Shown: one piece after another, positions 1 through 64,000 of the stretch
How positions within the stretch are numbered: position 1 is the first letter of the stretch
Layout: every line of letters starts with the position of its first letter
Source of the DNA: an uncultured Planctomycetota bacterium
GTDB lineage: Bacteria; Planctomycetota; Planctomycetia; Isosphaerales; Isosphaeraceae
DNA length: 64,000 bases
Assembly: GCA_963845755.1 (NCBI GenBank)
Contig: CAWJTV010000002.1
Coordinates: 1 to 64,000, forward strand
Reading direction: 5' to 3'
The notes under the pieces: model-generated
Databases searched by the model: none
What the model was told of the DNA's origin: nothing
The model's input: the letters and a program-made list of their open reading frames with translations, nothing else
Program-made: the position numbers and the translations under genes

Positions 1-178
1 AGATCGCCGATCGTCAAAGTCGCGGCTCCGTTGATGTCATTCGTGGACGTCCCATCGGCCTCGGCCGTACCCACGTCAACGAATCCCTGGGTGGAAGAGC
101 CAGCCTGGCCATAGGAGTCTGTGAAACGATTGCAGCCAGGGCGATCGCCAGGACGACAACCATTCTGCGACGCATCAT
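1..178 (-). CDS. N-terminus of a secreted protein (signal peptide), runs off the left edge; frameshifted
   Basis: GAGGAGG RBS then MMRRRMVVVLAIALAAIVS; continues in another frame as QGFVDVGTAEADGTSTNDINGAATLTIG. Confidence 0.5.
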
Positions 179-874
179 TCCGTTCCTCCTCTCAAGTTGT
201 CGATGATGCGCTTCATCCCGAAGTGCAGGAGCGATCCGCACCCTTTGGTGCGGATAACAGGGGGGTTTTCCCCAGAACCGATTCTTGCCGCGGCATTGTG
301 CTCAGAGGCACCAGGTGAGTCAAGCTGAATTCGTCTGTGATGTTAAAAATAGATGTTATGTTATGCATGCATTGCTGGTCCGTACTTAACTACCATGCGA
401 CGTCCATGTTCGATTCTCGGCGCATGGCTTTTCGTTCGACACCCCGAGAGGGCGGGAAGTTGCAAACGCTTTCCTACCTTGTCATTGCGTACAAGCCTGC
501 TCGGCTGGCGCCGGTCTCTCGACTCGATATCCAGAGATCACTCGGACCGATGGACATCCGTTATCCTTCGGGACGATTCGACGTGGTTTTGAAAGCCCAG
601 AGAATCTGGTGAAGCTGTCGAATCTCTACATGTCTTCGGCCGCTTGAGCGAGCCCGCTTTCTTCCCGAGGGTGATGGATGCTCGCTATCGGGCCATGATG
701 GTTCGCCTTGCAGATCCGTTCGTCGCGGCGGCACCTGTTCGGGCCGGCTCGAGATCATGACCGCGAATCGGTTGCTTCGTGCTGCGGCACGACAGGGGTC
801 TCCCGACCCAACCCGAGCGCGGGAGGGAATGTCTTGCGACCGGGGGCATAGCCGCGGTGGCTTGAACGATCAGT

Positions 875-1508
875 TCAGCTCAGCATATAAACGGCCCGGT
901 AGATGGGCCGCCCTTCCAGGCGATACTTCCGCTCGAAACTCGTGAGGCATTCCATGTCGTGCTCGGGGCCCTTGGCGACGGGGATCGGTTGCTCGTGGAA
1001 GCGATGGATCGCGGCGATCATGTCCCGGATAATCATGAAGTACTCTTCGACGTCGCTAGCGACATGGAGCTCGCCCCGCTCTTGCAGCGTGCCGCACGAT
1101 CTGGTTGACCAGCACCCCGGTGAAGACGCGACGCTTCTTGTGCCGTTTTTTCCACCAGGGATCCGGGAAATAGACATGGATCGCGTGAAGGCTCTGATCC
1201 TGCAGCCGGCGCATCAGGACGTCGCGTGCATCGCCGGCCCAGACCTTGGCATTCGGAAGGCTGAGTTTCGCCAACCGTTCGGCCGCCAGTCGGGCAGACT
1301 TCGCGCGAGAGCCGACGCCGAGAAAGTTATGCCCGGTCTTGGCCCGGGCGGCATTGGCGAGGAACAGTCCCTTGCCTGAGCCGATCTCGAGCTCAACTGG
1401 TCGATCGTTGCCGAAGAGCGCCACCGCGTCGATGACGGCCGGATCGGTTGCCGGGCCGGGTTCGATCAGGTGGGACGAAACGTCGATGGGCAGGCGAGAG
1501 CGGGACAT
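875..1508 (-). CDS. trmB: tRNA (guanine-N7)-methyltransferase (frameshifted in this sequence)
   Basis: VELEIGSGKG SAM motif, YFPDPWWKKRHKKRR, then GELHVASDVEEYF and TSFERKY in a second frame. Confidence 0.9.
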
Positions 1509-1626
1509 CGTGCGAAGGTCGGTCCGGACATCGCGGCGAGAAGATCGGTTGGAGGCCCCGGGATCTCGAATCCGAAATCTCGGTAGATCCGTAACGGCTG
1601 GGGAAGATCCGTTGGGAGTGTCTAGC

Positions 1627-2133
1627 TCAGCTCCCTCCAGGTCCCTCGTCCTGGCCGGAGATGGGTACGCCGATGATTCGACCATGGAAGACCATGTTGG
1701 TGCCGACGAACCCCTGACAATCGAAGATGGTATGCCGACGGTGAAGGCGCAGGGCTTTGCCGATGAGGACCAGCCGGTCGCCGGGTCGGACCTGGCCACG
1801 AAATCGCACCTCCTCCATTCCGCCGAAGGCGATGAATCCCTCGTCGTTGAGGTGGACCTGTTGGCAGAAGAAGCTCGAAAGCTGCGCGGCGGCCTCGCAC
1901 ATGAGGACCCCGGGAAGCAACGGGTAGCCAGGCATGTGGCCCCGCACCCAGAACTCGTCGGAACCAACATCCTTGTAGCCGATGACCAGGTTGTTCTCCA
2001 GGTCGAGGTCAATGATGGCCGTGATCTGTTCCATCTCGAACCGTTGCGGATTCGAGCGACGGATTCCCTCCCGGTTGACCAGGACGCGCGAGGTATCGAT
2101 GGAGGCGGGGTCGACCAGGGGCGCTGGCGGCAT
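1627..2133 (-). CDS. fabZ: 3-hydroxyacyl-ACP dehydratase, FabA/FabZ family
   Basis: NPQRFEM, EFWVRGHMPGYPLLPGVLMCEAAAQ, VRFRGQVRPGD hot-dog fold motifs. Confidence 0.85.
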   Translation of the reverse strand: MPPAPLVDPASIDTSRVLVNREGIRRSNPQRFEMEQITAIIDLDLENNLVIGYKDVGSDEFWVRGHMPGYPLLPGVLMCEAAAQLSSFFCQQVHLNDEGFIAFGGMEEVRFRGQVRPGDRLVLIGKALRLHRRHTIFDCQGFVGTNMVFHGRIIGVPISGQDEGPGGS

Positions 2134-2308
2134 TGCGCGCGGATCCTTTCTCGTTTCAATCCGCTCCCGAGCTGGGTTCGGGAGACGCCGCGATGGTGTC
2201 GCTTCGCGACGATCTTTATGATGACTTCCGCCGACAACTTCGACAAGGGGGATCATTACCTTGGCTAGCGGTTCCACTCGGACCGGACCACCGATTGGAG
2301 AAAGCATC

Positions 2309-3134
2309 GTGAGCGTACGAGCCCTAGGTACCATGGTGACTTACGGTTACCCGGACCTCGACCTGGACGACGAACTGGTGCTGGCAACCCGTTTCGGTGT
2401 TGAGGTCCTGGAGATCCTGCCGGACTGGAGTCGATTCCCAGATCCCGGTCTGGTCCGGCGCGGCGCAGCCGACCATGGGCTGGCGATTCGATACGCGCCC
2501 ACGGATGCTGGGGGAGCCGAACCATCCGCGCCACGCGAGTCGACCTGGGTGCGACCGACCCGACCATCCACCGCAACTCGATCGACGACCTGATACGGTG
2601 CGCCGATTGGCTGAATGAGGCCGGAGGTACCTGCCTCGTCGTGCATCCCGGCGGGTTGTCGGACCCGGCCGAAGGGGAGGCCCGTCGCGCATTGCTGCGC
2701 GCGGGCTCATCGCACTGGCCGAGCACGCCACCGGGCTGCACGTCCGGATTTGCGTCGAGAACATGCCTCCGGGCGTCTATCCCGGCAGCCGGATGGCCGA
2801 ACTCGCTCAGCTCCTGACCGAGCTGAACCACCCCAAGTTGGCCCTGGCGCTCGACACCGGGCACGCCAACCTCACCGCCTCGCCTCACGACGAGACATAC
2901 GCCGCCGGTTCTCTCTTAATGACGACCCACGTCCACGACAATAACGGAAGGCAGGACTCCCACCTGCCGCCCGGTCATGGCACCATCGACTGGCTGGCCT
3001 GGGGCCGGGACCTCGATGCCATCGCCTACACCGGACCGATCATGCTGGAATGCATCCGCCATCTTCGACAGCGGCCGACCGACTACCGCCCTGAGGTCCT
3101 GCGGGGGCTCGTGCGGCCGTCGCGGGATGAGTGA
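2309..3134 (+). CDS. Sugar phosphate isomerase/epimerase, xylose isomerase-like TIM barrel (frameshifted)
   Basis: VVHPG, ICVENMP, LALDTGHAN, THVHDNNGRQDSHLPPGHGTIDW, IMLE motifs spread over 3 frames. Confidence 0.8.
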
Positions 3135-3443
3135 CAGGAGCCCCGGGGCTCCCACTTACGTCCTCGGAACCCGCCGAACAACCGGCATCGGACGGCGTGG
3201 TGATCGTCTGTGAAAAAAATCACCAAGTCTCTAGATCCCATATGATTTGGGATCTCATATGAGCAAAACGAATCCAGTAGTTCAAAAGGTCCTTGCATCT
3301 GCTTGACTTGGGAGGGAGAATCGGTGCATGATCATCGAAGTGTCAAGCGACGGAGAGCGGACAGAGCGTCTCCTTTGCACGGCGTCCACCGGCGCGCCAT
3401 TGACTGGAAGCCCACGAATCGGTCCAGCCTCAGTGAGGTGGCA

Positions 3444-5437
3444 ATGAGCACGGTGCAGGTCGAGATCGGCAAGGCCGGGCAGGCCCCGGTGGCAGTCGAA
3501 CAACCCGTCTCGGAATCGTACGAGTATCCGGGTACGCCGACGACGTGCGACGGGGCAGAAGCCGTCGTCCACGTCGAAATCCACGTCGCCCAGGCGGCCG
3601 GCGCATACCCGATCACGAGCTCGACGACGATGGGAGGGGGGTTCAACGCGGCCGTGACCAACGGGTTGAAGAACCTCTGGGGCGACGAGCTGGTCTTCTT
3701 CGAGCCGGAGAGCGAGCACTCCGCGGCCACGGTCTGCGAGGGATTCGCCGTCGCCGGGGGTCGGGTCACCAATTTCACCTCCGGCCAGGGGCTGGTGTTG
3801 ATGAAGGAGGTGCTGTACACGATCTCGGGCAAACGTCTACCGGTCGTGATGAACATCGGCGCCCGGGCCTTGACCAGCCAGGGACTCAACGTCCACGCCG
3901 GACATGACGATGTGATGGCGGTTGCCGACTGCGGCTGGGGCATGATATTCGCCCGTAACGCCCAGGAGGCGGGCGACTTCTGCCTGATCGCCCGCCGCAC
4001 CGCCGAAGCCACTCAGACTCCGTTCTTCAGCGTCCAGGACGGCTTCCTCACCACGCATACCGTCGAGACGGTCCGGCTCCCCGAGCCGGCGTTCATGAAG
4101 GAGTTCATCGGCGACCCCAAGGAGAAACTGGTCAACCTGATGGACCCGGCCAACCCGTTGATGTCGGGCGTCGTCCAGAACCAGGACTCCTACATGAAGG
4201 GCAAGATCGCCCAGCGCCGGTACTACCAGAAGTGCGAGCCCGCCCTGGAGAACGCCTTTGCCGAGTTCGCCCGCAAGACCGGCCGGCAGTATGACTTTCT
4301 CGAACCCTACCGGTGCGAAGATGCCGACTACATCCTGATCGGCATGGGTTGCTACATGGAGACCGCCAAGGCGACCGTGGACTACTTGCGCAATGTTCAC
4401 GGGATCGCGGCCGGCTGCCTGACCGTGTTCGTCTTCCGGCCGTTCCCGGCGCGCCAGCTTGTCAAGGCTCTGAGCGACTGCCGGGCGGTCACGGTCTTCG
4501 ATCGGATGGACGACCCTCTCTCCACGACGGGCAACCACCTGGCCCGCGAGCTCAAGGCGGCCTTCTGCGACGCCGTCAATGGCCAGAACGGACAGGATCG
4601 GATCGACCAGATCCCGAGAATCTACGGCGCGGCGGCCGGGCTGGGCAGTCGCGACGTCCGGCCCGGAGACATCATCGCCGCGTTCCAGAACATGATCGAC
4701 GACGGGCCTGACTTCTATTGCCTCGGCATCGATCACCCCCTGGCGCTGAAGGTCACCGAGGACCCCGACCTGCGACCGCCGGGGGGCTTCTCGATGCGCG
4801 GGCACTCCGTCGGCGGATTCGGCTCGGTGACGACCAACAAGGTCATCGCCACGATCGCCGGCGACGTCTTCGGCAAGGACGTCCAGGCGTATCCCAAGTA
4901 CGGCTCGGAGAAGAAGGGGCTTCCCACCACCTATTACCTGACCATCGCCGACTTGCACATCAACACCCACTGCGAGCTCGAGCAGGTTGACCTGATCTGC
5001 GTCAACGACCCGACCGCGATCCTCAGCGCGGAGCCATTCAAGGGCATGCTGCCCGGAGGGGCGGTCTTCTTGCAATCCCCCTATATGGATCCGATCGATG
5101 TCTGGAAGCGAATCCCCGAGTTCAACCGCCGGACCATCCGCGACAAGAAGCTCCGCGTCTACTACGCCGACATGGTCAAGATCTGCGCGAGGTCGCTTCG
5201 GTCGCCGATCTCCAGATGAGGATGCAGGGAATCGTGCTCCTGGGCGCATTCCTGCGACTCACCCCCTACGCGCGCCAGAGCGAGATGAGCGACGAGCAGG
5301 TCTACGCGGGGGTCGAGAGAGCCCTCCGCAAGTACTTCGGCAAGCGCGGCGATCGCATCGTCCAGGACAACCTGACCTGCGTCAAGCGGGGCTACAGTGA
5401 GATGAAAGAAGTTCCCGCGGACTTGATTCATTCCTGA
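3444..5437 (+). CDS. Pyruvate:ferredoxin (2-oxoacid:acceptor) oxidoreductase, N-terminal alpha+gamma subunit (one frameshift near 5190)
   Basis: AYPITSS, ESEHSAA, FTSGQGLVLMKE, DGFLTTH, GHSVGGFGSVTTNK, YGSEKKG. Confidence 0.92.
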
Positions 5438-5482
5438 CAGTAAACCCGAAATTGAAAACGGAACACATACAAGGACTGACCC

Positions 5483-7133
5483 ATGGCACAACTCGCCCCT
5501 CCCAAGCCCTCGATGAACGAAGCCAGTGAGCAGGATCCGTTTAACAACAATTCCTACGGCAGCCTGGTCGACAGCCCCTACAAGATGGTGAATCTCCCGG
5601 TCCTGGACGTGCTCGACTTCAACGAGCGGATCATCCGCGGCTACGAAGAGGGTACGGCCGAGAAGGAGATGCCGGCCGACTTGACCCTGGCCCGCTCGCT
5701 GGTCCCCTCCGGGACGGCCACGCTCCGCGACTTCAGCAACATCTCGCCGGAAATCCCGTTGTACATCACCGAGAATTGCACCGGCTGCATGGACTGCGTG
5801 ACCGAGTGCCCCGACACGGCGATCCTGGGCAAGGTCCTGTCCGAGCCCCAACTTGAGGAGAAACTCCAGTCGATCGCCGACTCCGACGATCGGGCGATGT
5901 TTCAGTCGCAGTGGTCGCGGACCAAGAAGTACTACGACGCCCCGAAGAAGAAGGGGCTGGCCGGTGGCATGTTCAACATCATCATCGACCCGAGCAAGTG
6001 CAAGGGATGTCGCCGAGTGTGTCACCGTCTGCGATGACAACGCGCTGAAGATGATCGCCAAGACCGACGACGTGATGGTCAACTCACGCAAGAGTCACCG
6101 GTTCTTCAAGAACTTCGGGCCCAGCAACGACCAGTACATCAACGAGAGCCTGCTCATCGACATGATGCTCAAGGAGCAGACGCTGCTCTACACTGGCGGG
6201 GCCGGGTCGTGCGCCGGCTGCGGCGAGGGGACGGCCCTGCGGATGCTCTGTGCCGCGACCGGCTGGAAGTACAACGACCAGTGGGGCATCGTCGCGGCGA
6301 CGGGGTGCAACACGGTCTACACCTCGACCTACCCGTATAACCCCTACCTGGTCCCCTGGACCAACTCGCTATTCGAGAACGCCCCGGCCGATGCCATCGG
6401 CGTCCGGTTGCGGTGGGATCAGATGGGTTGGGCCGATAAGCCGCTGTGGTGCATCGGCGGCGACGGCGCCATGTTTGACATCGGCTTCCAGTCGCTGTCG
6501 CGAATGTTGGCCAGTGGCATGAACATCAAGGTGTTTGTGCTCGATACCCAGGTGTACTCCAACACGGGCGGCCAGGCCTCGACCAGCAGCTACACCGGCC
6601 AGAACACCAAGATGAGCGTGCACGGCAAGTCCATAGGAGGCAAGCAGGAGCGCCGCAAGGAGATCGCCCAGATTGCCATGATGCACCCGCGCACTTTCGT
6701 CGCCCAGACCACTTGCGCCCACGTCAACCACTTCTACAAGTCGGTACTTGGTGCACTCGAATTCGACGGCCCCGCCGTCATCTCTTGTTATACGACCTGC
6801 CAGCCCGAACACGGCGTCGCCGATAACATGGCCGGCGAACAGGCACGCCTGGCCGTCGACACCCGGGCGTTTCCCCTGTTGATCTACGACCCTCGCAAGG
6901 GGAACACCATCCGGGAACGGCTCTCGCTCCAGGGCAACCCGTCCATGAAGGACGATTGGTACACCAACCCCAAGACCAAGGAGACGGTCAGCTTCATCGA
7001 CTTTGCCCGTAGCGAAGGACGCTTCTCCAAGCACTTCGACCATGACGGCAACCCATCGGAAACCCTGAACCGCGTTAATGAGGATCGCCTTGACAACTGG
7101 CACACCCTCCAGGAGCTCGCCGGTCTGAGGTGA
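5483..7133 (+). CDS. Pyruvate:ferredoxin oxidoreductase, 4Fe-4S ferredoxin + TPP-binding beta subunit (one frameshift near 6010)
   Basis: CTGCMDCVTECP and CKGC..CVTVC clusters, GSCAGCGE, ATGCNTVY, GGDGAMFDIG, DTQVYSNTGGQ. Confidence 0.92.
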
Positions 7134-7882
7134 GGCCACGGAGTGTCAACCTCGCATGAGATGGGGCGGCTCAGCGCCGCCCCTCTCTTGCTGCGAGGTC
7201 GAGTCCTGATCGGCTTCTTTCCGGGAGAGGGCCAAAGGACGCTTACCCGACCCGGCGACGAGGCATTGGGCCGCAGGATGGACTCGCGGCGGAGGTCCAG
7301 GAGTTCGATGACAAAGATTGGTGGGATCGTGGGTAGCGGACCTGACGGCCTCCGATACGAGTAAACGGGCCGCCGGGTCTTCAATGTAAAATTCGGATAT
7401 CACATCGGCACTCACGTTCGATGCATCCTTATCCCGGAAGCGGGTCAACGACTGTCGGCCTCATTCCTCCGCCGTCGCCTCGGCTCGAATTCGAAGGTTG
7501 ACCTCGAGAATTTCGTGTCTGCTTCCGGCATACCTCTCACAACACACCGCCGAGGGCGTTCTCCCGCTTCGAGGATCGGAGCGTCCAGAGTATCTGGATC
7601 GTCGAAATCGGCGACGATGCGGATGCCGTCGAGACTCCAGGCTTTCTCCTGCCCACGATAGGTCTTTGACTCCTCCGCGGGAAACCGATTTCGGTTCTCG
7701 ATCTGCTGTCCGTTTGCAATCTGATCGGCTGGCGATTGGTCGGTCGTCAGGATGACATCCAGGGATTTGAGGCCTTCCACAAGGTCCCCACGATTTGATG
7801 TTAACGGGAGCGGCCTCGTTCGTCAAAATGAGAGGCAGAGTAGCCCATGCCATCTCCAAGTATGATCTCGGGGAGTCAACCG

Positions 7883-8203
7883 ATGACGACCGCACCGTTG
7901 GCCGTCCATGAGTATTGTGCCGGTGGGCTCGATCAGGCCATGGAGTTCCTCAAGCGCACGCGGTCCGAGCTGCGCATGCTCCGGATGGTCCGCGTGGCGA
8001 AGGATTCCCTGCGCATCTATGATGTCAATGGGGACCTCTTCGAGATCCGGGGCCTCGGCTATCCCGACCCCGACTTGATCCCGCTGTTGCAGAGCATCAA
8101 CGCCGTTTACAATCCGAACACGATTCACGAGCCCACCGAGGCGGAATACAAGGAATTCAAGACCGGCCGGTGCCGGCCCTGGGCCGAGGATCGCGTGATG
8201 TGA
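7883..8203 (+). CDS. Hypothetical protein
   Basis: GGAG RBS, host-like codon usage, ~106 aa, apparent operon with downstream GNAT. Confidence 0.65.
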
Positions 8204-8237
8204 CGGGCGGGCGGCCGGGGAGGAGGGCCTGTACTCC

Positions 8238-8645
8238 ATGGACATCGTCTACACGATCGAGTCCTATCCCGCGCTGAGTGTCGAGGAATTCCTCAGCGTC
8301 TTGCGACGATCCACGCTGGCGGAGCGCCGGCCGGTTGACGAGCCGGAGACGGTACGTGGAATGCTGGAAAACGCCGACCTGCTCGTGGCGGCCCGGTTGG
8401 AGGGGCTGCTGGTGGGGATCTCCCGGGCGATTACCGACTACCATTTTTGCACGTATCTCTCCGATCTCGCGGTCAACGAAGCGTATCAGCGCCAGGGAAT
8501 CGGCCAGGAGCTGATCCGTCGGACCCACGAAGCGGCCGGACGAAAGACGCACTTGATCCTACTCGCCGCTCCCAAGGCGAGAGACTATTACCCGCATATC
8601 GGTATGGCCGCCCACGACTCGTGCTGGATGATTCCCCGCCTGTGA
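8238..8645 (+). CDS. GNAT family N-acetyltransferase
   Basis: [21 protein letters not shown] acetyl-CoA binding motif; [15 protein letters not shown]. Confidence 0.88.
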
Positions 8646-8775
8646 CGACCTGGAGTCTTCCTCGCTGGGGAATGGTCAACCGCGGAGGATCATGGCATAA
8701 TCCACAGGAAGGACATGAGTGGAGAAGTCCGAAGGGAAACCTACGGAACACCCTATTCGGAAAGCGGGCATCGAC

Positions 8776-9465
8776 ATGTCAGGGATCCACAGGACCACGC
8801 GAGTTGCCTCGGTGCTCGGCCTGCTTCTCGCCTCGGGCCAATGCTTCGAGTCCATAGCCTGGGGTCAGGGCGCTATCGCCTTCCAACCGGTTATCGGTTT
8901 CGTGCCCGATGGTGCCGCTGTTAACGTGATGCCAGTCGTCTCGGCCGACCGTCGTTATGTCCGCCTTAGCGTCAATCCCTATTTCACGACAGCCTTCGGC
9001 TTTACGACCTATCAGTCACAACTGGGCGCTGTCGGTGGCGTGGGCTTTGCCGGAATGAATGGCGCGATGGGTGGCGGTGGTGCTGGCGTGGGTGGCGGTG
9101 CGGGTGTTGGCGGCGTCGGTCTCGGGAATGGGGCAGGGGGGCCATTCGGCCAGTTCGGTCGGCCGGATACGGGCACTTATGTTGCCGGAGACTATCCTTT
9201 AACTTCCGTCGGCATCGCTCAGGGCTTCCCTCAGGGTGGCTTCCCCGCCAGCAGAGATGCTTTCGACCAGGCGAGCGACGAGTCGCAACCGGGAGTGGAT
9301 GGTGGCCTTGGAGTGGCGAGCCCTCTTCGACCTGACCCGCCAGCAATATCCGGGACGGCTCAGGCTCGATCAGTTCGCACCGCGCCGCGGTCGAAAAGTG
9401 TCCGGAGGCCAGCCGCACGGAAACCGACTCGAAGCACGAGTAAGTCCAAGGCCTCCGCCCGCTGA
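8776..9465 (+). CDS. Secreted Gly-rich protein with planctomycete VVSADRRYVRLS motif
   Basis: Signal peptide, FQPVIGFVPDG...PVVSADRRYVRLSVNPYF, Gly-rich and basic low-complexity tail. Confidence 0.65.
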   Translation: MSGIHRTTRVASVLGLLLASGQCFESIAWGQGAIAFQPVIGFVPDGAAVNVMPVVSADRRYVRLSVNPYFTTAFGFTTYQSQLGAVGGVGFAGMNGAMGGGGAGVGGGAGVGGVGLGNGAGGPFGQFGRPDTGTYVAGDYPLTSVGIAQGFPQGGFPASRDAFDQASDESQPGVDGGLGVASPLRPDPPAISGTAQARSVRTAPRSKSVRRPAARKPTRSTSKSKASAR

Positions 9466-9581
9466 CCTGCAAGGCCGATTCGATCGCGGTCGTACGGATG
9501 GATAAAATCCCTCATGGGAGATATCAAACATCTCCCGACCGATTCTGGTCTCACAAGTTCGATTGCCGCATTGTCGGGTGA

Positions 9582-10427
9582 TTACGCCGATCGGTGCTGG
9601 GGATCGAAGTGTTTGACGAGGGTGACCTCGTTACCGCGCTGATTGTACCGGAAGTCGTCAACCAGTCCACGGGCGAGCATGATCCCAAATCCGCCCTCGC
9701 GGAGCCCGAGCTCGTTGCGGATCTCCAGATGCCGGATGGGATCTTCATCCGAAGCGGCGTGCGGGAGGTCACGGGGATCGAAACCAGGGCCCTGGTCCTG
9801 AATGATGAGCGTCACTGACGCCGGGTCGATCCGGTAAGTGATCCGCAGGACCAGCTCGGCGTTCTTCCGATGGCCCCATTCGATGGCGTTGCCCCCCATC
9901 TCCATTACAGCCTGCTTCAGGTCCTTGATGTGGCGTTCGGTCAAGGGGGTATGGGCGAAGAGATCCGCTAACAGGTCGCTGGCTTGGGCCAGGTAGGTCA
10001 GCTCGCTTCGGATATCGAAATTGATCTCGCCGGTCGTCCCCTTCTGTAGGTGCTCGTCATGCCACGCGAGCACATCATCCATGATCTGATAGAGTTGCGC
10101 CGGTGTGAATGGTTTGATCAGGTAGCCATTGGCTCCGACCCGCACGCCGGCCGCTCGTTCCTTGGTGTCGTGGTGTGCGGTGACCATCACGATGGGGATG
10201 AGGTTCGTCTTGCGATCGCGCTTCAGCCGATCGCACAGCTCAAACCCGTTAATGTCGGGCAGGGCCAGGTCGATGAGGATCAGGTCGGGCTGGCGCCGGC
10301 TCACCTCGACGAGGGCCTCGTCTCCCGAGTAAACCTGGACCGGTTCGAAACCACGAGGCCGAACGAGAGTAGCCAGGAGATCATTTGTGTCGCGCTCATT
10401 GTGAACGACCAAAACAGTGCGCGGCAT
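9582..10427 (-). CDS. Response regulator receiver fused to RsbW-like HATPase (anti-sigma kinase) domain
   Basis: PDLILIDLALPDINGFE, IVMVTA, YLIKPF; EMGGNAIEWG, DQGPGFD, GGFGIML. Confidence 0.88.
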   Translation of the reverse strand: MPRTVLVVHNERDTNDLLATLVRPRGFEPVQVYSGDEALVEVSRRQPDLILIDLALPDINGFELCDRLKRDRKTNLIPIVMVTAHHDTKERAAGVRVGANGYLIKPFTPAQLYQIMDDVLAWHDEHLQKGTTGEINFDIRSELTYLAQASDLLADLFAHTPLTERHIKDLKQAVMEMGGNAIEWGHRKNAELVLRITYRIDPASVTLIIQDQGPGFDPRDLPHAASDEDPIRHLEIRNELGLREGGFGIMLARGLVDDFRYNQRGNEVTLVKHFDPQHRSA

Positions 10428-10755
10428 GGCAAGACCCGTAGAGCCTACGATAGTACGACCGCTCCCTGTGGCGGAGTCGGTCCAGGATTGGCTAGATTCA
10501 TTCTCTCGCGCCGAACCCTGCGTGGCAAGGCTTTGCACCGACGGGACGTTCTGAACGATCGGATCGGCCCTTCTGGGGAGTGTGGGAGTAGCCCAGGAAG
10601 TCGAGATGCGCCTCCCTCTTGCGAGAGCCCCGGCCCCGACGGCACAATTGAGGAATGAGGTTGCATGTCCGACTGTGACTTTCTCCGCTTCCCCACCGCA
10701 CCGCCGGCGCACTCGAACGACCGTCAACGGACGTCGCTTGTTGGAACGTAAACCC

Positions 10756-11388
10756 ATGAACGTCACGCAGATCATCGACGCTTTCGGTTACGTGATTTAT
10801 GGGGCACTGGCCGTCCTGGCCGTCTGGGGCACCTATAATGGAATCTTACTTTATCGCAGCCTTGCCAAGAAATCGCTGCGCAACCCTTCGGAGTTGATCG
10901 ACCAGGTCCGCGAGTTAGGCCGTGCACGCCAGTGGGACAAGGCGGTCAACCTCTGTCAAACCCCTCAGTACTGGCACTCGGCGCTGGCGAAACTCATCGC
11001 GGTGGCGATCAAGAACCGCGAAAAGGGGCTGGCCAAGATCAGGCAACTGGTGGTCACGGAGTTCCACAGCGAGGTCGTCGCGGGTATGGAGAATCGACTG
11101 GGTTCGGTCTCGACGATCGTACGGATGGGGCCGCTCCTGGGTCTTCTGGGCACGGTGGCAAGCATGATTCGCGCGTTCGGCCGCATCGGCGGCTCCGAAA
11201 AGGTGAATCCGCAGGCCCTGGCTCAGGACATCAGCCTGGCGTTGTGGGCGACCGGCGCGGGACTGTTGATCGCCAACCCCATGATGCTGATAGGAAACGA
11301 CGTCCATGCCCGGCTCAGGCGGCTCCGCGATCGCACGGAGCGACAACTCCAGGACGTCCTCGAAATTCTCGAGAAAGACCACGCGTAA
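10756..11388 (+). CDS. exbB: MotA/TolQ/ExbB proton channel family protein
   Basis: GPLLGLLGTVASMIRAF and ISLALWATGAGLLIA transmembrane motifs. Confidence 0.88.
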   Translation: MNVTQIIDAFGYVIYGALAVLAVWGTYNGILLYRSLAKKSLRNPSELIDQVRELGRARQWDKAVNLCQTPQYWHSALAKLIAVAIKNREKGLAKIRQLVVTEFHSEVVAGMENRLGSVSTIVRMGPLLGLLGTVASMIRAFGRIGGSEKVNPQALAQDISLALWATGAGLLIANPMMLIGNDVHARLRRLRDRTERQLQDVLEILEKDHA

Positions 11389-11454
11389 TCGATATCCCGG
11401 CCACCGAGAATCCAATCGTCCGGATCTGAGAAACCGACGAGGGAACCTGCCGCC

Positions 11455-11878
11455 ATGCTACTCCGCCGCGACATCGATGAGGAACGGAACGAGCACATCG
11501 ACATGACGCCGATGGTCAACGTGGTTTTCCAGCTCATGACCTTCATGCTCTTTTCCATCCAAATGAGCGGGGGCGAGAAAGTCAACGTGCCCCCGGCTCG
11601 GCACGGGGTCGGTGTGGAGGAATCGTCGGCGACATTCCTGACTCTGACCAAACCCCCGACCGCTGGGGGTGAGTCGCGATTGTTGCTGGGTCATGGAGAA
11701 GGGTCGCCGGCCACGCTGGAACAGGCGCGGCAGGCGGTCGTGAACGGCGCCAAAGCGGGTCGGCGCAAGGTGATCCTCCAGGCCGATGGAGACGTCCCGC
11801 ATGGCGACGTCCTCAAGGTCGCCGCCGCCGTCGCCCAGGTCGAGGGGATTACGGTCCATGTCGGCGTCCAGGAACTGA
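11455..11878 (+). CDS. exbD: Biopolymer transporter ExbD/TolR (true stop probably near 11878; the predicted ORF reads on through a likely indel)
   Basis: IDMTPMVNVVFQLMTFML and VILQADGDVPHGDV. Confidence 0.82.
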
Positions 11879-11911
11879 CTGGCACTCCATGGCGCGGCGC
11901 AGGGATCTCTC

Positions 11912-13282
11912 GTGAATTGGGACATCTTCCATGCGGACAGCCTGGAGTTGGAGCGCGGGCTGAGCACGGCCGCCGTCCGCCTGGCCCTGGCCAGCGGGTC
12001 GATGTGCGAGGACGACCTTGTCCGGCCCGCGGGCACGACGGCGGCCTGGGCGCGCCTTGCCGATATCCCCGAGCTATCTAATCCCGGGAACGGACCTGAC
12101 ACATCATCCCCATTACCGTCCTCGACGGCGGCCCCGGCCCCCCCCGGCGCCGAGCCAGCACCAAGGCCGTTGGCGAATCCGGTGCGCACGCCGCCGGCCG
12201 CGGTACCGCCGCAGCGCGACGAGCACAGCGACTTCGAGATCGAGGCCGATGATGACGGCGCTCCATCTCACACCGCCCCGTCCCCCGCGACCCCGCCACC
12301 TGCCTGGCTCCAGCTTGGCGGCGAACCCGAGGACGTGGCCTTTCCCGTCTTGCCCGATCGACCAGCCGCGGCACGGCCCATCGAGCCGAGCCAGCCAGTG
12401 GCCGAGTCGACCGCGGCCTCAGCGTGGACCTGGGCCGAAGTGGAGGACGAAGACGAGGACGAAGAGGCGGGCGAGTCTTATGCCGAATTCGACGAGCAGA
12501 TCGAGATCCTCGACGACGACGGACCAGCCGGCCTGGAGATCCTGGACGAGGACCAACTCACGGTTCCGAGTCCGTATTCCCGGGAGTCGTTCGCCGAGAC
12601 GAGCGGTAGTCGGGTGGCTCTGCCGGTGGTCGCCTCCCGCGATTGGAACGAGGATCGGCAACCGGTCGAGGGCGGGGAAGAGGAGGGCGACTTCACGCTG
12701 ACTCGCAGCGGCCCCATGACCGTCGAAGAACTCGATTTGGCCCCGATGGTCGATGTCGCCTTTCAGCTTGTCCTGTTCTTCATGGTGACTGCGACGACTG
12801 TGCTCTTCAAGACGCTCGAGATCCCCAAGCCCAATTCGGACCCGCCTCCGGGCGCCGTCGCCCAGGGGACCTCGCGCGCGCTCGACGATTTCAAGGATGC
12901 TTACGTCATTGTCGAAATCGACGCCTCCGGTGCGATGAAAATCGATCAGGAGCCGGTCCAGGCGGAATTGAGTGTGCTGGTCGAACGGCTCCGGACCGCC
13001 CGGGAGAAGACGAACCGAAAGACGATGCTGCTCTCGGCCGAATTCGCCACCCCGCACCGCCATGCCGTGCTGGCCTATGATGCAGCCAACGAGATAGGCA
13101 TGGGCATCGCGATTGCGAAACCGACGGGGCCTCAGGCGGCCGGCCCCGGACTATTGACCGGTTCCGGGCGGCCGGGTCTGGCCCCGGTCGCCCCGACTGC
13201 CGCCTCACCGACACCCCGCGCGGCGCCAGATCCGGCCCCGGCTCCCAGCGAACCCGCGCCGAGATCCACGCCCTTTGACTGA
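11912..13282 (+). CDS. exbD: ExbD/TolR family protein with long N-terminal GYF-like and acidic low-complexity extension
   Basis: ELDLAPMVDVAFQLVLFFMV; N-terminal DDLVRPAGTTAAWARLADIPEL; Pro/Asp/Glu-rich linker. Confidence 0.8.
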   Translation: MNWDIFHADSLELERGLSTAAVRLALASGSMCEDDLVRPAGTTAAWARLADIPELSNPGNGPDTSSPLPSSTAAPAPPGAEPAPRPLANPVRTPPAAVPPQRDEHSDFEIEADDDGAPSHTAPSPATPPPAWLQLGGEPEDVAFPVLPDRPAAARPIEPSQPVAESTAASAWTWAEVEDEDEDEEAGESYAEFDEQIEILDDDGPAGLEILDEDQLTVPSPYSRESFAETSGSRVALPVVASRDWNEDRQPVEGGEEEGDFTLTRSGPMTVEELDLAPMVDVAFQLVLFFMVTATTVLFKTLEIPKPNSDPPPGAVAQGTSRALDDFKDAYVIVEIDASGAMKIDQEPVQAELSVLVERLRTAREKTNRKTMLLSAEFATPHRHAVLAYDAANEIGMGIAIAKPTGPQAAGPGLLTGSGRPGLAPVAPTAASPTPRAAPDPAPAPSEPAPRSTPFD

Positions 13283-13386
13283 AATCCAACCCGATCGGAC
13301 CGCTCATTGTAGTTTTCGACAACCATCCCCTCGCTCGGCGCTTCGCTCTCCTCAGAAGCAAGAATCCACGCCTTGCACGCGGCGTG

Positions 13387-13415
13387 TTGCCCGAGCGAGC
13401 CAGGGCTGTTAGAAT
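13387..13415 (+). promoter_or_regulatory. Sigma70-type promoter of the original tRNA-Gly locus
   Basis: TTGCCC (13387-13392), 17 bp spacer ending TGT, TAGAAT (13410-13415), ~70 bp upstream of the tRNA 5' fragment. Confidence 0.6.
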
Positions 13416-13482
13416 GTGCTCGGCCCTGATGAAGGCCGCATGTGCATCGCGACTCTTCACCAGGCAGGTTGCTTGATCCGCC

Positions 13483-13519
<37 letters not shown>

Positions 13520-13660
13520 TCGAGAAGCTGGCTATTTTGATGCGCTCGACAGGATTGGACAAGTCTGGACAAATCACGTCACAGCAACGGTTTACAGCGA
13601 TCCTCTCTGAAAGTCCACCTGGACAGGCTTAGCCCCATTTCGTCATCCTGAGCCAGAATC

Positions 13661-13726
13661 TTTGGCAACCATAGTGGCAACCAAAATCCGGTTGCCACAC
13701 GCGGCGGTCGGATGGGTGTGGCAACC
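13661..13726. repeat. TGGCAACC repeats, putative integrase arm-type sites (left arm)
   Basis: Copies at 13662, 13674, 13690 (inverted) and 13718; same motif at 18211 and 18223. Confidence 0.7.
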
Positions 13727-13936
13727 AAAACCCCATCCCGCATGCTTCAGAGCGTAGTATTTACATTTATCGATTTTTGCGCTACGCTCGCCTCGCTTAT
13801 CGGTGAGTGAGGTTATTATGTCTGGATTTCATCGCGGCGCAAGCCCTTCCATTCGGTATACCCCTGGACCGTGGTCCCGCGGTGGCCGGACGGCAAGTAC
13901 CACGCCATCCGCGTCAATGACTGGGAGCGAATCGGA

Positions 13937-14476
13937 CTAGTCTTCGACCCGGGCGTTTGGGTGGCGATTCAAGAACATCCGATCGGCGAGGCGTCTGGCC
14001 TCGGCGACCATTTCGGATTCCGCCTCTCCGGGCCCCGGTTGCAGAAGGACGGTGACGATGCCATGTTTTTCGTCATGCTGGGCCTCGCCCTCCCAACGGC
14101 CGGCGGAGTAGGCGACGGCACCCTTCGCCTTCACCCCGTGGTACACACGTCCCCGCGTGAGAGTCGGCCGCCACACCGATGTCTCACCTCGGCGATCGTA
14201 GGTGACGGAGTATTCGACGCGCGTGCCCGGCTCCTTCTCGTTCTCACCGGCCTGCGAAGGTTCCTCCAAGTCGTCTTCCGGCACCTCGAACATTGTCGGC
14301 TCGTCCTGGCCGATCACGGGCTGGACGAGGTAGATCCGCCGGCCGTGCGCTGCTAGGGGGCCGCGGTCCTCGATCACCTTGCCGGAGACCCGGCGCGGCC
14401 CGTAGAGGAAGGAGACCGGGTCGCCCACTCGGAAACGCGGCTTCTTTTTCTTTTTCTTTTTCTTTTTGTCACTCAT
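13937..14476 (-). CDS. Hypothetical protein with nine N-terminal Lys and an SH3/KOW-like start
   Basis: MSDKKKKKKKKKPRFRVGDPVSF; GAGGG RBS; starts 10 bp after the HEPN gene stop. Confidence 0.7.
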   Translation of the reverse strand: MSDKKKKKKKKKPRFRVGDPVSFLYGPRRVSGKVIEDRGPLAAHGRRIYLVQPVIGQDEPTMFEVPEDDLEEPSQAGENEKEPGTRVEYSVTYDRRGETSVWRPTLTRGRVYHGVKAKGAVAYSAGRWEGEAQHDEKHGIVTVLLQPGPGEAESEMVAEARRLADRMFLNRHPNARVED

Positions 14477-14486
14477 AAGCTAGCCC

Positions 14487-15074
14487 TCATGTGGGCCACG
14501 GCGGGCCCCCGATTAGGCTTCCCAGGTATGTCCGCATCACGCGATCGAACGTGCGTGCCAGGCGGTTGCACAGTCTCCGCCATCGGCGTACCTCGTTTAG
14601 CGTGAGGTTGGGTGGCGCTCCCGGGCTCACCGTCGTGAAATTCTGGTGGGCGATCGCGTTCCGCCAATCGTTGAGAATTCCCAGTTCCTTCATGGCCGCC
14701 TTGTTGTCCGCGAGAAGGCTATTGGCCTCGTCCCAGAACGCAACGCCAAACCAACCGAAGTCGGAACCGAGGCTGCCGGCCTGGGCATTCCTGCTCTCCA
14801 ACTGGCGGCCCTCGACGAACCGATTGCGAACGATCTGCGTCACGAGGGCGGGCGGATTGAGATAATCGATGAGGATTGTGACGCTCTCCGTGTGGAGGTC
14901 CCGGCAGAATCCCTGGAACTGAGAGGCGACCATCACGGCATACGCCTGGTTGACCTGTTGGGTCGCGTAGCGCCTGCCCGGCCCCGTCCCGCCGATGGAT
15001 GCGTGAGCGTTTGCCATCTCGTCCAAGGCTCGGGCACGGGTTGTCCGCCAGACGCGCAGGGAGTTCGACGGCAT
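14487..15074 (-). CDS. HEPN domain protein (RiboL-PSP-HEPN-like putative RNase)
   Basis: Helical protein with SQFQGFCRDL and the RxxxxH motif WRNAIAH. Confidence 0.75.
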   Translation of the reverse strand: MPSNSLRVWRTTRARALDEMANAHASIGGTGPGRRYATQQVNQAYAVMVASQFQGFCRDLHTESVTILIDYLNPPALVTQIVRNRFVEGRQLESRNAQAGSLGSDFGWFGVAFWDEANSLLADNKAAMKELGILNDWRNAIAHQNFTTVSPGAPPNLTLNEVRRWRRLCNRLARTFDRVMRTYLGSLIGGPPWPT

Positions 15075-15382
15075 GTAACGTCCTCAGACCAATCGCACCG
15101 CGCACAGCCATTTTTCTAGTCTACCAGGCAACCACTCGCATCGGTAGATTCGCGGTGCCGTCGCCTTGTTCTCCGTATACCGTCAGCGCTAGCCGTCATA
15201 CCTACGATGATGGGGCGTTGAATTTCCGGTCGAACCCAGCCAAACCGAAAGGAGACCTCCGTCTCCGAACCTCAAGACTTACGTGTGACGGACCACCAGC
15301 GCAATTAAGAACGCCGGCGCTTGGCCGGGGTGGTCGATCACTCGTTGGAACCTCATCCTTATCAGAACATTCTCAGGACACA

Positions 15383-16255
15383 TCATATCGGCATCTGGCC
15401 GCGCTGAATGGCAAACCCGTTGAACCGGTCAAGTGGATCGATACCCCAGCCGTTCAGAAACGTCGTCAGATGCGCCGCCGTCACAACGAACACCGTGCGT
15501 TCACGAGCCCGGTTGGCCGCTCTGAGGTCTCGGAACCGGCTCTCTGGCATCGCCGTGGCCAAGCTCTTGCGAAAGCGGACAAAAGGGACGGTCTCGGTGA
15601 CCGCATTGGCGGCGGCGAGCGTTCCGTCCTCAACTCGAATCGCCGCCGGATCGAAACGGCAGATTGTCAGCGCCGCATTCGTCACGACCACCGGCACGAT
15701 GAACAGTCGCAGGTGCTGGGCGTATCCCTGGCTCATGACATTCACTTCCTCGTTACCCAGGCCCTCCACCGACTGTAGGCACTCTACCGCAAGCGATTCC
15801 AGAATCGGCGTGCGCCGCGGCTCATCGCTCGGCATCACGCAGAACTCGGACTGGTAGGACGCAGGGGAGATGCGCACGTCCTCCCAGACGCGCACATCGT
15901 GCCATTCCGGAGGAGACTTCGTGCGATCGCCGTTTCCCTCAATCTCCAGGCACGAGCAGACGTCGGTTTGTGTCGGAGCGTGTCCCGGCAGGAGGAAGAG
16001 CCAATTCAATTGTCGGGCGTCGTCCGCTCTGATCCGCTTGCATTCCACCACCAAGCGGCATGTTGTGAGATGGTGGTGCGTCAAGACCAAGTCGATGAAT
16101 CCGGATGCTCCGTCCGGGATGGCCCAGGGCTGTTCGCGGCTCGCAACCGTCCATCCATGCTCTTGGACCGTAGCGTTGACCTCCTGCTCAACGCGGAGCT
16201 GGAATCCATAACCTGACCGGTTGAACTGCTTCAGGATCTCGTCATGCGTGGGCAT
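15383..16255 (-). CDS. Putative PD-(D/E)xK restriction-endonuclease-like protein
   Basis: SGYGFQLRV, GFIDLVL and LVVECKR catalytic-type motifs, IVPVVVTNA. Confidence 0.65.
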   Translation of the reverse strand: MPTHDEILKQFNRSGYGFQLRVEQEVNATVQEHGWTVASREQPWAIPDGASGFIDLVLTHHHLTTCRLVVECKRIRADDARQLNWLFLLPGHAPTQTDVCSCLEIEGNGDRTKSPPEWHDVRVWEDVRISPASYQSEFCVMPSDEPRRTPILESLAVECLQSVEGLGNEEVNVMSQGYAQHLRLFIVPVVVTNAALTICRFDPAAIRVEDGTLAAANAVTETVPFVRFRKSLATAMPESRFRDLRAANRARERTVFVVTAAHLTTFLNGWGIDPLDRFNGFAIQRGQMPI

Positions 16256-16395
16256 AGGCGGTTTCTCGCAACCGGTGGACTTGAACTGTGAACAAAATCA
16301 TAGCATATCAACCGGCTCGATGCCCGATCAACACGGACGTACACTATACCTGATCGTTATTCGTAGAAGGAAGTTGTCGGTCCTATTCTCGCCCT

Positions 16396-18134
16396 GGGTG
16401 GAAGACGCGGTTCGTTTTTCTGACGAGTTACGCGGCTTCCCCAGTCTTCCTGGCTTTGTAGCTGCGGAACGGGCTGCTGGGCCGCTCCTTGAGGTGGCGG
16501 TCCAGGCGGCCATCTTCGGAAAGGAAGGCCGCACGGAGTTGGAGGATCGCTTCGGCACCGGCCTCGCTCCAGAACTTCTCCGACCCCTTCACCCGGCGGT
16601 TGAATATCTTCACCGTCGACTCCACGTGGCTGGTCGTCCACGGGAGGCCCTCGCGACGATAGCGCGGATAGTCCATCCGCTCCCGGTTGTCTTCCAGGTA
16701 GCCCAGCACCCGCGCGACGATCCTCCGGGGGTCGTCGTCGGCTAGCCTTTCCAGCGGGCACCCGCACAAGGCGATCTGGGTATCACACCAGGTGCGAAGC
16801 TCCGCGATCACCCGATCGACCCGCCCGTTCCAGCAGGCCTCCGCCCAGGCCTGGAATGACTCCCAGCGGCCCTCGGTGTCGGCGACCATGACCCGGGCCG
16901 CCGTGAAGAGGTGGGCCAGGGCGTGGAGGAAGTTGACGATCGCCACGAAGGTCGGGAAAGAGCGGCGGTGCAGCCCCCAGATCCAGGCCGAGCCGTCCCC
17001 CAAGAACGCCCGGGCGGCGGCCGCGGCGAAGTTCCGCCGTCGGGCCTCGGCGGCGACCATCGGCCCGAAGCGATCGACCGGGGCGGTCGTGGCCACGTAG
17101 GTGCGCACCGATAGCTCCGGCGTACCGCGCGGCTCGGCGGCCTCGGCGACGGCCGGGATCGGCAGCACGGCGGGCTCCTGGATCTCGGGGGCCGGCGGGC
17201 CCATCGGTCCGGTCCCGCCGATGGCCCCGATGACCTTCTCGACGTAGGCCCGATCGCGGAAACAGGCGGGCAATTCCGGCTCGGGGTCGCACTCGGAGAC
17301 GACAGGGGCCATCGTCGCCAGGATCGCGATCTTGTCCTCGTGCCAGGCGGCCTGGTGGGCTCCCGGCCCCTGGCCCGCGCCGCGGATCTGGAGCCGGCCG
17401 CCATCGACCTCGACGACCGCCAGGGCTGGCCGTGTCGCGACGCGCGGCTCGAGCGTGCCGGCCTGGAAGCGGTCCACCGGCTCATCCCGCTGGGACCGCA
17501 ACTGCTCGCCGAGTTCGCGGGCGATGCGGTCGAGTTGCCGGCCGCTGATGTCCACCTCGGCCAATTCGGCGACGGCCTCGGCTGCCTCGCGGAAGGAGGG
17601 CTCGCGGGTGGCGGAACGGACGATCTTGCGGACTACCGAGGGGCTGTAGTCATGGGACGTCAGCCGTGCGCCGGGCGCGAGGGAAAAAAATCCCGGCGGC
17701 AGGCCGGGCAGTGGCACTGGGGCTCGGCGTAGGTGACCGCGCCGCCCCAGAAGTCGATGGCCCGCGGCTCGCGCTGTACGGCGCAAGGCCGCTGACACGT
17801 CGGGCAGGGTTGCTCGGGCCCCAGCAGCGCGGCCTTCCGCTCCAGCAGATCGGCGATGGTGCCCCGAGCGACGGCGCGGGCGGCGGTGATGGCCATCTGC
17901 TCGATGTCGTCGGCGTCGAGATCCAACTCGGGCCCGACCTCATCGTGGACTGCGCCGGGCCACGACTTTCCCCCACCCTTCGGCGAGCCGCTCGACGCCG
18001 TCTCGATCCATCGATGGTGACTTCTGGAAAGGCATCGGAGGTCCCTCCTTGGACTTCGGGTGATAGACAATCTGGGAAACTCACCTTGACAGCTTACCAG
18101 GGATCGAACGCCGCGCGAACCGCGTCTTCCACCC
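16396..18134 (-). mobile_element. Insertion sequence, ISKra4/IS256-superfamily-like, 1739 bp
   Basis: Perfect 19-bp terminal inverted repeats GGGTGGAAGACGCGGTTCG (16396-16414; 18116-18134) and 9-bp target duplication TCTCGCCCT (16387-16395; 18135-18143). Confidence 0.92.
16428..18011 (-). CDS. ISKra4-like DDE transposase, orfA/orfB joined at a slippery T-run
   Basis: orfA CPTC..CPACRRDFFP; orfB VEVDGG, FLGDGSAWIW, NFLHA, RMDYPRYRREGLP, VESTVK, RRVKG. Confidence 0.88.
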
Positions 18135-18161
18135 TCTCGCCCTGATCCCGCCGCTCCCCTC

Positions 18162-18190
18162 TTGGCCGGTAGGATGCCAGCCGTTAGAAT
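18162..18190 (+). promoter_or_regulatory. Islet-borne sigma70-type promoter upstream of the intact tRNA-Gly
   Basis: TTGGCC (18162-18167), 17 bp, TAGAAT (18185-18190); same -10 hexamer and spacing as 13387-13415. Confidence 0.55.
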
Positions 18191-18285
18191 CGATTTGAGC
18201 TCGAAAGACGGTGGCAACAGGTGTGGCAACCAAGCCGAGAAAAGCATCTGTGCATTTGACGTAAGTCCTTACAGATTAAGCACTT

Positions 18286-18357
<72 letters not shown>

Positions 18358-18431
18358 CTCGACATAACTCCTGCCGAAACCTCAACTTGAGGTTACCTAT
18401 CCCGGTCGGATAGTGCGGCGCCAGACCCGCC

Positions 18432-18456
18432 GGAATGCAGAATAGTTCTGCATTCC
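18432..18456. repeat. Perfect 11-bp inverted repeat between tRNA and integrase (arm site or operator)
   Basis: GGAATGCAGAA-TAG-TTCTGCATTCC. Confidence 0.6.
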
Positions 18457-18477
18457 CCAGCGACATGAGGTATTGGC

Positions 18478-19772
18478 GTGGCACGCACCCGTCGGGGAAC
18501 TCCCCCCTCCTACCGCCGTCACTCTTCCGGTCAGGCCTGCGTCACCGTCCGCGATGGCCAGCGGACGACGCCGCGAGATCCTGCTTGGTAAGTGGGATTC
18601 GCCCGAGTCGAAGGCCGAGTACGCACGGATCATCGACGAACTGGCCGCCCACCAGGGCCGGCTCATGGAACAACAGAAGGACCGGGCCGCCTCCAGCGAC
18701 CTCACGGTCAATGCCCTGGTCCTTGCCTTCTGGAAGCACGCCGAGCAGCATTACGGCCAGCCCAGGGAGAAGTCCGCCACGAGCGAGCTGCTCAACCTGC
18801 GCCACGCCTTACATCCACTCAGGGCGCTGTATGGCCACCTCCGGGCCTCCGAGTTTGGCCCGGTCGCCCTCCGGGCCGATCCGCGAGAAGATGATCGAGG
18901 CCGGCCTGAGCCGGACGACCATCAACGCTCGGATCAACCGGATCCGCCGGGTTTTTCGGTGGGCGGTCTCGGTCGAGCTGATCTCGGCGCCGGTCCTCCA
19001 GGCCCTGGAGACGGTTCCCGGGCTCCAGCGTGGCCGGTCGAATGCGAAGGAAACCGGCAGGGGTCAAGCCGGTCCCGATCGATCGCGTCGAGGCGACATT
19101 GCCCCACCTCAATCCCGTCGTCGCCGCCATGGTCCGGGTCCAGCTCCTGACCGGCTGCCGGGCCGAGGAAGTCATGATCATGCGTGGCTGCGACCTGACG
19201 CCGGGCGAGCCGAACTGGGAGTATCGCCCGGCCTGGCACAAGACCGCCTGGCGGGGCAAGGACCGCGTCATCATCGTGGGGCCGAAGGCCCAGGAGATCC
19301 TCAGGCCATTCCTCAAGGCCGATCCGCAGGCGTACCTCTTCGACCCGCGCGACGTGGTCGAGGCCCACCATGCGGAGCGGGCCCGGAACGCGGAAGTCGA
19401 AGCCCACGCCCTCGGAGGTCGCCAGGCGGTCCAAGGACCGACCGGGGCAGGGTCACGCCGATCACTACGACCGGCGGACCTACCGCCAGGCCGTCATCCG
19501 GGCCTGCAATCGGGCCTTCCCCCACCCTCAACTGTCGAAGATCAAGCCGAAGAAGCTGACGGCCGATCAGCGGCTCGACCTCAAGGAATGGCGGCGGAAG
19601 CAGCGGTGGTCGCCCTTGCAGCTCCGGCATACGGCCGCGACGACGATCCGGTCACGGTTTGGCCTGGAGGCGTCGCAGGTCGTCCTGGGCCACGCAAAGG
19701 CCGACGTGACGCAGATCTACGCGGAGACGGGACCTGGCCAAGGCACATGCAGTCATGGCCGAGATCGGTTGA
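18478..19772 (+). CDS. Tyrosine recombinase/integrase (several frameshifts)
   Basis: N-terminal PSYRRHSSGQA, TINARINRIRRVFRWAV, catalytic TGCR, HKT, PLQLRH, VLGH, TQIY; directly downstream of the tRNA. Confidence 0.92.
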
Positions 19773-19980
19773 GTTGCCTGCGACATCGGAGATCTGGCTC
19801 AATGCAATCTGGCGGTCGGAGCACACGGTTCCGGATCACCTTGGACGAGGAAAAATCGACTGCCACGCGATTCGTAGCATTGCGACGCAGATTGTAGCAC
19901 CCCTTATTCGGAGGACGCGCGGTGTCGTCCTCTGCACGACGCGCTAAGGCGTCGTGAAGTCCCAGGATCGATGAAGGGGG

Positions 19981-21592
19981 GTGACGATGGTCGGCCTGGA
20001 AGGCGAATTGCCTGGCGGCGTAAGGGGTTGTAAGGGGTCTCACCAGGAGAGAGACGACGAACGCACGCCGAGGATCCTCGTGTGGAGGATCGAGCGGGGA
20101 TCCCGGTGGAACTTCCGGCGACTCGGCCGGCGACTGTCGCGCCACGAAGACCTTTTTCGCGACGGCAGCAGGGGCCTCGGCCTGATCCAGGTGCTCGACG
20201 ATGGAAAGACACGCCGGATCACGAGGGCGGCGGAACTGGCCCCACTCATCGCCGATCGCATCCCGATGCGTGTCGAGAAAGACGGCAAGGTCAAGTCCGA
20301 GATGCCCGGACGCCGCGATCCTGAACGCCGCCCTCCGGAGCGAGGTCTTCCTGGGCTGTTTCCGGCCGATTGACGGGATCATCCAGCGATCGACCTACTT
20401 CGAGGATTTCACGCCGGCCCAGCCCGGCTACCACGATCGGGGAGCGGGCGGTCGGATCCTCCACGTAGGTCCTGCCCCCGACGTGGTCGGATCGCTCGAG
20501 ACGATCAACCAGTTCCTCGATGTCATGGATTTCGCGACGAATGCCGATCGGACGAACACCGTTGCAGCGGCCCTGACGGTCCTCCTGCGGAATCACTGGC
20601 CCGGCGAGAAGCCGATCGTGGTCATCACGGCGACGAGGAGTCACGCCGGCAAGGGGACGATCGCCGAGATGATCCGCGGGTGCACGGACAAGGCGGATAT
20701 CCCCTACCAGAACGTGGACTGGCCGATGCAGTATCAGTTCCAGCGACAGGTCCGGATGAATCCCGACCTCAGCGTCGTCCTGTTCGACAACGTGCGACTG
20801 GACAGCGCCGGTGGACGGGGTAGGTTCATCCGCTCAGCTTTCATTGAGAGTTTCGTAATGAATCCGGAGCTCATCCTTGCATCGCCGGGCGCCGGGGATC
20901 CAATTGCGATGGTCAACCGGTTCGTGGCACTCCTGAACACCAATGATGGGAGCCTGAGCGAGGACCTCCACAACCGATCCCTGCCGATTCATCTGTCGCC
21001 CCGTGGGAGCATCCATGATCGCAAGTCGTCCATAGGTAACCCGAAGCTCGAATTCCTCCCCCAGAATCGGGATCGCATCGAGGCCGAACTCCGTGGCATG
21101 ATCGAGCGGTGGCGACTGGCCGGGATGCCGCGGGACGAGACGGCCAATCATCCCATGACGCCTTGGGCTCGGACGGTCGGAGGCACCCTGATGGTCAACG
21201 GTTTCGCGGACTTCCTCGGCAACCGACAGCGTCGCAGGACGGCGGACAATCCGCTACACGAGGCCCTGGGCATCCTGGGGGCGTCCGCTGTGGGCAGCCC
21301 ACTCCGGCCCTCGGAATGGGCTGCGAAGGCCGTCGAGCTGGGTCTCGCGAGGACCTTGTTCCTGGCCACGGAGCGAGACACCGAGAAGGGTCGAGAGCGG
21401 GCCATCGGCGTCACCCTGAGCCGATATCTCGAAGAGACGTTCGACGTACCGACCGAGACACAGGACCTCCGCCTGCGGCTGTCGGGCGGTAGCCGTCGCT
21501 GGACCCACGGTAGGAACCCGCATGTTCGCTATGTCTTTAGCCCGCTTGACGGGAACGAATCAGATACCAGTGTCAGAGAGTGCTCGTCCTGA
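19981..21592 (+). CDS. P-loop NTPase resembling primase-associated helicase domains (start uncertain, frameshifted)
   Basis: QPGYHD, Walker A-like TATRSHAGKGT, Walker B-like VLFDNV, LNTND, DLHNR. Confidence 0.6.
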
Positions 21593-22241
21593 GGGGAGGT
21601 CGCTGGAGACTGCCGATTCCGGGACAGCGCCGGCTCTGGAGGGCTCACCGGGCGGCGGTCGGGTGAGCCCCTCCCATCTTCCAAGCGAGCGATTCGGTAT
21701 CTCCGGACTTCGGTCGGCTCCGCTTGTTCGTTGTTCGAGAGTTGAGATCCGAACGACTCAACGGAGGAATCCCGGGCCGCAGGTCGCCCGTCGATTTCGA
21801 AGAAGGCGCAGGGTGTCTACATGATCGAACTACGAGACTGTCCGTTCAATAGCCTTTGTCCGACCCGGTGATCCGCCTACCGGATAGTGTTCATTGATTC
21901 ATTGACGAAATCAATCGCCATCTCTCTATCTAACGGTATTGCACAAGTCTTCGACATCGGAAATGGCGACGAGGCAGACCAAGGGCTCATCGCGAGAGTT
22001 CCTTTGAATCCCTCCGCGAGGTATCGCAGCTCCATCCAAGCACCTATCCTAACGACATCTCGACTTCGGCACTGCCGGGTATCGCATCATCGCGAGCCAT
22101 AACCTGACTCCCGATGCACGGCTACCTCCAATGCAGCCCTCAAACCATCGCCGAACAGCGGGTACTTGCAACGGCCGTTCGCATCTATATAATCCTGTTC
22201 GTCCCTCCCGGATCTGCTGTCGGCGTCGTGGAACAATTGGC

Positions 22242-23864
22242 ATGAGCGAGTTCTTCAATCCATCCCGCGATCAAAAGGCCGTGGCGGCTTATTTCCTGGG
22301 ATACCGGAGTCGTACACTATGGATATGGCATGAATTATTCTGGACTGGTTACTTCATTGATGTAAAGACCATCGACTGTGACTCCGGACTCGAGGACGGT
22401 CCATGGCTCGCGGCTGAGGAGATCGATCGGGCGCGGATCGTCTGTGGGAATGCCATAGCTCCGCACAATTACGTCGACATCCTAGACATTCTTCATTCGT
22501 TTCAACTTCTTCCGGAGAGCACGATCGAATCCTGGTGGAAGATGGATCCGAGTCAGCAAAGACTCCTCTCACAGTCAGATCCCCCGTACAAAGAGAAGTG
22601 GGAGAGGCTTCAAAATCTAGTCGAAACAGCGTTCGAATCCGAGAACATACTCACTCGCTATTGTCGGGTCGGCCTGGCTATTGGCGATTACGAGCTGGCC
22701 ATGGAAAGAATTCCGGACTTACCTAAATCCATTGATCAAAATACTAACATGCCATGCTTGGCGGAGGCCGCGAAGGGGCTTCCGGCCGACGTGCTTCGAG
22801 ACATGCCATTGCTTAGTAGGATCGTCGAACTGGAGCCGGTTTGGATCGCGGAGGGGCCGCAGACCTTCTTCGTTGCACTATTCAATGAACTAGACAACAT
22901 CAGGGGAGAGGTTCCGCGAGGGCTGGAACGATTCCCCCTCCAGTTCACTCTCTTACAGGCTCTCCAAGCAGAGATCTGTTCTGTCCTTGCAGGCACGCAT
23001 GTGGAAGAGAATGGGGGAATGCCTCCGAAACAGAGACCGCCCACAGGACCCACCGGCAAAAGAGAGGCATCGACGAATCCCGAGGATTATGAATTCGCAT
23101 TTTGCCTTCATCAGGACCAGTGGCTTGTCGTCTATAGCTCTTCCGCGGGCAAGGAAAAAGGTCATTTCCCTATCAGAAAATCGTTTAATGGATTCGCAAT
23201 CATTAATTTCTTAATTAAAAATCAAGGGCAAGAGCAAGGGTTCTCTCCTGGGGAGATTGTCGAGGCCCTCGATCCGGGTCCCGATAGCTCGACAAGGCGA
23301 CGGAACGAAATGATCGCAAGCGAAATCGGAGGCAAGCGCCGAGACTGGTCGAAATTGAAGGTATTTGATCGCACAGGAATTCGTAATATAATCAACGCGC
23401 TGCGACAACTCCAGGAGGGATATCGGGAATATCTACAAAACCCGTCAGAGAACACGGCGATCGACCATGAGAAAGACTGCATAGAGTTACTTCAATGTAT
23501 TCGAGGATCCTTGACGTATGGGACTCATACAAAGGTAGCCATTATCGATGAACTGCTACAATCGCCACTGTTAGAGGCGGATTTCTCGCGTCTGAACGAG
23601 ATCGGTCCCGATGATCTCAAAGATCTCAACGAGGGGAAGAATCCTGTGGGGTCGGTGAGGAGCAGGGTGGGAAAAGCGATCACGGACGCGATCGATCGCA
23701 TCGCTAAGAAAAGCATGCGCGAGACAGCGAAATATTTGGAATCTACAATTGTGAATCCAAACGGATCTTCTGGCGTTTCCTATGTTCCAGTTGGAAACGC
23801 CCCTCCGAAGTGGGTACTCGATCTTAAGGTCTCCGGGGGATCGGAGGACGTGCAACAAGTGTAA
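22242..23864 (+). CDS. Low-GC hypothetical protein with a putative C-terminal DNA-binding region
   Basis: 540-aa uninterrupted ORF, AT-richer than its flanks; C-terminal SVRSRVGKAITDAIDRI..YLESTI. Confidence 0.7.
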   Translation: MSEFFNPSRDQKAVAAYFLGYRSRTLWIWHELFWTGYFIDVKTIDCDSGLEDGPWLAAEEIDRARIVCGNAIAPHNYVDILDILHSFQLLPESTIESWWKMDPSQQRLLSQSDPPYKEKWERLQNLVETAFESENILTRYCRVGLAIGDYELAMERIPDLPKSIDQNTNMPCLAEAAKGLPADVLRDMPLLSRIVELEPVWIAEGPQTFFVALFNELDNIRGEVPRGLERFPLQFTLLQALQAEICSVLAGTHVEENGGMPPKQRPPTGPTGKREASTNPEDYEFAFCLHQDQWLVVYSSSAGKEKGHFPIRKSFNGFAIINFLIKNQGQEQGFSPGEIVEALDPGPDSSTRRRNEMIASEIGGKRRDWSKLKVFDRTGIRNIINALRQLQEGYREYLQNPSENTAIDHEKDCIELLQCIRGSLTYGTHTKVAIIDELLQSPLLEADFSRLNEIGPDDLKDLNEGKNPVGSVRSRVGKAITDAIDRIAKKSMRETAKYLESTIVNPNGSSGVSYVPVGNAPPKWVLDLKVSGGSEDVQQV

Positions 23865-24837
23865 CGGGGGCCAAGCGCTCTCCCGAGACATTTTGACGTC
23901 CGCAGGAGTGAGCATCTTTCCTTGCAATCGAGAGGGTGGACACAGCACCCCCATATCGCACGCGGAGTCACCCTAGGTCGCCCTAACTGAACGGACGCGC
24001 AAGTCCCTGTCTGCGCGGACGTCCGTGTGGTTCTGTGGCATTCGCGGTGTGCGAGCTCACGCCGCGGCATAGATCACATCCGGTATCGCCACGACATACC
24101 CCCACGACGTCTTCGCTCCCCCGAACCGGCGCGGATTCGCCCGACCTATCATCATGTTGTCTCCCTGACCCTCGGTAACGTCGCCCATACCGTCGCCGTC
24201 CCCCCCTTGTCGCAGCCGGCGCGAGCCGGGCCGCCTTGGAAGGTTCCACATCTCCGCCAAACTCCGTTACACCAAGACGCTATCAAGGAAGGTAACAAAG
24301 CTACCCAGAATGTCGCACCGTGCTTGAGAGGAAGATCGTGGCGACGGGGGCCATCGAAAACTGGGACTGGACTAAAGCGGGTAGTACGAGCCTCACGAAC
24401 AGGATTTCGGCAATTACCCGGCCAAATCATCGAGGGTAGCAAAGTGAGCCGAGAAGTTGCGCCTATTCCATAGACGGAGGTCGCGGCGATGGCCGCCGCC
24501 GCGAAGCAGGGCAAGTCAACGATCCGCAAGAGAGAGAGTTTTCGATTGCAGAGTTCCGTGGCGAGTCGTCCAGTTAATGGTGGAGGCGATGACGGTCACC
24601 GCCACGGGAAGCACCAACTGAACCTTCGGGAATATCCTCGCCACACCTTGCAGGAACTTTGCAATGAGATGTCGATCAGCAATGTGGCGATGGTGACGTC
24701 CACAACCTCGAGGGAGGGTAAATGATCCAGCAGCTCCCATCGCCATCTCCCGAAAAAAAATTTTCCGAGGGAATTTCGGCTCTGGGATGTCGATTCGTAG
24801 GGGCGATGATGACGGCCGCAACCATGAAGGAGGGGAT

Positions 24838-25068
24838 ATGAGCCAACAGCTCACAGTGACTGATGCCGCAGACGAACTCTCGGCCCAGGCCGGCGAGATG
24901 ATCCGGCCTCGCGACATCAGTGACCTTCTCTACAAGAGGATCCTGGACGTCAATCGATGCCCGATTGTCGGGGATCGCCGCATGATTCCGCGCGACTACC
25001 TGCCCACGGTGCTGGAGGTCCTCCGGATGCGCGGGCTGATCACCCCCGGCGAGGAGGAGCCCAGTTGA
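24838..25068 (+). CDS. Small HTH protein (excisionase/regulator-like)
   Basis: AGGAGG RBS; LTVTDAADEL...RPRDISDLLY...GDRRMIPRDYL. Confidence 0.7.
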   Translation: MSQQLTVTDAADELSAQAGEMIRPRDISDLLYKRILDVNRCPIVGDRRMIPRDYLPTVLEVLRMRGLITPGEEEPS

Positions 25069-25367
25069 TTGATCCATTACTCGAAGAGCTGATTACGCCC
25101 AAGGAGGCGACGCGGTACTACCCGCGGAACTCGAAGGGGAGGAAGGTCCACGTGGCAAAAGTTTATCGCGACATGCAAGTCGGCCAGCGAGGGCTGAAAC
25201 TTGAGTCGCTCCGTACGCCCCGTCTCGCGACCTCGAGACAAGCGATTGCGAGATTCTTCTCGCGCCTCAGCCTCGGGGCCGCACAGGAGTCGCCGACGTT
25301 GACCGAACGGGCTCGGTCTCGAAATGAAGAGACGATCGAGCGCGAACTCGATCGTCTCGGGATCTGA
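25065..25367 (+). CDS. DUF1580-like winged-HTH protein (excisionase-like)
   Basis: TTG start overlapping upstream stop; EELITPKEA, GRKVHVAKVYR, GLKLES, TSRQAIARF. Confidence 0.78.
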   Translation: MIDPLLEELITPKEATRYYPRNSKGRKVHVAKVYRDMQVGQRGLKLESLRTPRLATSRQAIARFFSRLSLGAAQESPTLTERARSRNEETIERELDRLGI

Positions 25368-25414
25368 TGTCAAGACGGTCGCCACCCCGCGAAGAGTGAA
25401 CCGACCAACCTAAC

Positions 25415-25684
25415 ATGGAGATCAACGACTTGAACAGTCCAATTGTACACATGCAGGTCAACTCTGACAAGGTCCTCCGCATCCAGATCATGTCGCTACT
25501 TCGTCGGACCGGAACCATCGTCCGGGCCTGGCACGACGCAAGGACGTCGTCGGCTGAAGACGAGGACGACCTCCACGATACTCCCCACGTCGACAATCCA
25601 TTGCTCGACATCATGACCCCCGCCCAGGTCAGCTCCTGGTACCGCAGCCAGATGAGCGTCTTCGAGCCGAGGGCGGCAGGTTGA
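25415..25684 (+). CDS. Hypothetical protein
   Basis: 89-aa ORF in the co-oriented early gene cluster. Confidence 0.45.
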   Translation: MEINDLNSPIVHMQVNSDKVLRIQIMSLLRRTGTIVRAWHDARTSSAEDEDDLHDTPHVDNPLLDIMTPAQVSSWYRSQMSVFEPRAAG

Positions 25685-25873
25685 GTCACCGCAATTGGTC
25701 CGATCATGGGCTGCCGGGACGGCCCCTGGGCAGGTTCCGGCAGCTCGTTGTAAATGTGTCGCCTGACAGACCGCATGGCCGTTGCATTCGCTTTCGGGTG
25801 GGGCGATCTCAATGCCTACCTTGGGCAAGATCACGACGTTCGACCATCAAGACGGAGCATCAAGGAGCATACC

Positions 25874-26719
25874 ATGACGCGGCCGCTCATTTGTCGGGAT
25901 CGTCTGACGCCGGCTGAACAGCGCGAGCTCGAGCGTTGCGCGCACTGGGGCATCAGCCTCCAGACGCTCGACGAGGACAGCAGAGACATGGTCAACGGCG
26001 TCGAGATCCCGATCCTCGGTCAGGATGTGGAGCTCGCGCTGGAGTATTCGATCAGAGCAGCCAGCCGGATGCTCGAGCATCCCGATCCCGCCCAGCGATG
26101 GCAACACGACGTAGCCTTTTTCGCTGTCGGCCGGCTGCTTGCCATCGTCCGCATCGGTCCCGACGGCCCAGTCGTGACGAGGTTCGACCCGATCACCCTG
26201 CCATCGATCGTGACCGGCATCCCGGGATCGCGACGAGGCCGAAGGCCCTGCATCTACTGGGTTGACGGATCACTCGAGGCGACCAGTTACGGCGTGGGTA
26301 CACCGATCGCCGGCCGGGATCCGGCCATCCTGATCGATGAGCTGGTCGGGGCAATGTGCGAGAAGTTGCGTCATCCTGACGCGGACCATAGACAGACCGA
26401 GGACGTGATAATCACGCATCGTGGACAGATCCTCGCGGCGATCCGGTCGACGGCCTCGGGCCCCGTCGTCACGCGGTTCGATCAGACCGACTCGTCGGCC
26501 GGCAGCCTGGCCGATCCGCCAGATGGCCCCGAACCGTCCACTGTCCCCTTTGGTGCCGGCGGCCAGGACCGGATGCGCCGGTCCACCGTCGGACGATCCC
26601 CACCTTCCGACGATGAGGAACAGCGCATTGAACCCAACACCATTACGCGCCACCGGGCCGGAAGCTCGGCCTCGCGGACATCGAAACCGCCGGTAGTGGA
26701 CTGCCCTCCCGTCTCGTGA
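25874..26719 (+). CDS. Hypothetical protein with an internally duplicated domain (3' end uncertain)
   Basis: AAGGAG RBS; HPD..GRLLAIVRIGPDGPVVTRFD and HPD..GQILAAIRSTASGPVVTRFD. Confidence 0.6.
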   Translation: MTRPLICRDRLTPAEQRELERCAHWGISLQTLDEDSRDMVNGVEIPILGQDVELALEYSIRAASRMLEHPDPAQRWQHDVAFFAVGRLLAIVRIGPDGPVVTRFDPITLPSIVTGIPGSRRGRRPCIYWVDGSLEATSYGVGTPIAGRDPAILIDELVGAMCEKLRHPDADHRQTEDVIITHRGQILAAIRSTASGPVVTRFDQTDSSAGSLADPPDGPEPSTVPFGAGGQDRMRRSTVGRSPPSDDEEQRIEPNTITRHRAGSSASRTSKPPVVDCPPVS

Positions 26720-27525
26720 TCTTCGGGACGGAAGGCATCGGCAAATCTAGTTTCGGGGCCGCGGCCCCGAAACCCGTCTTTCTGATGACTCAGAACGAGA
26801 CGGGGCTCTTGACGCTACTGGACGCCGGCCGCATCCCGCCGACGCCCCATTTTCCGGAGGTCACGACATGGTCCGAGTTGCTCGACGCCATCGCCGTGCT
26901 GAACGACCAGACGCACGACTACCGGACGCTGGTCATCGACACCGTGAACGGGGCCGAGCGACTCTGTCATCAGCATGTCTGCAGGCGAGACTACGGAGGT
27001 CGCTGGGGTCGGGATGGATTCACGTCGTTCAACCAGGGCTACGACGTGGCCCTGGCGGACTGGCAGGAGTTCCTCCATCGAGTCGATCGTCTGAGGGCCG
27101 TCAAGCGGATGGGCATCATCACGCTGGCCCACAGCCGGATCGCGACGTACCGGAACCCCGAGGGTGCCGACTACGACCGGTTCGTGCCCGACCTCCATGC
27201 CAAGACCTGGGCGCTGACACACAAGTGGGCCGACGCCGTCCTTTTTCTTAACTACGAGACCTTCGTCGACTCCGACCGCGCCGACCTCAAGGGCAAGGGC
27301 AAGGGCGGGAGCCGACGCAAGATCTACACGCAGCGGACCGCGGCGTTCGACGCGAAGAATCGCCATGGTCTGCCCGCAGAAATCGACGGCGGCCGCAGTG
27401 CCGCCGAGGCCTGGCTCCACCTGGCCACCGCGATGAAAACGGCCAAAATGGCCACCCCGACAACCTCCGATTCCGCGACCGTCGCGGACGTCCTCATCAA
27501 CGACTCGAACCCTGTTACGGAGTGA
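26716..27525 (+). CDS. AAA_24 / Sak4-like phage recombination ATPase (true start probably ~90 bp upstream)
   Basis: IFGTEGIGKSS, YRTLVIDT, ITLAH, NPEGADYDRF, WADAVLF, AFDAKNRHGLP. Confidence 0.85.
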   Translation: MIFGTEGIGKSSFGAAAPKPVFLMTQNETGLLTLLDAGRIPPTPHFPEVTTWSELLDAIAVLNDQTHDYRTLVIDTVNGAERLCHQHVCRRDYGGRWGRDGFTSFNQGYDVALADWQEFLHRVDRLRAVKRMGIITLAHSRIATYRNPEGADYDRFVPDLHAKTWALTHKWADAVLFLNYETFVDSDRADLKGKGKGGSRRKIYTQRTAAFDAKNRHGLPAEIDGGRSAAEAWLHLATAMKTAKMATPTTSDSATVADVLINDSNPVTE

Positions 27526-27533
27526 TCCCTTCC

Positions 27534-28043
27534 ATGTCGATCGACCCTGGCAAGTACCGCGGCCGAATCCGCGACTACGGCGTGGAGCAGTCCCAGGCCG
27601 GCCAGCAGCATCCGACGGTGTTCCTCAACTTCGAGATCGTCGGTCAATACGACCCGACGACCGGCGAACTCCTGTCCTGTCCGACGGCCAGCCGAACCTA
27701 TCGCAAGGCGATCACGCCGAAGACGATCGGCTGGCTGCTCGCCGACCTCAAGGCGATCGGCTACGACAAGCCGGGCCTGGAGTACCTCGATCCCGAGACT
27801 CCTGGTGCCATCGACCTCTTCGACCACGAAATCGATGTAGTCTGCGAGCACGATACCTACGAGGGCCAGACTCGCGAGCGGTGGTCGATCCATCGCGAGC
27901 GCACCCGCGAGCGGGTCCGCCGCGACGTCCTGGCCAGCCTGGACGCCCAGTACAGCGACCAGATCCGGCGAGTCCTGGGCGCCGACGCGGGTGATGTGAA
28001 CCCGCCGCCGGTCGCTGAGATCAACAACGACAATCCCATCTGA
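27534..28043 (+). CDS. Putative single-stranded DNA-binding protein (DUF669-like OB fold)
   Basis: PGKYRGRI start, VCEHDTYEG, acidic C-terminal tail NNDNPI; follows the Sak4-like gene. Confidence 0.6.
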   Translation: MSIDPGKYRGRIRDYGVEQSQAGQQHPTVFLNFEIVGQYDPTTGELLSCPTASRTYRKAITPKTIGWLLADLKAIGYDKPGLEYLDPETPGAIDLFDHEIDVVCEHDTYEGQTRERWSIHRERTRERVRRDVLASLDAQYSDQIRRVLGADAGDVNPPPVAEINNDNPI

Positions 28044-28120
28044 TCCTACTCATCGATGCAGATAGGTAATGCCAGGCCGGGCGACTCGTCCGGCCTGGCA
28101 TCACTTGTCTGCACAACTCC

Positions 28121-30801
28121 TTGGAGCATTCTCCCTTGAGACGCCCAGCAAAGTACGTGACGCTCGTCAACAAGTTGAAGGAGCGTGACGAGGTTCGGTG
28201 GACCGGTAAAGAGTGGCGAACTCGCTGCCCAGCCCATGACGATTACGGACCGAGCCTTTGCGTCAAGCTCTTGCCCGACGACTCCAATACGCTGATCCAC
28301 TGCAGCGCCGGCTGCAAGACTGAGTCCATCGTCGCCGAGGTCGGCCTGACGATGGCCTGCCTCTTCCATGACGACGACGAGCTCGTTGAGGTCGATGAGG
28401 ACTTCGAGATCGTCAACCAGGCGCCGCGAGCCCCCAGAACCGTCGAACCGCCTCCGGAGACCAAATCTCGGGGCGACGGGCCCGACCGCGTTACGGAGCT
28501 CGCCAAGCCGGCGGATGCCGACCTGTGCGACCAGGTCTATGGCAAGCTGCTGGCTGGCCTGAGCCTCGCCGATGCCCATCGCCAGGATCTCCAGCGGCGT
28601 GGGCTGAGCGACGAACAGATCGGCCGCCGCTGCTATCGAAGCCTCGGAAAGTACGAGATCCGCCAGGCCATGGGCCGGCTCAAGCAGGAGCTCGATAACG
28701 CGAGCCTGGAGCGCGTGCCTGGGGTCCGGATCCGCAACGGTCGATTGCAGTTCTCCGACCGCGAGGGCCTGCTGGTGCCGGTCCGCGATGCCCAGAACCG
28801 GATCGTCGCCCTGAAGCTCCGCGCCGACGAGTCGAGCGGCGGGGCCAAGTACACCTGGATCTCCAGCTCCGATCAGGGCGGCCCCTCGCCCGGCTCGCCG
28901 CCGCACGTCCCGCTCGGCATGCCGGCCCGCGCCGAGGTCGTCCGGGTGACCGAGGGCGAGCTGAAGGCCGACATCGCCTTCGCGCGCTCGGGCATGCCGA
29001 CGATCGGCGTCCCGGGCGTCGATCAGTGGAAGTCGTGTCTCCCGATCCTCGAGGCCATGGGCGCGAGGATCGTCCACGTCGCGTTCGACATGGACGCCCA
29101 GACCAAGCCGGGCGTGGCGGCGGCCCTCGCCGCGTGCGTGAGGGAGCTGATCCGTCTGAAGTACGAGGTCCGCCTCGAGACCTGGGAACAGGGAGATGGC
29201 AAGGGGATCGACGACCTGCTCGCCGCCGGCAAGCAGCCCGCGATCGTGACCGGCCAGGAGGTCCTCGCCAGGATCGAGGAGATCGGCACCTCGGCCGCGG
29301 GCCAGCCCGACGACGATGCCGACGACGGGTGGTTTCCTCAGGATCCCGCCGACGAGGTCGCCCCCTTCCCGGTTGATTGCCTGCCGGCCCCCCTTCGCCA
29401 GTTCGCTACCGAGGCGGCCCGGGCTCTGCAATGTCCGGTCAACTTCCTCGGCGTGACCATGCTGGCCGTGGCATCGGCGGCCATCGGCAACACCAGGCGG
29501 CTCAGGATTCGACGCGGCTACGAGGAGGGCGCGCGAATCTACGCCGCCATCGTGGCGGCGGCCGGCTCGGTCAAGTCGCCGGCCCTGCGCCTGGTCTGTG
29601 ACCCGGTCTACGAGCAGCAGAGGCGCCTGATGGCGGGCTACCACGAGGCTCGTCTGCGGTACGTGGCCGACATGGAGGGGTTCGAGCACCGGCGGCGTCT
29701 TGCGTTGAAAACCAAGGACCCGTTGCCGCCGGGATTCGAAAGGCCGACCAAGCCGGTAATGGGCCACGTGTACGTCGAGAATGCGACCGTCGAATCGCTG
29801 GCCCAGGTCCTGTCCCAGGCTCCGCGGGTGTCCTGATGATCCGCGACGAGCTGACCGGCTGGGTGCTGTCGCTCAACCAGTACCGGTCCGGGCGAGGGGC
29901 GGACCGGCAAGTCTTCCTCTCGTTCTGGTCGGGCGAGCCGACGAAGATCGACCGCAAGGGCGAGCTCGACGAGCCGCTGATCGTCACCGACCCGTTCGTC
30001 TCCGTCATCGGCTGCATCCCCCCGGCCAAGCTCGCCGCCCTCGACGACGGCAATGACGGCGAGGACGGCTTCATGCATCGGATCCTCTCCTCGTTTCCCC
30101 GGCCGGTCAGGGGACGCTACTGGACCTGGGAGGGGATCAGGCCCGAGACCCGCAAGCTCTGGAGCAACGCCGTCGAGGCACTGTACGGCCTGGAGATGGA
30201 TCGGGACGAGATGGACTTCCCGACGTCGCGGATTCTCGACCTGGCGCCCGAGGCCTGCCAGCCATGGGAGGCGTGGTACAACGAACACGTCGCGGAGACC
30301 GAGCAACCCGATTTTCCGGACTACCTCGTCGGCCCGTGGTCCAAGCTCGTGGCCTATGCGGCGCGTCTGGCCCTGATCGTCCACCTGCTGCGGGCCGCCT
30401 GCGGGGAGCGGCTCCGCGATGAGGTGGACACCGAGAGCCTCGATCGGGCCTTCCGGCTCATCGCCTACTTCAAGTCCCACGCCCGGGCCGTCTACGCCCA
30501 CCTGCGGCTCCCGAAGAAGCTGGGCCCGATCCAGAAGGTGATCTCCTGGATCCGCGGGCACAACAAGACCGAGTTCCACACGAGCGAACTGGCCCGCAGC
30601 CAGGTGGCCGGCATCCGGAGCCGGAGCGAGGCCGAGGCGATCATGAAGGAGCTGGCCGACCTGGGCTATGGCCGGCTGGAGGAACGCCGAGCGAAGAACA
30701 ACCGGAAGGTGACCTGGTTCGTCACCCGGCCGGTCCAGTTGGGTCGAGTTGGGTCCAGTTGGGCAGAGCCACCCAACTCGCCGAATTCCGCAAGTGCCTG
30801 A
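28121..30801 (+). CDS. Primase-helicase-like replication protein: zinc finger + TOPRIM (DUF3854-like) + DUF3987/YfjI domain (frameshift near 29830)
   Basis: CPAHDD..HCSAGC; VTEGELKAD, VAFDMD, GKGIDDLL; PFPVDCLP, AAGSVKSPA, ENATVESL, IRDELTGW, DGFMHRI. Confidence 0.85.
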
Positions 30802-31382
30802 ATTCCAATGGTTTAGAATTGACACCTCGGTCCAGTTGGGAAATTGGGTCGCTCCAGAAGGAAAGGAAGATGGGGAGCTACCGGGACGGCCTTACCGGCC
30901 CCCTCCTGGGTATGAAGGGTATATACCTGGGGAATAAGGTATATATAAGGGGTTTTGAGATAATATAAAGTATTATTTATATTATAAATAATATAATATA
31001 CTATCTCTACCAGATTACACCCCTGCAGGCGGTCTACAAGTAGGGAACGAACTGCACGCTTTTTCCCTGCAATCGCCCAATTTCCCAACTGGACAAGGAG
31101 ACAAGACGCAAGTCATTGAATTTATTGGACTTACGTAGTTCACTCCAGTTGGGTAGGCAGCCCAACTGGACCCAACTTGCCCGATTGGCGCCCGGAACCG
31201 CCGACCAGGGCGGACGATGCCTGGTTACCCCCTGCAGGCGGCGTACCGCCCCGGAACTGGACTCTTTTCCCCCTGGAATTACCCAATTTCCCAACTGGAC
31301 ACGGATTTACTGTGTAAACCATTGGCTCAATTGTAGTTGCGGGAATCGGTCCGGTTGGGTGGGTAGCCCAACTGGACCCGAT
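30732..31382. repeat. Putative replication origin: three ~110-bp CCAACTGGAC-rich units around an AT-rich core
   Basis: Unit at 30732-30849 inverted relative to units at 31076-31185 and 31281-31382; very AT-rich tract ~30920-31015. Confidence 0.8.
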
Positions 31383-31487
31383 TCGCCTGACTGGCAACCG
31401 GGACCGGCGACCGGGTCGGACGTGGCCTGTGGTCCTGGCCGCGGGCGAGATCTATCCTGTCCCATATCATTCGACGAGGAAGCTATC

Positions 31488-33827
31488 GTGAGCATCGCCA
31501 CATCGACGAGGTGCATCGTGCCTATCGGGGATCGGGAGTTCCCCTTCGAGAAGCCATGGTCGGGCCGGACCCTTGCGAATCGCGGGTACCTGGCCTTCGA
31601 CACCGAGACCGAGGTCCTCAAGGACAGCGACCGGCAAATCCCGCGGCTGGCCCTGGCCACCGTCTGTGCAGGCGACGAGGCGAGCGCCGTGATCCACCCC
31701 GATCAGGTCGGCCGGTTCATCCTGGCCCATCCGCGGGCCCGCTATGTCATCCACAACGTCGCCTTCGATTTCTGGGTCGTCGACCACCACCTGCAGGAAC
31801 GCGGCGAGGAGGAAGCCAGGAAGGCCTGGTGGGACGCGTGCGAGGGGAACCGGATGCACGACACGATGATCATGGGCCAGTTGATCGAACTGGCCCGCCA
31901 GGATGCCGATCCCAGGCCCCGCAGCCTGGCCGACATGGCGCGGGCCTACGCGCGCATGGAGATCAGCAAGGAGGATCCCTTCCGGATGCGGTTCGGCGAG
32001 CTCATCGGCGTTGACTGGGACCAGGTCGAGGACGGATTCTTCGACTACGCGATCAAGGACGCGATCGTCACTCTCCACGCCTTCAGGCCGATGCTGCTCG
32101 AGGCCCAGCGTCTGATGATGGAGCTCGGGGGCGAGGGAACGGCGCTGGCCGACGACGTGCTCGCGCGGCACGGGGCACTCTCGGAATCCATCCAGGTCAA
32201 GGGCGCGGTCGCCCTGGCCTGCATCGAGCGCCACGGCATGCACCTGGACCTCGATCGCGTCCGATCGGCCGAAACATCGCTCCGGGTCGGGCTCGAAGCC
32301 GCGGTGACCGGACTGCGTGCGATCTGCCCCGAGTTGTTCAAGACCAGCCGGGATCCGGCCACGGGCGAGACGGGCCTCCGCCGCACCCAGAACGGCGTGC
32401 CTTCGATCTCGGAGGAGGTCTTGCAACGGCAGCTTCGCCGCGTGATCGACGAGATCCGCGAGGCGACCGGCCAGGAGCTCGAAATCCCTACGACCGAGCG
32501 GACTGGCAAGCTCCAGAGTTCAAGCAAGGTCTGGGCCGAGCATGCCCATCGGCACCCGTTCCTCGAGAACTGGCTCGCGATGAAGGACCTGGCCAAGCTC
32601 TGCCAGTTCTTCTCCGCCCTGCGCGAGCCGGTCGTGCACCCGCGGTATCGCCACCTGCTCCGCACCGGCCGGACGGGCTGCAGCAGGCCGAACGTCCAGC
32701 AGATCCCGCGTGATGACCAGTTCCGGCAGGCGTTCGTCCCGTCGCCTGGCCATTTCCTGCTGGCGGTCGACTTTTCCTTCATCGAGCTGCGGACCCTCGC
32801 GGCCCATTGCCTGAAAGTATACGGCCGCTCCGAACTGGCGAACGTGATCAGGACCGGGCGAGACCCGCACGCCTACACGGCCGCCATGATCGTGGGCGTG
32901 CCGTTCGAGGAATTCCTCGGCTGGAAGGATGATGAGACCGTGATCGAACTCAACGGCAAGACGCAGGCGCGAAGGCACCATTTCAAAGAGGCCCGCCAGC
33001 TCGCCAAGCCGATCAACTTCGGCGTGCCCGGTGGACTGGGCGCCGCGAGCCTCGTCGCCTACGCCCGTCACACCTACAAGGTGGACATGACGCTCGAGCA
33101 GGCGGGCGCATTCCGGACCCGTCTGATCGAGGAGATCTACCCCGAGCTCAGGATCTATCTCGATGAGGACGGCATGTCGCTCGTGGCCCACAATCTCGGC
33201 GTTCCGGTCGGCGAGGTCTGGAATGCCTTCGATCGTGAGGGTACGCGAGCCCCTTATATCCCCCTGGGGATCAGGAACATCGTCCGTGGCAGGACCCTGA
33301 ACTCAAAGGGTAGGCCATACAACCCCTCATATCCCAGCGGGGTGTGGAGAGGGTTGATCCGGCTGTGTCGCAACCCCGAGATCAAACCGCTCCTCGAACA
33401 GCGCCGTGGGAATGCGAAGCTCTGCAATCGCCTGTTCGGTAATGCGGTCGTCACGCTGACCGGCCGGATCCGCGGCGGGGTCAGCTACTCGCAGTGCCGC
33501 AACACGCCGTTCCAGGGCCTGGCCGCCGACGGGGCCAAGCTGGGCCTCTTCCGGCTCATCCGTGAGGGTTTTCGCGTGATCGCCTTCGTCCATGACGAGG
33601 TCCTGATCGAGCTACCCGATGAGGGAGGGTTCGTGTCAAAGGCCGGGATCGATCAGATCGTCGAGATTCTCTGCTCGGAGATGCAGGCGGTCCTGGGATG
33701 CGACCTGCCGGTTGAAGTCGAGTACGCGCTTTCCACCTGCTGGTCAAAGGACGCAAAGTTGATCGAGGCGGATGGCAAGATCTATCCGTGGAGTCCGGAG
33801 ACGACCGGGGCCGGAACCGCGTCCTGA
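31488..33827 (+). CDS. Family A DNA polymerase (3'-5' exonuclease + polymerase, no 5'-3' exonuclease)
   Basis: ExoI AFDTETE, ExoII HNVAFD, ExoIII YAIKD; RTGR..PNVQQIPR, motif A VDFSFIELR, motif B RQLAKPINFG, NTPFQG, motif C FVHDE. Confidence 0.95.
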   Translation: MSIATSTRCIVPIGDREFPFEKPWSGRTLANRGYLAFDTETEVLKDSDRQIPRLALATVCAGDEASAVIHPDQVGRFILAHPRARYVIHNVAFDFWVVDHHLQERGEEEARKAWWDACEGNRMHDTMIMGQLIELARQDADPRPRSLADMARAYARMEISKEDPFRMRFGELIGVDWDQVEDGFFDYAIKDAIVTLHAFRPMLLEAQRLMMELGGEGTALADDVLARHGALSESIQVKGAVALACIERHGMHLDLDRVRSAETSLRVGLEAAVTGLRAICPELFKTSRDPATGETGLRRTQNGVPSISEEVLQRQLRRVIDEIREATGQELEIPTTERTGKLQSSSKVWAEHAHRHPFLENWLAMKDLAKLCQFFSALREPVVHPRYRHLLRTGRTGCSRPNVQQIPRDDQFRQAFVPSPGHFLLAVDFSFIELRTLAAHCLKVYGRSELANVIRTGRDPHAYTAAMIVGVPFEEFLGWKDDETVIELNGKTQARRHHFKEARQLAKPINFGVPGGLGAASLVAYARHTYKVDMTLEQAGAFRTRLIEEIYPELRIYLDEDGMSLVAHNLGVPVGEVWNAFDREGTRAPYIPLGIRNIVRGRTLNSKGRPYNPSYPSGVWRGLIRLCRNPEIKPLLEQRRGNAKLCNRLFGNAVVTLTGRIRGGVSYSQCRNTPFQGLAADGAKLGLFRLIREGFRVIAFVHDEVLIELPDEGGFVSKAGIDQIVEILCSEMQAVLGCDLPVEVEYALSTCWSKDAKLIEADGKIYPWSPETTGAGTAS

Positions 33828-34095
33828 GTTACCTGCAGGCGTCATATCCCGGCGCCCCGCCGGCACATGATGAGGCGGCCGTTGATTCGTTTACGCGGAA
33901 CATTGTGCCGGCGGCCGGGACCCTGTATCGCGTCCGATACGCGGCTGATGGAACTCTACCGTCATCATCATGGGGAACCTGTGTTTATCTGCTGGATCCC
34001 GGCGAACCAGTCGAGTAGGTTTGGAGACTGGTCCGGCACGTAGGTCTTCCGCATGGAGTTCTGGCCAGATGACGGCGATGAGCAGCTCATCCTCA

Positions 34096-34410
34096 TCATG
34101 AACGCAGAGAGAGGTTTGAAATCCGGAGATCCGGCTGATTTGAGGCGGGTAACATGTTTAGCATCTCGCCCTGCTCCCACAGATCATCGACAACGGCCAG
34201 GATCCCGAAGAATTGCCCGACCATACTCGCTGATGCGATCGCGGCGATGCTCACTCCGCTCCTGACGAGGATGGCGATGGCGTTACCGCCTGCCGTGCCG
34301 TTGTGGTCGCCGTCGATGAGTTCGACCGGACCAATCCTGAAGGCCCGAGGGGACAGGCCGTTGACCCGGGGCTGGACCTGGATGGACAAAGCAAACGGCT
34401 TTCTAGGTAG
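34096..34410 (-). pseudogene. Remnant of the C-terminus of a planctomycete extracellular protein
   Basis: LPRKPFALS..VNGL..LIDGDHNGTAGGNAIAIL, with no start or upstream body. Confidence 0.45.
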
Positions 34411-34424
34411 CCGGGAACGAGGAG

Positions 34425-34849
34425 GAAGCCGTCCGGAATACGAAGGACGTTGACCGAATGGTCCGCCGCGGGGATTTCCCCGCGTCGTCGACGTGCTCCA
34501 GTCCATCGGTTTTCTCCATCCGAATGTCTCGGGCATCGACTCTTCCTGGGCGGTCCGGAGGGGTCGGTTCGGAGCGCCGCCCAAAATCGTGTTCACCGGT
34601 GAGAAGGTGCGAGGAATACCTGCTGCCCACTCCCGATGTCGCGGAGGCCGAGGCAGGCCCGACTTTCCCGTGCCCACCCTGGATGCCCTGGCGCGCATGA
34701 CTTTGACCTCCTTCCGGCTCAAGGACAAGGTCCATCTCTTGGACCTGCTCGACGTCGGGCTCATCGACGAAAACTGGTGCGGTCGCCTGCCTCCGGAGAT
34801 CGCCTCCAGGCTTCAGGAACTCATCGACGAGCGACTTCGAGAAGGGTGA
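34425..34849 (+). pseudogene. 5'-truncated nucleotidyltransferase-family gene
   Basis: EAVRNTKDVD (DxD), IVFTGEKVR, ARMTLTSFRLKDKVHLLDL; N-terminus missing, multiple frameshifts. Confidence 0.55.
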
Positions 34850-35083
34850 TCGGATGGCGATCCCGATCCATTGCCCGACCTGGATCAGCCGACCGGTCCG
34901 ACGCTCGCCGCCCCGGCCGCGAGGAGGCCGCTGTCGCAGATCCTGAAGCCCCTGAAACTCGACTCCCTGACCGTCGCCGATGACCCGGATTTCCTCAAGC
35001 TGATCAAGAAGGAGAAGAACCTGCCCGCCTTCCTCAAGACGGGCTTGCCGACGCTCTACTGAAAGCGTGTACGAGGAGCCCTT

Positions 35084-35129
35084 GTCGGGTGGGTCGAAGG
35101 CCGTATCGCGGCGTGACGGCCCACACTAC
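35084..35129. repeat. REP-like hairpin downstream of the RAYT gene
   Basis: GTGGGTCG...CGGCCCAC stem bounded by GTCG and CTAC (GTAG on the minus strand). Confidence 0.45.
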
Positions 35130-35203
35130 GAACTTCGAACTTCGACATCCTGACAGTGTCCTGCTGTCCGAACTTCCCGAGACGAAAGAGACAAGTGACC
35201 GCT

Positions 35204-35715
35204 TCAGTTGAGCCAACCAACGGCCACGCCGACCGGCCGCCCTTGCTCGTAGTAGCGTGCCGAGCTCCATGGCCAATCACAAGGGGCTCGGACGAGCCCA
35301 GCCCGCACAGGATTCTGATGCATGTAAACGACCTTCTCCTCGATCTTCCGCTCGGAGTACAGGTTGAAGTCATAGAATCGGGCCTGCCAGACTTGGTCGT
35401 CCCGAGGGAATGTTGCGGCGTAGGCGGTGAGGCTGGTTCGAAGGAGCGCTTGATCACCACGGAGCTGCGCTGATTCCATTGCTTGAGGAAGTGGCTGAGC
35501 TGGTCGGGCATGGGGAACCAGATGATCGCGTGGACGTGGTCGGGTATGATGACGAACCCGACGCATCGCCCGCGTTGCCGGCCAAGCTGGTCGTTCAAGA
35601 GATCGACGACGACCTGCTTGGCGTCATCGTGGTCGAGTAGGCGACGACGATGATAGCAAGAGAATGTCACGAAATGGGCATCGCCGTCCCGATCGTAATC
35701 GCGCCTGGGGTTCAT
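35204..35715 (-). CDS. rayT: REP-associated tyrosine transposase (Y1 HUH), one frameshift
   Basis: HFVTFSC, FVIIPDHVH (HUH), WQARFYDFN, YMHQNPVRAGLV, WPWSS. Confidence 0.9.
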
Positions 35716-35810
35716 GAGAATTCACCCGAAGGAGAACACGTCCAGGCGAGGCAGATTCCAGCGTCAAGTCTGGGGAAGAGTAGCACACGAACCGATCAGG
35801 GGTCAAAGAT

Positions 35811-35978
35811 GTGGCCTGGATCCACGACATGGCCGGGTCGGTGGCTCTCTCCGTATGACCGGCGGCATGACGTGTCCGGGTTGTGCAGCGACGAGGATCA
35901 AGAGAGATCGACCAGGTCCGGCGAACCTCGGATCCTCTTGTGCCTTCGGCACCCGGACACGTCGTGTGTCCGGGCCAC
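35811..35978. repeat. Inverted 28-bp palindromic REP-like repeats upstream of RAYT
   Basis: ACCCGGACACGTCGTGTGTCCGGGCCAC (35951-35978), degenerate inverted copy at 35811-35838, partial copy at 35869-35881. Confidence 0.65.
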
Positions 35979-36082
35979 CCGCGGCCAGGCAACTGTCGAT
36001 GGCCGCTATGCCCGCTTCCCCGCCTTCGATCGGTTCGGCTCAGGGTCCGAAAACGATGAAGTAGCCACACCGGTTTCTACTC

Positions 36083-39000
36083 TCAGGTTCTCGTTCGATT
36101 CTTCATGACGAGAAGGCCGCTATAATCCACTACGACCACGTCGTCATCCCCATCCTTGTCCACGTCGCCGAGAGTGATTGGGCCGTTTACCTGGCCTGCA
36201 TTGTAATCCACCTGTTCGCCGAAGGTTCCGTCGCCCTTGCCCAGGAAAACGGATATCGTAGAGCTGCCCAGGGTGATGATGTCGAGCCGACCGTCGCCGT
36301 TCAGGTCGCTCAGCGCCAGGTCAGAAACGCTGTCGCCAGCGGGAACTTGGACGGGGCTGTCGAACGTTCCATCACCGTGGCCCAGGAATATCGAAATGCT
36401 CGCTCCGCCGCTAATGTTGACGCCGGTAGGGACAGTGACGATGTCGAGCTTGCCGTCTCCATTAACATCTCCGACGGCAAGGGCTCCGGCGTGTGCGTCA
36501 CCATCTGGTATCGCGATCGGGTTGCCGAACGTGCCGTCTCCATTGCCAAGCAGGATCAGACGAGAAGAAATGATGTCGAGCTTGCCGTCTTGATTGACGT
36601 CTCCAAGTGCCGAGTAAAGAAGACTCTGCGGTAACTTGATCGGCTTCCCAAAAGTGCCATCCCCGTTGTTCAGCATTGTTAGCGTCGTCGTACCTCCAAG
36701 GACGATGTCGAGCTTCCCGTCTCCATTGATATCGCCCAGAGACAAGGAGACCGCGCTGTCATCACTAACCGTGGAGTAGTCAGTGGGAGGACCGAAGGAT
36801 CCATCTCCCTTGCCGATGAACACCGACAGCGACCCGGGGCCTTCGCCGACAATGTCCAACTTGCCGTCTCCATTGACATCCCCCAAGGTCACGGAGTCTA
36901 CGATAGACCCTCCGAGGGAAAGGTGGGTTGGGTTGCCAAAACCTCCGTCCCCGGTCCCGAGGAGAATCGAAACAGCGGGGCTGGGCCCATTCACCGAATA
37001 GTCCTCGCTTACGCTGTCGAGGATGCCATCACCGTTCACGTCCCCCAGGGCGGAGTCAAGAGTGTCGTTCGCCACCGGGAACAGGGAAGGGCCACGTAAG
37101 GTTCCATCTCCGTTGCCCGAAATCACGGACACTTCGTTTGCATAAGATAGGGATGTGATGACGTCAAGATTTCCGTCCCCGTTCATGTCGTACAGCGCCA
37201 AGGCGCTAACCTCGGTCTCCTGGCTGGAAAACTCAGTTGGACTGGAAAAAGTCCCATCGCCTTTGCCCAAGAGTACACCCAAGGCAGTCCGAAATCCAAC
37301 GTCAAACACGATGTCGGGTTTGCCATCTCCGTTCATATCCCCCAATGCGAATGAAGATCCCGAGACCGGGTATTGAGAAGCGATGCTGAAGGTCCCGTCG
37401 CCGCGACCCAATAGCACCGAGACATTGGAGATACCGTTTTGACTGGACGGAGCAACAATATCAAGCTTCCCGTCTCCGTTCACGTCACCCAAAGTGCCGT
37501 ACAACAAACTAACACCGGTAGGCAGCGGAACGTCAATCGGGCTTCGGAACGTTCCGTCACCGTTGCCTAGGAGTACCGAGATGGTGAAGCCCGAGGCGCT
37601 TTCAGTGACGATGTCGAGCTTGCCGTCTCCATTCACGTCCCCCAAGAAGACCGCGGAGTCACCGGCTGTCGTTCCGGGGAGATCCTCGTGCCCGGCAAAC
37701 GTACCATCGCCGTTACCCAGGAGGATCGAGAGAGAGTGGTCCACAAGATTCGAGGTGACTACGTCGAGCTTGCCGTCGGAGTTCAAGTCGCCCAACGTCA
37801 AAGCGTACGCACCCTTTCCAGCAGGAAAGTCCACTCGATTCCCGAAGCTTCCGTCTCCGTTTCCCAGGAGAACCGTTATACTGTTGTCGGTGTAATTCGC
37901 AGTTACGATGTCCAGCCTGCCATCCCTATTTACATCGCCAAGAGACACTGCGTCAGGCCCTTTACCGATCGTGTAATCAGTCCGTGACTTGATCGTGCCT
38001 GACGAGGTTCGAATCAAGACCGTTACGGTATCGGGACCGGATGAAATGAGGTCGGCCGCCGAGTTCGCAGTGACAATGTCGGGCACTCCATCCCCGTCTA
38101 GATCGCCGATGGCAATTGAGTTCGGTCCAGTACCGGTCTCGTAAGTTGGGGTATCGAACAGCAATCCTTGAGTCGGGGGTATTATGGAGAAATTAAAATC
38201 GATCGCCGAGCTTCCCAGAGAGTTGCCCGCTCGGTCGGTGACCTGAGAAGCATCGATCTGGAGTTGATAAGATCCAGATGCGAGCGGCGGGAAGAGAATT
38301 CGTAGCTCTTTGTCATCGTTTACAAGATCGAATTGCACTGGGTCTATCAAAGATCCGCCGTTCGCCCGAAGTCGGAAGATGCTCTCGGAGGCGATCGAGG
38401 TCGCCATCGGCTCCGAGAAGTCGAGCTTGACAACGCGCAGTCCAGGTCCGTGAATCGAGCCGTCGGCGGTATTGATGTTCGCGATCGAGGGAGGTGTCGT
38501 ATCCGGTAGGAGATCGACGATGAGAGGGTCTGAAAGTGACGTGTTGCCGCCGGTATCTGTGGCGCGTACCTGGATCGTGAGCGACTCACCAGATCGGCTT
38601 GGCGGATTCAGTGCTATCGCCGAGAGGTCCCAGGGATAGGAGACTGCATTCTGAACGACCTGGCCGTTGACCAGGAGCTCTACGTTGCGTACTTGCACGT
38701 CATCGGACCCCTCAGCTCGGATTGGCACCGAGGAACCTTCGACGATCTGGATGCCGGGCGTGGCGGGGTCGACGTCCTGCAGAGTCGTGCTGATACTGAC
38801 CGAGGGCGCCTGGCCCTTGTTGTCAAAGGGGAGATAATTGACGACCTCGAGGCTCGTGCCATCGGCGACGAATGCGATGCCCGACGCGATCGCGACATCC
38901 GTGGGCGCAGCTTCGAGGTTGATGCGTGTCAGGAAGGAGTTGGTATTGGTGGGATCGGTCCCATCCATGACGTCCAGCACGGGAGCCTCGGTGAGCTGCG

Positions 39001-42000
39001 GGGTCCGCACGGTGCCGGCCGCGAGCACAACCCCGGAGCCGTTCGCCGCGACGGCAGTTCCCCCAATCCGGTTGGACTGTTCTGGCCCGGCCAGCAGGGT
39101 GGGATTGTCGGGATTCGTCACATCGACCGTCGCATACCCGCCGAAGTCGTTGGTCGCACCGGCGAGGTACGCGATCCCGTTGCCCAGGAACACTTTGCCA
39201 CCGGCGCCCGGGACGGCTACCGAACCCCGCACGACCATCTGCGGCCCGGAGATGTCCACGACCTGGAGAGTGTCGTCGCTCTCCATCACGTAGAGCATCC
39301 CGCCCTCTCGCGCCATCCCCGTGACGGGGTTGGCTGACAGGCGGAGGTTCTGGATCAGATCGCCCGTCAGGAGATCATAGGACTGGATCACGCCGCCGAC
39401 CGACGTGTAAGCGACCCCGTCGACAACCTCAACTTGGCTCGCGTTCACGTGGACGGTCACTGAGACCAGCGGCTGCGTCGGGTCGGACACGTCCACGAGT
39501 TGCAGGCCACCCGAGTTTGTCGCGACGGCGGCGATTTGGAGATTAGGATCGACCGCAACGTCCGTCGCATTACCGGGTAGGTCGATCTGGCCCTGGAGTA
39601 TGAGCTTCTGAAACTGAGACGCATCGACGATCGCCATCCCGTAGGAACCGGTGGCGACGTAGGCGGTCTGTCCGCCCTGGCTGGAGCTCGAGCCAGTGAC
39701 GGCTACGCTCTGGGCTTCTCCTTGGAGCGGCAGGCTTGCGATGACGCCGGTCGGGAATGACACATTGGCAAGCGGGTTGAGGCCCTCCTGAATCGAGGAG
39801 AAGTCGTCGATACCATCGCCGTTAGTGTCGGACTTCGTGAGTGAGGTGCCGACCGCGAACTTGATGTCGTCGGGCAGGCCGTCACCGTTGGTGTCATTGG
39901 CAGTGCTGGCCCGGAATGTGGGTTGGCTCACAATCGTGTTTTGTCCGCTGGCGGCGGTTGTGCCGGCACCATGCGCGACCAAGCCGCTTATCGGGTCGAA
40001 TTCCGTCACCTCGTACGCTTGATCGGGCGGCAGGAAGAAGTTGAAATCTCCGAAGGCGTCGGTCCGACCGCGAAGGGTGAAGTCCCCGGGGACATTGGGC
40101 AGCGCGATGGCGATATAGTCCATGTCTACCGACGCCGCGGGGCCTCCGGCCGGCATTCCTGTCGCATCAACATGGAGCTCGAAGTCTGGGGTTACGGGGT
40201 CATTCGAGAGGAACTGAATACCCCCACGCTGCAAGCCGGCGTCCTGGAGGTTGCAGACGAGTGAGAAGGACTGTGACGCTCCGGGGGAGAGCACCAACGG
40301 GTTGCTCGGGCCGAAGCCGGCAGGCATACCTGTGACGCTGAACTGCGGGTCCTGGATGATGTTAGTGATGGTCAAAGGCTGATCGCCGGTGTTGGTCACC
40401 GTGCCGAAGTTGGACACCGTTTGCGACCCCAAGGAGACGTTCACACCGCCGGCGTTGTTGTTCGGCACTTGAACGGAGATCCGCTGCTGGACGCTGGCGC
40501 CGGTGCCAACTAATGCGATGGTCACAGGGCTGTTCGAGTCGTTGGTCGCGATCGTGAGCGTGGCGGCGAAGGGACCGGGCTGGGACGGATCGAAGACGAT
40601 CGAGAACGGGAGAGTGGAGGCGCCATCGGTCACGCCCGCCGGTTGCACGGTCGTCCCCGCCGACAGCCCGACCACCGAGAAGTCGCCGGTCGCGCCGGTG
40701 AATGTCAGGCTGGTGACTGTGAGCGGCTGGCCGCCAAAGTTCGCGAGGTCCAGGTCGAGTAGGCCCTGGGCTTGGCCCGGGCCGTCAGCCAGCACGGTGC
40801 CAAGGTCATGCTGGGTCTGCCGGTCGGGTTGGCCCGAGGTGGTGAGCACGATGGCCGCGGGCGGGCCGCCCGTCAATTGCGGGGTCACGACAAGGTTGAC
40901 GCCGGTCGCGTACTGGTCGGCGGTCAGAGTGACCGATTGGTCCGGGGCCGGGGCCAGGCCGGATGGCGGCACGACGCCCACCGAGTACGAGCCCGCCAGG
41001 AGGTCGGTGAACGTGTACTGCCCATTGGCGTCGGTGACGGAGGTCGGCTCGCCCGGATCGAGCGCGCCGTTGCCGTTAGTGTCGAGGAACACCGTGACGC
41101 CGGGGAGGGGCGTGTCGGCGGTCCCTTCGTAGCTGGTGTCCTGCTCCACGACGCCGGTGATGCTCCCCTGGGCCGGGTGGCCGAAATTGACCGTCTTCGT
41201 CGCGCCGGCCTGCAACAACACTGTGTCGCTGCCCGGCTGGCGCGGGAAGTCCGAGGGCCTGGTCGGGTCGACGACCTCCTGCACGGTGTAGAGGCCGGGC
41301 GTCAGCGGCCCGAAAAAATACTGCCCCTGGCCGTCGGTGGTCGTCGATTGCATGATGGTGCCGTCGGACGCGTCGACGAGCTCGATCGTGACACCACTCA
41401 ATCCGGCGTCGCCCGGTTGGAGGACGCCGGTGTGGCCGGGGTCGACGAACTTCTCGCCGGCCAGGTAGGAGACCGGGCCGACCGTCGGCGTGGGGCCGAC
41501 GATGCCGGTCATCTGGCCGCCCGCCGTGCCGACGTTGTAGTTGCCGTTGGAGTCCACGCTGATCGCTTGGACCTGGAATGAGTAGACGTCCCCGGGGACC
41601 AGCGGCGTGCCAAGGTTGTCGTCCGACAGGACGATCGATGGGCCGGGCCCCAGCGCGTCCACGGTCTGTGCGGTGCCTCCCGCGGTCGTATCGGCCAATG
41701 TGACGAGGTAGTGGTCCGCCCCGCTGACCGGGTCCCACGTGAGCTCTTCCTCGTCGCTGCCATACCAGTAGGCCTGGACGTCCTGCACGGCTGGGAGGGC
41801 CGCCGGGTCGGTGATGCTGATGACGGCCGGGTCATAGGCGCTGAACACCGGCACGTTCTGGCCGTCGTCGATCAGGGCGTAGATGTGGTAATCGCCGGTG
41901 GCCAGGTCGAAGGTGCTGGTGTTAACGTCGATCGTGCTCCCGCCGTCGACCGCCGTGGTGGAGGCGATGGGTGTGCCGTCATAGCCGCTGGAGTTCGCGT

Positions 42001-45000
42001 CGAGGAACAATTCGACGGTGGTGCCCGCGGTGGGGACCGAGGCGGTGTAACTCACGTCGAGCATGCTGCCGGGCGCGACGTCGGTGTCGGAGTTGGGGCT
42101 GGTGAGCGACAGGGTCGGCGGCGCCGGGAGCGTCGGCTGGGCGATCCCGTCATAGCTGACGGTGCCCAGGCCCGTCGTGTCGGCGATCGCGATGCTCCAG
42201 GTCCCCGCAACCGGGTTTGCGATGGTCACCAAGGCGGACGTGCTGCTCGAGAGCGAGGGCACGTACAGGATCGGCCCGGAGGTGGGCGGGTTGGTCGTGT
42301 TAACGGTCGTCTGGTTGCCATTGGGATCGGTGAGCGCCAGCGTCACGCCGCCGCTCTGGAGCGGATCGGTCCACTCGGCGGCCACAAAGGCGGTACTCGT
42401 GCCGGAGGGGACCGTGAACGTGGGGTCGCCGAAGAAGGGGATCGGGATATGGCCGATCGTATCGATGGTCCCATTGAAGAACACCTTGAGGCCGATCGTG
42501 CCCAAGCTCCCCGCGCTCCCGGTGACTTGGACGTAATCCTGGGCCAGGCTGCCCGAGTTGAAGCCCGGGGCGATGTAGATCATCGCCGTAGCGCTGATGC
42601 TCCCCAGGTTGAGGTGCGACAGCAGGCTCAGACCCGGCACCTTGGCGAGCTGGCCTAGGTTCAGCGATGCCGTCTCGGTGCCTGTTAGCCCGCCGCTTAC
42701 GGAGCCCATGATGTTACCATTGAGCGTGAAGAGCCCGCCGAGGCCCGACAACGAGCCAGAGAGGAGGATCGAGCCCTTCTGCCAGTCGGCATTGATGGAC
42801 TCCATCCCCGACAGGAGACCGGGGGTGAGGAACACGACGTTATCAGTGCCCTCGAAGTGGTTGGCGTCCACCGTCGCGGTCCCATTGATCGAGACCAGCG
42901 ACGAGATCGACAACGACGACAGTCCGGTCCAGTTCGGGAACGGGATTTCGATCGCCGGGCTGATCGCGGGCCCGATGGTAACGCCCAGCGTCCCGGTGAA
43001 GGTGAGCGGCTGGCTCGGATCGGCGATGTTGTTGGCGTGCAGGCCGGCCGTCTGGATCCAGACCGGGACCTCGCCCAGCGGCCCCTCGTTGATATTGTTG
43101 GCCGTCAGCCCGACCTCATTGACCGCCCCCTTCAGCAGGCCCAGGGTGCCGTCGAGGGTGATGCTGGTCCCCGGCAACTTCACCGTGATCATGCCCGTAT
43201 ACTTCTGGGCGACCGTGTTAACCGCCAGGCTCCCCGAGGGGATGCCGAAGCCCTTGGCCGGGAGCGGGGGGATGGTGAAATTGTCGGTGAAAGAGAACAC
43301 GCCCTTCACGTCGATTGTGTAGGGGGTGTTGATGTTATTATTGGACGAAATCAGGATATAACTGTCCTTACTCGGGTCGTCGCTCGCCTGCAGGTTCGCG
43401 TCGATCGTGAGCTGGACGCCCTTGATGTCCGCGCTGAGCTTCACCTCGCCGCTGATCTTGAGGCTGGCCGGCGTGCCCGGCTGGCCGGGCTCCCCGGTCG
43501 TCTCGGCCACGTAGTGGATGTGCAGCGCCGTGGACTCGACGTCCACGCCGAACAGGCTGAACTTGGCGTCCGGGAAGTCGATGTCGGCCCCCGTGATCGA
43601 CACCGAGCCGTCGGACTTGATCTGGAGGTAGTTGGGGTCGTCGACACTGAATGTCAGGTTTCCCCACTTGGTCGGCAACTTCACCGAGCCCTCGAGCTGC
43701 AGCATGCCGGGCACGAAGGTGATCTTCGTCAGGTCGAACTCCAGGCCGGCGATCTTGGCATTCGCGACCGAGTCGTCGCCCCCGTCCGCGTCGCCGCCGG
43801 ACTGGCCGCGCGGGATGTCGATCTCGCCGTCGAAGAGCGTGACCGTCTGGCCGTACATGTCCACCGTGAGCGTGCCGTCGAGTTTGATCTCCGAATTGTC
43901 GGCATAGAAGTCCCCCTCGAAGGTCGTAAGCGATTGGAATGTGCCTCCGCGCAGGCCGATCTCCAGTTTGGCGTTCTCGATCTTGGTCACCTTGCCGTCG
44001 GACTCGATCTGGCCAACCGACAAACGAATCGCGAGCGGATCGAAGTTCAGCAAATCCTGGTTGACCGGGGCGTTGCCTTCGCTGGATCCGTCTGGAGCGG
44101 TCAAGCTGATCTGACCCTGTGGCACGGACGTGTTGTTGGGATCGGGAGTGTATCTCAGAGTGATGTTGCCGGCATCGCCAGCGCTTTGGCTGATGCGCGA
44201 ATCGCCCTGGTAAGTTGGCGTGGGCTGGCTGGGCCCGGCCATGGTTATTGTCATCGATTGTGGATCGGTCGAGTCGACCTGGTCCGTCAGCGGGAAAGCC
44301 AGGCCGTTGGAATCCAAAGTGAAAAGCTCAGCATCGTAAAGCGTCTGGTCGAGGACCGTTTGAATACTGGTCGGCGGGACGGTGGCGACCATGTTGCCAT
44401 TCGCGTCGCAGGTCACAGTGTTGGGCGGATAGATCGAGGCCGTGGCCGCGATGTGGATGCTGCCCGACAGCAGATTGCCGATCAGTCCGGCCTGTCTCAT
44501 AATCGACCCTTCAGAGTCGAGGAGCGGCGCGCGGGGTCAGGGCGAAGGTGTTCGTACCTCCCGGTGCTAGTTGAAAGTGGTATTCATCCTGAGAGAAGCT
44601 CGTCTCGAAGGCGCGGATTCCCGACAGAGTGATATCGACCTCCACGCTCGTGTTCTTATCAGGGGTGCCCGTGTTCGTGATCGTGATCTTGCCCGAAGGG
44701 CTGGCCCCGCCAATCCAACCCGTGAAAAGTTGGCTACTTCCGTTCAGAGTAACTTTCGGCGCGGTGAGCTGCGTGTCTTTGGGGGGTGGGGTGCATGGTT
44801 GGGGTTTGGCAGGTGATCCCGGCGGCGTCAGCCCGTGCCATCCCGCAGCCGTGACGCCGGAGCCCGGGTCGCTCGTCGCCGTCAGGCCGTCGGCCGAGAC
44901 GGTCGCAGTGCCATCGATGACCAGTCGGCCGGTCGTGTGGTCGAAGCTGAGAACGTCCAGCTTCGTCCCCGGCGCGGCGTTGAAGACATTCGGGAAGGTC

Positions 45001-48000
45001 AAGATCGCTGGCGTCGAGAATGTCGTGACACCCGGCGCCTGGATCGTGATGTCGAATGTGTGCTGCATCACACCTGCCGGCAGCATGTCCATGACCAATT
45101 GCGGCGGAACGGTGCTGATGCCGACGTGGCCGCTCGCCAGCTTCTGGCCGTCGGGCCCGACGAGGCTGCCGGGCTGGACGGTGAGGGTCAGTTCCTGTTG
45201 CTGCTGGGGCGTCAGGTCCGCAGCCGCGCCGGGCTGGACGGTCAGCGTGGTTGGCTCGGTGTTGCTGACGGTCTGGAGGATCGAGTTTGCGACGCGCGGC
45301 AGATAGACACCCTTTGCGTTGGCCTGGGCCGCCTCCTGTTCGAGGGTGCCCATGCTCCCCATGGCGGTATTGGCCTGGCCCGGCTGGATAGTCAGGTCCA
45401 GCACCATCTCAGGGAAGAAGTAGCCGGCCGGAGGATTGCTCGCTGTGCGACCGTCGACGACAAGTTTGACGTCGCCGGTGGGTACCGAGCTGAAGGAAAA
45501 GCTGCCGTCGGGGCCGGTGACGACCTTCTGGTCCTCTTGTCCAAGGATGTAGACCGTCACCCCGGCGATCGGGTCGAGGTAGACGTCGTCGCCGGTCATG
45601 AGGACGCCGTCGGGGCCGGCCTTGACGTCGTCGGTCGAGTCCGGTTTGAGATCTGGTCCGGGGTCGGCGACGATGCCCGAAAGGCTCGTCCCGGGCACGC
45701 TGGCTGTGCTGACCGTCGTGAAAGTCTCCGTGAGGAGACTGCCGGGCGTGCCGGTGCCGGCCGCGTCGAGGAGGGTGCCGTCCGACGCTTTGATCGTCGA
45801 ACCATCGATCGTCAGCGTGACCCGCGAGGCGCCGGGCATCGGGTTCGTCGGGAAGAGCCAGGCGTATGTGCCGTCGTCGGACGGGACGATCGTGGTGAGG
45901 ATCATGGAGCCAGAGGGGTCCTTCAAGTAAAAGTCGTCCGCCGTCAAGGTGGACGGATCGATCGGGCGCGAGAAAATGATCTTGGGTCGGAAGGTCACGC
46001 CGACGTCGACCGAGCCGTCAGTCGGCGCGACGCTGCTGAGCATCAGCGCGGGAGGCGCGGCCAGATTGACGTCCATCGAGTCGTGCGACACGTTACCGGC
46101 CGCATCGCGAGCCGTCACCGTCAGGGTGTGGTCGCCGAGAGACAAGTGGGACTGGTCGAGCACCTGGGAGAACGTGCCGTCTGAGGCGAAGGCGATCGAG
46201 GAGCTCGGTGCCGCCGTCGAAGTTGTACGACAGCGCCGTGATCGCCGAGCCGGTGGCGTCGGCGGTGCCGGCGAGCAACTCACCGTCGGTCAAGGTGCCG
46301 GGCAACGGGCTGGTGAGCGTCAGAGTTGCGCCTTGGTGTCGAGTGTCATGGAGGCGGGGACCAGGGACGTCGCGTTGCCGGCAAAGTCAGTAGCCTGGAA
46401 GTTGATCGTGTGCGCTCCGTCGGACGCGAAGGTCGTCGCGAAGGTCGTCGCCAGGGAGAAGTGACCCTGCGAGTCGAACGAGATCGGCGCGAAGTTACCG
46501 CCGTCGACCTGGGCTTGCAGCGAGGCGACGCCCGAGAGGTTGTCGAGTACGGTCCCGGTGATCGTGAGGTTGGATGAGGTGGTCACGCTCCCCGTGGACG
46601 GGTTGGTGAGTGTGATCGTCGGCGGGCTGTGGTCGCTCGAGGTGGAGAAGGTCTGGAGGACATAAGCACCGAGGTTGCCGCCCGCCGTCAAGCCGGCTTG
46701 ATTTGAGAAATCGAAGTGGATGCCGCCGTCGATGCGGCTTTCGCCCGCGTCCGCAGCCGCTTGCTCGAAGCTGGAATACGAGCGAGTGACGCCGGGCAGG
46801 CCGACCGACGAAGTCGTGAAGGTGTAGGAACTGCCGAAGACTGACGTGAGGACTGCTGCCGCGGCGCCGCTGAAGGTGCTGTGGCCTGAGACGTACTCGG
46901 GAAAGGGGGGCGTTGTCAGCAGAGGCACCCAGTTGGCGATCGTCTGAACCTGGCTGTTGCCAGATGGGGAGGGGTCCGCGGCGATCGCGATCGGCCGCCA
47001 GGCATTGTATGTGTACTTGGCGTCCCAGGCGACGACGGCCGCGTCGCCCTCGGCGATGTTCAGCTCGGCGAAGAGTCGGGCGTCCTGCGCCAGGCTGTCC
47101 CCCTGTTGCTGGGCGACCTGCTCCGCGATCGCATTCCAGTGGCCCGGCGGAGTATAGGTGCCGGACTTGTCATTCCAGAAGAGGGCGATCTGTGTCTCGT
47201 CAGCGGTCCGGGTCGTACTGTTGACGGCGCCGAGGCTCAGAGTCTTGTTGACGTCGTCGGCCCACTCCTGGCTGTCCAGGGCGGGCGGCGCCCCGGTCGG
47301 AACTGGCTGTCGCTAGTCATCGCGAACGGCACGAGCGTCGCCCACTGGGGATTCTCGGCGGGGGCGTAGGCGGGAGCTGTCGGCTGCCAGTCACCGGGGG
47401 CCGTGCCCGGCGTGTAGTCGACGTAGTTGGTGGAACCGTCGTTCGCCCGCATCGCGATGATCGCGTTGGCGACCGACTGGCCCACCGACATCCCGTCGGT
47501 CTTCGACTGGCCATCGGGGACGGTCGCCATGGCGGTGGCCAGGAGCGAGTTGAAACTCGACACCTGTGCCGGGTAGAGATAGGCGAGGACCGTGTACGCC
47601 GCCGCCGAGACGGCCGCATCGGCCGACGCCCCAGCCGGCGCCTTCAGCGAGACGTAGTATCCGGGTGTCCCGTCGATGGCATTGACTGCATCGTAGACCG
47701 CCGCCGAGACCATCGCCAGGCCGCGCGAGGCGTACTCCGGCGTCGACGCGTCGTTCTCGATCGCCTGGAGCTGGACCTGGTTCCAGTAGATGACGGGGTT
47801 TACACCGCCGGTCGCTGCATCGCGGTGGATCGTCACCTGGTACTGGCTGGTGTTTCCCGCCGCGTCCGTCGCGACGACCGTCAACGCGTTGTCGCCAAGG
47901 GCCAGGCCCACGCCGGGGAACTGGAAGGCGCCGGTATTCGTTGACGACGCCGTCGCGCCCGTCTGGGCGATATTCAGGCTGACGTTGGCGTCAGTCTGCC

Positions 48001-49903
48001 CAGTCAGCGTTGCCTGGCCGTCGGTTGTGCTCAGCGCGAGGCCATTCTCCTGGTCAACGGTGGCTAGGCTGAACGCCGGCTGTACTGGCGGAATGGTATC
48101 CAGGGTGAAGCGGATGTCGGTCGGTCCGGACACGTTGCCGCGCACGTCGGTAGCCACCAGGCGGACCGTGTGAATTCCGTCGGCCGAGCCGTCGAGGGCA
48201 AGTCCGGTCGTGAACTGGAAATCTCCCGACGAATCGAACTCCAGGGGAACGACAGGGCCCGAGTTGACTTGCTCGGAAAGCGAGGCCACATCCGCCACGG
48301 TACCCGTGACCTCACCGGCGATCGTGACGTTGGAATGGGTCACGAGCCCCTGAGCCGGGCTCTGGATCGAGATGGTTGGCCCCTGTGTATCAAGAGTGAA
48401 CGTGAAAGCGAAGGGCTGGGAAATGTTACCAGCCTTGTCGGTGGCCGCGAATTGAACGGTGTTCGAGCCATCGGCTGAACTGTCCAGGGCCAGGTTCGTC
48501 GTGAAGTGGAAGCTTCCCGAAGCGTCGAGAGCAACGTCGGTGTATGCACCGCCATCCACCGAGGCTCGCAGGACGGCGACACCGGTACGTTCATCACTGA
48601 CCTGGCCCTTGATCGCGACATTCTGGGCCGTCACCAATCCGCTCGTCGGACTGCTCACCGTGACGACCGGTGGGACCGTGTCCAGCGTGAAGGAGTAATC
48701 CATCGGGCTGGAGACGTTCCTGGCCTGGTCGGTTGCCGTCAGTTGGACGGTATGAACCCCGTCGGCCGAACCGCCGAGCAGCAAGTTCGTGGCGTAATGG
48801 AAGTTGCCTGAGGAGTCGAAGGAAACATCGACCAATGGGCCCGAATCCACCTGTGCCTGAAGCTTGGCGACGCCCGAGAGGTCATCGGTCACCTGACCCG
48901 TGATTGTGACGTTTGAGTTGGTGAGCAAGTTCGGACCAGGAGTTTCGATCGAGATGATCGGCGGCTGGGAATCGATGATGTCGTTCTTTCGGGTGACAAA
49001 CAGGTCGAAGGTTGCACGCTGGCCGAAGGTGTCGGAGGCAGCCACATGGAACGGGGTGACGCCAGTTCCGACCTGAATGGCAAAGTGAAAGAGACCATTG
49101 GCATCGGCTGACGTAACCTGGCTGGTGGTTCCCACATTCCCCTGATCGAGCGCGAGCGTGGCGCCGGGCTCGGTATGCCCCACGATCGTGATATCGGGCT
49201 GGGAGACGGTCTCACGGCCGGTCGGATCGAAGGTGCGATCCACCGCTGCGGAGAGCGAAAGAGGCCGCACGTGAGTTGAGGCTCCCAGGTTCTGCTGTGC
49301 CAGCCGCAAGTCCCAGTCGCCGATCCAGCCGTTGCCATTGATGTCCGCATTCGGCAGATAGCGCGGGTTCTCCATTGCGCCCCGGCATGCGAGCGGATGA
49401 TTCGCAAGTCCTGGCGATTGACCTGGAAATCGCCGTTGACGTCGCCCACGAGGAATGTGTCGAGGCTATACGTACCGCCGGCGCCTCGTTCGCCGCCCTC
49501 CTTCACAACGAAAGAACCCGGAGTGAGACGAACCAGGGTCAAGCTCTCATTGGACCCCCGCGCACCGTTATGGTGAATCTCGCCCAAGACCTTTGCGCCG
49601 GCCAGGGGGATGATCCGAATCCGGCCAGGGTGTAAAGGATTCTTCCCTTCGCCTTTGACCTTTAACCCGAAGACCATCTGGTCCGAATGGAGGTGAAAAC
49701 CGTCGAGTCCTACCTGAATCGTGATCGAATCCGCTTGGTGGCGCGCGACCATCCGATCAGAGAAACTCGCGAAGGGGTCGAGTCCCGGCGAGAGTAGCGG
49801 CCGGTCCTCGAGCACCTCGAGCCGGGGCCGCAGCGCAGCTGCATCTCCGGTTCCTGACCGCCGTGATGGGACGGATTCGCCTAAGGGAACGCGGAGAACC
49901 CAT
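36083..49903 (-). CDS. Giant multidomain surface protein (~4600 aa once frameshifts are joined)
   Basis: LEVLEDRPLLS export motif, dockerin-like GDVNGD/DINGNG, Ig-like repeats, haloperoxidase/PAP2 domain, SdrD-B-like and choice-of-anchor-D-like domains, DTNGDG repeats, LVIVD-like propeller, C-terminal FG-GAP (GDVNGDGKLD) repeats; ORF pieces abut in shifted frames. Confidence 0.82.
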
Positions 49904-50246
49904 GATGAACCCCCTCTTCATAGAAGCTGCCGTCGCAAGAAGATATGAGGAAGTGCCGGATTCAATCTCGTGGTTGGCTTCCACCCAAGCGGTCCGCTAC
50001 TGGCGATACACCAATAACGCACTCCACGACAAAGTGGATGCTTGAATCTGGTCGCGGGACAGTGCAGACTAGAGCCAGATCAACCTGTCTCTACCTACTA
50101 AGCACCATGACAGGTGTAAGACCGGCAAGCTTGATTTCGGAATTCTTCCGGATGCGCTCCCGGTGGCTGTTCTGGCTCTGAGCGGGGTGACGAGTCTCGG
50201 TCAGTGAGAACTCTGTTCACAACCTGGGTTTGGGGCAATGAATTCC

Positions 50247-50854
50247 ATGGGCAGTGGCGAGACCACCCAGTACCAAGGTTGGATCGACCGACTTCAGGCG
50301 GGCGACGACTCGGCCCTCAACGAGATCTTGACCCACTTCGAGGGCCGCCTGATCCATCTCAGTCATCTCATGCTGTCCCAGTTCCCGCGGGTGCGGCGCT
50401 GGGAGGAGACCGGCGATGTCTTTCAGGAAGCGATGATTCGCCTCCATCAGTCGCTCCTGAAGGTGACTCCGGCGACATCCCCGCGATTTCCTCAACCTGG
50501 CGGCGACTCCAGGTCCGACGCGAGCTGCTCTCCCTGGCGAAGGCCCATCGAGCGGATGCTCGACGCAGCCAGGCAGCAGCCCCGGACACGGACGGGACGG
50601 ACAGGTTCGATGAGCCCAGCAACGGCACCGACGGGCCTTGTGAGCTGGCCATCTGGACCGAGTTTCATGAGCAAGTCGGCGCCATGGATGAAACCTTGCG
50701 CGAAGTGTTTGGGCTGATCTGGTACCACGGTCTGACCCAGCGGGAGGCCGCCGCGGTCCTGGATGTGAGCGAGCGTACCGTTCGGGGGCGTTGGCAAGAG
50801 GCCCGGCTGGCGATGCGTAGAGCCCTCGGCGGACAGTTGCCGGGGCCATCCTGA
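50247..50854 (+). CDS. ECF RNA polymerase sigma factor (frameshifted)
   Basis: RLQAGDDSALNE, RWEETGDVFQEA (region 2), WYHGLTQREAAAVLDVSERTVRGRW (region 4). Confidence 0.88.
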
Positions 50855-50868
50855 TCAGGGGAACCGCG

Positions 50869-53741
50869 ATGTCGTCGATGACCCAGGATTCTCCTCACAA
50901 GCGGGTGGGCGAGCTTCTCATCGAATGGGAGGAACGGCGCGAGCGGGGAGAAGAGGTCGCGCCGGCGGTCCTGTGCGAGGACTGCCCGGAGTTGATCGAG
51001 GAACTCGAGAACCAGATTCGCGAACTCAAGGCCTGGGACCCGTTGTTGCCTCACATGGTCGGGGGGCGGAACGAGGACTCATCGTGCGAGGAACCCGTGG
51101 GGGATGACGTCCGGGCAAGCGCCGAGTTCCTGGCGCGGCTGAGCGACTTGACGTTCCACGCCAAGGGGGGACTTGGAATCGTCTACAAAGCCTGGCACGA
51201 CGAGCTCCAACGGATCGTCGCCGTCAAGTTCCTTCAGCGGCACCACGCCGCTAACCCGTTCGTTCGCTCACGATTCCTCCGAGAAGCCGAGATTACGGCG
51301 AAGCTCGAGCACCCGGGGATCGTGCCGATCTACGGGATCGGGCGCGACTCGACCGGGGCTCCCTGCTACGTCATGCGGTTCATCGAGGGCCCCACTCTGG
51401 AAGAGTCCATCAAGTGCTTCCATGCGACGGTTTGGGCAAGTCCCGGCGGGCGGAACAAGGCTTTTCGCGACCTGATGGGCCATTACCTCGCAGCCAGCGC
51501 GGCGGTCGCCTATGCCCATGGCAAGGGAGTGCTGCACCGCGACATCAAGCCGAGTAACATGGTCCTCGGCCCATTGGGCCAGGTCGTCGTCCTCGACTGG
51601 GGGTTGGGGAAGTCCCCATCAACCTGCGAAGAGAAGACGCGGCGCGCCGAAGCCGCGAACGGTTCAAACTCTCCGCCCTGGGGTTCGGCCACCCTCGGCC
51701 GGATGGGGACGCTGGGCTACATGAGTCGCGAGCAGCAGGATGGTGACTGGCGCCGCGTCAACGCGCGCAGTGATGTCTTCAGCCTCGGCGTGACGCTGTA
51801 TTTCTTGTTGACCGGGAAGCTCCCGTTTCCAGGTGGTTCCGCGGCTGAGGTTCTGAACAAGGTGGAGAACGGCAAGTTCCAACCTCCGCGACACCGCGCC
51901 GGCGATCCCTCGTCCCCTAGAAGCCATCTGTCTCAGGGCGATGAACGCTCGTCCCGAGGACCGCTATCCGACGGCGTTGGAGCTCGGTGGAGGACCTGAA
52001 GAGCTGGATGGCCGACGAGCCGGTCTCGGCCGTGCCGGAACGCTGGTACCACCGAGGGGCGCGGGCGGTCCGGCGACATCGGGCGGCGGCGAGTGTGGCC
52101 GTGCTCGGGTTGCTCGTCGTTGCGATTGTGGCCACGGGCGCCGCCTTCTGGATCGCCCACGCCCGAACGGGCGAGCATCGGGCCCGGAAACGGTCCGAGA
52201 CTCGGCTCGATCTGGCCATGAGCGCGATCGGCCAGTTCCGAAAGGTGGTCGCGGAGAACCTGGACGTGCAGAACCAGCCCGAGTTGAAACCCCTCCGAAT
52301 GAAACTGCTCGAAGAACCGTTGAGATTCTACCAGCAATTGCGCGAAGATCTGAGGCAAGGCGAGGACTCCGATACCGATGCCCGGGCCAAGCTCGTCCGG
52401 GCCACGCTCGATCTTGCCGTGATCGCGGCCGAGATCGGCCCGAATCGTCGAGCGATCCAGAATTTCGAAGAAGCGATCGCGAACCTCGAGGCCCTGACAC
52501 GCCAGGACCCCAAGGACCAGGAGGGACAGCTCCTCCTGGCGCGGGGCCATGGAGAAGCTCGGCCTCCTCTTGCGCACCCAGGGGCGTGACGACCAGGCTC
52601 GCGGCCACCTGGAGCAAGCCCGCAACCTCCTTGAGAAACTCGCGGAGCAGAATCCGAATGGCACGGTCTATCGAGCCGACCAGGCCCGGGCCCTCGACCG
52701 GCTGGCGTTACTCGACCTCACCAGCCAACCCGATCGATCGCGCAACCTGTTCGAGCAAGCGATTGCGATCGACCGCAAACTGATCGAGCAAGGGCCACCT
52801 GAGGTAGCTTCCGTTCGGTCCGACCTGGCCCTGGTGCACAACCACCTCGGGATCCTGCACCGGGCCGAGAACCGACCCGATCAGGCGGAAGCGTGTTACA
52901 ACGAAGCGATCGCAATCTTCGAGTCGCTCTTGAGAGAAAACCCTAACCAATCTCCCTATCGAGTCAGCCTGGCGACCGCCCATCACAATCTCGGCAACCT
53001 CCGCGTCCAGAAGGGTGGACTCGGCGCACTCGCAAGCTTCGAACGAGCTCGGGACTTGTTTGAAGCACTCTTACGCGAGCGGCCCGCGGTGTCCTCCTAC
53101 CGCGCCCAGCTCGCGAGGACCTGGGGGAACATCGCGGCGCTGCATCGCATCAGGCACCGCCTCGTCGAGGCGCGAGCCGGCTTCGAGCGCGCCGGGACTT
53201 GTTCGAGGAACTCGCCCACGACAATCCCGGAGTCTCTCGCCATCGCCGAGAATTGCTCACGACCTATAACAACCTCAGGCTGCTCTGGATGGAAGCGAAG
53301 CGCCCGGAGAATGTCGTCGCCTGCGTGCAGAGGATCCGCACCCTGCTCGAAGGACTGTTGAAGGAAAACCCCACGGACGAGGGGCTCCAGGTCAACCTGA
53401 TTTCCATGTGTACCATGCTCGGCGAAGCCTGCGAAGAACTCGGCCGCGACCGGGAGGCGCTGAACGCTTTCGAGCAAGCTGCCAGCCGGACACGAACTCT
53501 GATTGATCTGGGTGACGGATCCCCCCTGAAACGGAAAGACTTGCTCGCAATCCTCTCGCCGCTGTTGAAATCCTACAGGAAACTGGGGCGATCCGCAGAT
53601 GTCGCCAAGATTACGGAAGAACTGCGTGGGTTGGACGCCGAAAATCCCGACCTTCTCAGCGGAGCCGCATTACCGGCTGATGTTTTCGCACCCGGATCGA
53701 GCAATTCTCACCATACCCCGCCGGCAGGTATCATGCCCTGA
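50869..53741 (+). CDS. Membrane Ser/Thr protein kinase with TPR repeats (several frameshifts)
   Basis: KGGLGIVY, VAVK, HPGIVP, HRDIKPSN, LDWGL, GTLGYMS, SDVFSLG; TM segment AVLGLLVVAIV; TPR-like helices. Confidence 0.9.
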
Positions 53742-54516
53742 TCGGCCGCGTGTAGACAGATGTTGTCGATCCTGGGCGCGGGTCTCCTCCCCTCGCCCGT
53801 CCCTCGACTTCTGGCCTCCCAGTGCTCGCCGTCCGGCGGACCCAGACATATGTCGTGCCTCTCGACAACACAAGCCCTGAATCAGAATATTAGAACATAT
53901 GTAAATACAAGATAATAAGTCGATGGCGAGGCTCTGAGGGCGGTCTGAAGTTCCCATCTCAAACTTCTCGGGGTATCTGTCCCTCAGCTCCCGATATCAC
54001 TGGTGAGGTCAACCAAGGTGACGATCAGAGTGCTTTGAACAAGTACTCGAGCCTTCAACTACTTGAGTAGCCCGGCGATGATGGTGTTTCTGGCATCCGG
54101 ACCGTCGGCCACTCGAAAGGCGGATGCCGGGGGAGCTTCACGAACGATTCGTCGTAGACTTTTTCGAGCCGATTGCCGAGTTCGGCCGGCGCCGGGACGG
54201 CCGGCGCGACGCTCAGAGTGTTGGGCGTCTGGGTCGCTGGAACATGATGAGGGATATCGGACTCGCCGAGGTCTGCCCCATCCTCAACGCCACGAGTGAT
54301 TCGGCAGTCTCCTCCTCGGGTTGGCGTTCCATCGGACTTTCCCAACGGCGACGGGATGACTGCAATCCCGATCCTGATTGATATCTGCACAAGCTTCCTC
54401 TACCGAGTCTTCCTGCTTAATTCCTCCGCGGTTCAAGTCATATATCAATGTGGATGGCATTAACGCTGCCATTCCACACATCGTGACCGAATTCTCACGT
54501 TCGGAGGAACCCGATC

Positions 54517-54885
54517 TTGAGCCACATCGTGACCGTCAAGACCGAGGTCCGCGACCATGCCGCGGTCGCGGCGGCCTGCCGCCGGCTCGCACTGCCCGAG
54601 CCAGTCCAGGGCACGGCCAGCCTCTACAACGGCAATGCCAGCGGGTTACTCGTCCACCTGCCCGACTGGCACTACCCGGTCGTGATCGACACGGCCAGCG
54701 GCAACATCCGCTATGACAACTATGAAGGCTGCTGGGGCGACGAGAAGCATCTCCATCGCTTCTTGCAAGCCTACGTCGTCGAGAGGTCTCGTATCGAGGC
54801 CCGCAAGAAGAGCTACGTGACCACCGAGCAGTCCCTGGCCGACGGTTCCATCATGGTGGAAATCGAATTGGGAGGCTCGGCATGA
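54517..54885 (+). CDS. DUF1257 (Ycf35-like) protein
   Basis: MSHIVTVKTEVRD, LPDWHYPVV, YDNYEGCWG, EQSLADGSI. Confidence 0.8.
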   Translation: MSHIVTVKTEVRDHAAVAAACRRLALPEPVQGTASLYNGNASGLLVHLPDWHYPVVIDTASGNIRYDNYEGCWGDEKHLHRFLQAYVVERSRIEARKKSYVTTEQSLADGSIMVEIELGGSA

Positions 54886-55076
54886 AGAAAGTCATACGCG
54901 TCATCGTCGGCCCGAAGGGCGAGACGAGAGTTGAGACGAAGGGCTTCACAGGCGGCGAGTGCTGCGAAGCCAGCCGGTTCATCGAGCAGGCCCTGGGCCA
55001 GCCGGTCAACGAGCGGCTCACGGCCGAGTTCTACCAGTCGCAGGCCACCGACCAGCAGATCCGGCAGTCGCAGTGA
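54882..55076 (+). CDS. DUF2997 protein
   Basis: IVGPKGETRVETKGFTGGEC..ASRFIEQALG..LTAEFY; ATGA overlap with upstream gene. Confidence 0.82.
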   Translation: MKKVIRVIVGPKGETRVETKGFTGGECCEASRFIEQALGQPVNERLTAEFYQSQATDQQIRQSQ

Positions 55077-55115
55077 TCTCGGCACCCGCCATCGTCCTAT
55101 CTGAGGAGACATGCG

Positions 55116-55508
55116 ATGCACGAGACCTGCGAACAAACCGCTGAGTTTGTCCTGATCGAGGCCATTGCCGCCGCGCTCCGTGACGAGCTGGGCATCGCGA
55201 TCGAGGACCAACCCGGCTTCGATCACCCCTCCGAAGCCCGTCAGGTCAACCGGGCGTTTTGGGTCATGGCCCGGACCATCCTCCGGCCAAACGCACCGCC
55301 GGACGAGGACCTGCCGGCGTTCCTGAGTCGGGTCCTCGGCCAGCTCGCACGGCGACAGCTCGAAGCAGGTCTGCTCGACGCCCGTGAGATCGATCACCTG
55401 ATTGGTCTGGAGCTGGACGGCCGCGACGACTGGCTCGTCTATCTGATCCTGACGGACTGGTCCAAGATCGAGTATCTCCTCCAGACCCGCGGCCCCTACC
55501 AGGGCTGA
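55116..55508 (+). CDS. Hypothetical protein
   Basis: GAGGAG RBS, 130-aa ORF within the operon. Confidence 0.65.
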   Translation: MHETCEQTAEFVLIEAIAAALRDELGIAIEDQPGFDHPSEARQVNRAFWVMARTILRPNAPPDEDLPAFLSRVLGQLARRQLEAGLLDAREIDHLIGLELDGRDDWLVYLILTDWSKIEYLLQTRGPYQG

Positions 55509-55571
55509 TCCGGACCCGCCCTGATCGACTACGTCCCCAACCCGAACCATCACCATCGACAGGAGGACCTC

Positions 55572-57064
55572 ATGACGCTCGCCGAGCGTTTGGCTGAGTT
55601 CGTGCGCGCCGCCTTCACCGGCCTGTGGATCCAGTCGTTCGAGCACGACGACGCGATCGCCGAGATTGCCCGGCTATGCCGTCAGCAGCGCTGGGCGTTG
55701 GCCACCTGGGATATCGACCGCGGCCTCTCCATCGCCGGACGGTCCGAAGATTCCGCCAGCGTCGTCAATGCCACCGATCCGCTGGCCGCCGTCCGCTCAC
55801 TCAGTGTCATGGCGAATCCCGATGGCACGTCGTTACTCGTCCTTCGTAATTTCAACCGGTTCCTGAACAATATCGAGGTCGTCCAGGCCCTCGACTCGGC
55901 CATCTCCGCCGGCAAGACCGGGCGGACCTTCGTGGTCGTCCTTTCGGCCGTGGTGAATATTCCCGTCGAACTGGAGCGGCAGTTCGTCGTGATCGAGCAT
56001 GACCTGCCCGGCCGCGACCAGCTCGAGCGCATCGCCCGCGGGATCGCCACGGATCCCGGCGAGCTGCCCGAGGGCGATGCACTCACGGCCGTGCTGGACG
56101 CCACGGCCGGCCTGACGCGGGTCGAGGCCGAGAATGCGCTGAGCCTGTCCCTGGTCCGGCACAACCGGGTCACTCCGGATGTGCTCTGGGAGCTCAAGGC
56201 CCAGACGCTCAAGAAGAGCGGACTGCTGACCTTGCATCGGGGCGGCGAGACCTTTGCCGACCTGGGCGGGCTGGAGGCCCTCAAGTCGTTCTGCACCCGG
56301 GCGCTGCGACCCGGTCGGCGGGCCGACGTCCAGGCCGCGGCGTCCTCTTGCTCGGACCGCCCGGCAGTGGAAAGTCGGCCGTCGCCAAATCGCTGGGCAA
56401 CGAGACGGGCCGGCCCACGCTGCTGCTGGACGTCGGGGCCTTGATGGGTTCGCTTATCGGTCAAACCGAGGAGAGGACCCGCCAGGCGCTGAAGATCGCC
56501 GACGCGATGGCACCCTGCGTGATCATGATCGACGAGGTCGAGAAGGCGCTCTCCGGCGTCGGCAGCACGGGCGACAGCGGCGTGTCCACCCGGATGTTCG
56601 GCTCGTTGCTCACGTACCTCAGCGACCACGACTCGGACGTGTTCATCGTCGCGTCAGCCAACGACATCTCGAAGCTCCCGCCCGAGTTCACGAGGGCAGA
56701 ACGCTTTGACGGCGTGTTTTTCCTCGACCTGCCGGGCCAGCCCGAGCGGCAGGCGATCTGGCAGATGTATCTCCGCAAGTTCGGGCTCGACCCCGCTCAG
56801 CGCCTGCCGCAAGACCGTGAGTGGACGGGCGCCGAGATCCGATCTTGCTGCCGGCTGGCGGCGTTACTGGACGTCCCGCTGAGCGAGGCGGCGTCGAACA
56901 TCGTCCCGGTTGCGGTGACGGCCGGCGAGGCCGTGGAGAAGCTCAGGCAGTGGGCCAGCGGGCGGTGCCTGTCGGCCGAGCGGCCGGGGATCTACTCACG
57001 CGAGAACAATGGTATGCCCAGGTCGGGACGGAGCGTCCATCGCGGCGATCCGTCAACCAACTGA
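55572..57064 (+). CDS. Ycf46-like AAA+ ATPase (frameshift near 56340)
   Basis: Degenerate N-terminal AAA domain, FADLGGLEALK, LGPPGSGKS, MIDEVEK, ANDISKLPPEFTRAERFD, WTGAEI. Confidence 0.88.
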
Positions 57065-57305
57065 CAACCACTCCGGCCGGCATCGCGATCGCCGGCCGAG
57101 ATCGGGTGACGTAATCCCCTCGCCTCCTGGCTCACCGGCCCTGGAGAACGAGGGTGAGACCGGATATCGCCAAGCTCCTTGCATCTGTACCCCGGCCGGT
57201 CGCTCCCTTCGGGAGAGTCAGCCGGGCTCTCTCATTCATCCCGCTTCGAACGGTTCAACCACGGACCGTTCCCGGCGGGAGCGGTCCCCTCATCAGGAGA
57301 CCGCC

Positions 57306-57923
57306 ATGTCCATCGCATCGTTGAACGACGCCCAGGGCGAGTTCACAGCCCACCTGCCGGTGGTCGAGAACGCCACCCGCTTCGCCTTCCGCCGCCTGAA
57401 GCTGAGGCGACAGGACTACGAGGACGTCCTGGCCGAGACCATCGCCGCCTGCTGGAGCGCCTGGGTCGGACTGATTTCCCGCGGCCGGGACCCGCTGGAG
57501 GTCGGCGTCTCCGGCATCGCCAACTACGCCGTCCGCTACGTCCGGAACGGGCGCCGGATCGCAAACCGGTCGGGCGGCCGGGGGGCCATGGACGTCTACC
57601 ATCGCAAGGCACAGAAGGCCCGGGGATTCCAGGTCATCAACTCCGGCGGAAGCGACGAGACCATCGACGCGGCCGAGGCTGGGGTCTGGAGCAACTGCTG
57701 CACCCCGGCAGACGAGGCGTGCTTCCGCGTTGACTACGCGGCCTGGTTGGAGGTCCTGGCACCGCGGCGTCGGCGGACGGCTGAATTGCTCGCCGCGGGG
57801 CACGGGACGCTCGAGGTGGCTCAGGAAGTGGGAGTGACGCCCGCCGCGATCAGCCAGGCGCGGTCCTGGTTGCACGAGAACTGGCGAAGGTTCCAGGGCG
57901 GCGAGCCGGCGGCATGCGGCTGA
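57306..57923 (+). CDS. Sigma-factor-like HTH protein
   Basis: AGGAG RBS; EDVLAETIA..W, TPADEACFRVD, TLEVAQEVGVTPAAISQAR. Confidence 0.65.
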   Translation: MSIASLNDAQGEFTAHLPVVENATRFAFRRLKLRRQDYEDVLAETIAACWSAWVGLISRGRDPLEVGVSGIANYAVRYVRNGRRIANRSGGRGAMDVYHRKAQKARGFQVINSGGSDETIDAAEAGVWSNCCTPADEACFRVDYAAWLEVLAPRRRRTAELLAAGHGTLEVAQEVGVTPAAISQARSWLHENWRRFQGGEPAACG

Positions 57924-58011
57924 CGGCCCGTACTTCGGGGCGGATGGCGTCGGAGTTATCTCCAATCCTGAAGCATCTCGGGAGATGACCACTTCCTGCG
58001 TCCTCCCTCCG

Positions 58012-58101
58012 GACTCTGGAAAACCGTCCGCGAAATCCGCAAAATTCGCGAAACTCGGTCCGAGAGGGGGATTTTCGCGAATAACGCGGATTCTGCGGAC
58101 G
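58012..58101. repeat. Palindromic repeat, copy 1 (three 9-mers, spacer, three inverted 9-mers)
   Basis: GACTCTGGAA..GTCCGCGAAATCCGCAAAATTCGCGAAA..TTTTCGCGAATAACGCGGATTCTGCGGAC. Confidence 0.8.
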
Positions 58102-58202
58102 ATTCTCAATGCAGGTACGACCCGCCTGGAGTGCCATGATTGGCGTCTGCTGAGCCGTGGATGGCGCGCCAGCCGGGAGCCATGGGGGGCAAGCGAGCTG
58201 AA

Positions 58203-58673
58203 ATGGCGGAGGACGTGCCGAGCCTGATAAACTCGATCACGGGGTCGGGATCGGTGGACAGCAAGGGTTTCGATGGGGCGACGGCAATGGACGAGGACCT
58301 GGTAGGCGATGACGTAAAGATCCTCAACTACACGATCGTCTTCACGAAACGCGACGCCGAGGCGGTCCTCCAGACCGATCGGGAGGAGATCGTAGACTAT
58401 CCGACCGACGAGGCTTCGTTCGCCGGGCTCAAGGTAGCCGAGTTCCTCGAGCGCGTTGAGCGGGACGGCATCCCGTGGCCTGCGGACTGGATGGAGCCTC
58501 CGGGCGACGGATACCCGGCCGTGGGCCAGCCGATCAGGCAGATTCCGGAGGGTGACCGAAAGTTCCTCTTGGTCAGCCTGAGTGTGAAGTCGCGGCGGCC
58601 GAAAGCGGTAGCTGAGTTCGATAGGGACCGCACCGAAGTGCTTCGCCGGATCAGAGCGGTGAACACCGAGTGA
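58203..58673 (+). CDS. Hypothetical protein between the two palindromic repeats
   Basis: 156-aa ORF with globular-looking sequence (DEDLVGDDVKILNYTIVFTKRDAE). Confidence 0.65.
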   Translation: MAEDVPSLINSITGSGSVDSKGFDGATAMDEDLVGDDVKILNYTIVFTKRDAEAVLQTDREEIVDYPTDEASFAGLKVAEFLERVERDGIPWPADWMEPPGDGYPAVGQPIRQIPEGDRKFLLVSLSVKSRRPKAVAEFDRDRTEVLRRIRAVNTE

Positions 58674-58899
58674 CTGTCGTCGTGGGCGAGGAGTGCGTGG
58701 ACCAGAACGCAATCACACTCTGGAGTTGACCTGGGAAGTCGGGATGTCACTCCTTCCCGCGGCTGGTATCAATCGGCTCTGAATATGGTGCGTTCCTCTT
58801 CCTTGGAGACATCGTCCAAGAGCACGCCCCACGTGAGACTCCCGAGGAGGGAGAGCCAGTGTTCGTTCGGGTCAGTCCGCTCACAGTAACCTCAATTCA

Positions 58900-58986
58900 G
58901 ACTCTGGAACCTGTCCGCAAGATTCGCAATATTCGCGAAATTCAGTCCGAAGGGCATTTTCGCGAATTACGCGGATTTTGCGGACA
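58900..58986. repeat. Palindromic repeat, copy 2 (same orientation as copy 1)
   Basis: GACTCTGGAA..GTCCGCAAGATTCGCAATATTCGCGAAA..TTTTCGCGAATTACGCGGATTTTGCGGAC. Confidence 0.8.
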
Positions 58987-59280
58987 CATCCTTATGATAC
59001 CGATCGGCAACTCAGTGCCAATGCCGATCGTCAGGCGAGCGCCCAGAACAGAGTCTCCTTGGTTTCTTCCAACCCAGGGCGAACGAAACCGTCTTCTTCC
59101 TTGCCGCGTTCTCCCAAGGAGCGACGCAGTCCGGAATCTTGTTCCTCGTTGCGATCGAGCGAGGAACCTCGCGCAGGGTTTACCACCCTCGAACTCGGCT
59201 GTCTGACATGAGCCAGCTTTGAGGTGCTACCTGTCGGTTCGTTGCGCTCCTTGGCTGTGGCCCGCCTCGGTGTCGTCGGA

Positions 59281-59511
59281 CGAATGGCACTAGCTTAAGC
59301 GTAACTCGTTTTCAGAAAACGAGTTGTGTCGCGACGGTTTGCCCATTCATAGTATTCAGGAGGATATGAGGTTGGGTCCATGTGGCTTGATTTGAGGCTA
59401 AACTCTCTATCAATATTACAAGCGAATATCTACAATCGTTGAAAACATGTCTGGAGATCCGCACTTAAGCTCAAATGGCATAAAGTGTTACGCTTAAGCT
59501 AGTGCCATTCG
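59281..59511. mobile_element. MITE, 231 bp
   Basis: Perfect 25-bp TIRs CGAATGGCACTAGCTTAAGCGTAAC (59281-59305; 59487-59511), 10-bp target duplication TGTCGTCGGA (59271-59280; 59512-59521), AT-rich non-coding interior. Confidence 0.93.
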
Positions 59512-60181
59512 TGTCGTCGGACCGAAGCGCGAAGCGCTGATTCCACTGGCCCCATCCGCACATAGGGGAGAGAGAGTCAACGAACCCTCGATTTCCGGGT
59601 CCGTCTCGTGCCTCGGGAGAGCCAGCAGATCAGAAACAACGCTCGGCGATGGGCCCTGGTTCGAGTGCGGGCGAGCGGCTGCGAATGACGCGTCGGAGGG
59701 CGTCGCTGTCGAGGGCTGTGGGTCGCGACGCTGTCCGTTGCGATCCCCAGGCCGCTGCCGCTGACGACGAAGAGAGAGGCCCCGACATGAGGCGTCCCGG
59801 CTCGCGCACCGGGCCGTGGGCACCGACCTCCGTGACCCGGCTCGGGGAGGCGGAGCGGCGCTCGAACGGACGACGCGGCGGAGCCGTGTCGCCAACCGAC
59901 CGCAAGGTGGACGCCGTGGGACTTCGGGGCGTCGTCGCCTTTGTCCGGGCTTCGCCGCCACTTTCCCTCCCCGATTACCCCGGCAACGAAGATCCGCGCC
60001 AACCGGATACGAGCCCGAAGCGCCGGCGAGTGAATCCCGGCAGCGACCATCGATTCACTCGCCGGCGCTTTGGGCTCGTATGGGATCTCCTTCCTTGCCG
60101 GGGTCATACCGGACGATGGGAAGACCATCGGCTCACCGCCCCGGGGCCGGGTCGGGACCGCGGGAGCGGCGACCGCTCAAT

Positions 60182-60610
60182 TCAGGAGGTCCAGAAGTCC
60201 GTCGACTTCTTGTTCGAGGTCGTCGGGGCCTGGTAGAAGAACCAGTCGGTGCCGCTGCCGGCCGTCAGGGTGATGGCGTACTTCGCGTTGTAGTTGACCG
60301 TCAGCAGCGGCCGGATCTGGGCCTGGCCCGACGCGTTCGGGTTCTTCGACCAGATACTCAGGATGTCGCGGAACGAGGATCCGGAGCTGACGGCCGCCGA
60401 GCCGTCGATCAGGATGTTGTTGCCGTTACCGACCTTGATCGTGTGCCGCCCCAGGCCGCCGACGATCAGGTTGTTGCCGTTGCCGGCCGCGACGGTATCG
60501 TTGCCGTTGCCTTCGACCACGACGTTGCTCCCGTCGCCGGGCTGGATGGTGTCGTTGCCGTTGCCCACGGTGACGGTAGTGTTCCCGCCGCCGGCCGAGA
60601 CCGAGCCTCG
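60182..60610 (-). pseudogene. Orphan C-terminal fragment of an RTX-like calcium-binding repeat protein
   Basis: GNGNDT/GNGNN repeats, ILSIW, AGSGTDWFF; no convincing start; lies just after the stop of the upstream gene. Confidence 0.6.
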
Positions 60611-60624
60611 CGACGGCCTCGGGG

Positions 60625-63600
60625 TCAGAGGACCGTCTCGACCTCGCCCGACTTTTTCGTCACCTTGTCGTTGCTCCAGGCGAGGAACCAGTTGTTGTTC
60701 TGCGACTGGGTGCTCCCATCCTGGAGGGTGTTGGCCTTGCCATCCTGCGACACCGTGCTGCCGTTCAGCGCGTCGGCGCCGCCGGTCCCCACGCCCGCGA
60801 AGATCTTGCCGATCCGCGTCGCGTACGAGTCGCTCGAGGTCCACTCGGCCAGGATCGCGTCGAGGGCCGCGATGTTCGCGGCGGTGTCCGCGTCGTAGCT
60901 AGTCGTCCCGCTGACCAGGATGTCGTTGCCGCCGCCGGTCAGCGTATCGCCGCCGGGGCCACCGCCGATCAGGATGTTCATCCCGCTGCCGCTGTCGGTC
61001 AGCTTGTCGCCGCCGCCATTGCCGATGAGGATGTCGTCGCCGGAGCCGGACGCGGTCAGCGTGCTCTTGCCGGCGGTGCCGCCATAGACGATGGCGCCGC
61101 CACCGCCGTTGACCGTCAGGTTGGTCGGGCCGTTCGAGAACCCGCTGGCGTTGACAATCGCGGTGGGATTGCCGCTGGCCGTCGTCACCGTCAGGTTCGC
61201 CTTGGCGAACCCACCCAGGCTCAACGTCCCTCCGCCGGCCAGCGCCAGCGAGGTGTTCGTCAGCGTGACGCCGGCGGTCTCCGTCGCCTTCAAGGTCTCC
61301 GTATTGGACGTCAGGCTGCTGCTCAGGCTGCCGTTGCCGGTCCAGCCCGCCACGGTGAAGGTGTGGCCGGTGCCCGTGTCGGTGAGGTTCGCCGTGGTGA
61401 TCCCGGAGAGGGTCAGCGACTGGTTGCCGACCGACAGCGCCGTGTTCGACAGCGCGAAGCTGCCCGAGGCGCTGTTGACGACCGTGTCGGACGTACCGCT
61501 GAGCGATCCGGCACCGGTCCAACCGGTCACGGTGAAGACATGACCGCCGCCGCTGGTGTCCTGGAGGTTCGCCGTCTTGAAGCCGGCCAGGGTCAAGGAA
61601 CCGCCGGCCATCGAGGACAGCGCGGCGTTGCTCAGGGTGAAGCCGCCGGCCGCATGATCCACGATCGTCTCCGACTCGCCCTTGAGCGCCCCGCTCCCCG
61701 TCCAGCCGGTGACCGTGAAGGTGTCGCCGCCGGTCCCGGAATCGGTCAGCTTGGCCGTCGTGAACCCGTTCAGCGCCAGCGTCGTGTTCGGGGCCGTCAA
61801 CTGGGTGTTGCTCAGGGCGAAGGAGCCGGCGGCGGAGTCGGTCACCGTATCCCCGGCCGAACCCTTGTCGGTCAGCGCGCCCCGCCGGTCCAGCCGGTGA
61901 CCGTGAAGGTGTTGCCGCCCGCGGCGCTGCTGTCGGTCAGGTTGGCCGTCTTGAACCCACTGAGCGTCAACTTCGGCAGGCCGGTCACCGCCAGCGAGGT
62001 GTTGGTCAAGGTGACGCTCACCGCGACGCCGTCCGCCAGGGTCTCCGACGCGCCCGTGAGCGACCCGCCGCCGGTCCAGCCGGTGATGGTGAACGTGTTG
62101 CCGCCCGTGCTCGTATCGGTGAGGTTGGCGGTGGTGACCCCGCTGAGAGCCAGCGCCAGGCCGGTGGGCGATGACAGCGCCGTGTTGCTCAGCGTGAAGC
62201 CGCCGGATTCGCTCACCGTCGCGGTGGCCGTCGTCTTGCCGGTCAGCGAGCCCCCGCCGGTCCAGCCGTTGGCCGTGAATGTCTTGCCCGAGGCGGTGGC
62301 CGATAGGTTGGCCGTGGCGATCCCGCTCAGGCCCAGGCTCATTCCGTCGGTCGAGGACAGCGCGGTATTGGACAGGGTGAAGTTGGAGGCCTTGCTCGCC
62401 GCCACCATGCCCGTGCCCGCCGGGGCGGTCAGCGACCCGGTCCCCGTCCAGCCGCTGACCGTGAACGTGTCGGCGGTGGCGCTCGAGCCGGTCAGGGCCG
62501 CGACCGCGATCCCGCTGAGGTTGTCGGTGAAGGTCGATGAGGCGCCGGTCAGCTTGGCGTTGGTCAGGGTGTAGCTCGATGATAGCGACTCCACCACGCT
62601 GTCGCCGGCGCCGGTACCCGAGAGGCTGTTCGTGCCCGGCCCGCCCGTCAGGGCCACGCCCGGCACGCTGCCGGCGTTGAGCGCGTCATTGCCGCTGCCG
62701 CCGATGACCGCCGTGATCCCCGTCACCGTCCCGGTCACGCCCGTGGCCGTCCCGTTGGTCCCGTTGCCGAGGTTGACCGTCACGCCGGTGGTGTAGGCCG
62801 AATCGTTGAGCGTGCTCGAGCCGCCGCCCTGGATGCCGCCGGCGAGCGTCGCCGCCGGGGCGAAGACGAAGGCGTTGGTGCCCGAGTCGCCCACCAGGCT
62901 CCCCGGCGTGCCGCCACTGCCGGTGCCCACGATGTTGAAGGTGTTGGTCGCCCCCTGGACATCGACATTCCGCGTCAGGCCGGTGCCCGGGAAGTTGATC
63001 GTGCTGCCCATCAGACCGTCAGCGGCGCCGAACTGGACCGAGGTGCGGCCGACGGCGAAGACGTCGGTGCTGCCGGGGCCCGACTCGCCGTCGATCGTGA
63101 TCGTCCCGCCGGTGCCGGCGAAGGCCAGCGTGTCGCCGCCGGGGATCGACCCCACGGAAGTCCCGCCCAGGGCGACGTTCAGGCCGGTGTCGCCGCCGTT
63201 GGGCGCGACCACATACTGGTTGCCGGCGGCGACGAGGAAGACCAGGCTATCGGGGGACCCGATGTTCGCATCGCCCAGCCAGGGGCTGAATGCGACGTTG
63301 CCGACGGCCTTCGCGCCCTGGCCGCCCGGATTGGCCGAGTTGGCCGGGCCGGTGCCGCTGCCCCACCAGTCGAACGTGGCCTCGACCGACCTCGCGGACT
63401 GGTTGTCCTGGACGCCCGTGGCGTCGCCGGCGAAGCTGTCGTCGGTGGCCGTCAGGGTCGCCGTGTCCGACGAGCCCGAGCCGACCGCGATGCCGGTCGC
63501 GTCGCTGGCGACGGTGCTGTCGACCACCGGTCGCCCGTCGCGCCGCCCGAAGAGACCGCGATGCCGCCGGCGAAATCGACGACCGTCGTGGCCGTCACGG

Positions 63601-64000
63601 TGAGCAGGCCGCCATGGTCCGTGATGCCCGTGCCGGTCGCCGAGCCCACGAGCGTCAGGCCGGATAGCGAGGCGGTGACGCCCGGATCGATCTGGATGAC
63701 GCCGCTGGTGCCGCCGAAGATGTACAGGCCTCCGGCCGGCCCGGTGATCGAGGTGGCCAGCGCCGTGTCGCTCAGCTCGAGCGCGCCCTGGGTCAAGGTG
63801 ATGAACGGTCCGGCGGGGAAGGCCGTCGGGTCGAACGAGATTGCGGTGCCGGGGAATTGATCGGCCAGGGCGACGGCACCGGGCAGGGTCAGGCCGGCCG
63901 CCGTCGTGTTCGACTGTCGGGGCCGTCGAGTTGACGACCAGCGAGGACTGGAAGGCGCCGATGTTGACGATGCCGCCGCGGATCAGGCCGCGCTGATCGG
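60625..64000 (-). CDS. C-terminal part of a large secreted repeat protein (partial, frameshifted)
   Basis: DQRG..NIGAFQ (choice-of-anchor-Q-like), DWWGSGTGP, many FTVTGWTGxGSL repeats, GGGNDILV RTX-like repeats, AALDAILAEWTS..WF terminus. Confidence 0.85.

Follow-up and report, generated by a model that had tools for sequence, protein, structure and literature searches.

In the window, by which we mean the whole 64,000-nt stretch of planctomycete DNA analysed here, the integrase-proximal ~15.5 kb behind a tRNA-Gly(CCC) gene is, as read from its sequence, a complete replication module of the phage type. We consider it rather probable that this module belongs to a predicted replicative island of the tycheposon/PICI kind, inserted by a tyrosine integrase into the 3' part of tRNA-Gly(CCC), with a replisome derived from phage and an origin resembling that of SaPIs. 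In Planctomycetota, such islands make up a lineage whose sister group is a phage lineage. According to the initial annotation, the element is integrated at a tRNA and has a replication module and an origin of its own, and this is borne out by the gene series, the domains and the junction; the arrangement in one orientation (+ strand) was confirmed as well, with all its main items present, as follows:

18286..18358, + strand: tRNA-Gly(CCC), the integration target (ARAGORN), sole tRNA within the 64-kb window
18359..18383, + strand: attL junction, the final bases common to contigs C2 and C44 before divergence
~18554..19772, + strand: tyrosine integrase, in 4–5 frame segments as assembled (homology, Pfam)
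19981..21592, + strand: SF3 (D5/PriRep-like) helicase gene (Atlas, alignment, predicted fold)
22131..23864, + strand: low-GC ORF of 577 aa (GC 0.51–0.54)
24027..25684, + strand: small ORFs, one of them a DUF1580-like HTH candidate (24957–25367)
25754..26719, + strand: 321-aa ORF
26716..27525, + strand: Sak4-like AAA_24 ATPase (single-strand annealing, RecA-like; PF13479, phrog_124)
27522..28043, + strand: DUF669-type OB-fold protein that binds single-stranded DNA, SSB (predicted fold)
28121..30801, + strand: primase-helicase with CHC2 zinc finger, TOPRIM (DUF3854) and DUF3987 helicase (Pfam, PHROGs)
30727..31440, no strand: origin-like region (iterons and AT-rich stretch)
31488..33827, + strand: family A DNA polymerase (PolA) with 3'-5' exonuclease, 779 aa (PF00476, PF01612)
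35059..35715, − strand: IS200/Y1-type transposase gene (PF01797, 5.8e-6)
36083..64000, no strand: possible cargo (Pfam)

The target tRNA shares 100% identity over 74 nt with that of the sister genome G001, and the left junction was located by means of a second contig, C44, which has the same 16.7-kb flank and tRNA as the contig of the window (C2) and splits off at 18383. Positions 18135–18383 of C2 align to 14670–14918 of C44 at 99.2%, after which both contigs part, C44 going on with ordinary genes (DJ-1, tyrosinase, LodA and glycosyltransferases) and with no integrase among its genes downstream of the divergence; judged on this comparison, C44 looks like a candidate empty site. The arm past 18383 is similar to the sequence behind the tRNA-Gly of G001 (83% over 135 nt). 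The left boundary is therefore at 18359–18383 instead of the 18432 first proposed, and 33827, originally given as the end of the element, is the end of its replication module. The right boundary had been described as not visible, and indeed no attR was found anywhere in the assembly when the tRNA 3' duplicate was sought beyond the window.

The integrase is homologous end to end with the intact integrases of a related locus (L018) and of a second island of the same genome (C17), with 38–56% identity per segment, and it retains the catalytic R, K, HxxR, H and Y residues, its C-terminal piece matching Pfam Phage_integrase (1.7e-4). In all six of the integrase paralogs of this genome, a tRNA 3' end is no more than ~400 nt away, 43–44-nt tRNA 3' repeats being present at three of the six, and one paralog island of 12.3 kb is wholly contained in a single contig. 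The C17 island, at tRNA-Ala, has integrase, DUF1580, DUF669, PrimPol-DUF3987, an AT-rich gap and PolA, with its 44-nt tRNA 3' repeat on contig C5 and BREX, Mrr and NOV_C between. The proposed search for synteny also found related gene series in L018, which sits among tandemly arrayed tRNA-Val 3' repeats (tRNA-Val, integrase, MTase, Sak4, SSB-like, primase-helicase, iterons, PolA), and in L023, which has the same tRNA-Gly(CCC) target. Related islands are spread across the phylum Planctomycetota with varied cargo, including defence systems.

Two helicase genes are present in the module. The first, initially annotated as a P-loop NTPase, is indeed there at 20201–21592 and its fold matches SF3 helicases; it has 463 aa as assembled and 536 aa once the base at 20312 is omitted, as in one metagenome contig. 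It has no Pfam match, the DUF5906 model included, and instead an Atlas score of 0.98 to “primase-helicase family” clusters, with the GK and DN motifs invariant in an alignment of 10 homologs, and its model (pLDDT 77.6) resembles the C-terminal region of NrS-1, ASFV PrimPol, SaPI PriRep1, the SaPI5 primase-helicase and poxvirus D5/E5. The second is the ZnF-TOPRIM-DUF3987 protein, confirmed by its CHC2 motif, DUF3854/TOPRIM and DUF3987, besides primase and helicase matches in PHROGs. It is divided into two ORFs by a one-base frame change at ~29827 in a G run, which splits the DUF3987 match at profile positions 143/148, and an 845-aa single-ORF homolog of L018 aligns unbroken across this point.

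The Sak4-like ATPase was likewise confirmed by AAA_24 (4.3e-34) and phrog_124 (7.1e-37), with a GTEGIGKS Walker A motif and a 59% identical homolog in L018. The SSB-like protein is supported by a predicted OB fold (pLDDT 75.6) whose Foldseek matches are, in PDB, PrgE (6e-5) and bacterial SSBs and, in BFVD, DUF669 proteins (1e-7); its C-terminus is NPI here vs. SPF, IPF or DPF in its relatives. PolA has an additional phrog_17 match (8.8e-67), and given that it has 779 aa in a public collection, its start is near 31488 and not at 31116; the residues of Exo I–III and of polymerase motifs A, B and C are invariant in 28 homologs, this one included, which confirms a polymerase with intact exonuclease and polymerase motifs, and the host has its Pol I gene elsewhere, on contig C41.

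As for the remaining ORFs, the “large low-GC regulator-like gene” of the initial annotation is certainly low in GC, but its regulator-like nature is unsupported because it has no family match in Pfam, PHROGs or PADLOC; it has zero homologs across 161 related loci and is probably later-acquired cargo. Out of two announced excisionase-like HTHs, a single weak DUF1580 match was found (24957–25367, E 5.5e-4, under the curated cut-off), with a match over the cut-off (8.3e-10) at the same relative position of the C17 island, and we presume that these small ORFs encode regulators or an excision factor. The 321-aa ORF matched nothing in Pfam, PHROGs, PADLOC or Atlas.

The structured origin is present as an origin-like region, having CCAGTTGGG iterons mostly on the + strand at 30735–30840 and mostly on the − strand at 31084–31375, around an AT-rich stretch at 30900–31010 where the GC content falls to 0.28. 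All eight exact CCAGTTGGG words of the 64-kb window are inside 30735–31375, together with 4 of the 21 one-mismatch words, and the total of 29 matches was reached in 0 of 100 shuffles. Word clusters also occupy the equivalent place in L018 (8/8 copies in the locus) and L026 (9/9), so that the architecture recurs in relatives with differing words. In the excerpted text of PMC9371898, the SaPI origin likewise lies just 3' of the rep helicase gene, with opposed iterons flanking an AT-rich centre.

The phage origin of the replication module is clear because the module is common to terminase-bearing viral contigs, with 37% identity for PolA, 29–34% for the primase and 26–28% for the SSB-like protein. 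Two such IMG/VR contigs, G064 (42 kb) and G065 (38.6 kb with terminal repeats), have the same order of SSB-like, primase and PolA genes, but they differ by a TerL over the Pfam cut-off and by some further genes, all without homologs in the chromosomal loci except L052. In a FastTree phylogeny, with “viral” being IMG/VR's own call, the PolA clade has 12 rows, all chromosomal and planctomycete and none viral, and its sister clade, which contains the G064 and G065 polymerases, is viral in 20 of 23 rows, two of its contigs having terminase. A neighbouring PolA clade comprises compact 9.5-kb elements delimited by a tRNA together with a 19-nt repeat, and among relatives this PolA is rare (2/61 genomes).

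The region to the right of PolA has only ~2.2 kb of small ORFs before the IS200-like and giant genes. Past the IS200/Y1-type gene, no more genes can be recognised as the element's; next to it is a dispersed ~65-nt repeat (35057–35124), which recurs on many contigs and in G001. Within 36083–64000 there follow a giant FG-GAP/Ig protein gene, several with Ig domains and RTX/Ig giant genes (Pfam), besides ECF sigma, Ser/Thr kinase and TPR genes and a multi-copy DUF1257-AAA module; 33850–53800 has no counterpart in G001, of the same genus. The cargo status claimed for the giant surface-protein genes and for the DUF1257-DUF2997-AAA module was not sustained, given the missing attR and, for the latter (54.4–59.5 kb), its being a multi-copy unit of its own. 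This content also makes it very improbable that we are dealing with a temperate phage that is intact but has structural genes too divergent for recognition: sampling of planctomycete phages is sparse, with ~26% identity for the best-matching PolA of an isolate phage, and ORFs without a named-family match follow the L018 PolA, but here the short run of small ORFs gives way to Ig/FG-GAP giants, sigma factors and kinases, the related viral terminase is missing from the chromosomal loci as described, and the genome has no PF03354 match.

The absence of virion and conjugation genes, already claimed at the outset, holds beyond the window. Terminase, portal, capsid, tail, relaxase and T4SS families were not detected up to the contig end at 73393, nor in the paralogous tRNA-Ala island with BREX cargo, nor around nine other members of the PolA clade, so that 10/10 scanned members of the 12-row clade are without them, in scans of relatives that covered ±10 kb, one of them taking ORFs of ≥200 aa at E ≤ 1e-6. 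No structural or conjugation module was thus detected just outside the window or in syntenic homologs, although planctomycete phage virion proteins may escape Pfam and PHROGs, and L018 has seven ORFs of 128–552 aa behind PolA without a match to any named family. We regard as quite improbable an integrative mobilisable element or integrated plasmid, with a plasmid-type replicon transferred by a conjugative system encoded elsewhere. Autonomous replication genes, integrase and cargo do occur together, no packaging gene was found, and the best solved match of the SSB-like protein is PrgE of plasmid pCF10; nevertheless, family scans, for which an oriT is beyond recognition, found no relaxase, coupling protein or T4SS in the window or the C2 tail, nor in the islands of C17/C5 and G061 or in 15 related loci, and outside chromosomes the module's nearest relatives are all viral contigs.

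The main rival, a decayed prophage that lost the genes for morphogenesis and lysis and kept its integrase and early/replication region beside the tRNA, with chromosomal genes or later insertions to its right, seems unlikely to us. Sak4, SSB, primase-helicase and PolA do constitute a phage-type module by their PHROG matches, the nearest viral contigs have TerL and in one case terminal repeats, an IS200-like gene and repeats lie directly behind PolA, attR is missing, and frame breaks are numerous, affecting the integrase (4–5 shifts), the SF3 helicase and the primase-helicase as assembled; if real, these would mean that the island is dead. Probably, however, they are assembly noise: a housekeeping PFOR gene is broken into three frames by the same noise and BrxC into four pieces, C2 and C44 differ by 33 gaps of one to two bases across 14.7 kb, and the extra base at 20312 is missing from one short-read contig, which may represent another strain because three other letters differ. 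Moreover, the reading frames show no in-frame stops within their segments and retain catalytic residues, and the origin words are intact. The all-chromosomal PolA clade argues against decay too, and with 10/10 scanned members lacking virion families and cargo differing each time, independent loss in each member is unlikely.

For the tycheposon/PICI-like island that we favour, we propose that the integrase would excise it as a circle, perhaps aided by the small DUF1580-like protein. A self-loading helicase would bind the iterons on either side of the AT-rich stretch and melt it, the ZnF-TOPRIM-DUF3987 primase-helicase being the likelier candidate, with its gene directly upstream, and the SF3 helicase the second. 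The TOPRIM domain would prime, the proofreading PolA of the island would extend, and the DUF669-type SSB and Sak4-like annealase would coat and process single strands; with this helicase, primase and PolA set, the island would thus be copied without the host replicase. Having no particle or conjugation genes, it would exit by another route, possibly helper-phage packaging, vesicles or transformation.

To call this a new class of element, as was first done, is an overstatement, given that tycheposons of marine cyanobacteria already are tRNA-targeting integrase-plus-replication islands with “polymerases, primases, helicases” among their genes, as far as the excerpts of 10.1101/2020.12.28.424599 describe them. 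They share with the island an end-placed tyrosine integrase by a tRNA, partial tRNA repeats, a replication module beside the integrase, variable cargo, a lack of genes for capsids or conjugation, the occurrence of several related islands in one genome, each at a different tRNA, and tandem arrays. They differ in host phylum, the likeness drawn here being one of architecture, and in their “small replication module (~2-4 kbp)”, vs. ~12 kb here with two helicases, SSB, annealase and proofreading PolA, in islands of possibly 44–90 kb. SaPIs/PICIs share integrase and primase-helicase, the origin arrangement and the fold of the SF3 helicase model, but their TerS, capsid-remodelling and Stl-type genes were not found here, and the island has its own DNA polymerase and a size probably well above 15 kb.

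VEIMEs, marine phage satellites, also combine integrase and primase/helicase without virion genes, and some have DNA polymerase genes according to the excerpts of PMC9618062, a likeness irrespective of polymerase family; they differ in being small and in having been recovered from virus particles. SCCmec-type elements (CCPol-MP primase, Cch helicase) are, in the excerpted PMC10061031 and PMC10201439, non-viral integrative elements with an A-family polymerase derivative, an OB-fold partner and a self-loading helicase, but in CCPol most of the exonuclease domain is missing, and the protein works as a primase. In the island, the exonuclease motifs are intact and the TOPRIM primase is separate. 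The recombinases of SCC elements are of the serine type instead of being tRNA-targeting tyrosine integrases. Pipolins and casposons, which are self-synthesising, likewise integrate and code for a DNA polymerase of their own, in their case one of family B, protein-primed or primer-independent, and they have other integrases (Cas1 in casposons), whereas the island has a family A polymerase and a conventional primase.

Genome G000 (14.27 Mb in 49 contigs, estimated 87.9% complete) carries on C2, a contig of 73,393 nt, a plus-strand series of genes that runs from a tRNA-Gly gene to a family A DNA polymerase (PolA). The GC content is about 0.62-0.66, and spurious long ORFs are therefore plentiful; the frames were picked by third-position GC together with homology. 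The order of genes from tRNA and integrase to PolA, already read in the initial annotation, is confirmed by tRNA scanning, Pfam and PHROGs searches, alignments and structure models, and comprises the following features.

Features of the island on C2, in order from the tRNA gene
18286-18358, plus strand: tRNA-Gly(CCC), the sole tRNA gene of the window
about 18554-19772, plus strand: tyrosine integrase, adjacent to the tRNA gene, read in 4-5 frames
20201-21592, plus strand: predicted SF3 helicase, assembled as a 463-aa ORF (motifs and fold model)
between the SF3 helicase gene and small ORFs, plus strand: 577-aa ORF of GC 0.51-0.54, no family match
downstream of a 321-aa ORF, plus strand: Sak4-like AAA_24 ATPase (AAA_24, 4.3e-34; phrog_124, 7e-37)
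downstream of the gene for a 173-aa protein, plus strand: primase-helicase with a CHC2 zinc motif (CPAH...HCSAGC), DUF3854/TOPRIM and DUF3987
between the primase-helicase and PolA genes: non-coding stretch of 686 nt
last gene of the series, plus strand: family A polymerase (PF00476) with a 3'-5' exonuclease domain (PF01612)

The integrase begins 196 nt past tRNA-Gly, on the same strand and facing inward at the end of the element, and a replication module of primase/helicase and polymerase adjoins it, as in the tycheposon type. We place the start of PolA near 31488 because the public gene call is 779 aa long; all exonuclease and polymerase motif residues are kept, with the DxE, FD and YxxxD columns invariant in the homolog alignment. 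Two details of the first reading held only in part, namely the low-GC gene called regulator-like, whose low GC stands while the 577-aa ORF has no match in Pfam, PHROGs or PADLOC, and the two excisionase-like HTH genes, for which only one small ORF behind the 577-aa ORF gives a sub-threshold Pfam match to DUF1580. The 321-aa ORF returned nothing in an Atlas search, and PADLOC found nothing among the element genes, its only matches being a generic kinase (PD-T4-6) and an AAA protein (IetA) further to the right. Just behind the tRNA core, a pattern of GCCGAA, a hairpin, TACC, a second hairpin and GTGCGGC is common to 18359-18430, to L190 of the same-genus genome G001 and to L177-L180 of G061, a Gemmataceae genome with such an island; it possibly represents integrase arm sites or the int promoter.

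The replication genes could be given more precise identities. The 173-aa protein, previously called SSB-like, is modelled as an OB barrel (pLDDT 75.6, with an alignment depth of 5 sequences only). PrgE and bacterial SSBs are the solved structures that this model resembles, and its matches in viral models are to DUF669 proteins. Its relatives end in SPF, IPF or DPF, which we take to resemble the C-terminal tip of bacterial SSBs, and the island copy ends in NPI. The SSB and primase-helicase genes are 77 nt apart, and this gap contains an imperfect palindrome of 57 nt (84%; 28057-28113). The gene described at first as a P-loop NTPase encodes an SF3 helicase, given that an alignment of 10 homologs keeps GK and DN without exception, that its model (pLDDT 77.6) matches the helicase region of NrS-1, ASFV PrimPol, SaPI PriRep1 and poxvirus D5/E5, and that its distant relatives are larger primase-helicases in which the homology covers the C-terminal half; the Pfam DUF5906 model, despite an Atlas lead, has no match in it or anywhere in the genome.

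The non-coding stretch before PolA also bears out the structured origin proposed earlier, since every one of the 8 exact CCAGTTGGG words in the window falls within 30735-31375, together with 4 of the 21 one-mismatch matches, and the total of 29 was reached in none of 100 shuffles. To the left of the centre 4 of 5 words are on the plus strand and to the right 5 of 7 are on the minus strand, and between the two groups (30900-31010) the GC content goes down to 28%, so that the stretch has, in its sequence, the anatomy of a replication origin. According to PMC9371898, SaPI origins consist of iterons directly downstream of rep that flank an AT-rich centre in opposite directions, and the candidate iteron origin of the island, directly 3' of the primase-helicase gene, has this same SaPI/PICI layout.

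Several of these genes are interrupted in frame. DUF3987 is split at profile positions 143/148 across two ORFs, with the break at about 29827, over which the single-ORF primase-helicase of the Gemmataceae locus L018 aligns without interruption, and the integrase segments retain their catalytic residues with no stops inside. Such breaks also affect the housekeeping PFOR gene (3246-7130), which is spread over three frames, as well as phrog_8638 (two frames) and BrxC (four frames); C2:1704-16396 and C44:1-14679 align at 99.1%, the differences being 90 mismatches and 33 gap openings that make up 36 gap columns; and in a metagenome contig without one base at 20312, 19981-21592 becomes one frame of 536 aa. 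Because PFOR, phrog_8638, BrxC, the C2/C44 indels and position 20312 show the same noise, the frame breaks are not good evidence for decay of the island, with real inactivation of the broken genes being possible. The metagenome contig has 3 other differences and may come from a variant strain. Many of the C2/C44 differences are single-base indels inside genes, and an AP_endonuc_2 gene (2619-3131) is missing its N-terminal half in frame. Four soil-metagenome runs from one study contain only 5-7% of the words of 18100-22100; their contigs on 17000-36000 are scattered, 151 nt long and mostly identical, none of those listed lies over the integrase or 29827 breaks, and they show no joints by the criteria of the tool. 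These contigs may stem from the very samples behind the assembly and do not count as independent support. An apparent joint in runs X2 and X4, which would link 33667 to 17016 across 6 letters, was dismissed as matches of about 18 nt inside longer unrelated contigs.

The left end of the island is well placed by C44, a contig that carries the same left flank and tRNA, with window 1704-18383 corresponding to C44:1-14918 over 16.7 kb at 99.1%. After 18383, C44 parts from C2 and continues with DJ-1, tyrosinase, LodA and glycosyltransferase genes, with no integrase. Because the break falls 25 nt past the tRNA, where the integrase-bearing region begins, C2 and C44 look like one integration site seen with and without its insert, from two strains or subpopulations; the shared 16.7 kb may also be a segmental duplication, and it is the position of the break that speaks for the occupied and empty versions. 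An IS of 1.74 kb on C2 (16396-18134; ORF of 456-503 aa with a weak UPF0236 match) is absent from C44 and has 10 further copies in the genome at 99.4-99.8% identity. A 4.8-kb insert (13483-18286) separates the intact tRNA-Gly gene from a 37-nt copy of its 5' half (13483-13519) and contains a HEPN_RiboL-PSP gene, unassigned ORFs and this IS; it is absent from G001, where the ExbBD flank directly abuts the tRNA, and looks like a second small island with the tRNA 5' half as its core.

The right end is another matter. The tRNA-Gly 3' duplicate anticipated beyond the window was not found, neither blastn-short nor local alignment giving a copy in C2 or the whole assembly, so that the attR repeat of the tycheposon type is missing from the assembly, in contrast to the sister islands at tRNA-Ala, tRNA-Arg and tRNA-Thr with their 43-44-nt repeats. 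A candidate at 53788-53808 was rejected, given that its score of 30 was reached by 1 of 20 shuffles and no C44-like sequence follows. The far end of the island may be unassembled, because C2 ends in a repeat common to contigs C7 and C8, within a repeat mosaic that, when followed, gave no path to attR. In G001 the orthologous flank and tRNA are followed by a related integrase remnant cut by an IS and then by the contig end; because this genome has no counterpart of 33850-53800, the region to at least 53.8 kb is accessory and a candidate only for island cargo. PolA is followed by small ORFs, then by an IS200-like transposase gene and genes for a 2805-aa FG-GAP/SdrD/Ig protein, for Ig-domain proteins and for an ECF sigma factor with a kinase and TPR protein, and by a multi-copy AAA module and more giant genes. 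The module at 54255-59534 (phrog_8638, AAA ATPase, other ORFs), identified earlier as DUF1257-DUF2997-AAA, is a multi-copy unit of its own, found again on C47 (94%) and on C5 and C6 (87-89%). At 35057-35715 the IS200/Y1-type transposase gene adjoins a repeat of about 65 nt with dozens of copies in G000 and G001, and the two together resemble a REP/RAYT pair.

The island is not alone in its genome. A PF00476 search returned the host Pol I (C41), the island PolA and a paralog on C17 (47-50% identity), the latter at the end of the series tRNA-Ala(TGC), intact 412-aa integrase, IstB remnant, DUF1580, DUF669, PrimPol-DUF3987 helicase, AT-rich gap (30% GC) and PolA. The last 44 nt of this tRNA-Ala have a second copy, on the other strand, at C5:822947-822990, a place without a tRNA gene, and the orientation fits an island running off C17 into the end of C5; we infer this joining because both contig ends are unique and without overlap. 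The end of C5 (C5:822947-847860) encodes BrxB, PglZ, BrxC/D in four frame pieces, a helicase, Mrr and NOV_C, with no virion or conjugation family among its 90 frames. Each of the 6 integrase paralogs of the genome directly follows a tRNA gene (Ala, Arg, Thr, Ile, Pro, Gly), and at 3 of the 6 islands (Ala, Arg, Thr) tRNA 3' repeats of 43-44 nt cover tRNA positions ~31-74. The tRNA-Thr(CGT) island, with an integrase of the same family and a 43-nt repeat, is complete in 12.3 kb of one contig (C44:65871-78202), and the tRNA-Ile island has PrimPol-DUF3987 and no PolA. Because the paralogs are all tRNA-adjacent and the replication modules differ, the tRNA islands of this genome are a family with exchangeable replication modules.

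Relatives located by our searches belong to Planctomycetota. PolA has 99 homologs in the protein collection at E <= 1e-10, and 2 of 61 related genomes, G000 included, contain it at E <= 1e-20. The search for syntenic genomes called for in the initial annotation found the same order in L018 (tRNA-Val, int, methylase, Sak4, SSB-like, 845-aa primase-helicase, gap, PolA), where one 9-mer occurs eight times, always inside the gap, and the same tRNA-Gly(CCC) target in L023 (Schlesneria); L043 uses tRNA-Val and L093 tRNA-Ala. In the Gemmataceae genome the tRNA-Val 3' end is repeated at +90.5, +106.5 and +112.5 kb, and because similar arm sequences and further integrases come after the repeats, the region is a tandem array. 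Among its 84 frames are MoxR, a reverse transcriptase, a kinase, helicases, oxidoreductases, sigma factors, IS elements and a C5 methylase with DUF6339; at E <= 1e-5 none matched a virion or conjugation family. A neighbouring PolA clade contains the compact L039, an element of 9.5 kb between tRNA-Val(TAC) and a 19-nt repeat, with integrase, HTH proteins, PrimPol-AAA_25, PolA and a 143-aa ORF; L029, L035 and L069 are of this type, the integrase abutting fabF in L029 and L069. At 15 loci, the 99 frames of at least 200 aa that lie outside the recognised genes had no match to a virion or conjugation family at E <= 1e-6.

On the island itself, the claim that virion and conjugation genes are missing up to 64 kb is borne out and extends to 73.4 kb, with no terminase, portal, capsid, tail, lysis, relaxase or T4SS family in the selected frames of 18.4-73.4 kb by Pfam and PHROGs, and hence none of the major capsid protein, TerL or portal of a prophage. 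As to an ICE or IME, no Pfam family of relaxase, coupling protein or type IV secretion occurs in the window, the C2 tail or the relatives scanned, and, as to a PICI, no Pfam or PHROG family of TerS, capsid morphogenesis or cos/pac occurs in the window. The TerL homologs of related phages are absent from the window, and the PF03354 terminase from the 87.9%-complete genome. Structural or conjugation modules outside the window or in syntenic homologs, which would have spoken for a decayed prophage or ICE, were found neither in the C2 tail nor in C17/C5 or the relatives scanned. A phrog_19299 "terminase large subunit" match (2.3e-11) on the Sak4 ATPase was set aside as a P-loop cross-match, the best match there being Sak4 at 7e-37. 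A weak Terminase_4 match (E 0.0013, below cut-off) occurs on the 143-aa ORF, only in the L039 compact element of another clade.

The relation to phages was followed in 129 genome and 116 viral stretches containing PolA relatives, the best 80 of each being kept. Between the best 80 genome loci plus C17 and the best 80 viral loci, the island integrase pieces matched 8/81 and 0/80, the SF3 helicase 11/81 and 0/80, the primase part 21/81 and 26/80, and the helicase part 16/81 and 5/80, respectively. TerL was above the Pfam cut-off in 2 of 5 tested viral records, one of the two having terminal repeats, and below it in a third; among their 99 ORFs only SSB-like, primase and PolA are homologous to planctomycete loci, and their terminases match only L052 among these loci, which is also in the viral collection. 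We built an unrooted FastTree of PolA with 83 rows, obtained from 162 candidates by keeping the 98 with a plus-strand ORF of at least 600 aa and no X and then taking out near-duplicates. The island PolA belongs to a clade of 12 rows with no viral row, its sister clade has 23 rows, 20 of them viral and including the terminase-bearing contigs, and the viral/genome label changes 5 times on the tree vs. 20 in shuffles, "viral" being IMG/VR's own call. In 10 of the 12 island-clade members, with flanks of +-10 kb, no virion or conjugation family was found (L017 and L027, too short, were left out), in scans that divergent structural proteins may escape. The best isolate-phage PolA match is about 26%, and solved-structure matches are to generic Pol I only. 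The gene series of the initial annotation is confirmed and its interpretation supported in part: the fairly probable reading is a genomic island of the tycheposon/PICI kind that replicates with a replisome derived from phages. The main rival, a decayed prophage, can point to the SSB-like, primase and PolA genes shared with terminase-bearing viral contigs, and has against it the missing virion families and the clade free of viral rows; we regard it as unlikely.

The closest concept to such a replicative island is the tycheposon, which, according to 10.1101/2020.12.28.424599, combines a tRNA-targeting tyrosine integrase, an adjoining replication module and cargo with no capsid or conjugation genes, and the closest mechanism is the SaPI replicon. 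DNA polymerase genes are reported in some marine satellites (PMC9618062) and A-family polymerase derivatives in SCC elements (PMC10061031; PMC10201439), and a survey of PolA families describes additional cellular PolAs and, in Planctomycetota, fusions of PolA with AEP primases (PMC10201439). Unlike the SCC CCPol-MP, an exonuclease-truncated A-family polymerase acting as primase, the island PolA has the PF01612 domain, and unlike the family B enzymes of pipolins and casposons it belongs to family A (PF00476). In the literature searched we found no published description of PolA-bearing integrative islands of Planctomycetota; the supplementary tables of the tycheposon and VEIME papers may list polymerase families. 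What is new is the combination of a full proofreading PolA, two helicases, an SSB and an annealase on Planctomycetota tRNA islands, in a clade apart from the viral one. More tentatively, these islands may form an old Planctomycetota/PVC lineage of tRNA-integrating elements separate from phages, with their own proofreading family A polymerase and SaPI-like iteron origin, serving as vehicles of 10 to ~90 kb for defence systems and other cargo, a polymerase-bearing, non-viral, non-conjugative self-replicating class not described as such.

The mobile elements of Planctomycetota are almost unstudied and good genetic tools are missing in the phylum, and a compact replicon of helicase-primase initiator, ~700 bp origin, SSB and polymerase could become a planctomycete shuttle replicon. 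The tycheposon/PICI concept is extended to islands with a full replisome and defence cargo, examples of defence or other cargo being BREX and Mrr on the sister island and the reverse transcriptase, methylase and MoxR on the Gemmataceae relative. They also offer a testable case of a phage replication module domesticated by non-viral elements, in which sister PolA clades, chromosomal vs. viral, make the transition directly comparable.

Several PolA homologs carry a fused DNA methyltransferase domain of the adenine or N4/N6 type, and others, the C17 paralog included, start with a TubC_N-like docking domain (listed for these fusions are P0026, P0037, P0058, P0060, P0061, P0068 and L006:12950-15643). 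Dispersed repeats of ~155-180 nt (e.g., C17:44024-44180 and C44:33667-33864) are present across contigs in many tens of copies that are 72-95% identical, a part of which lie in tandem.
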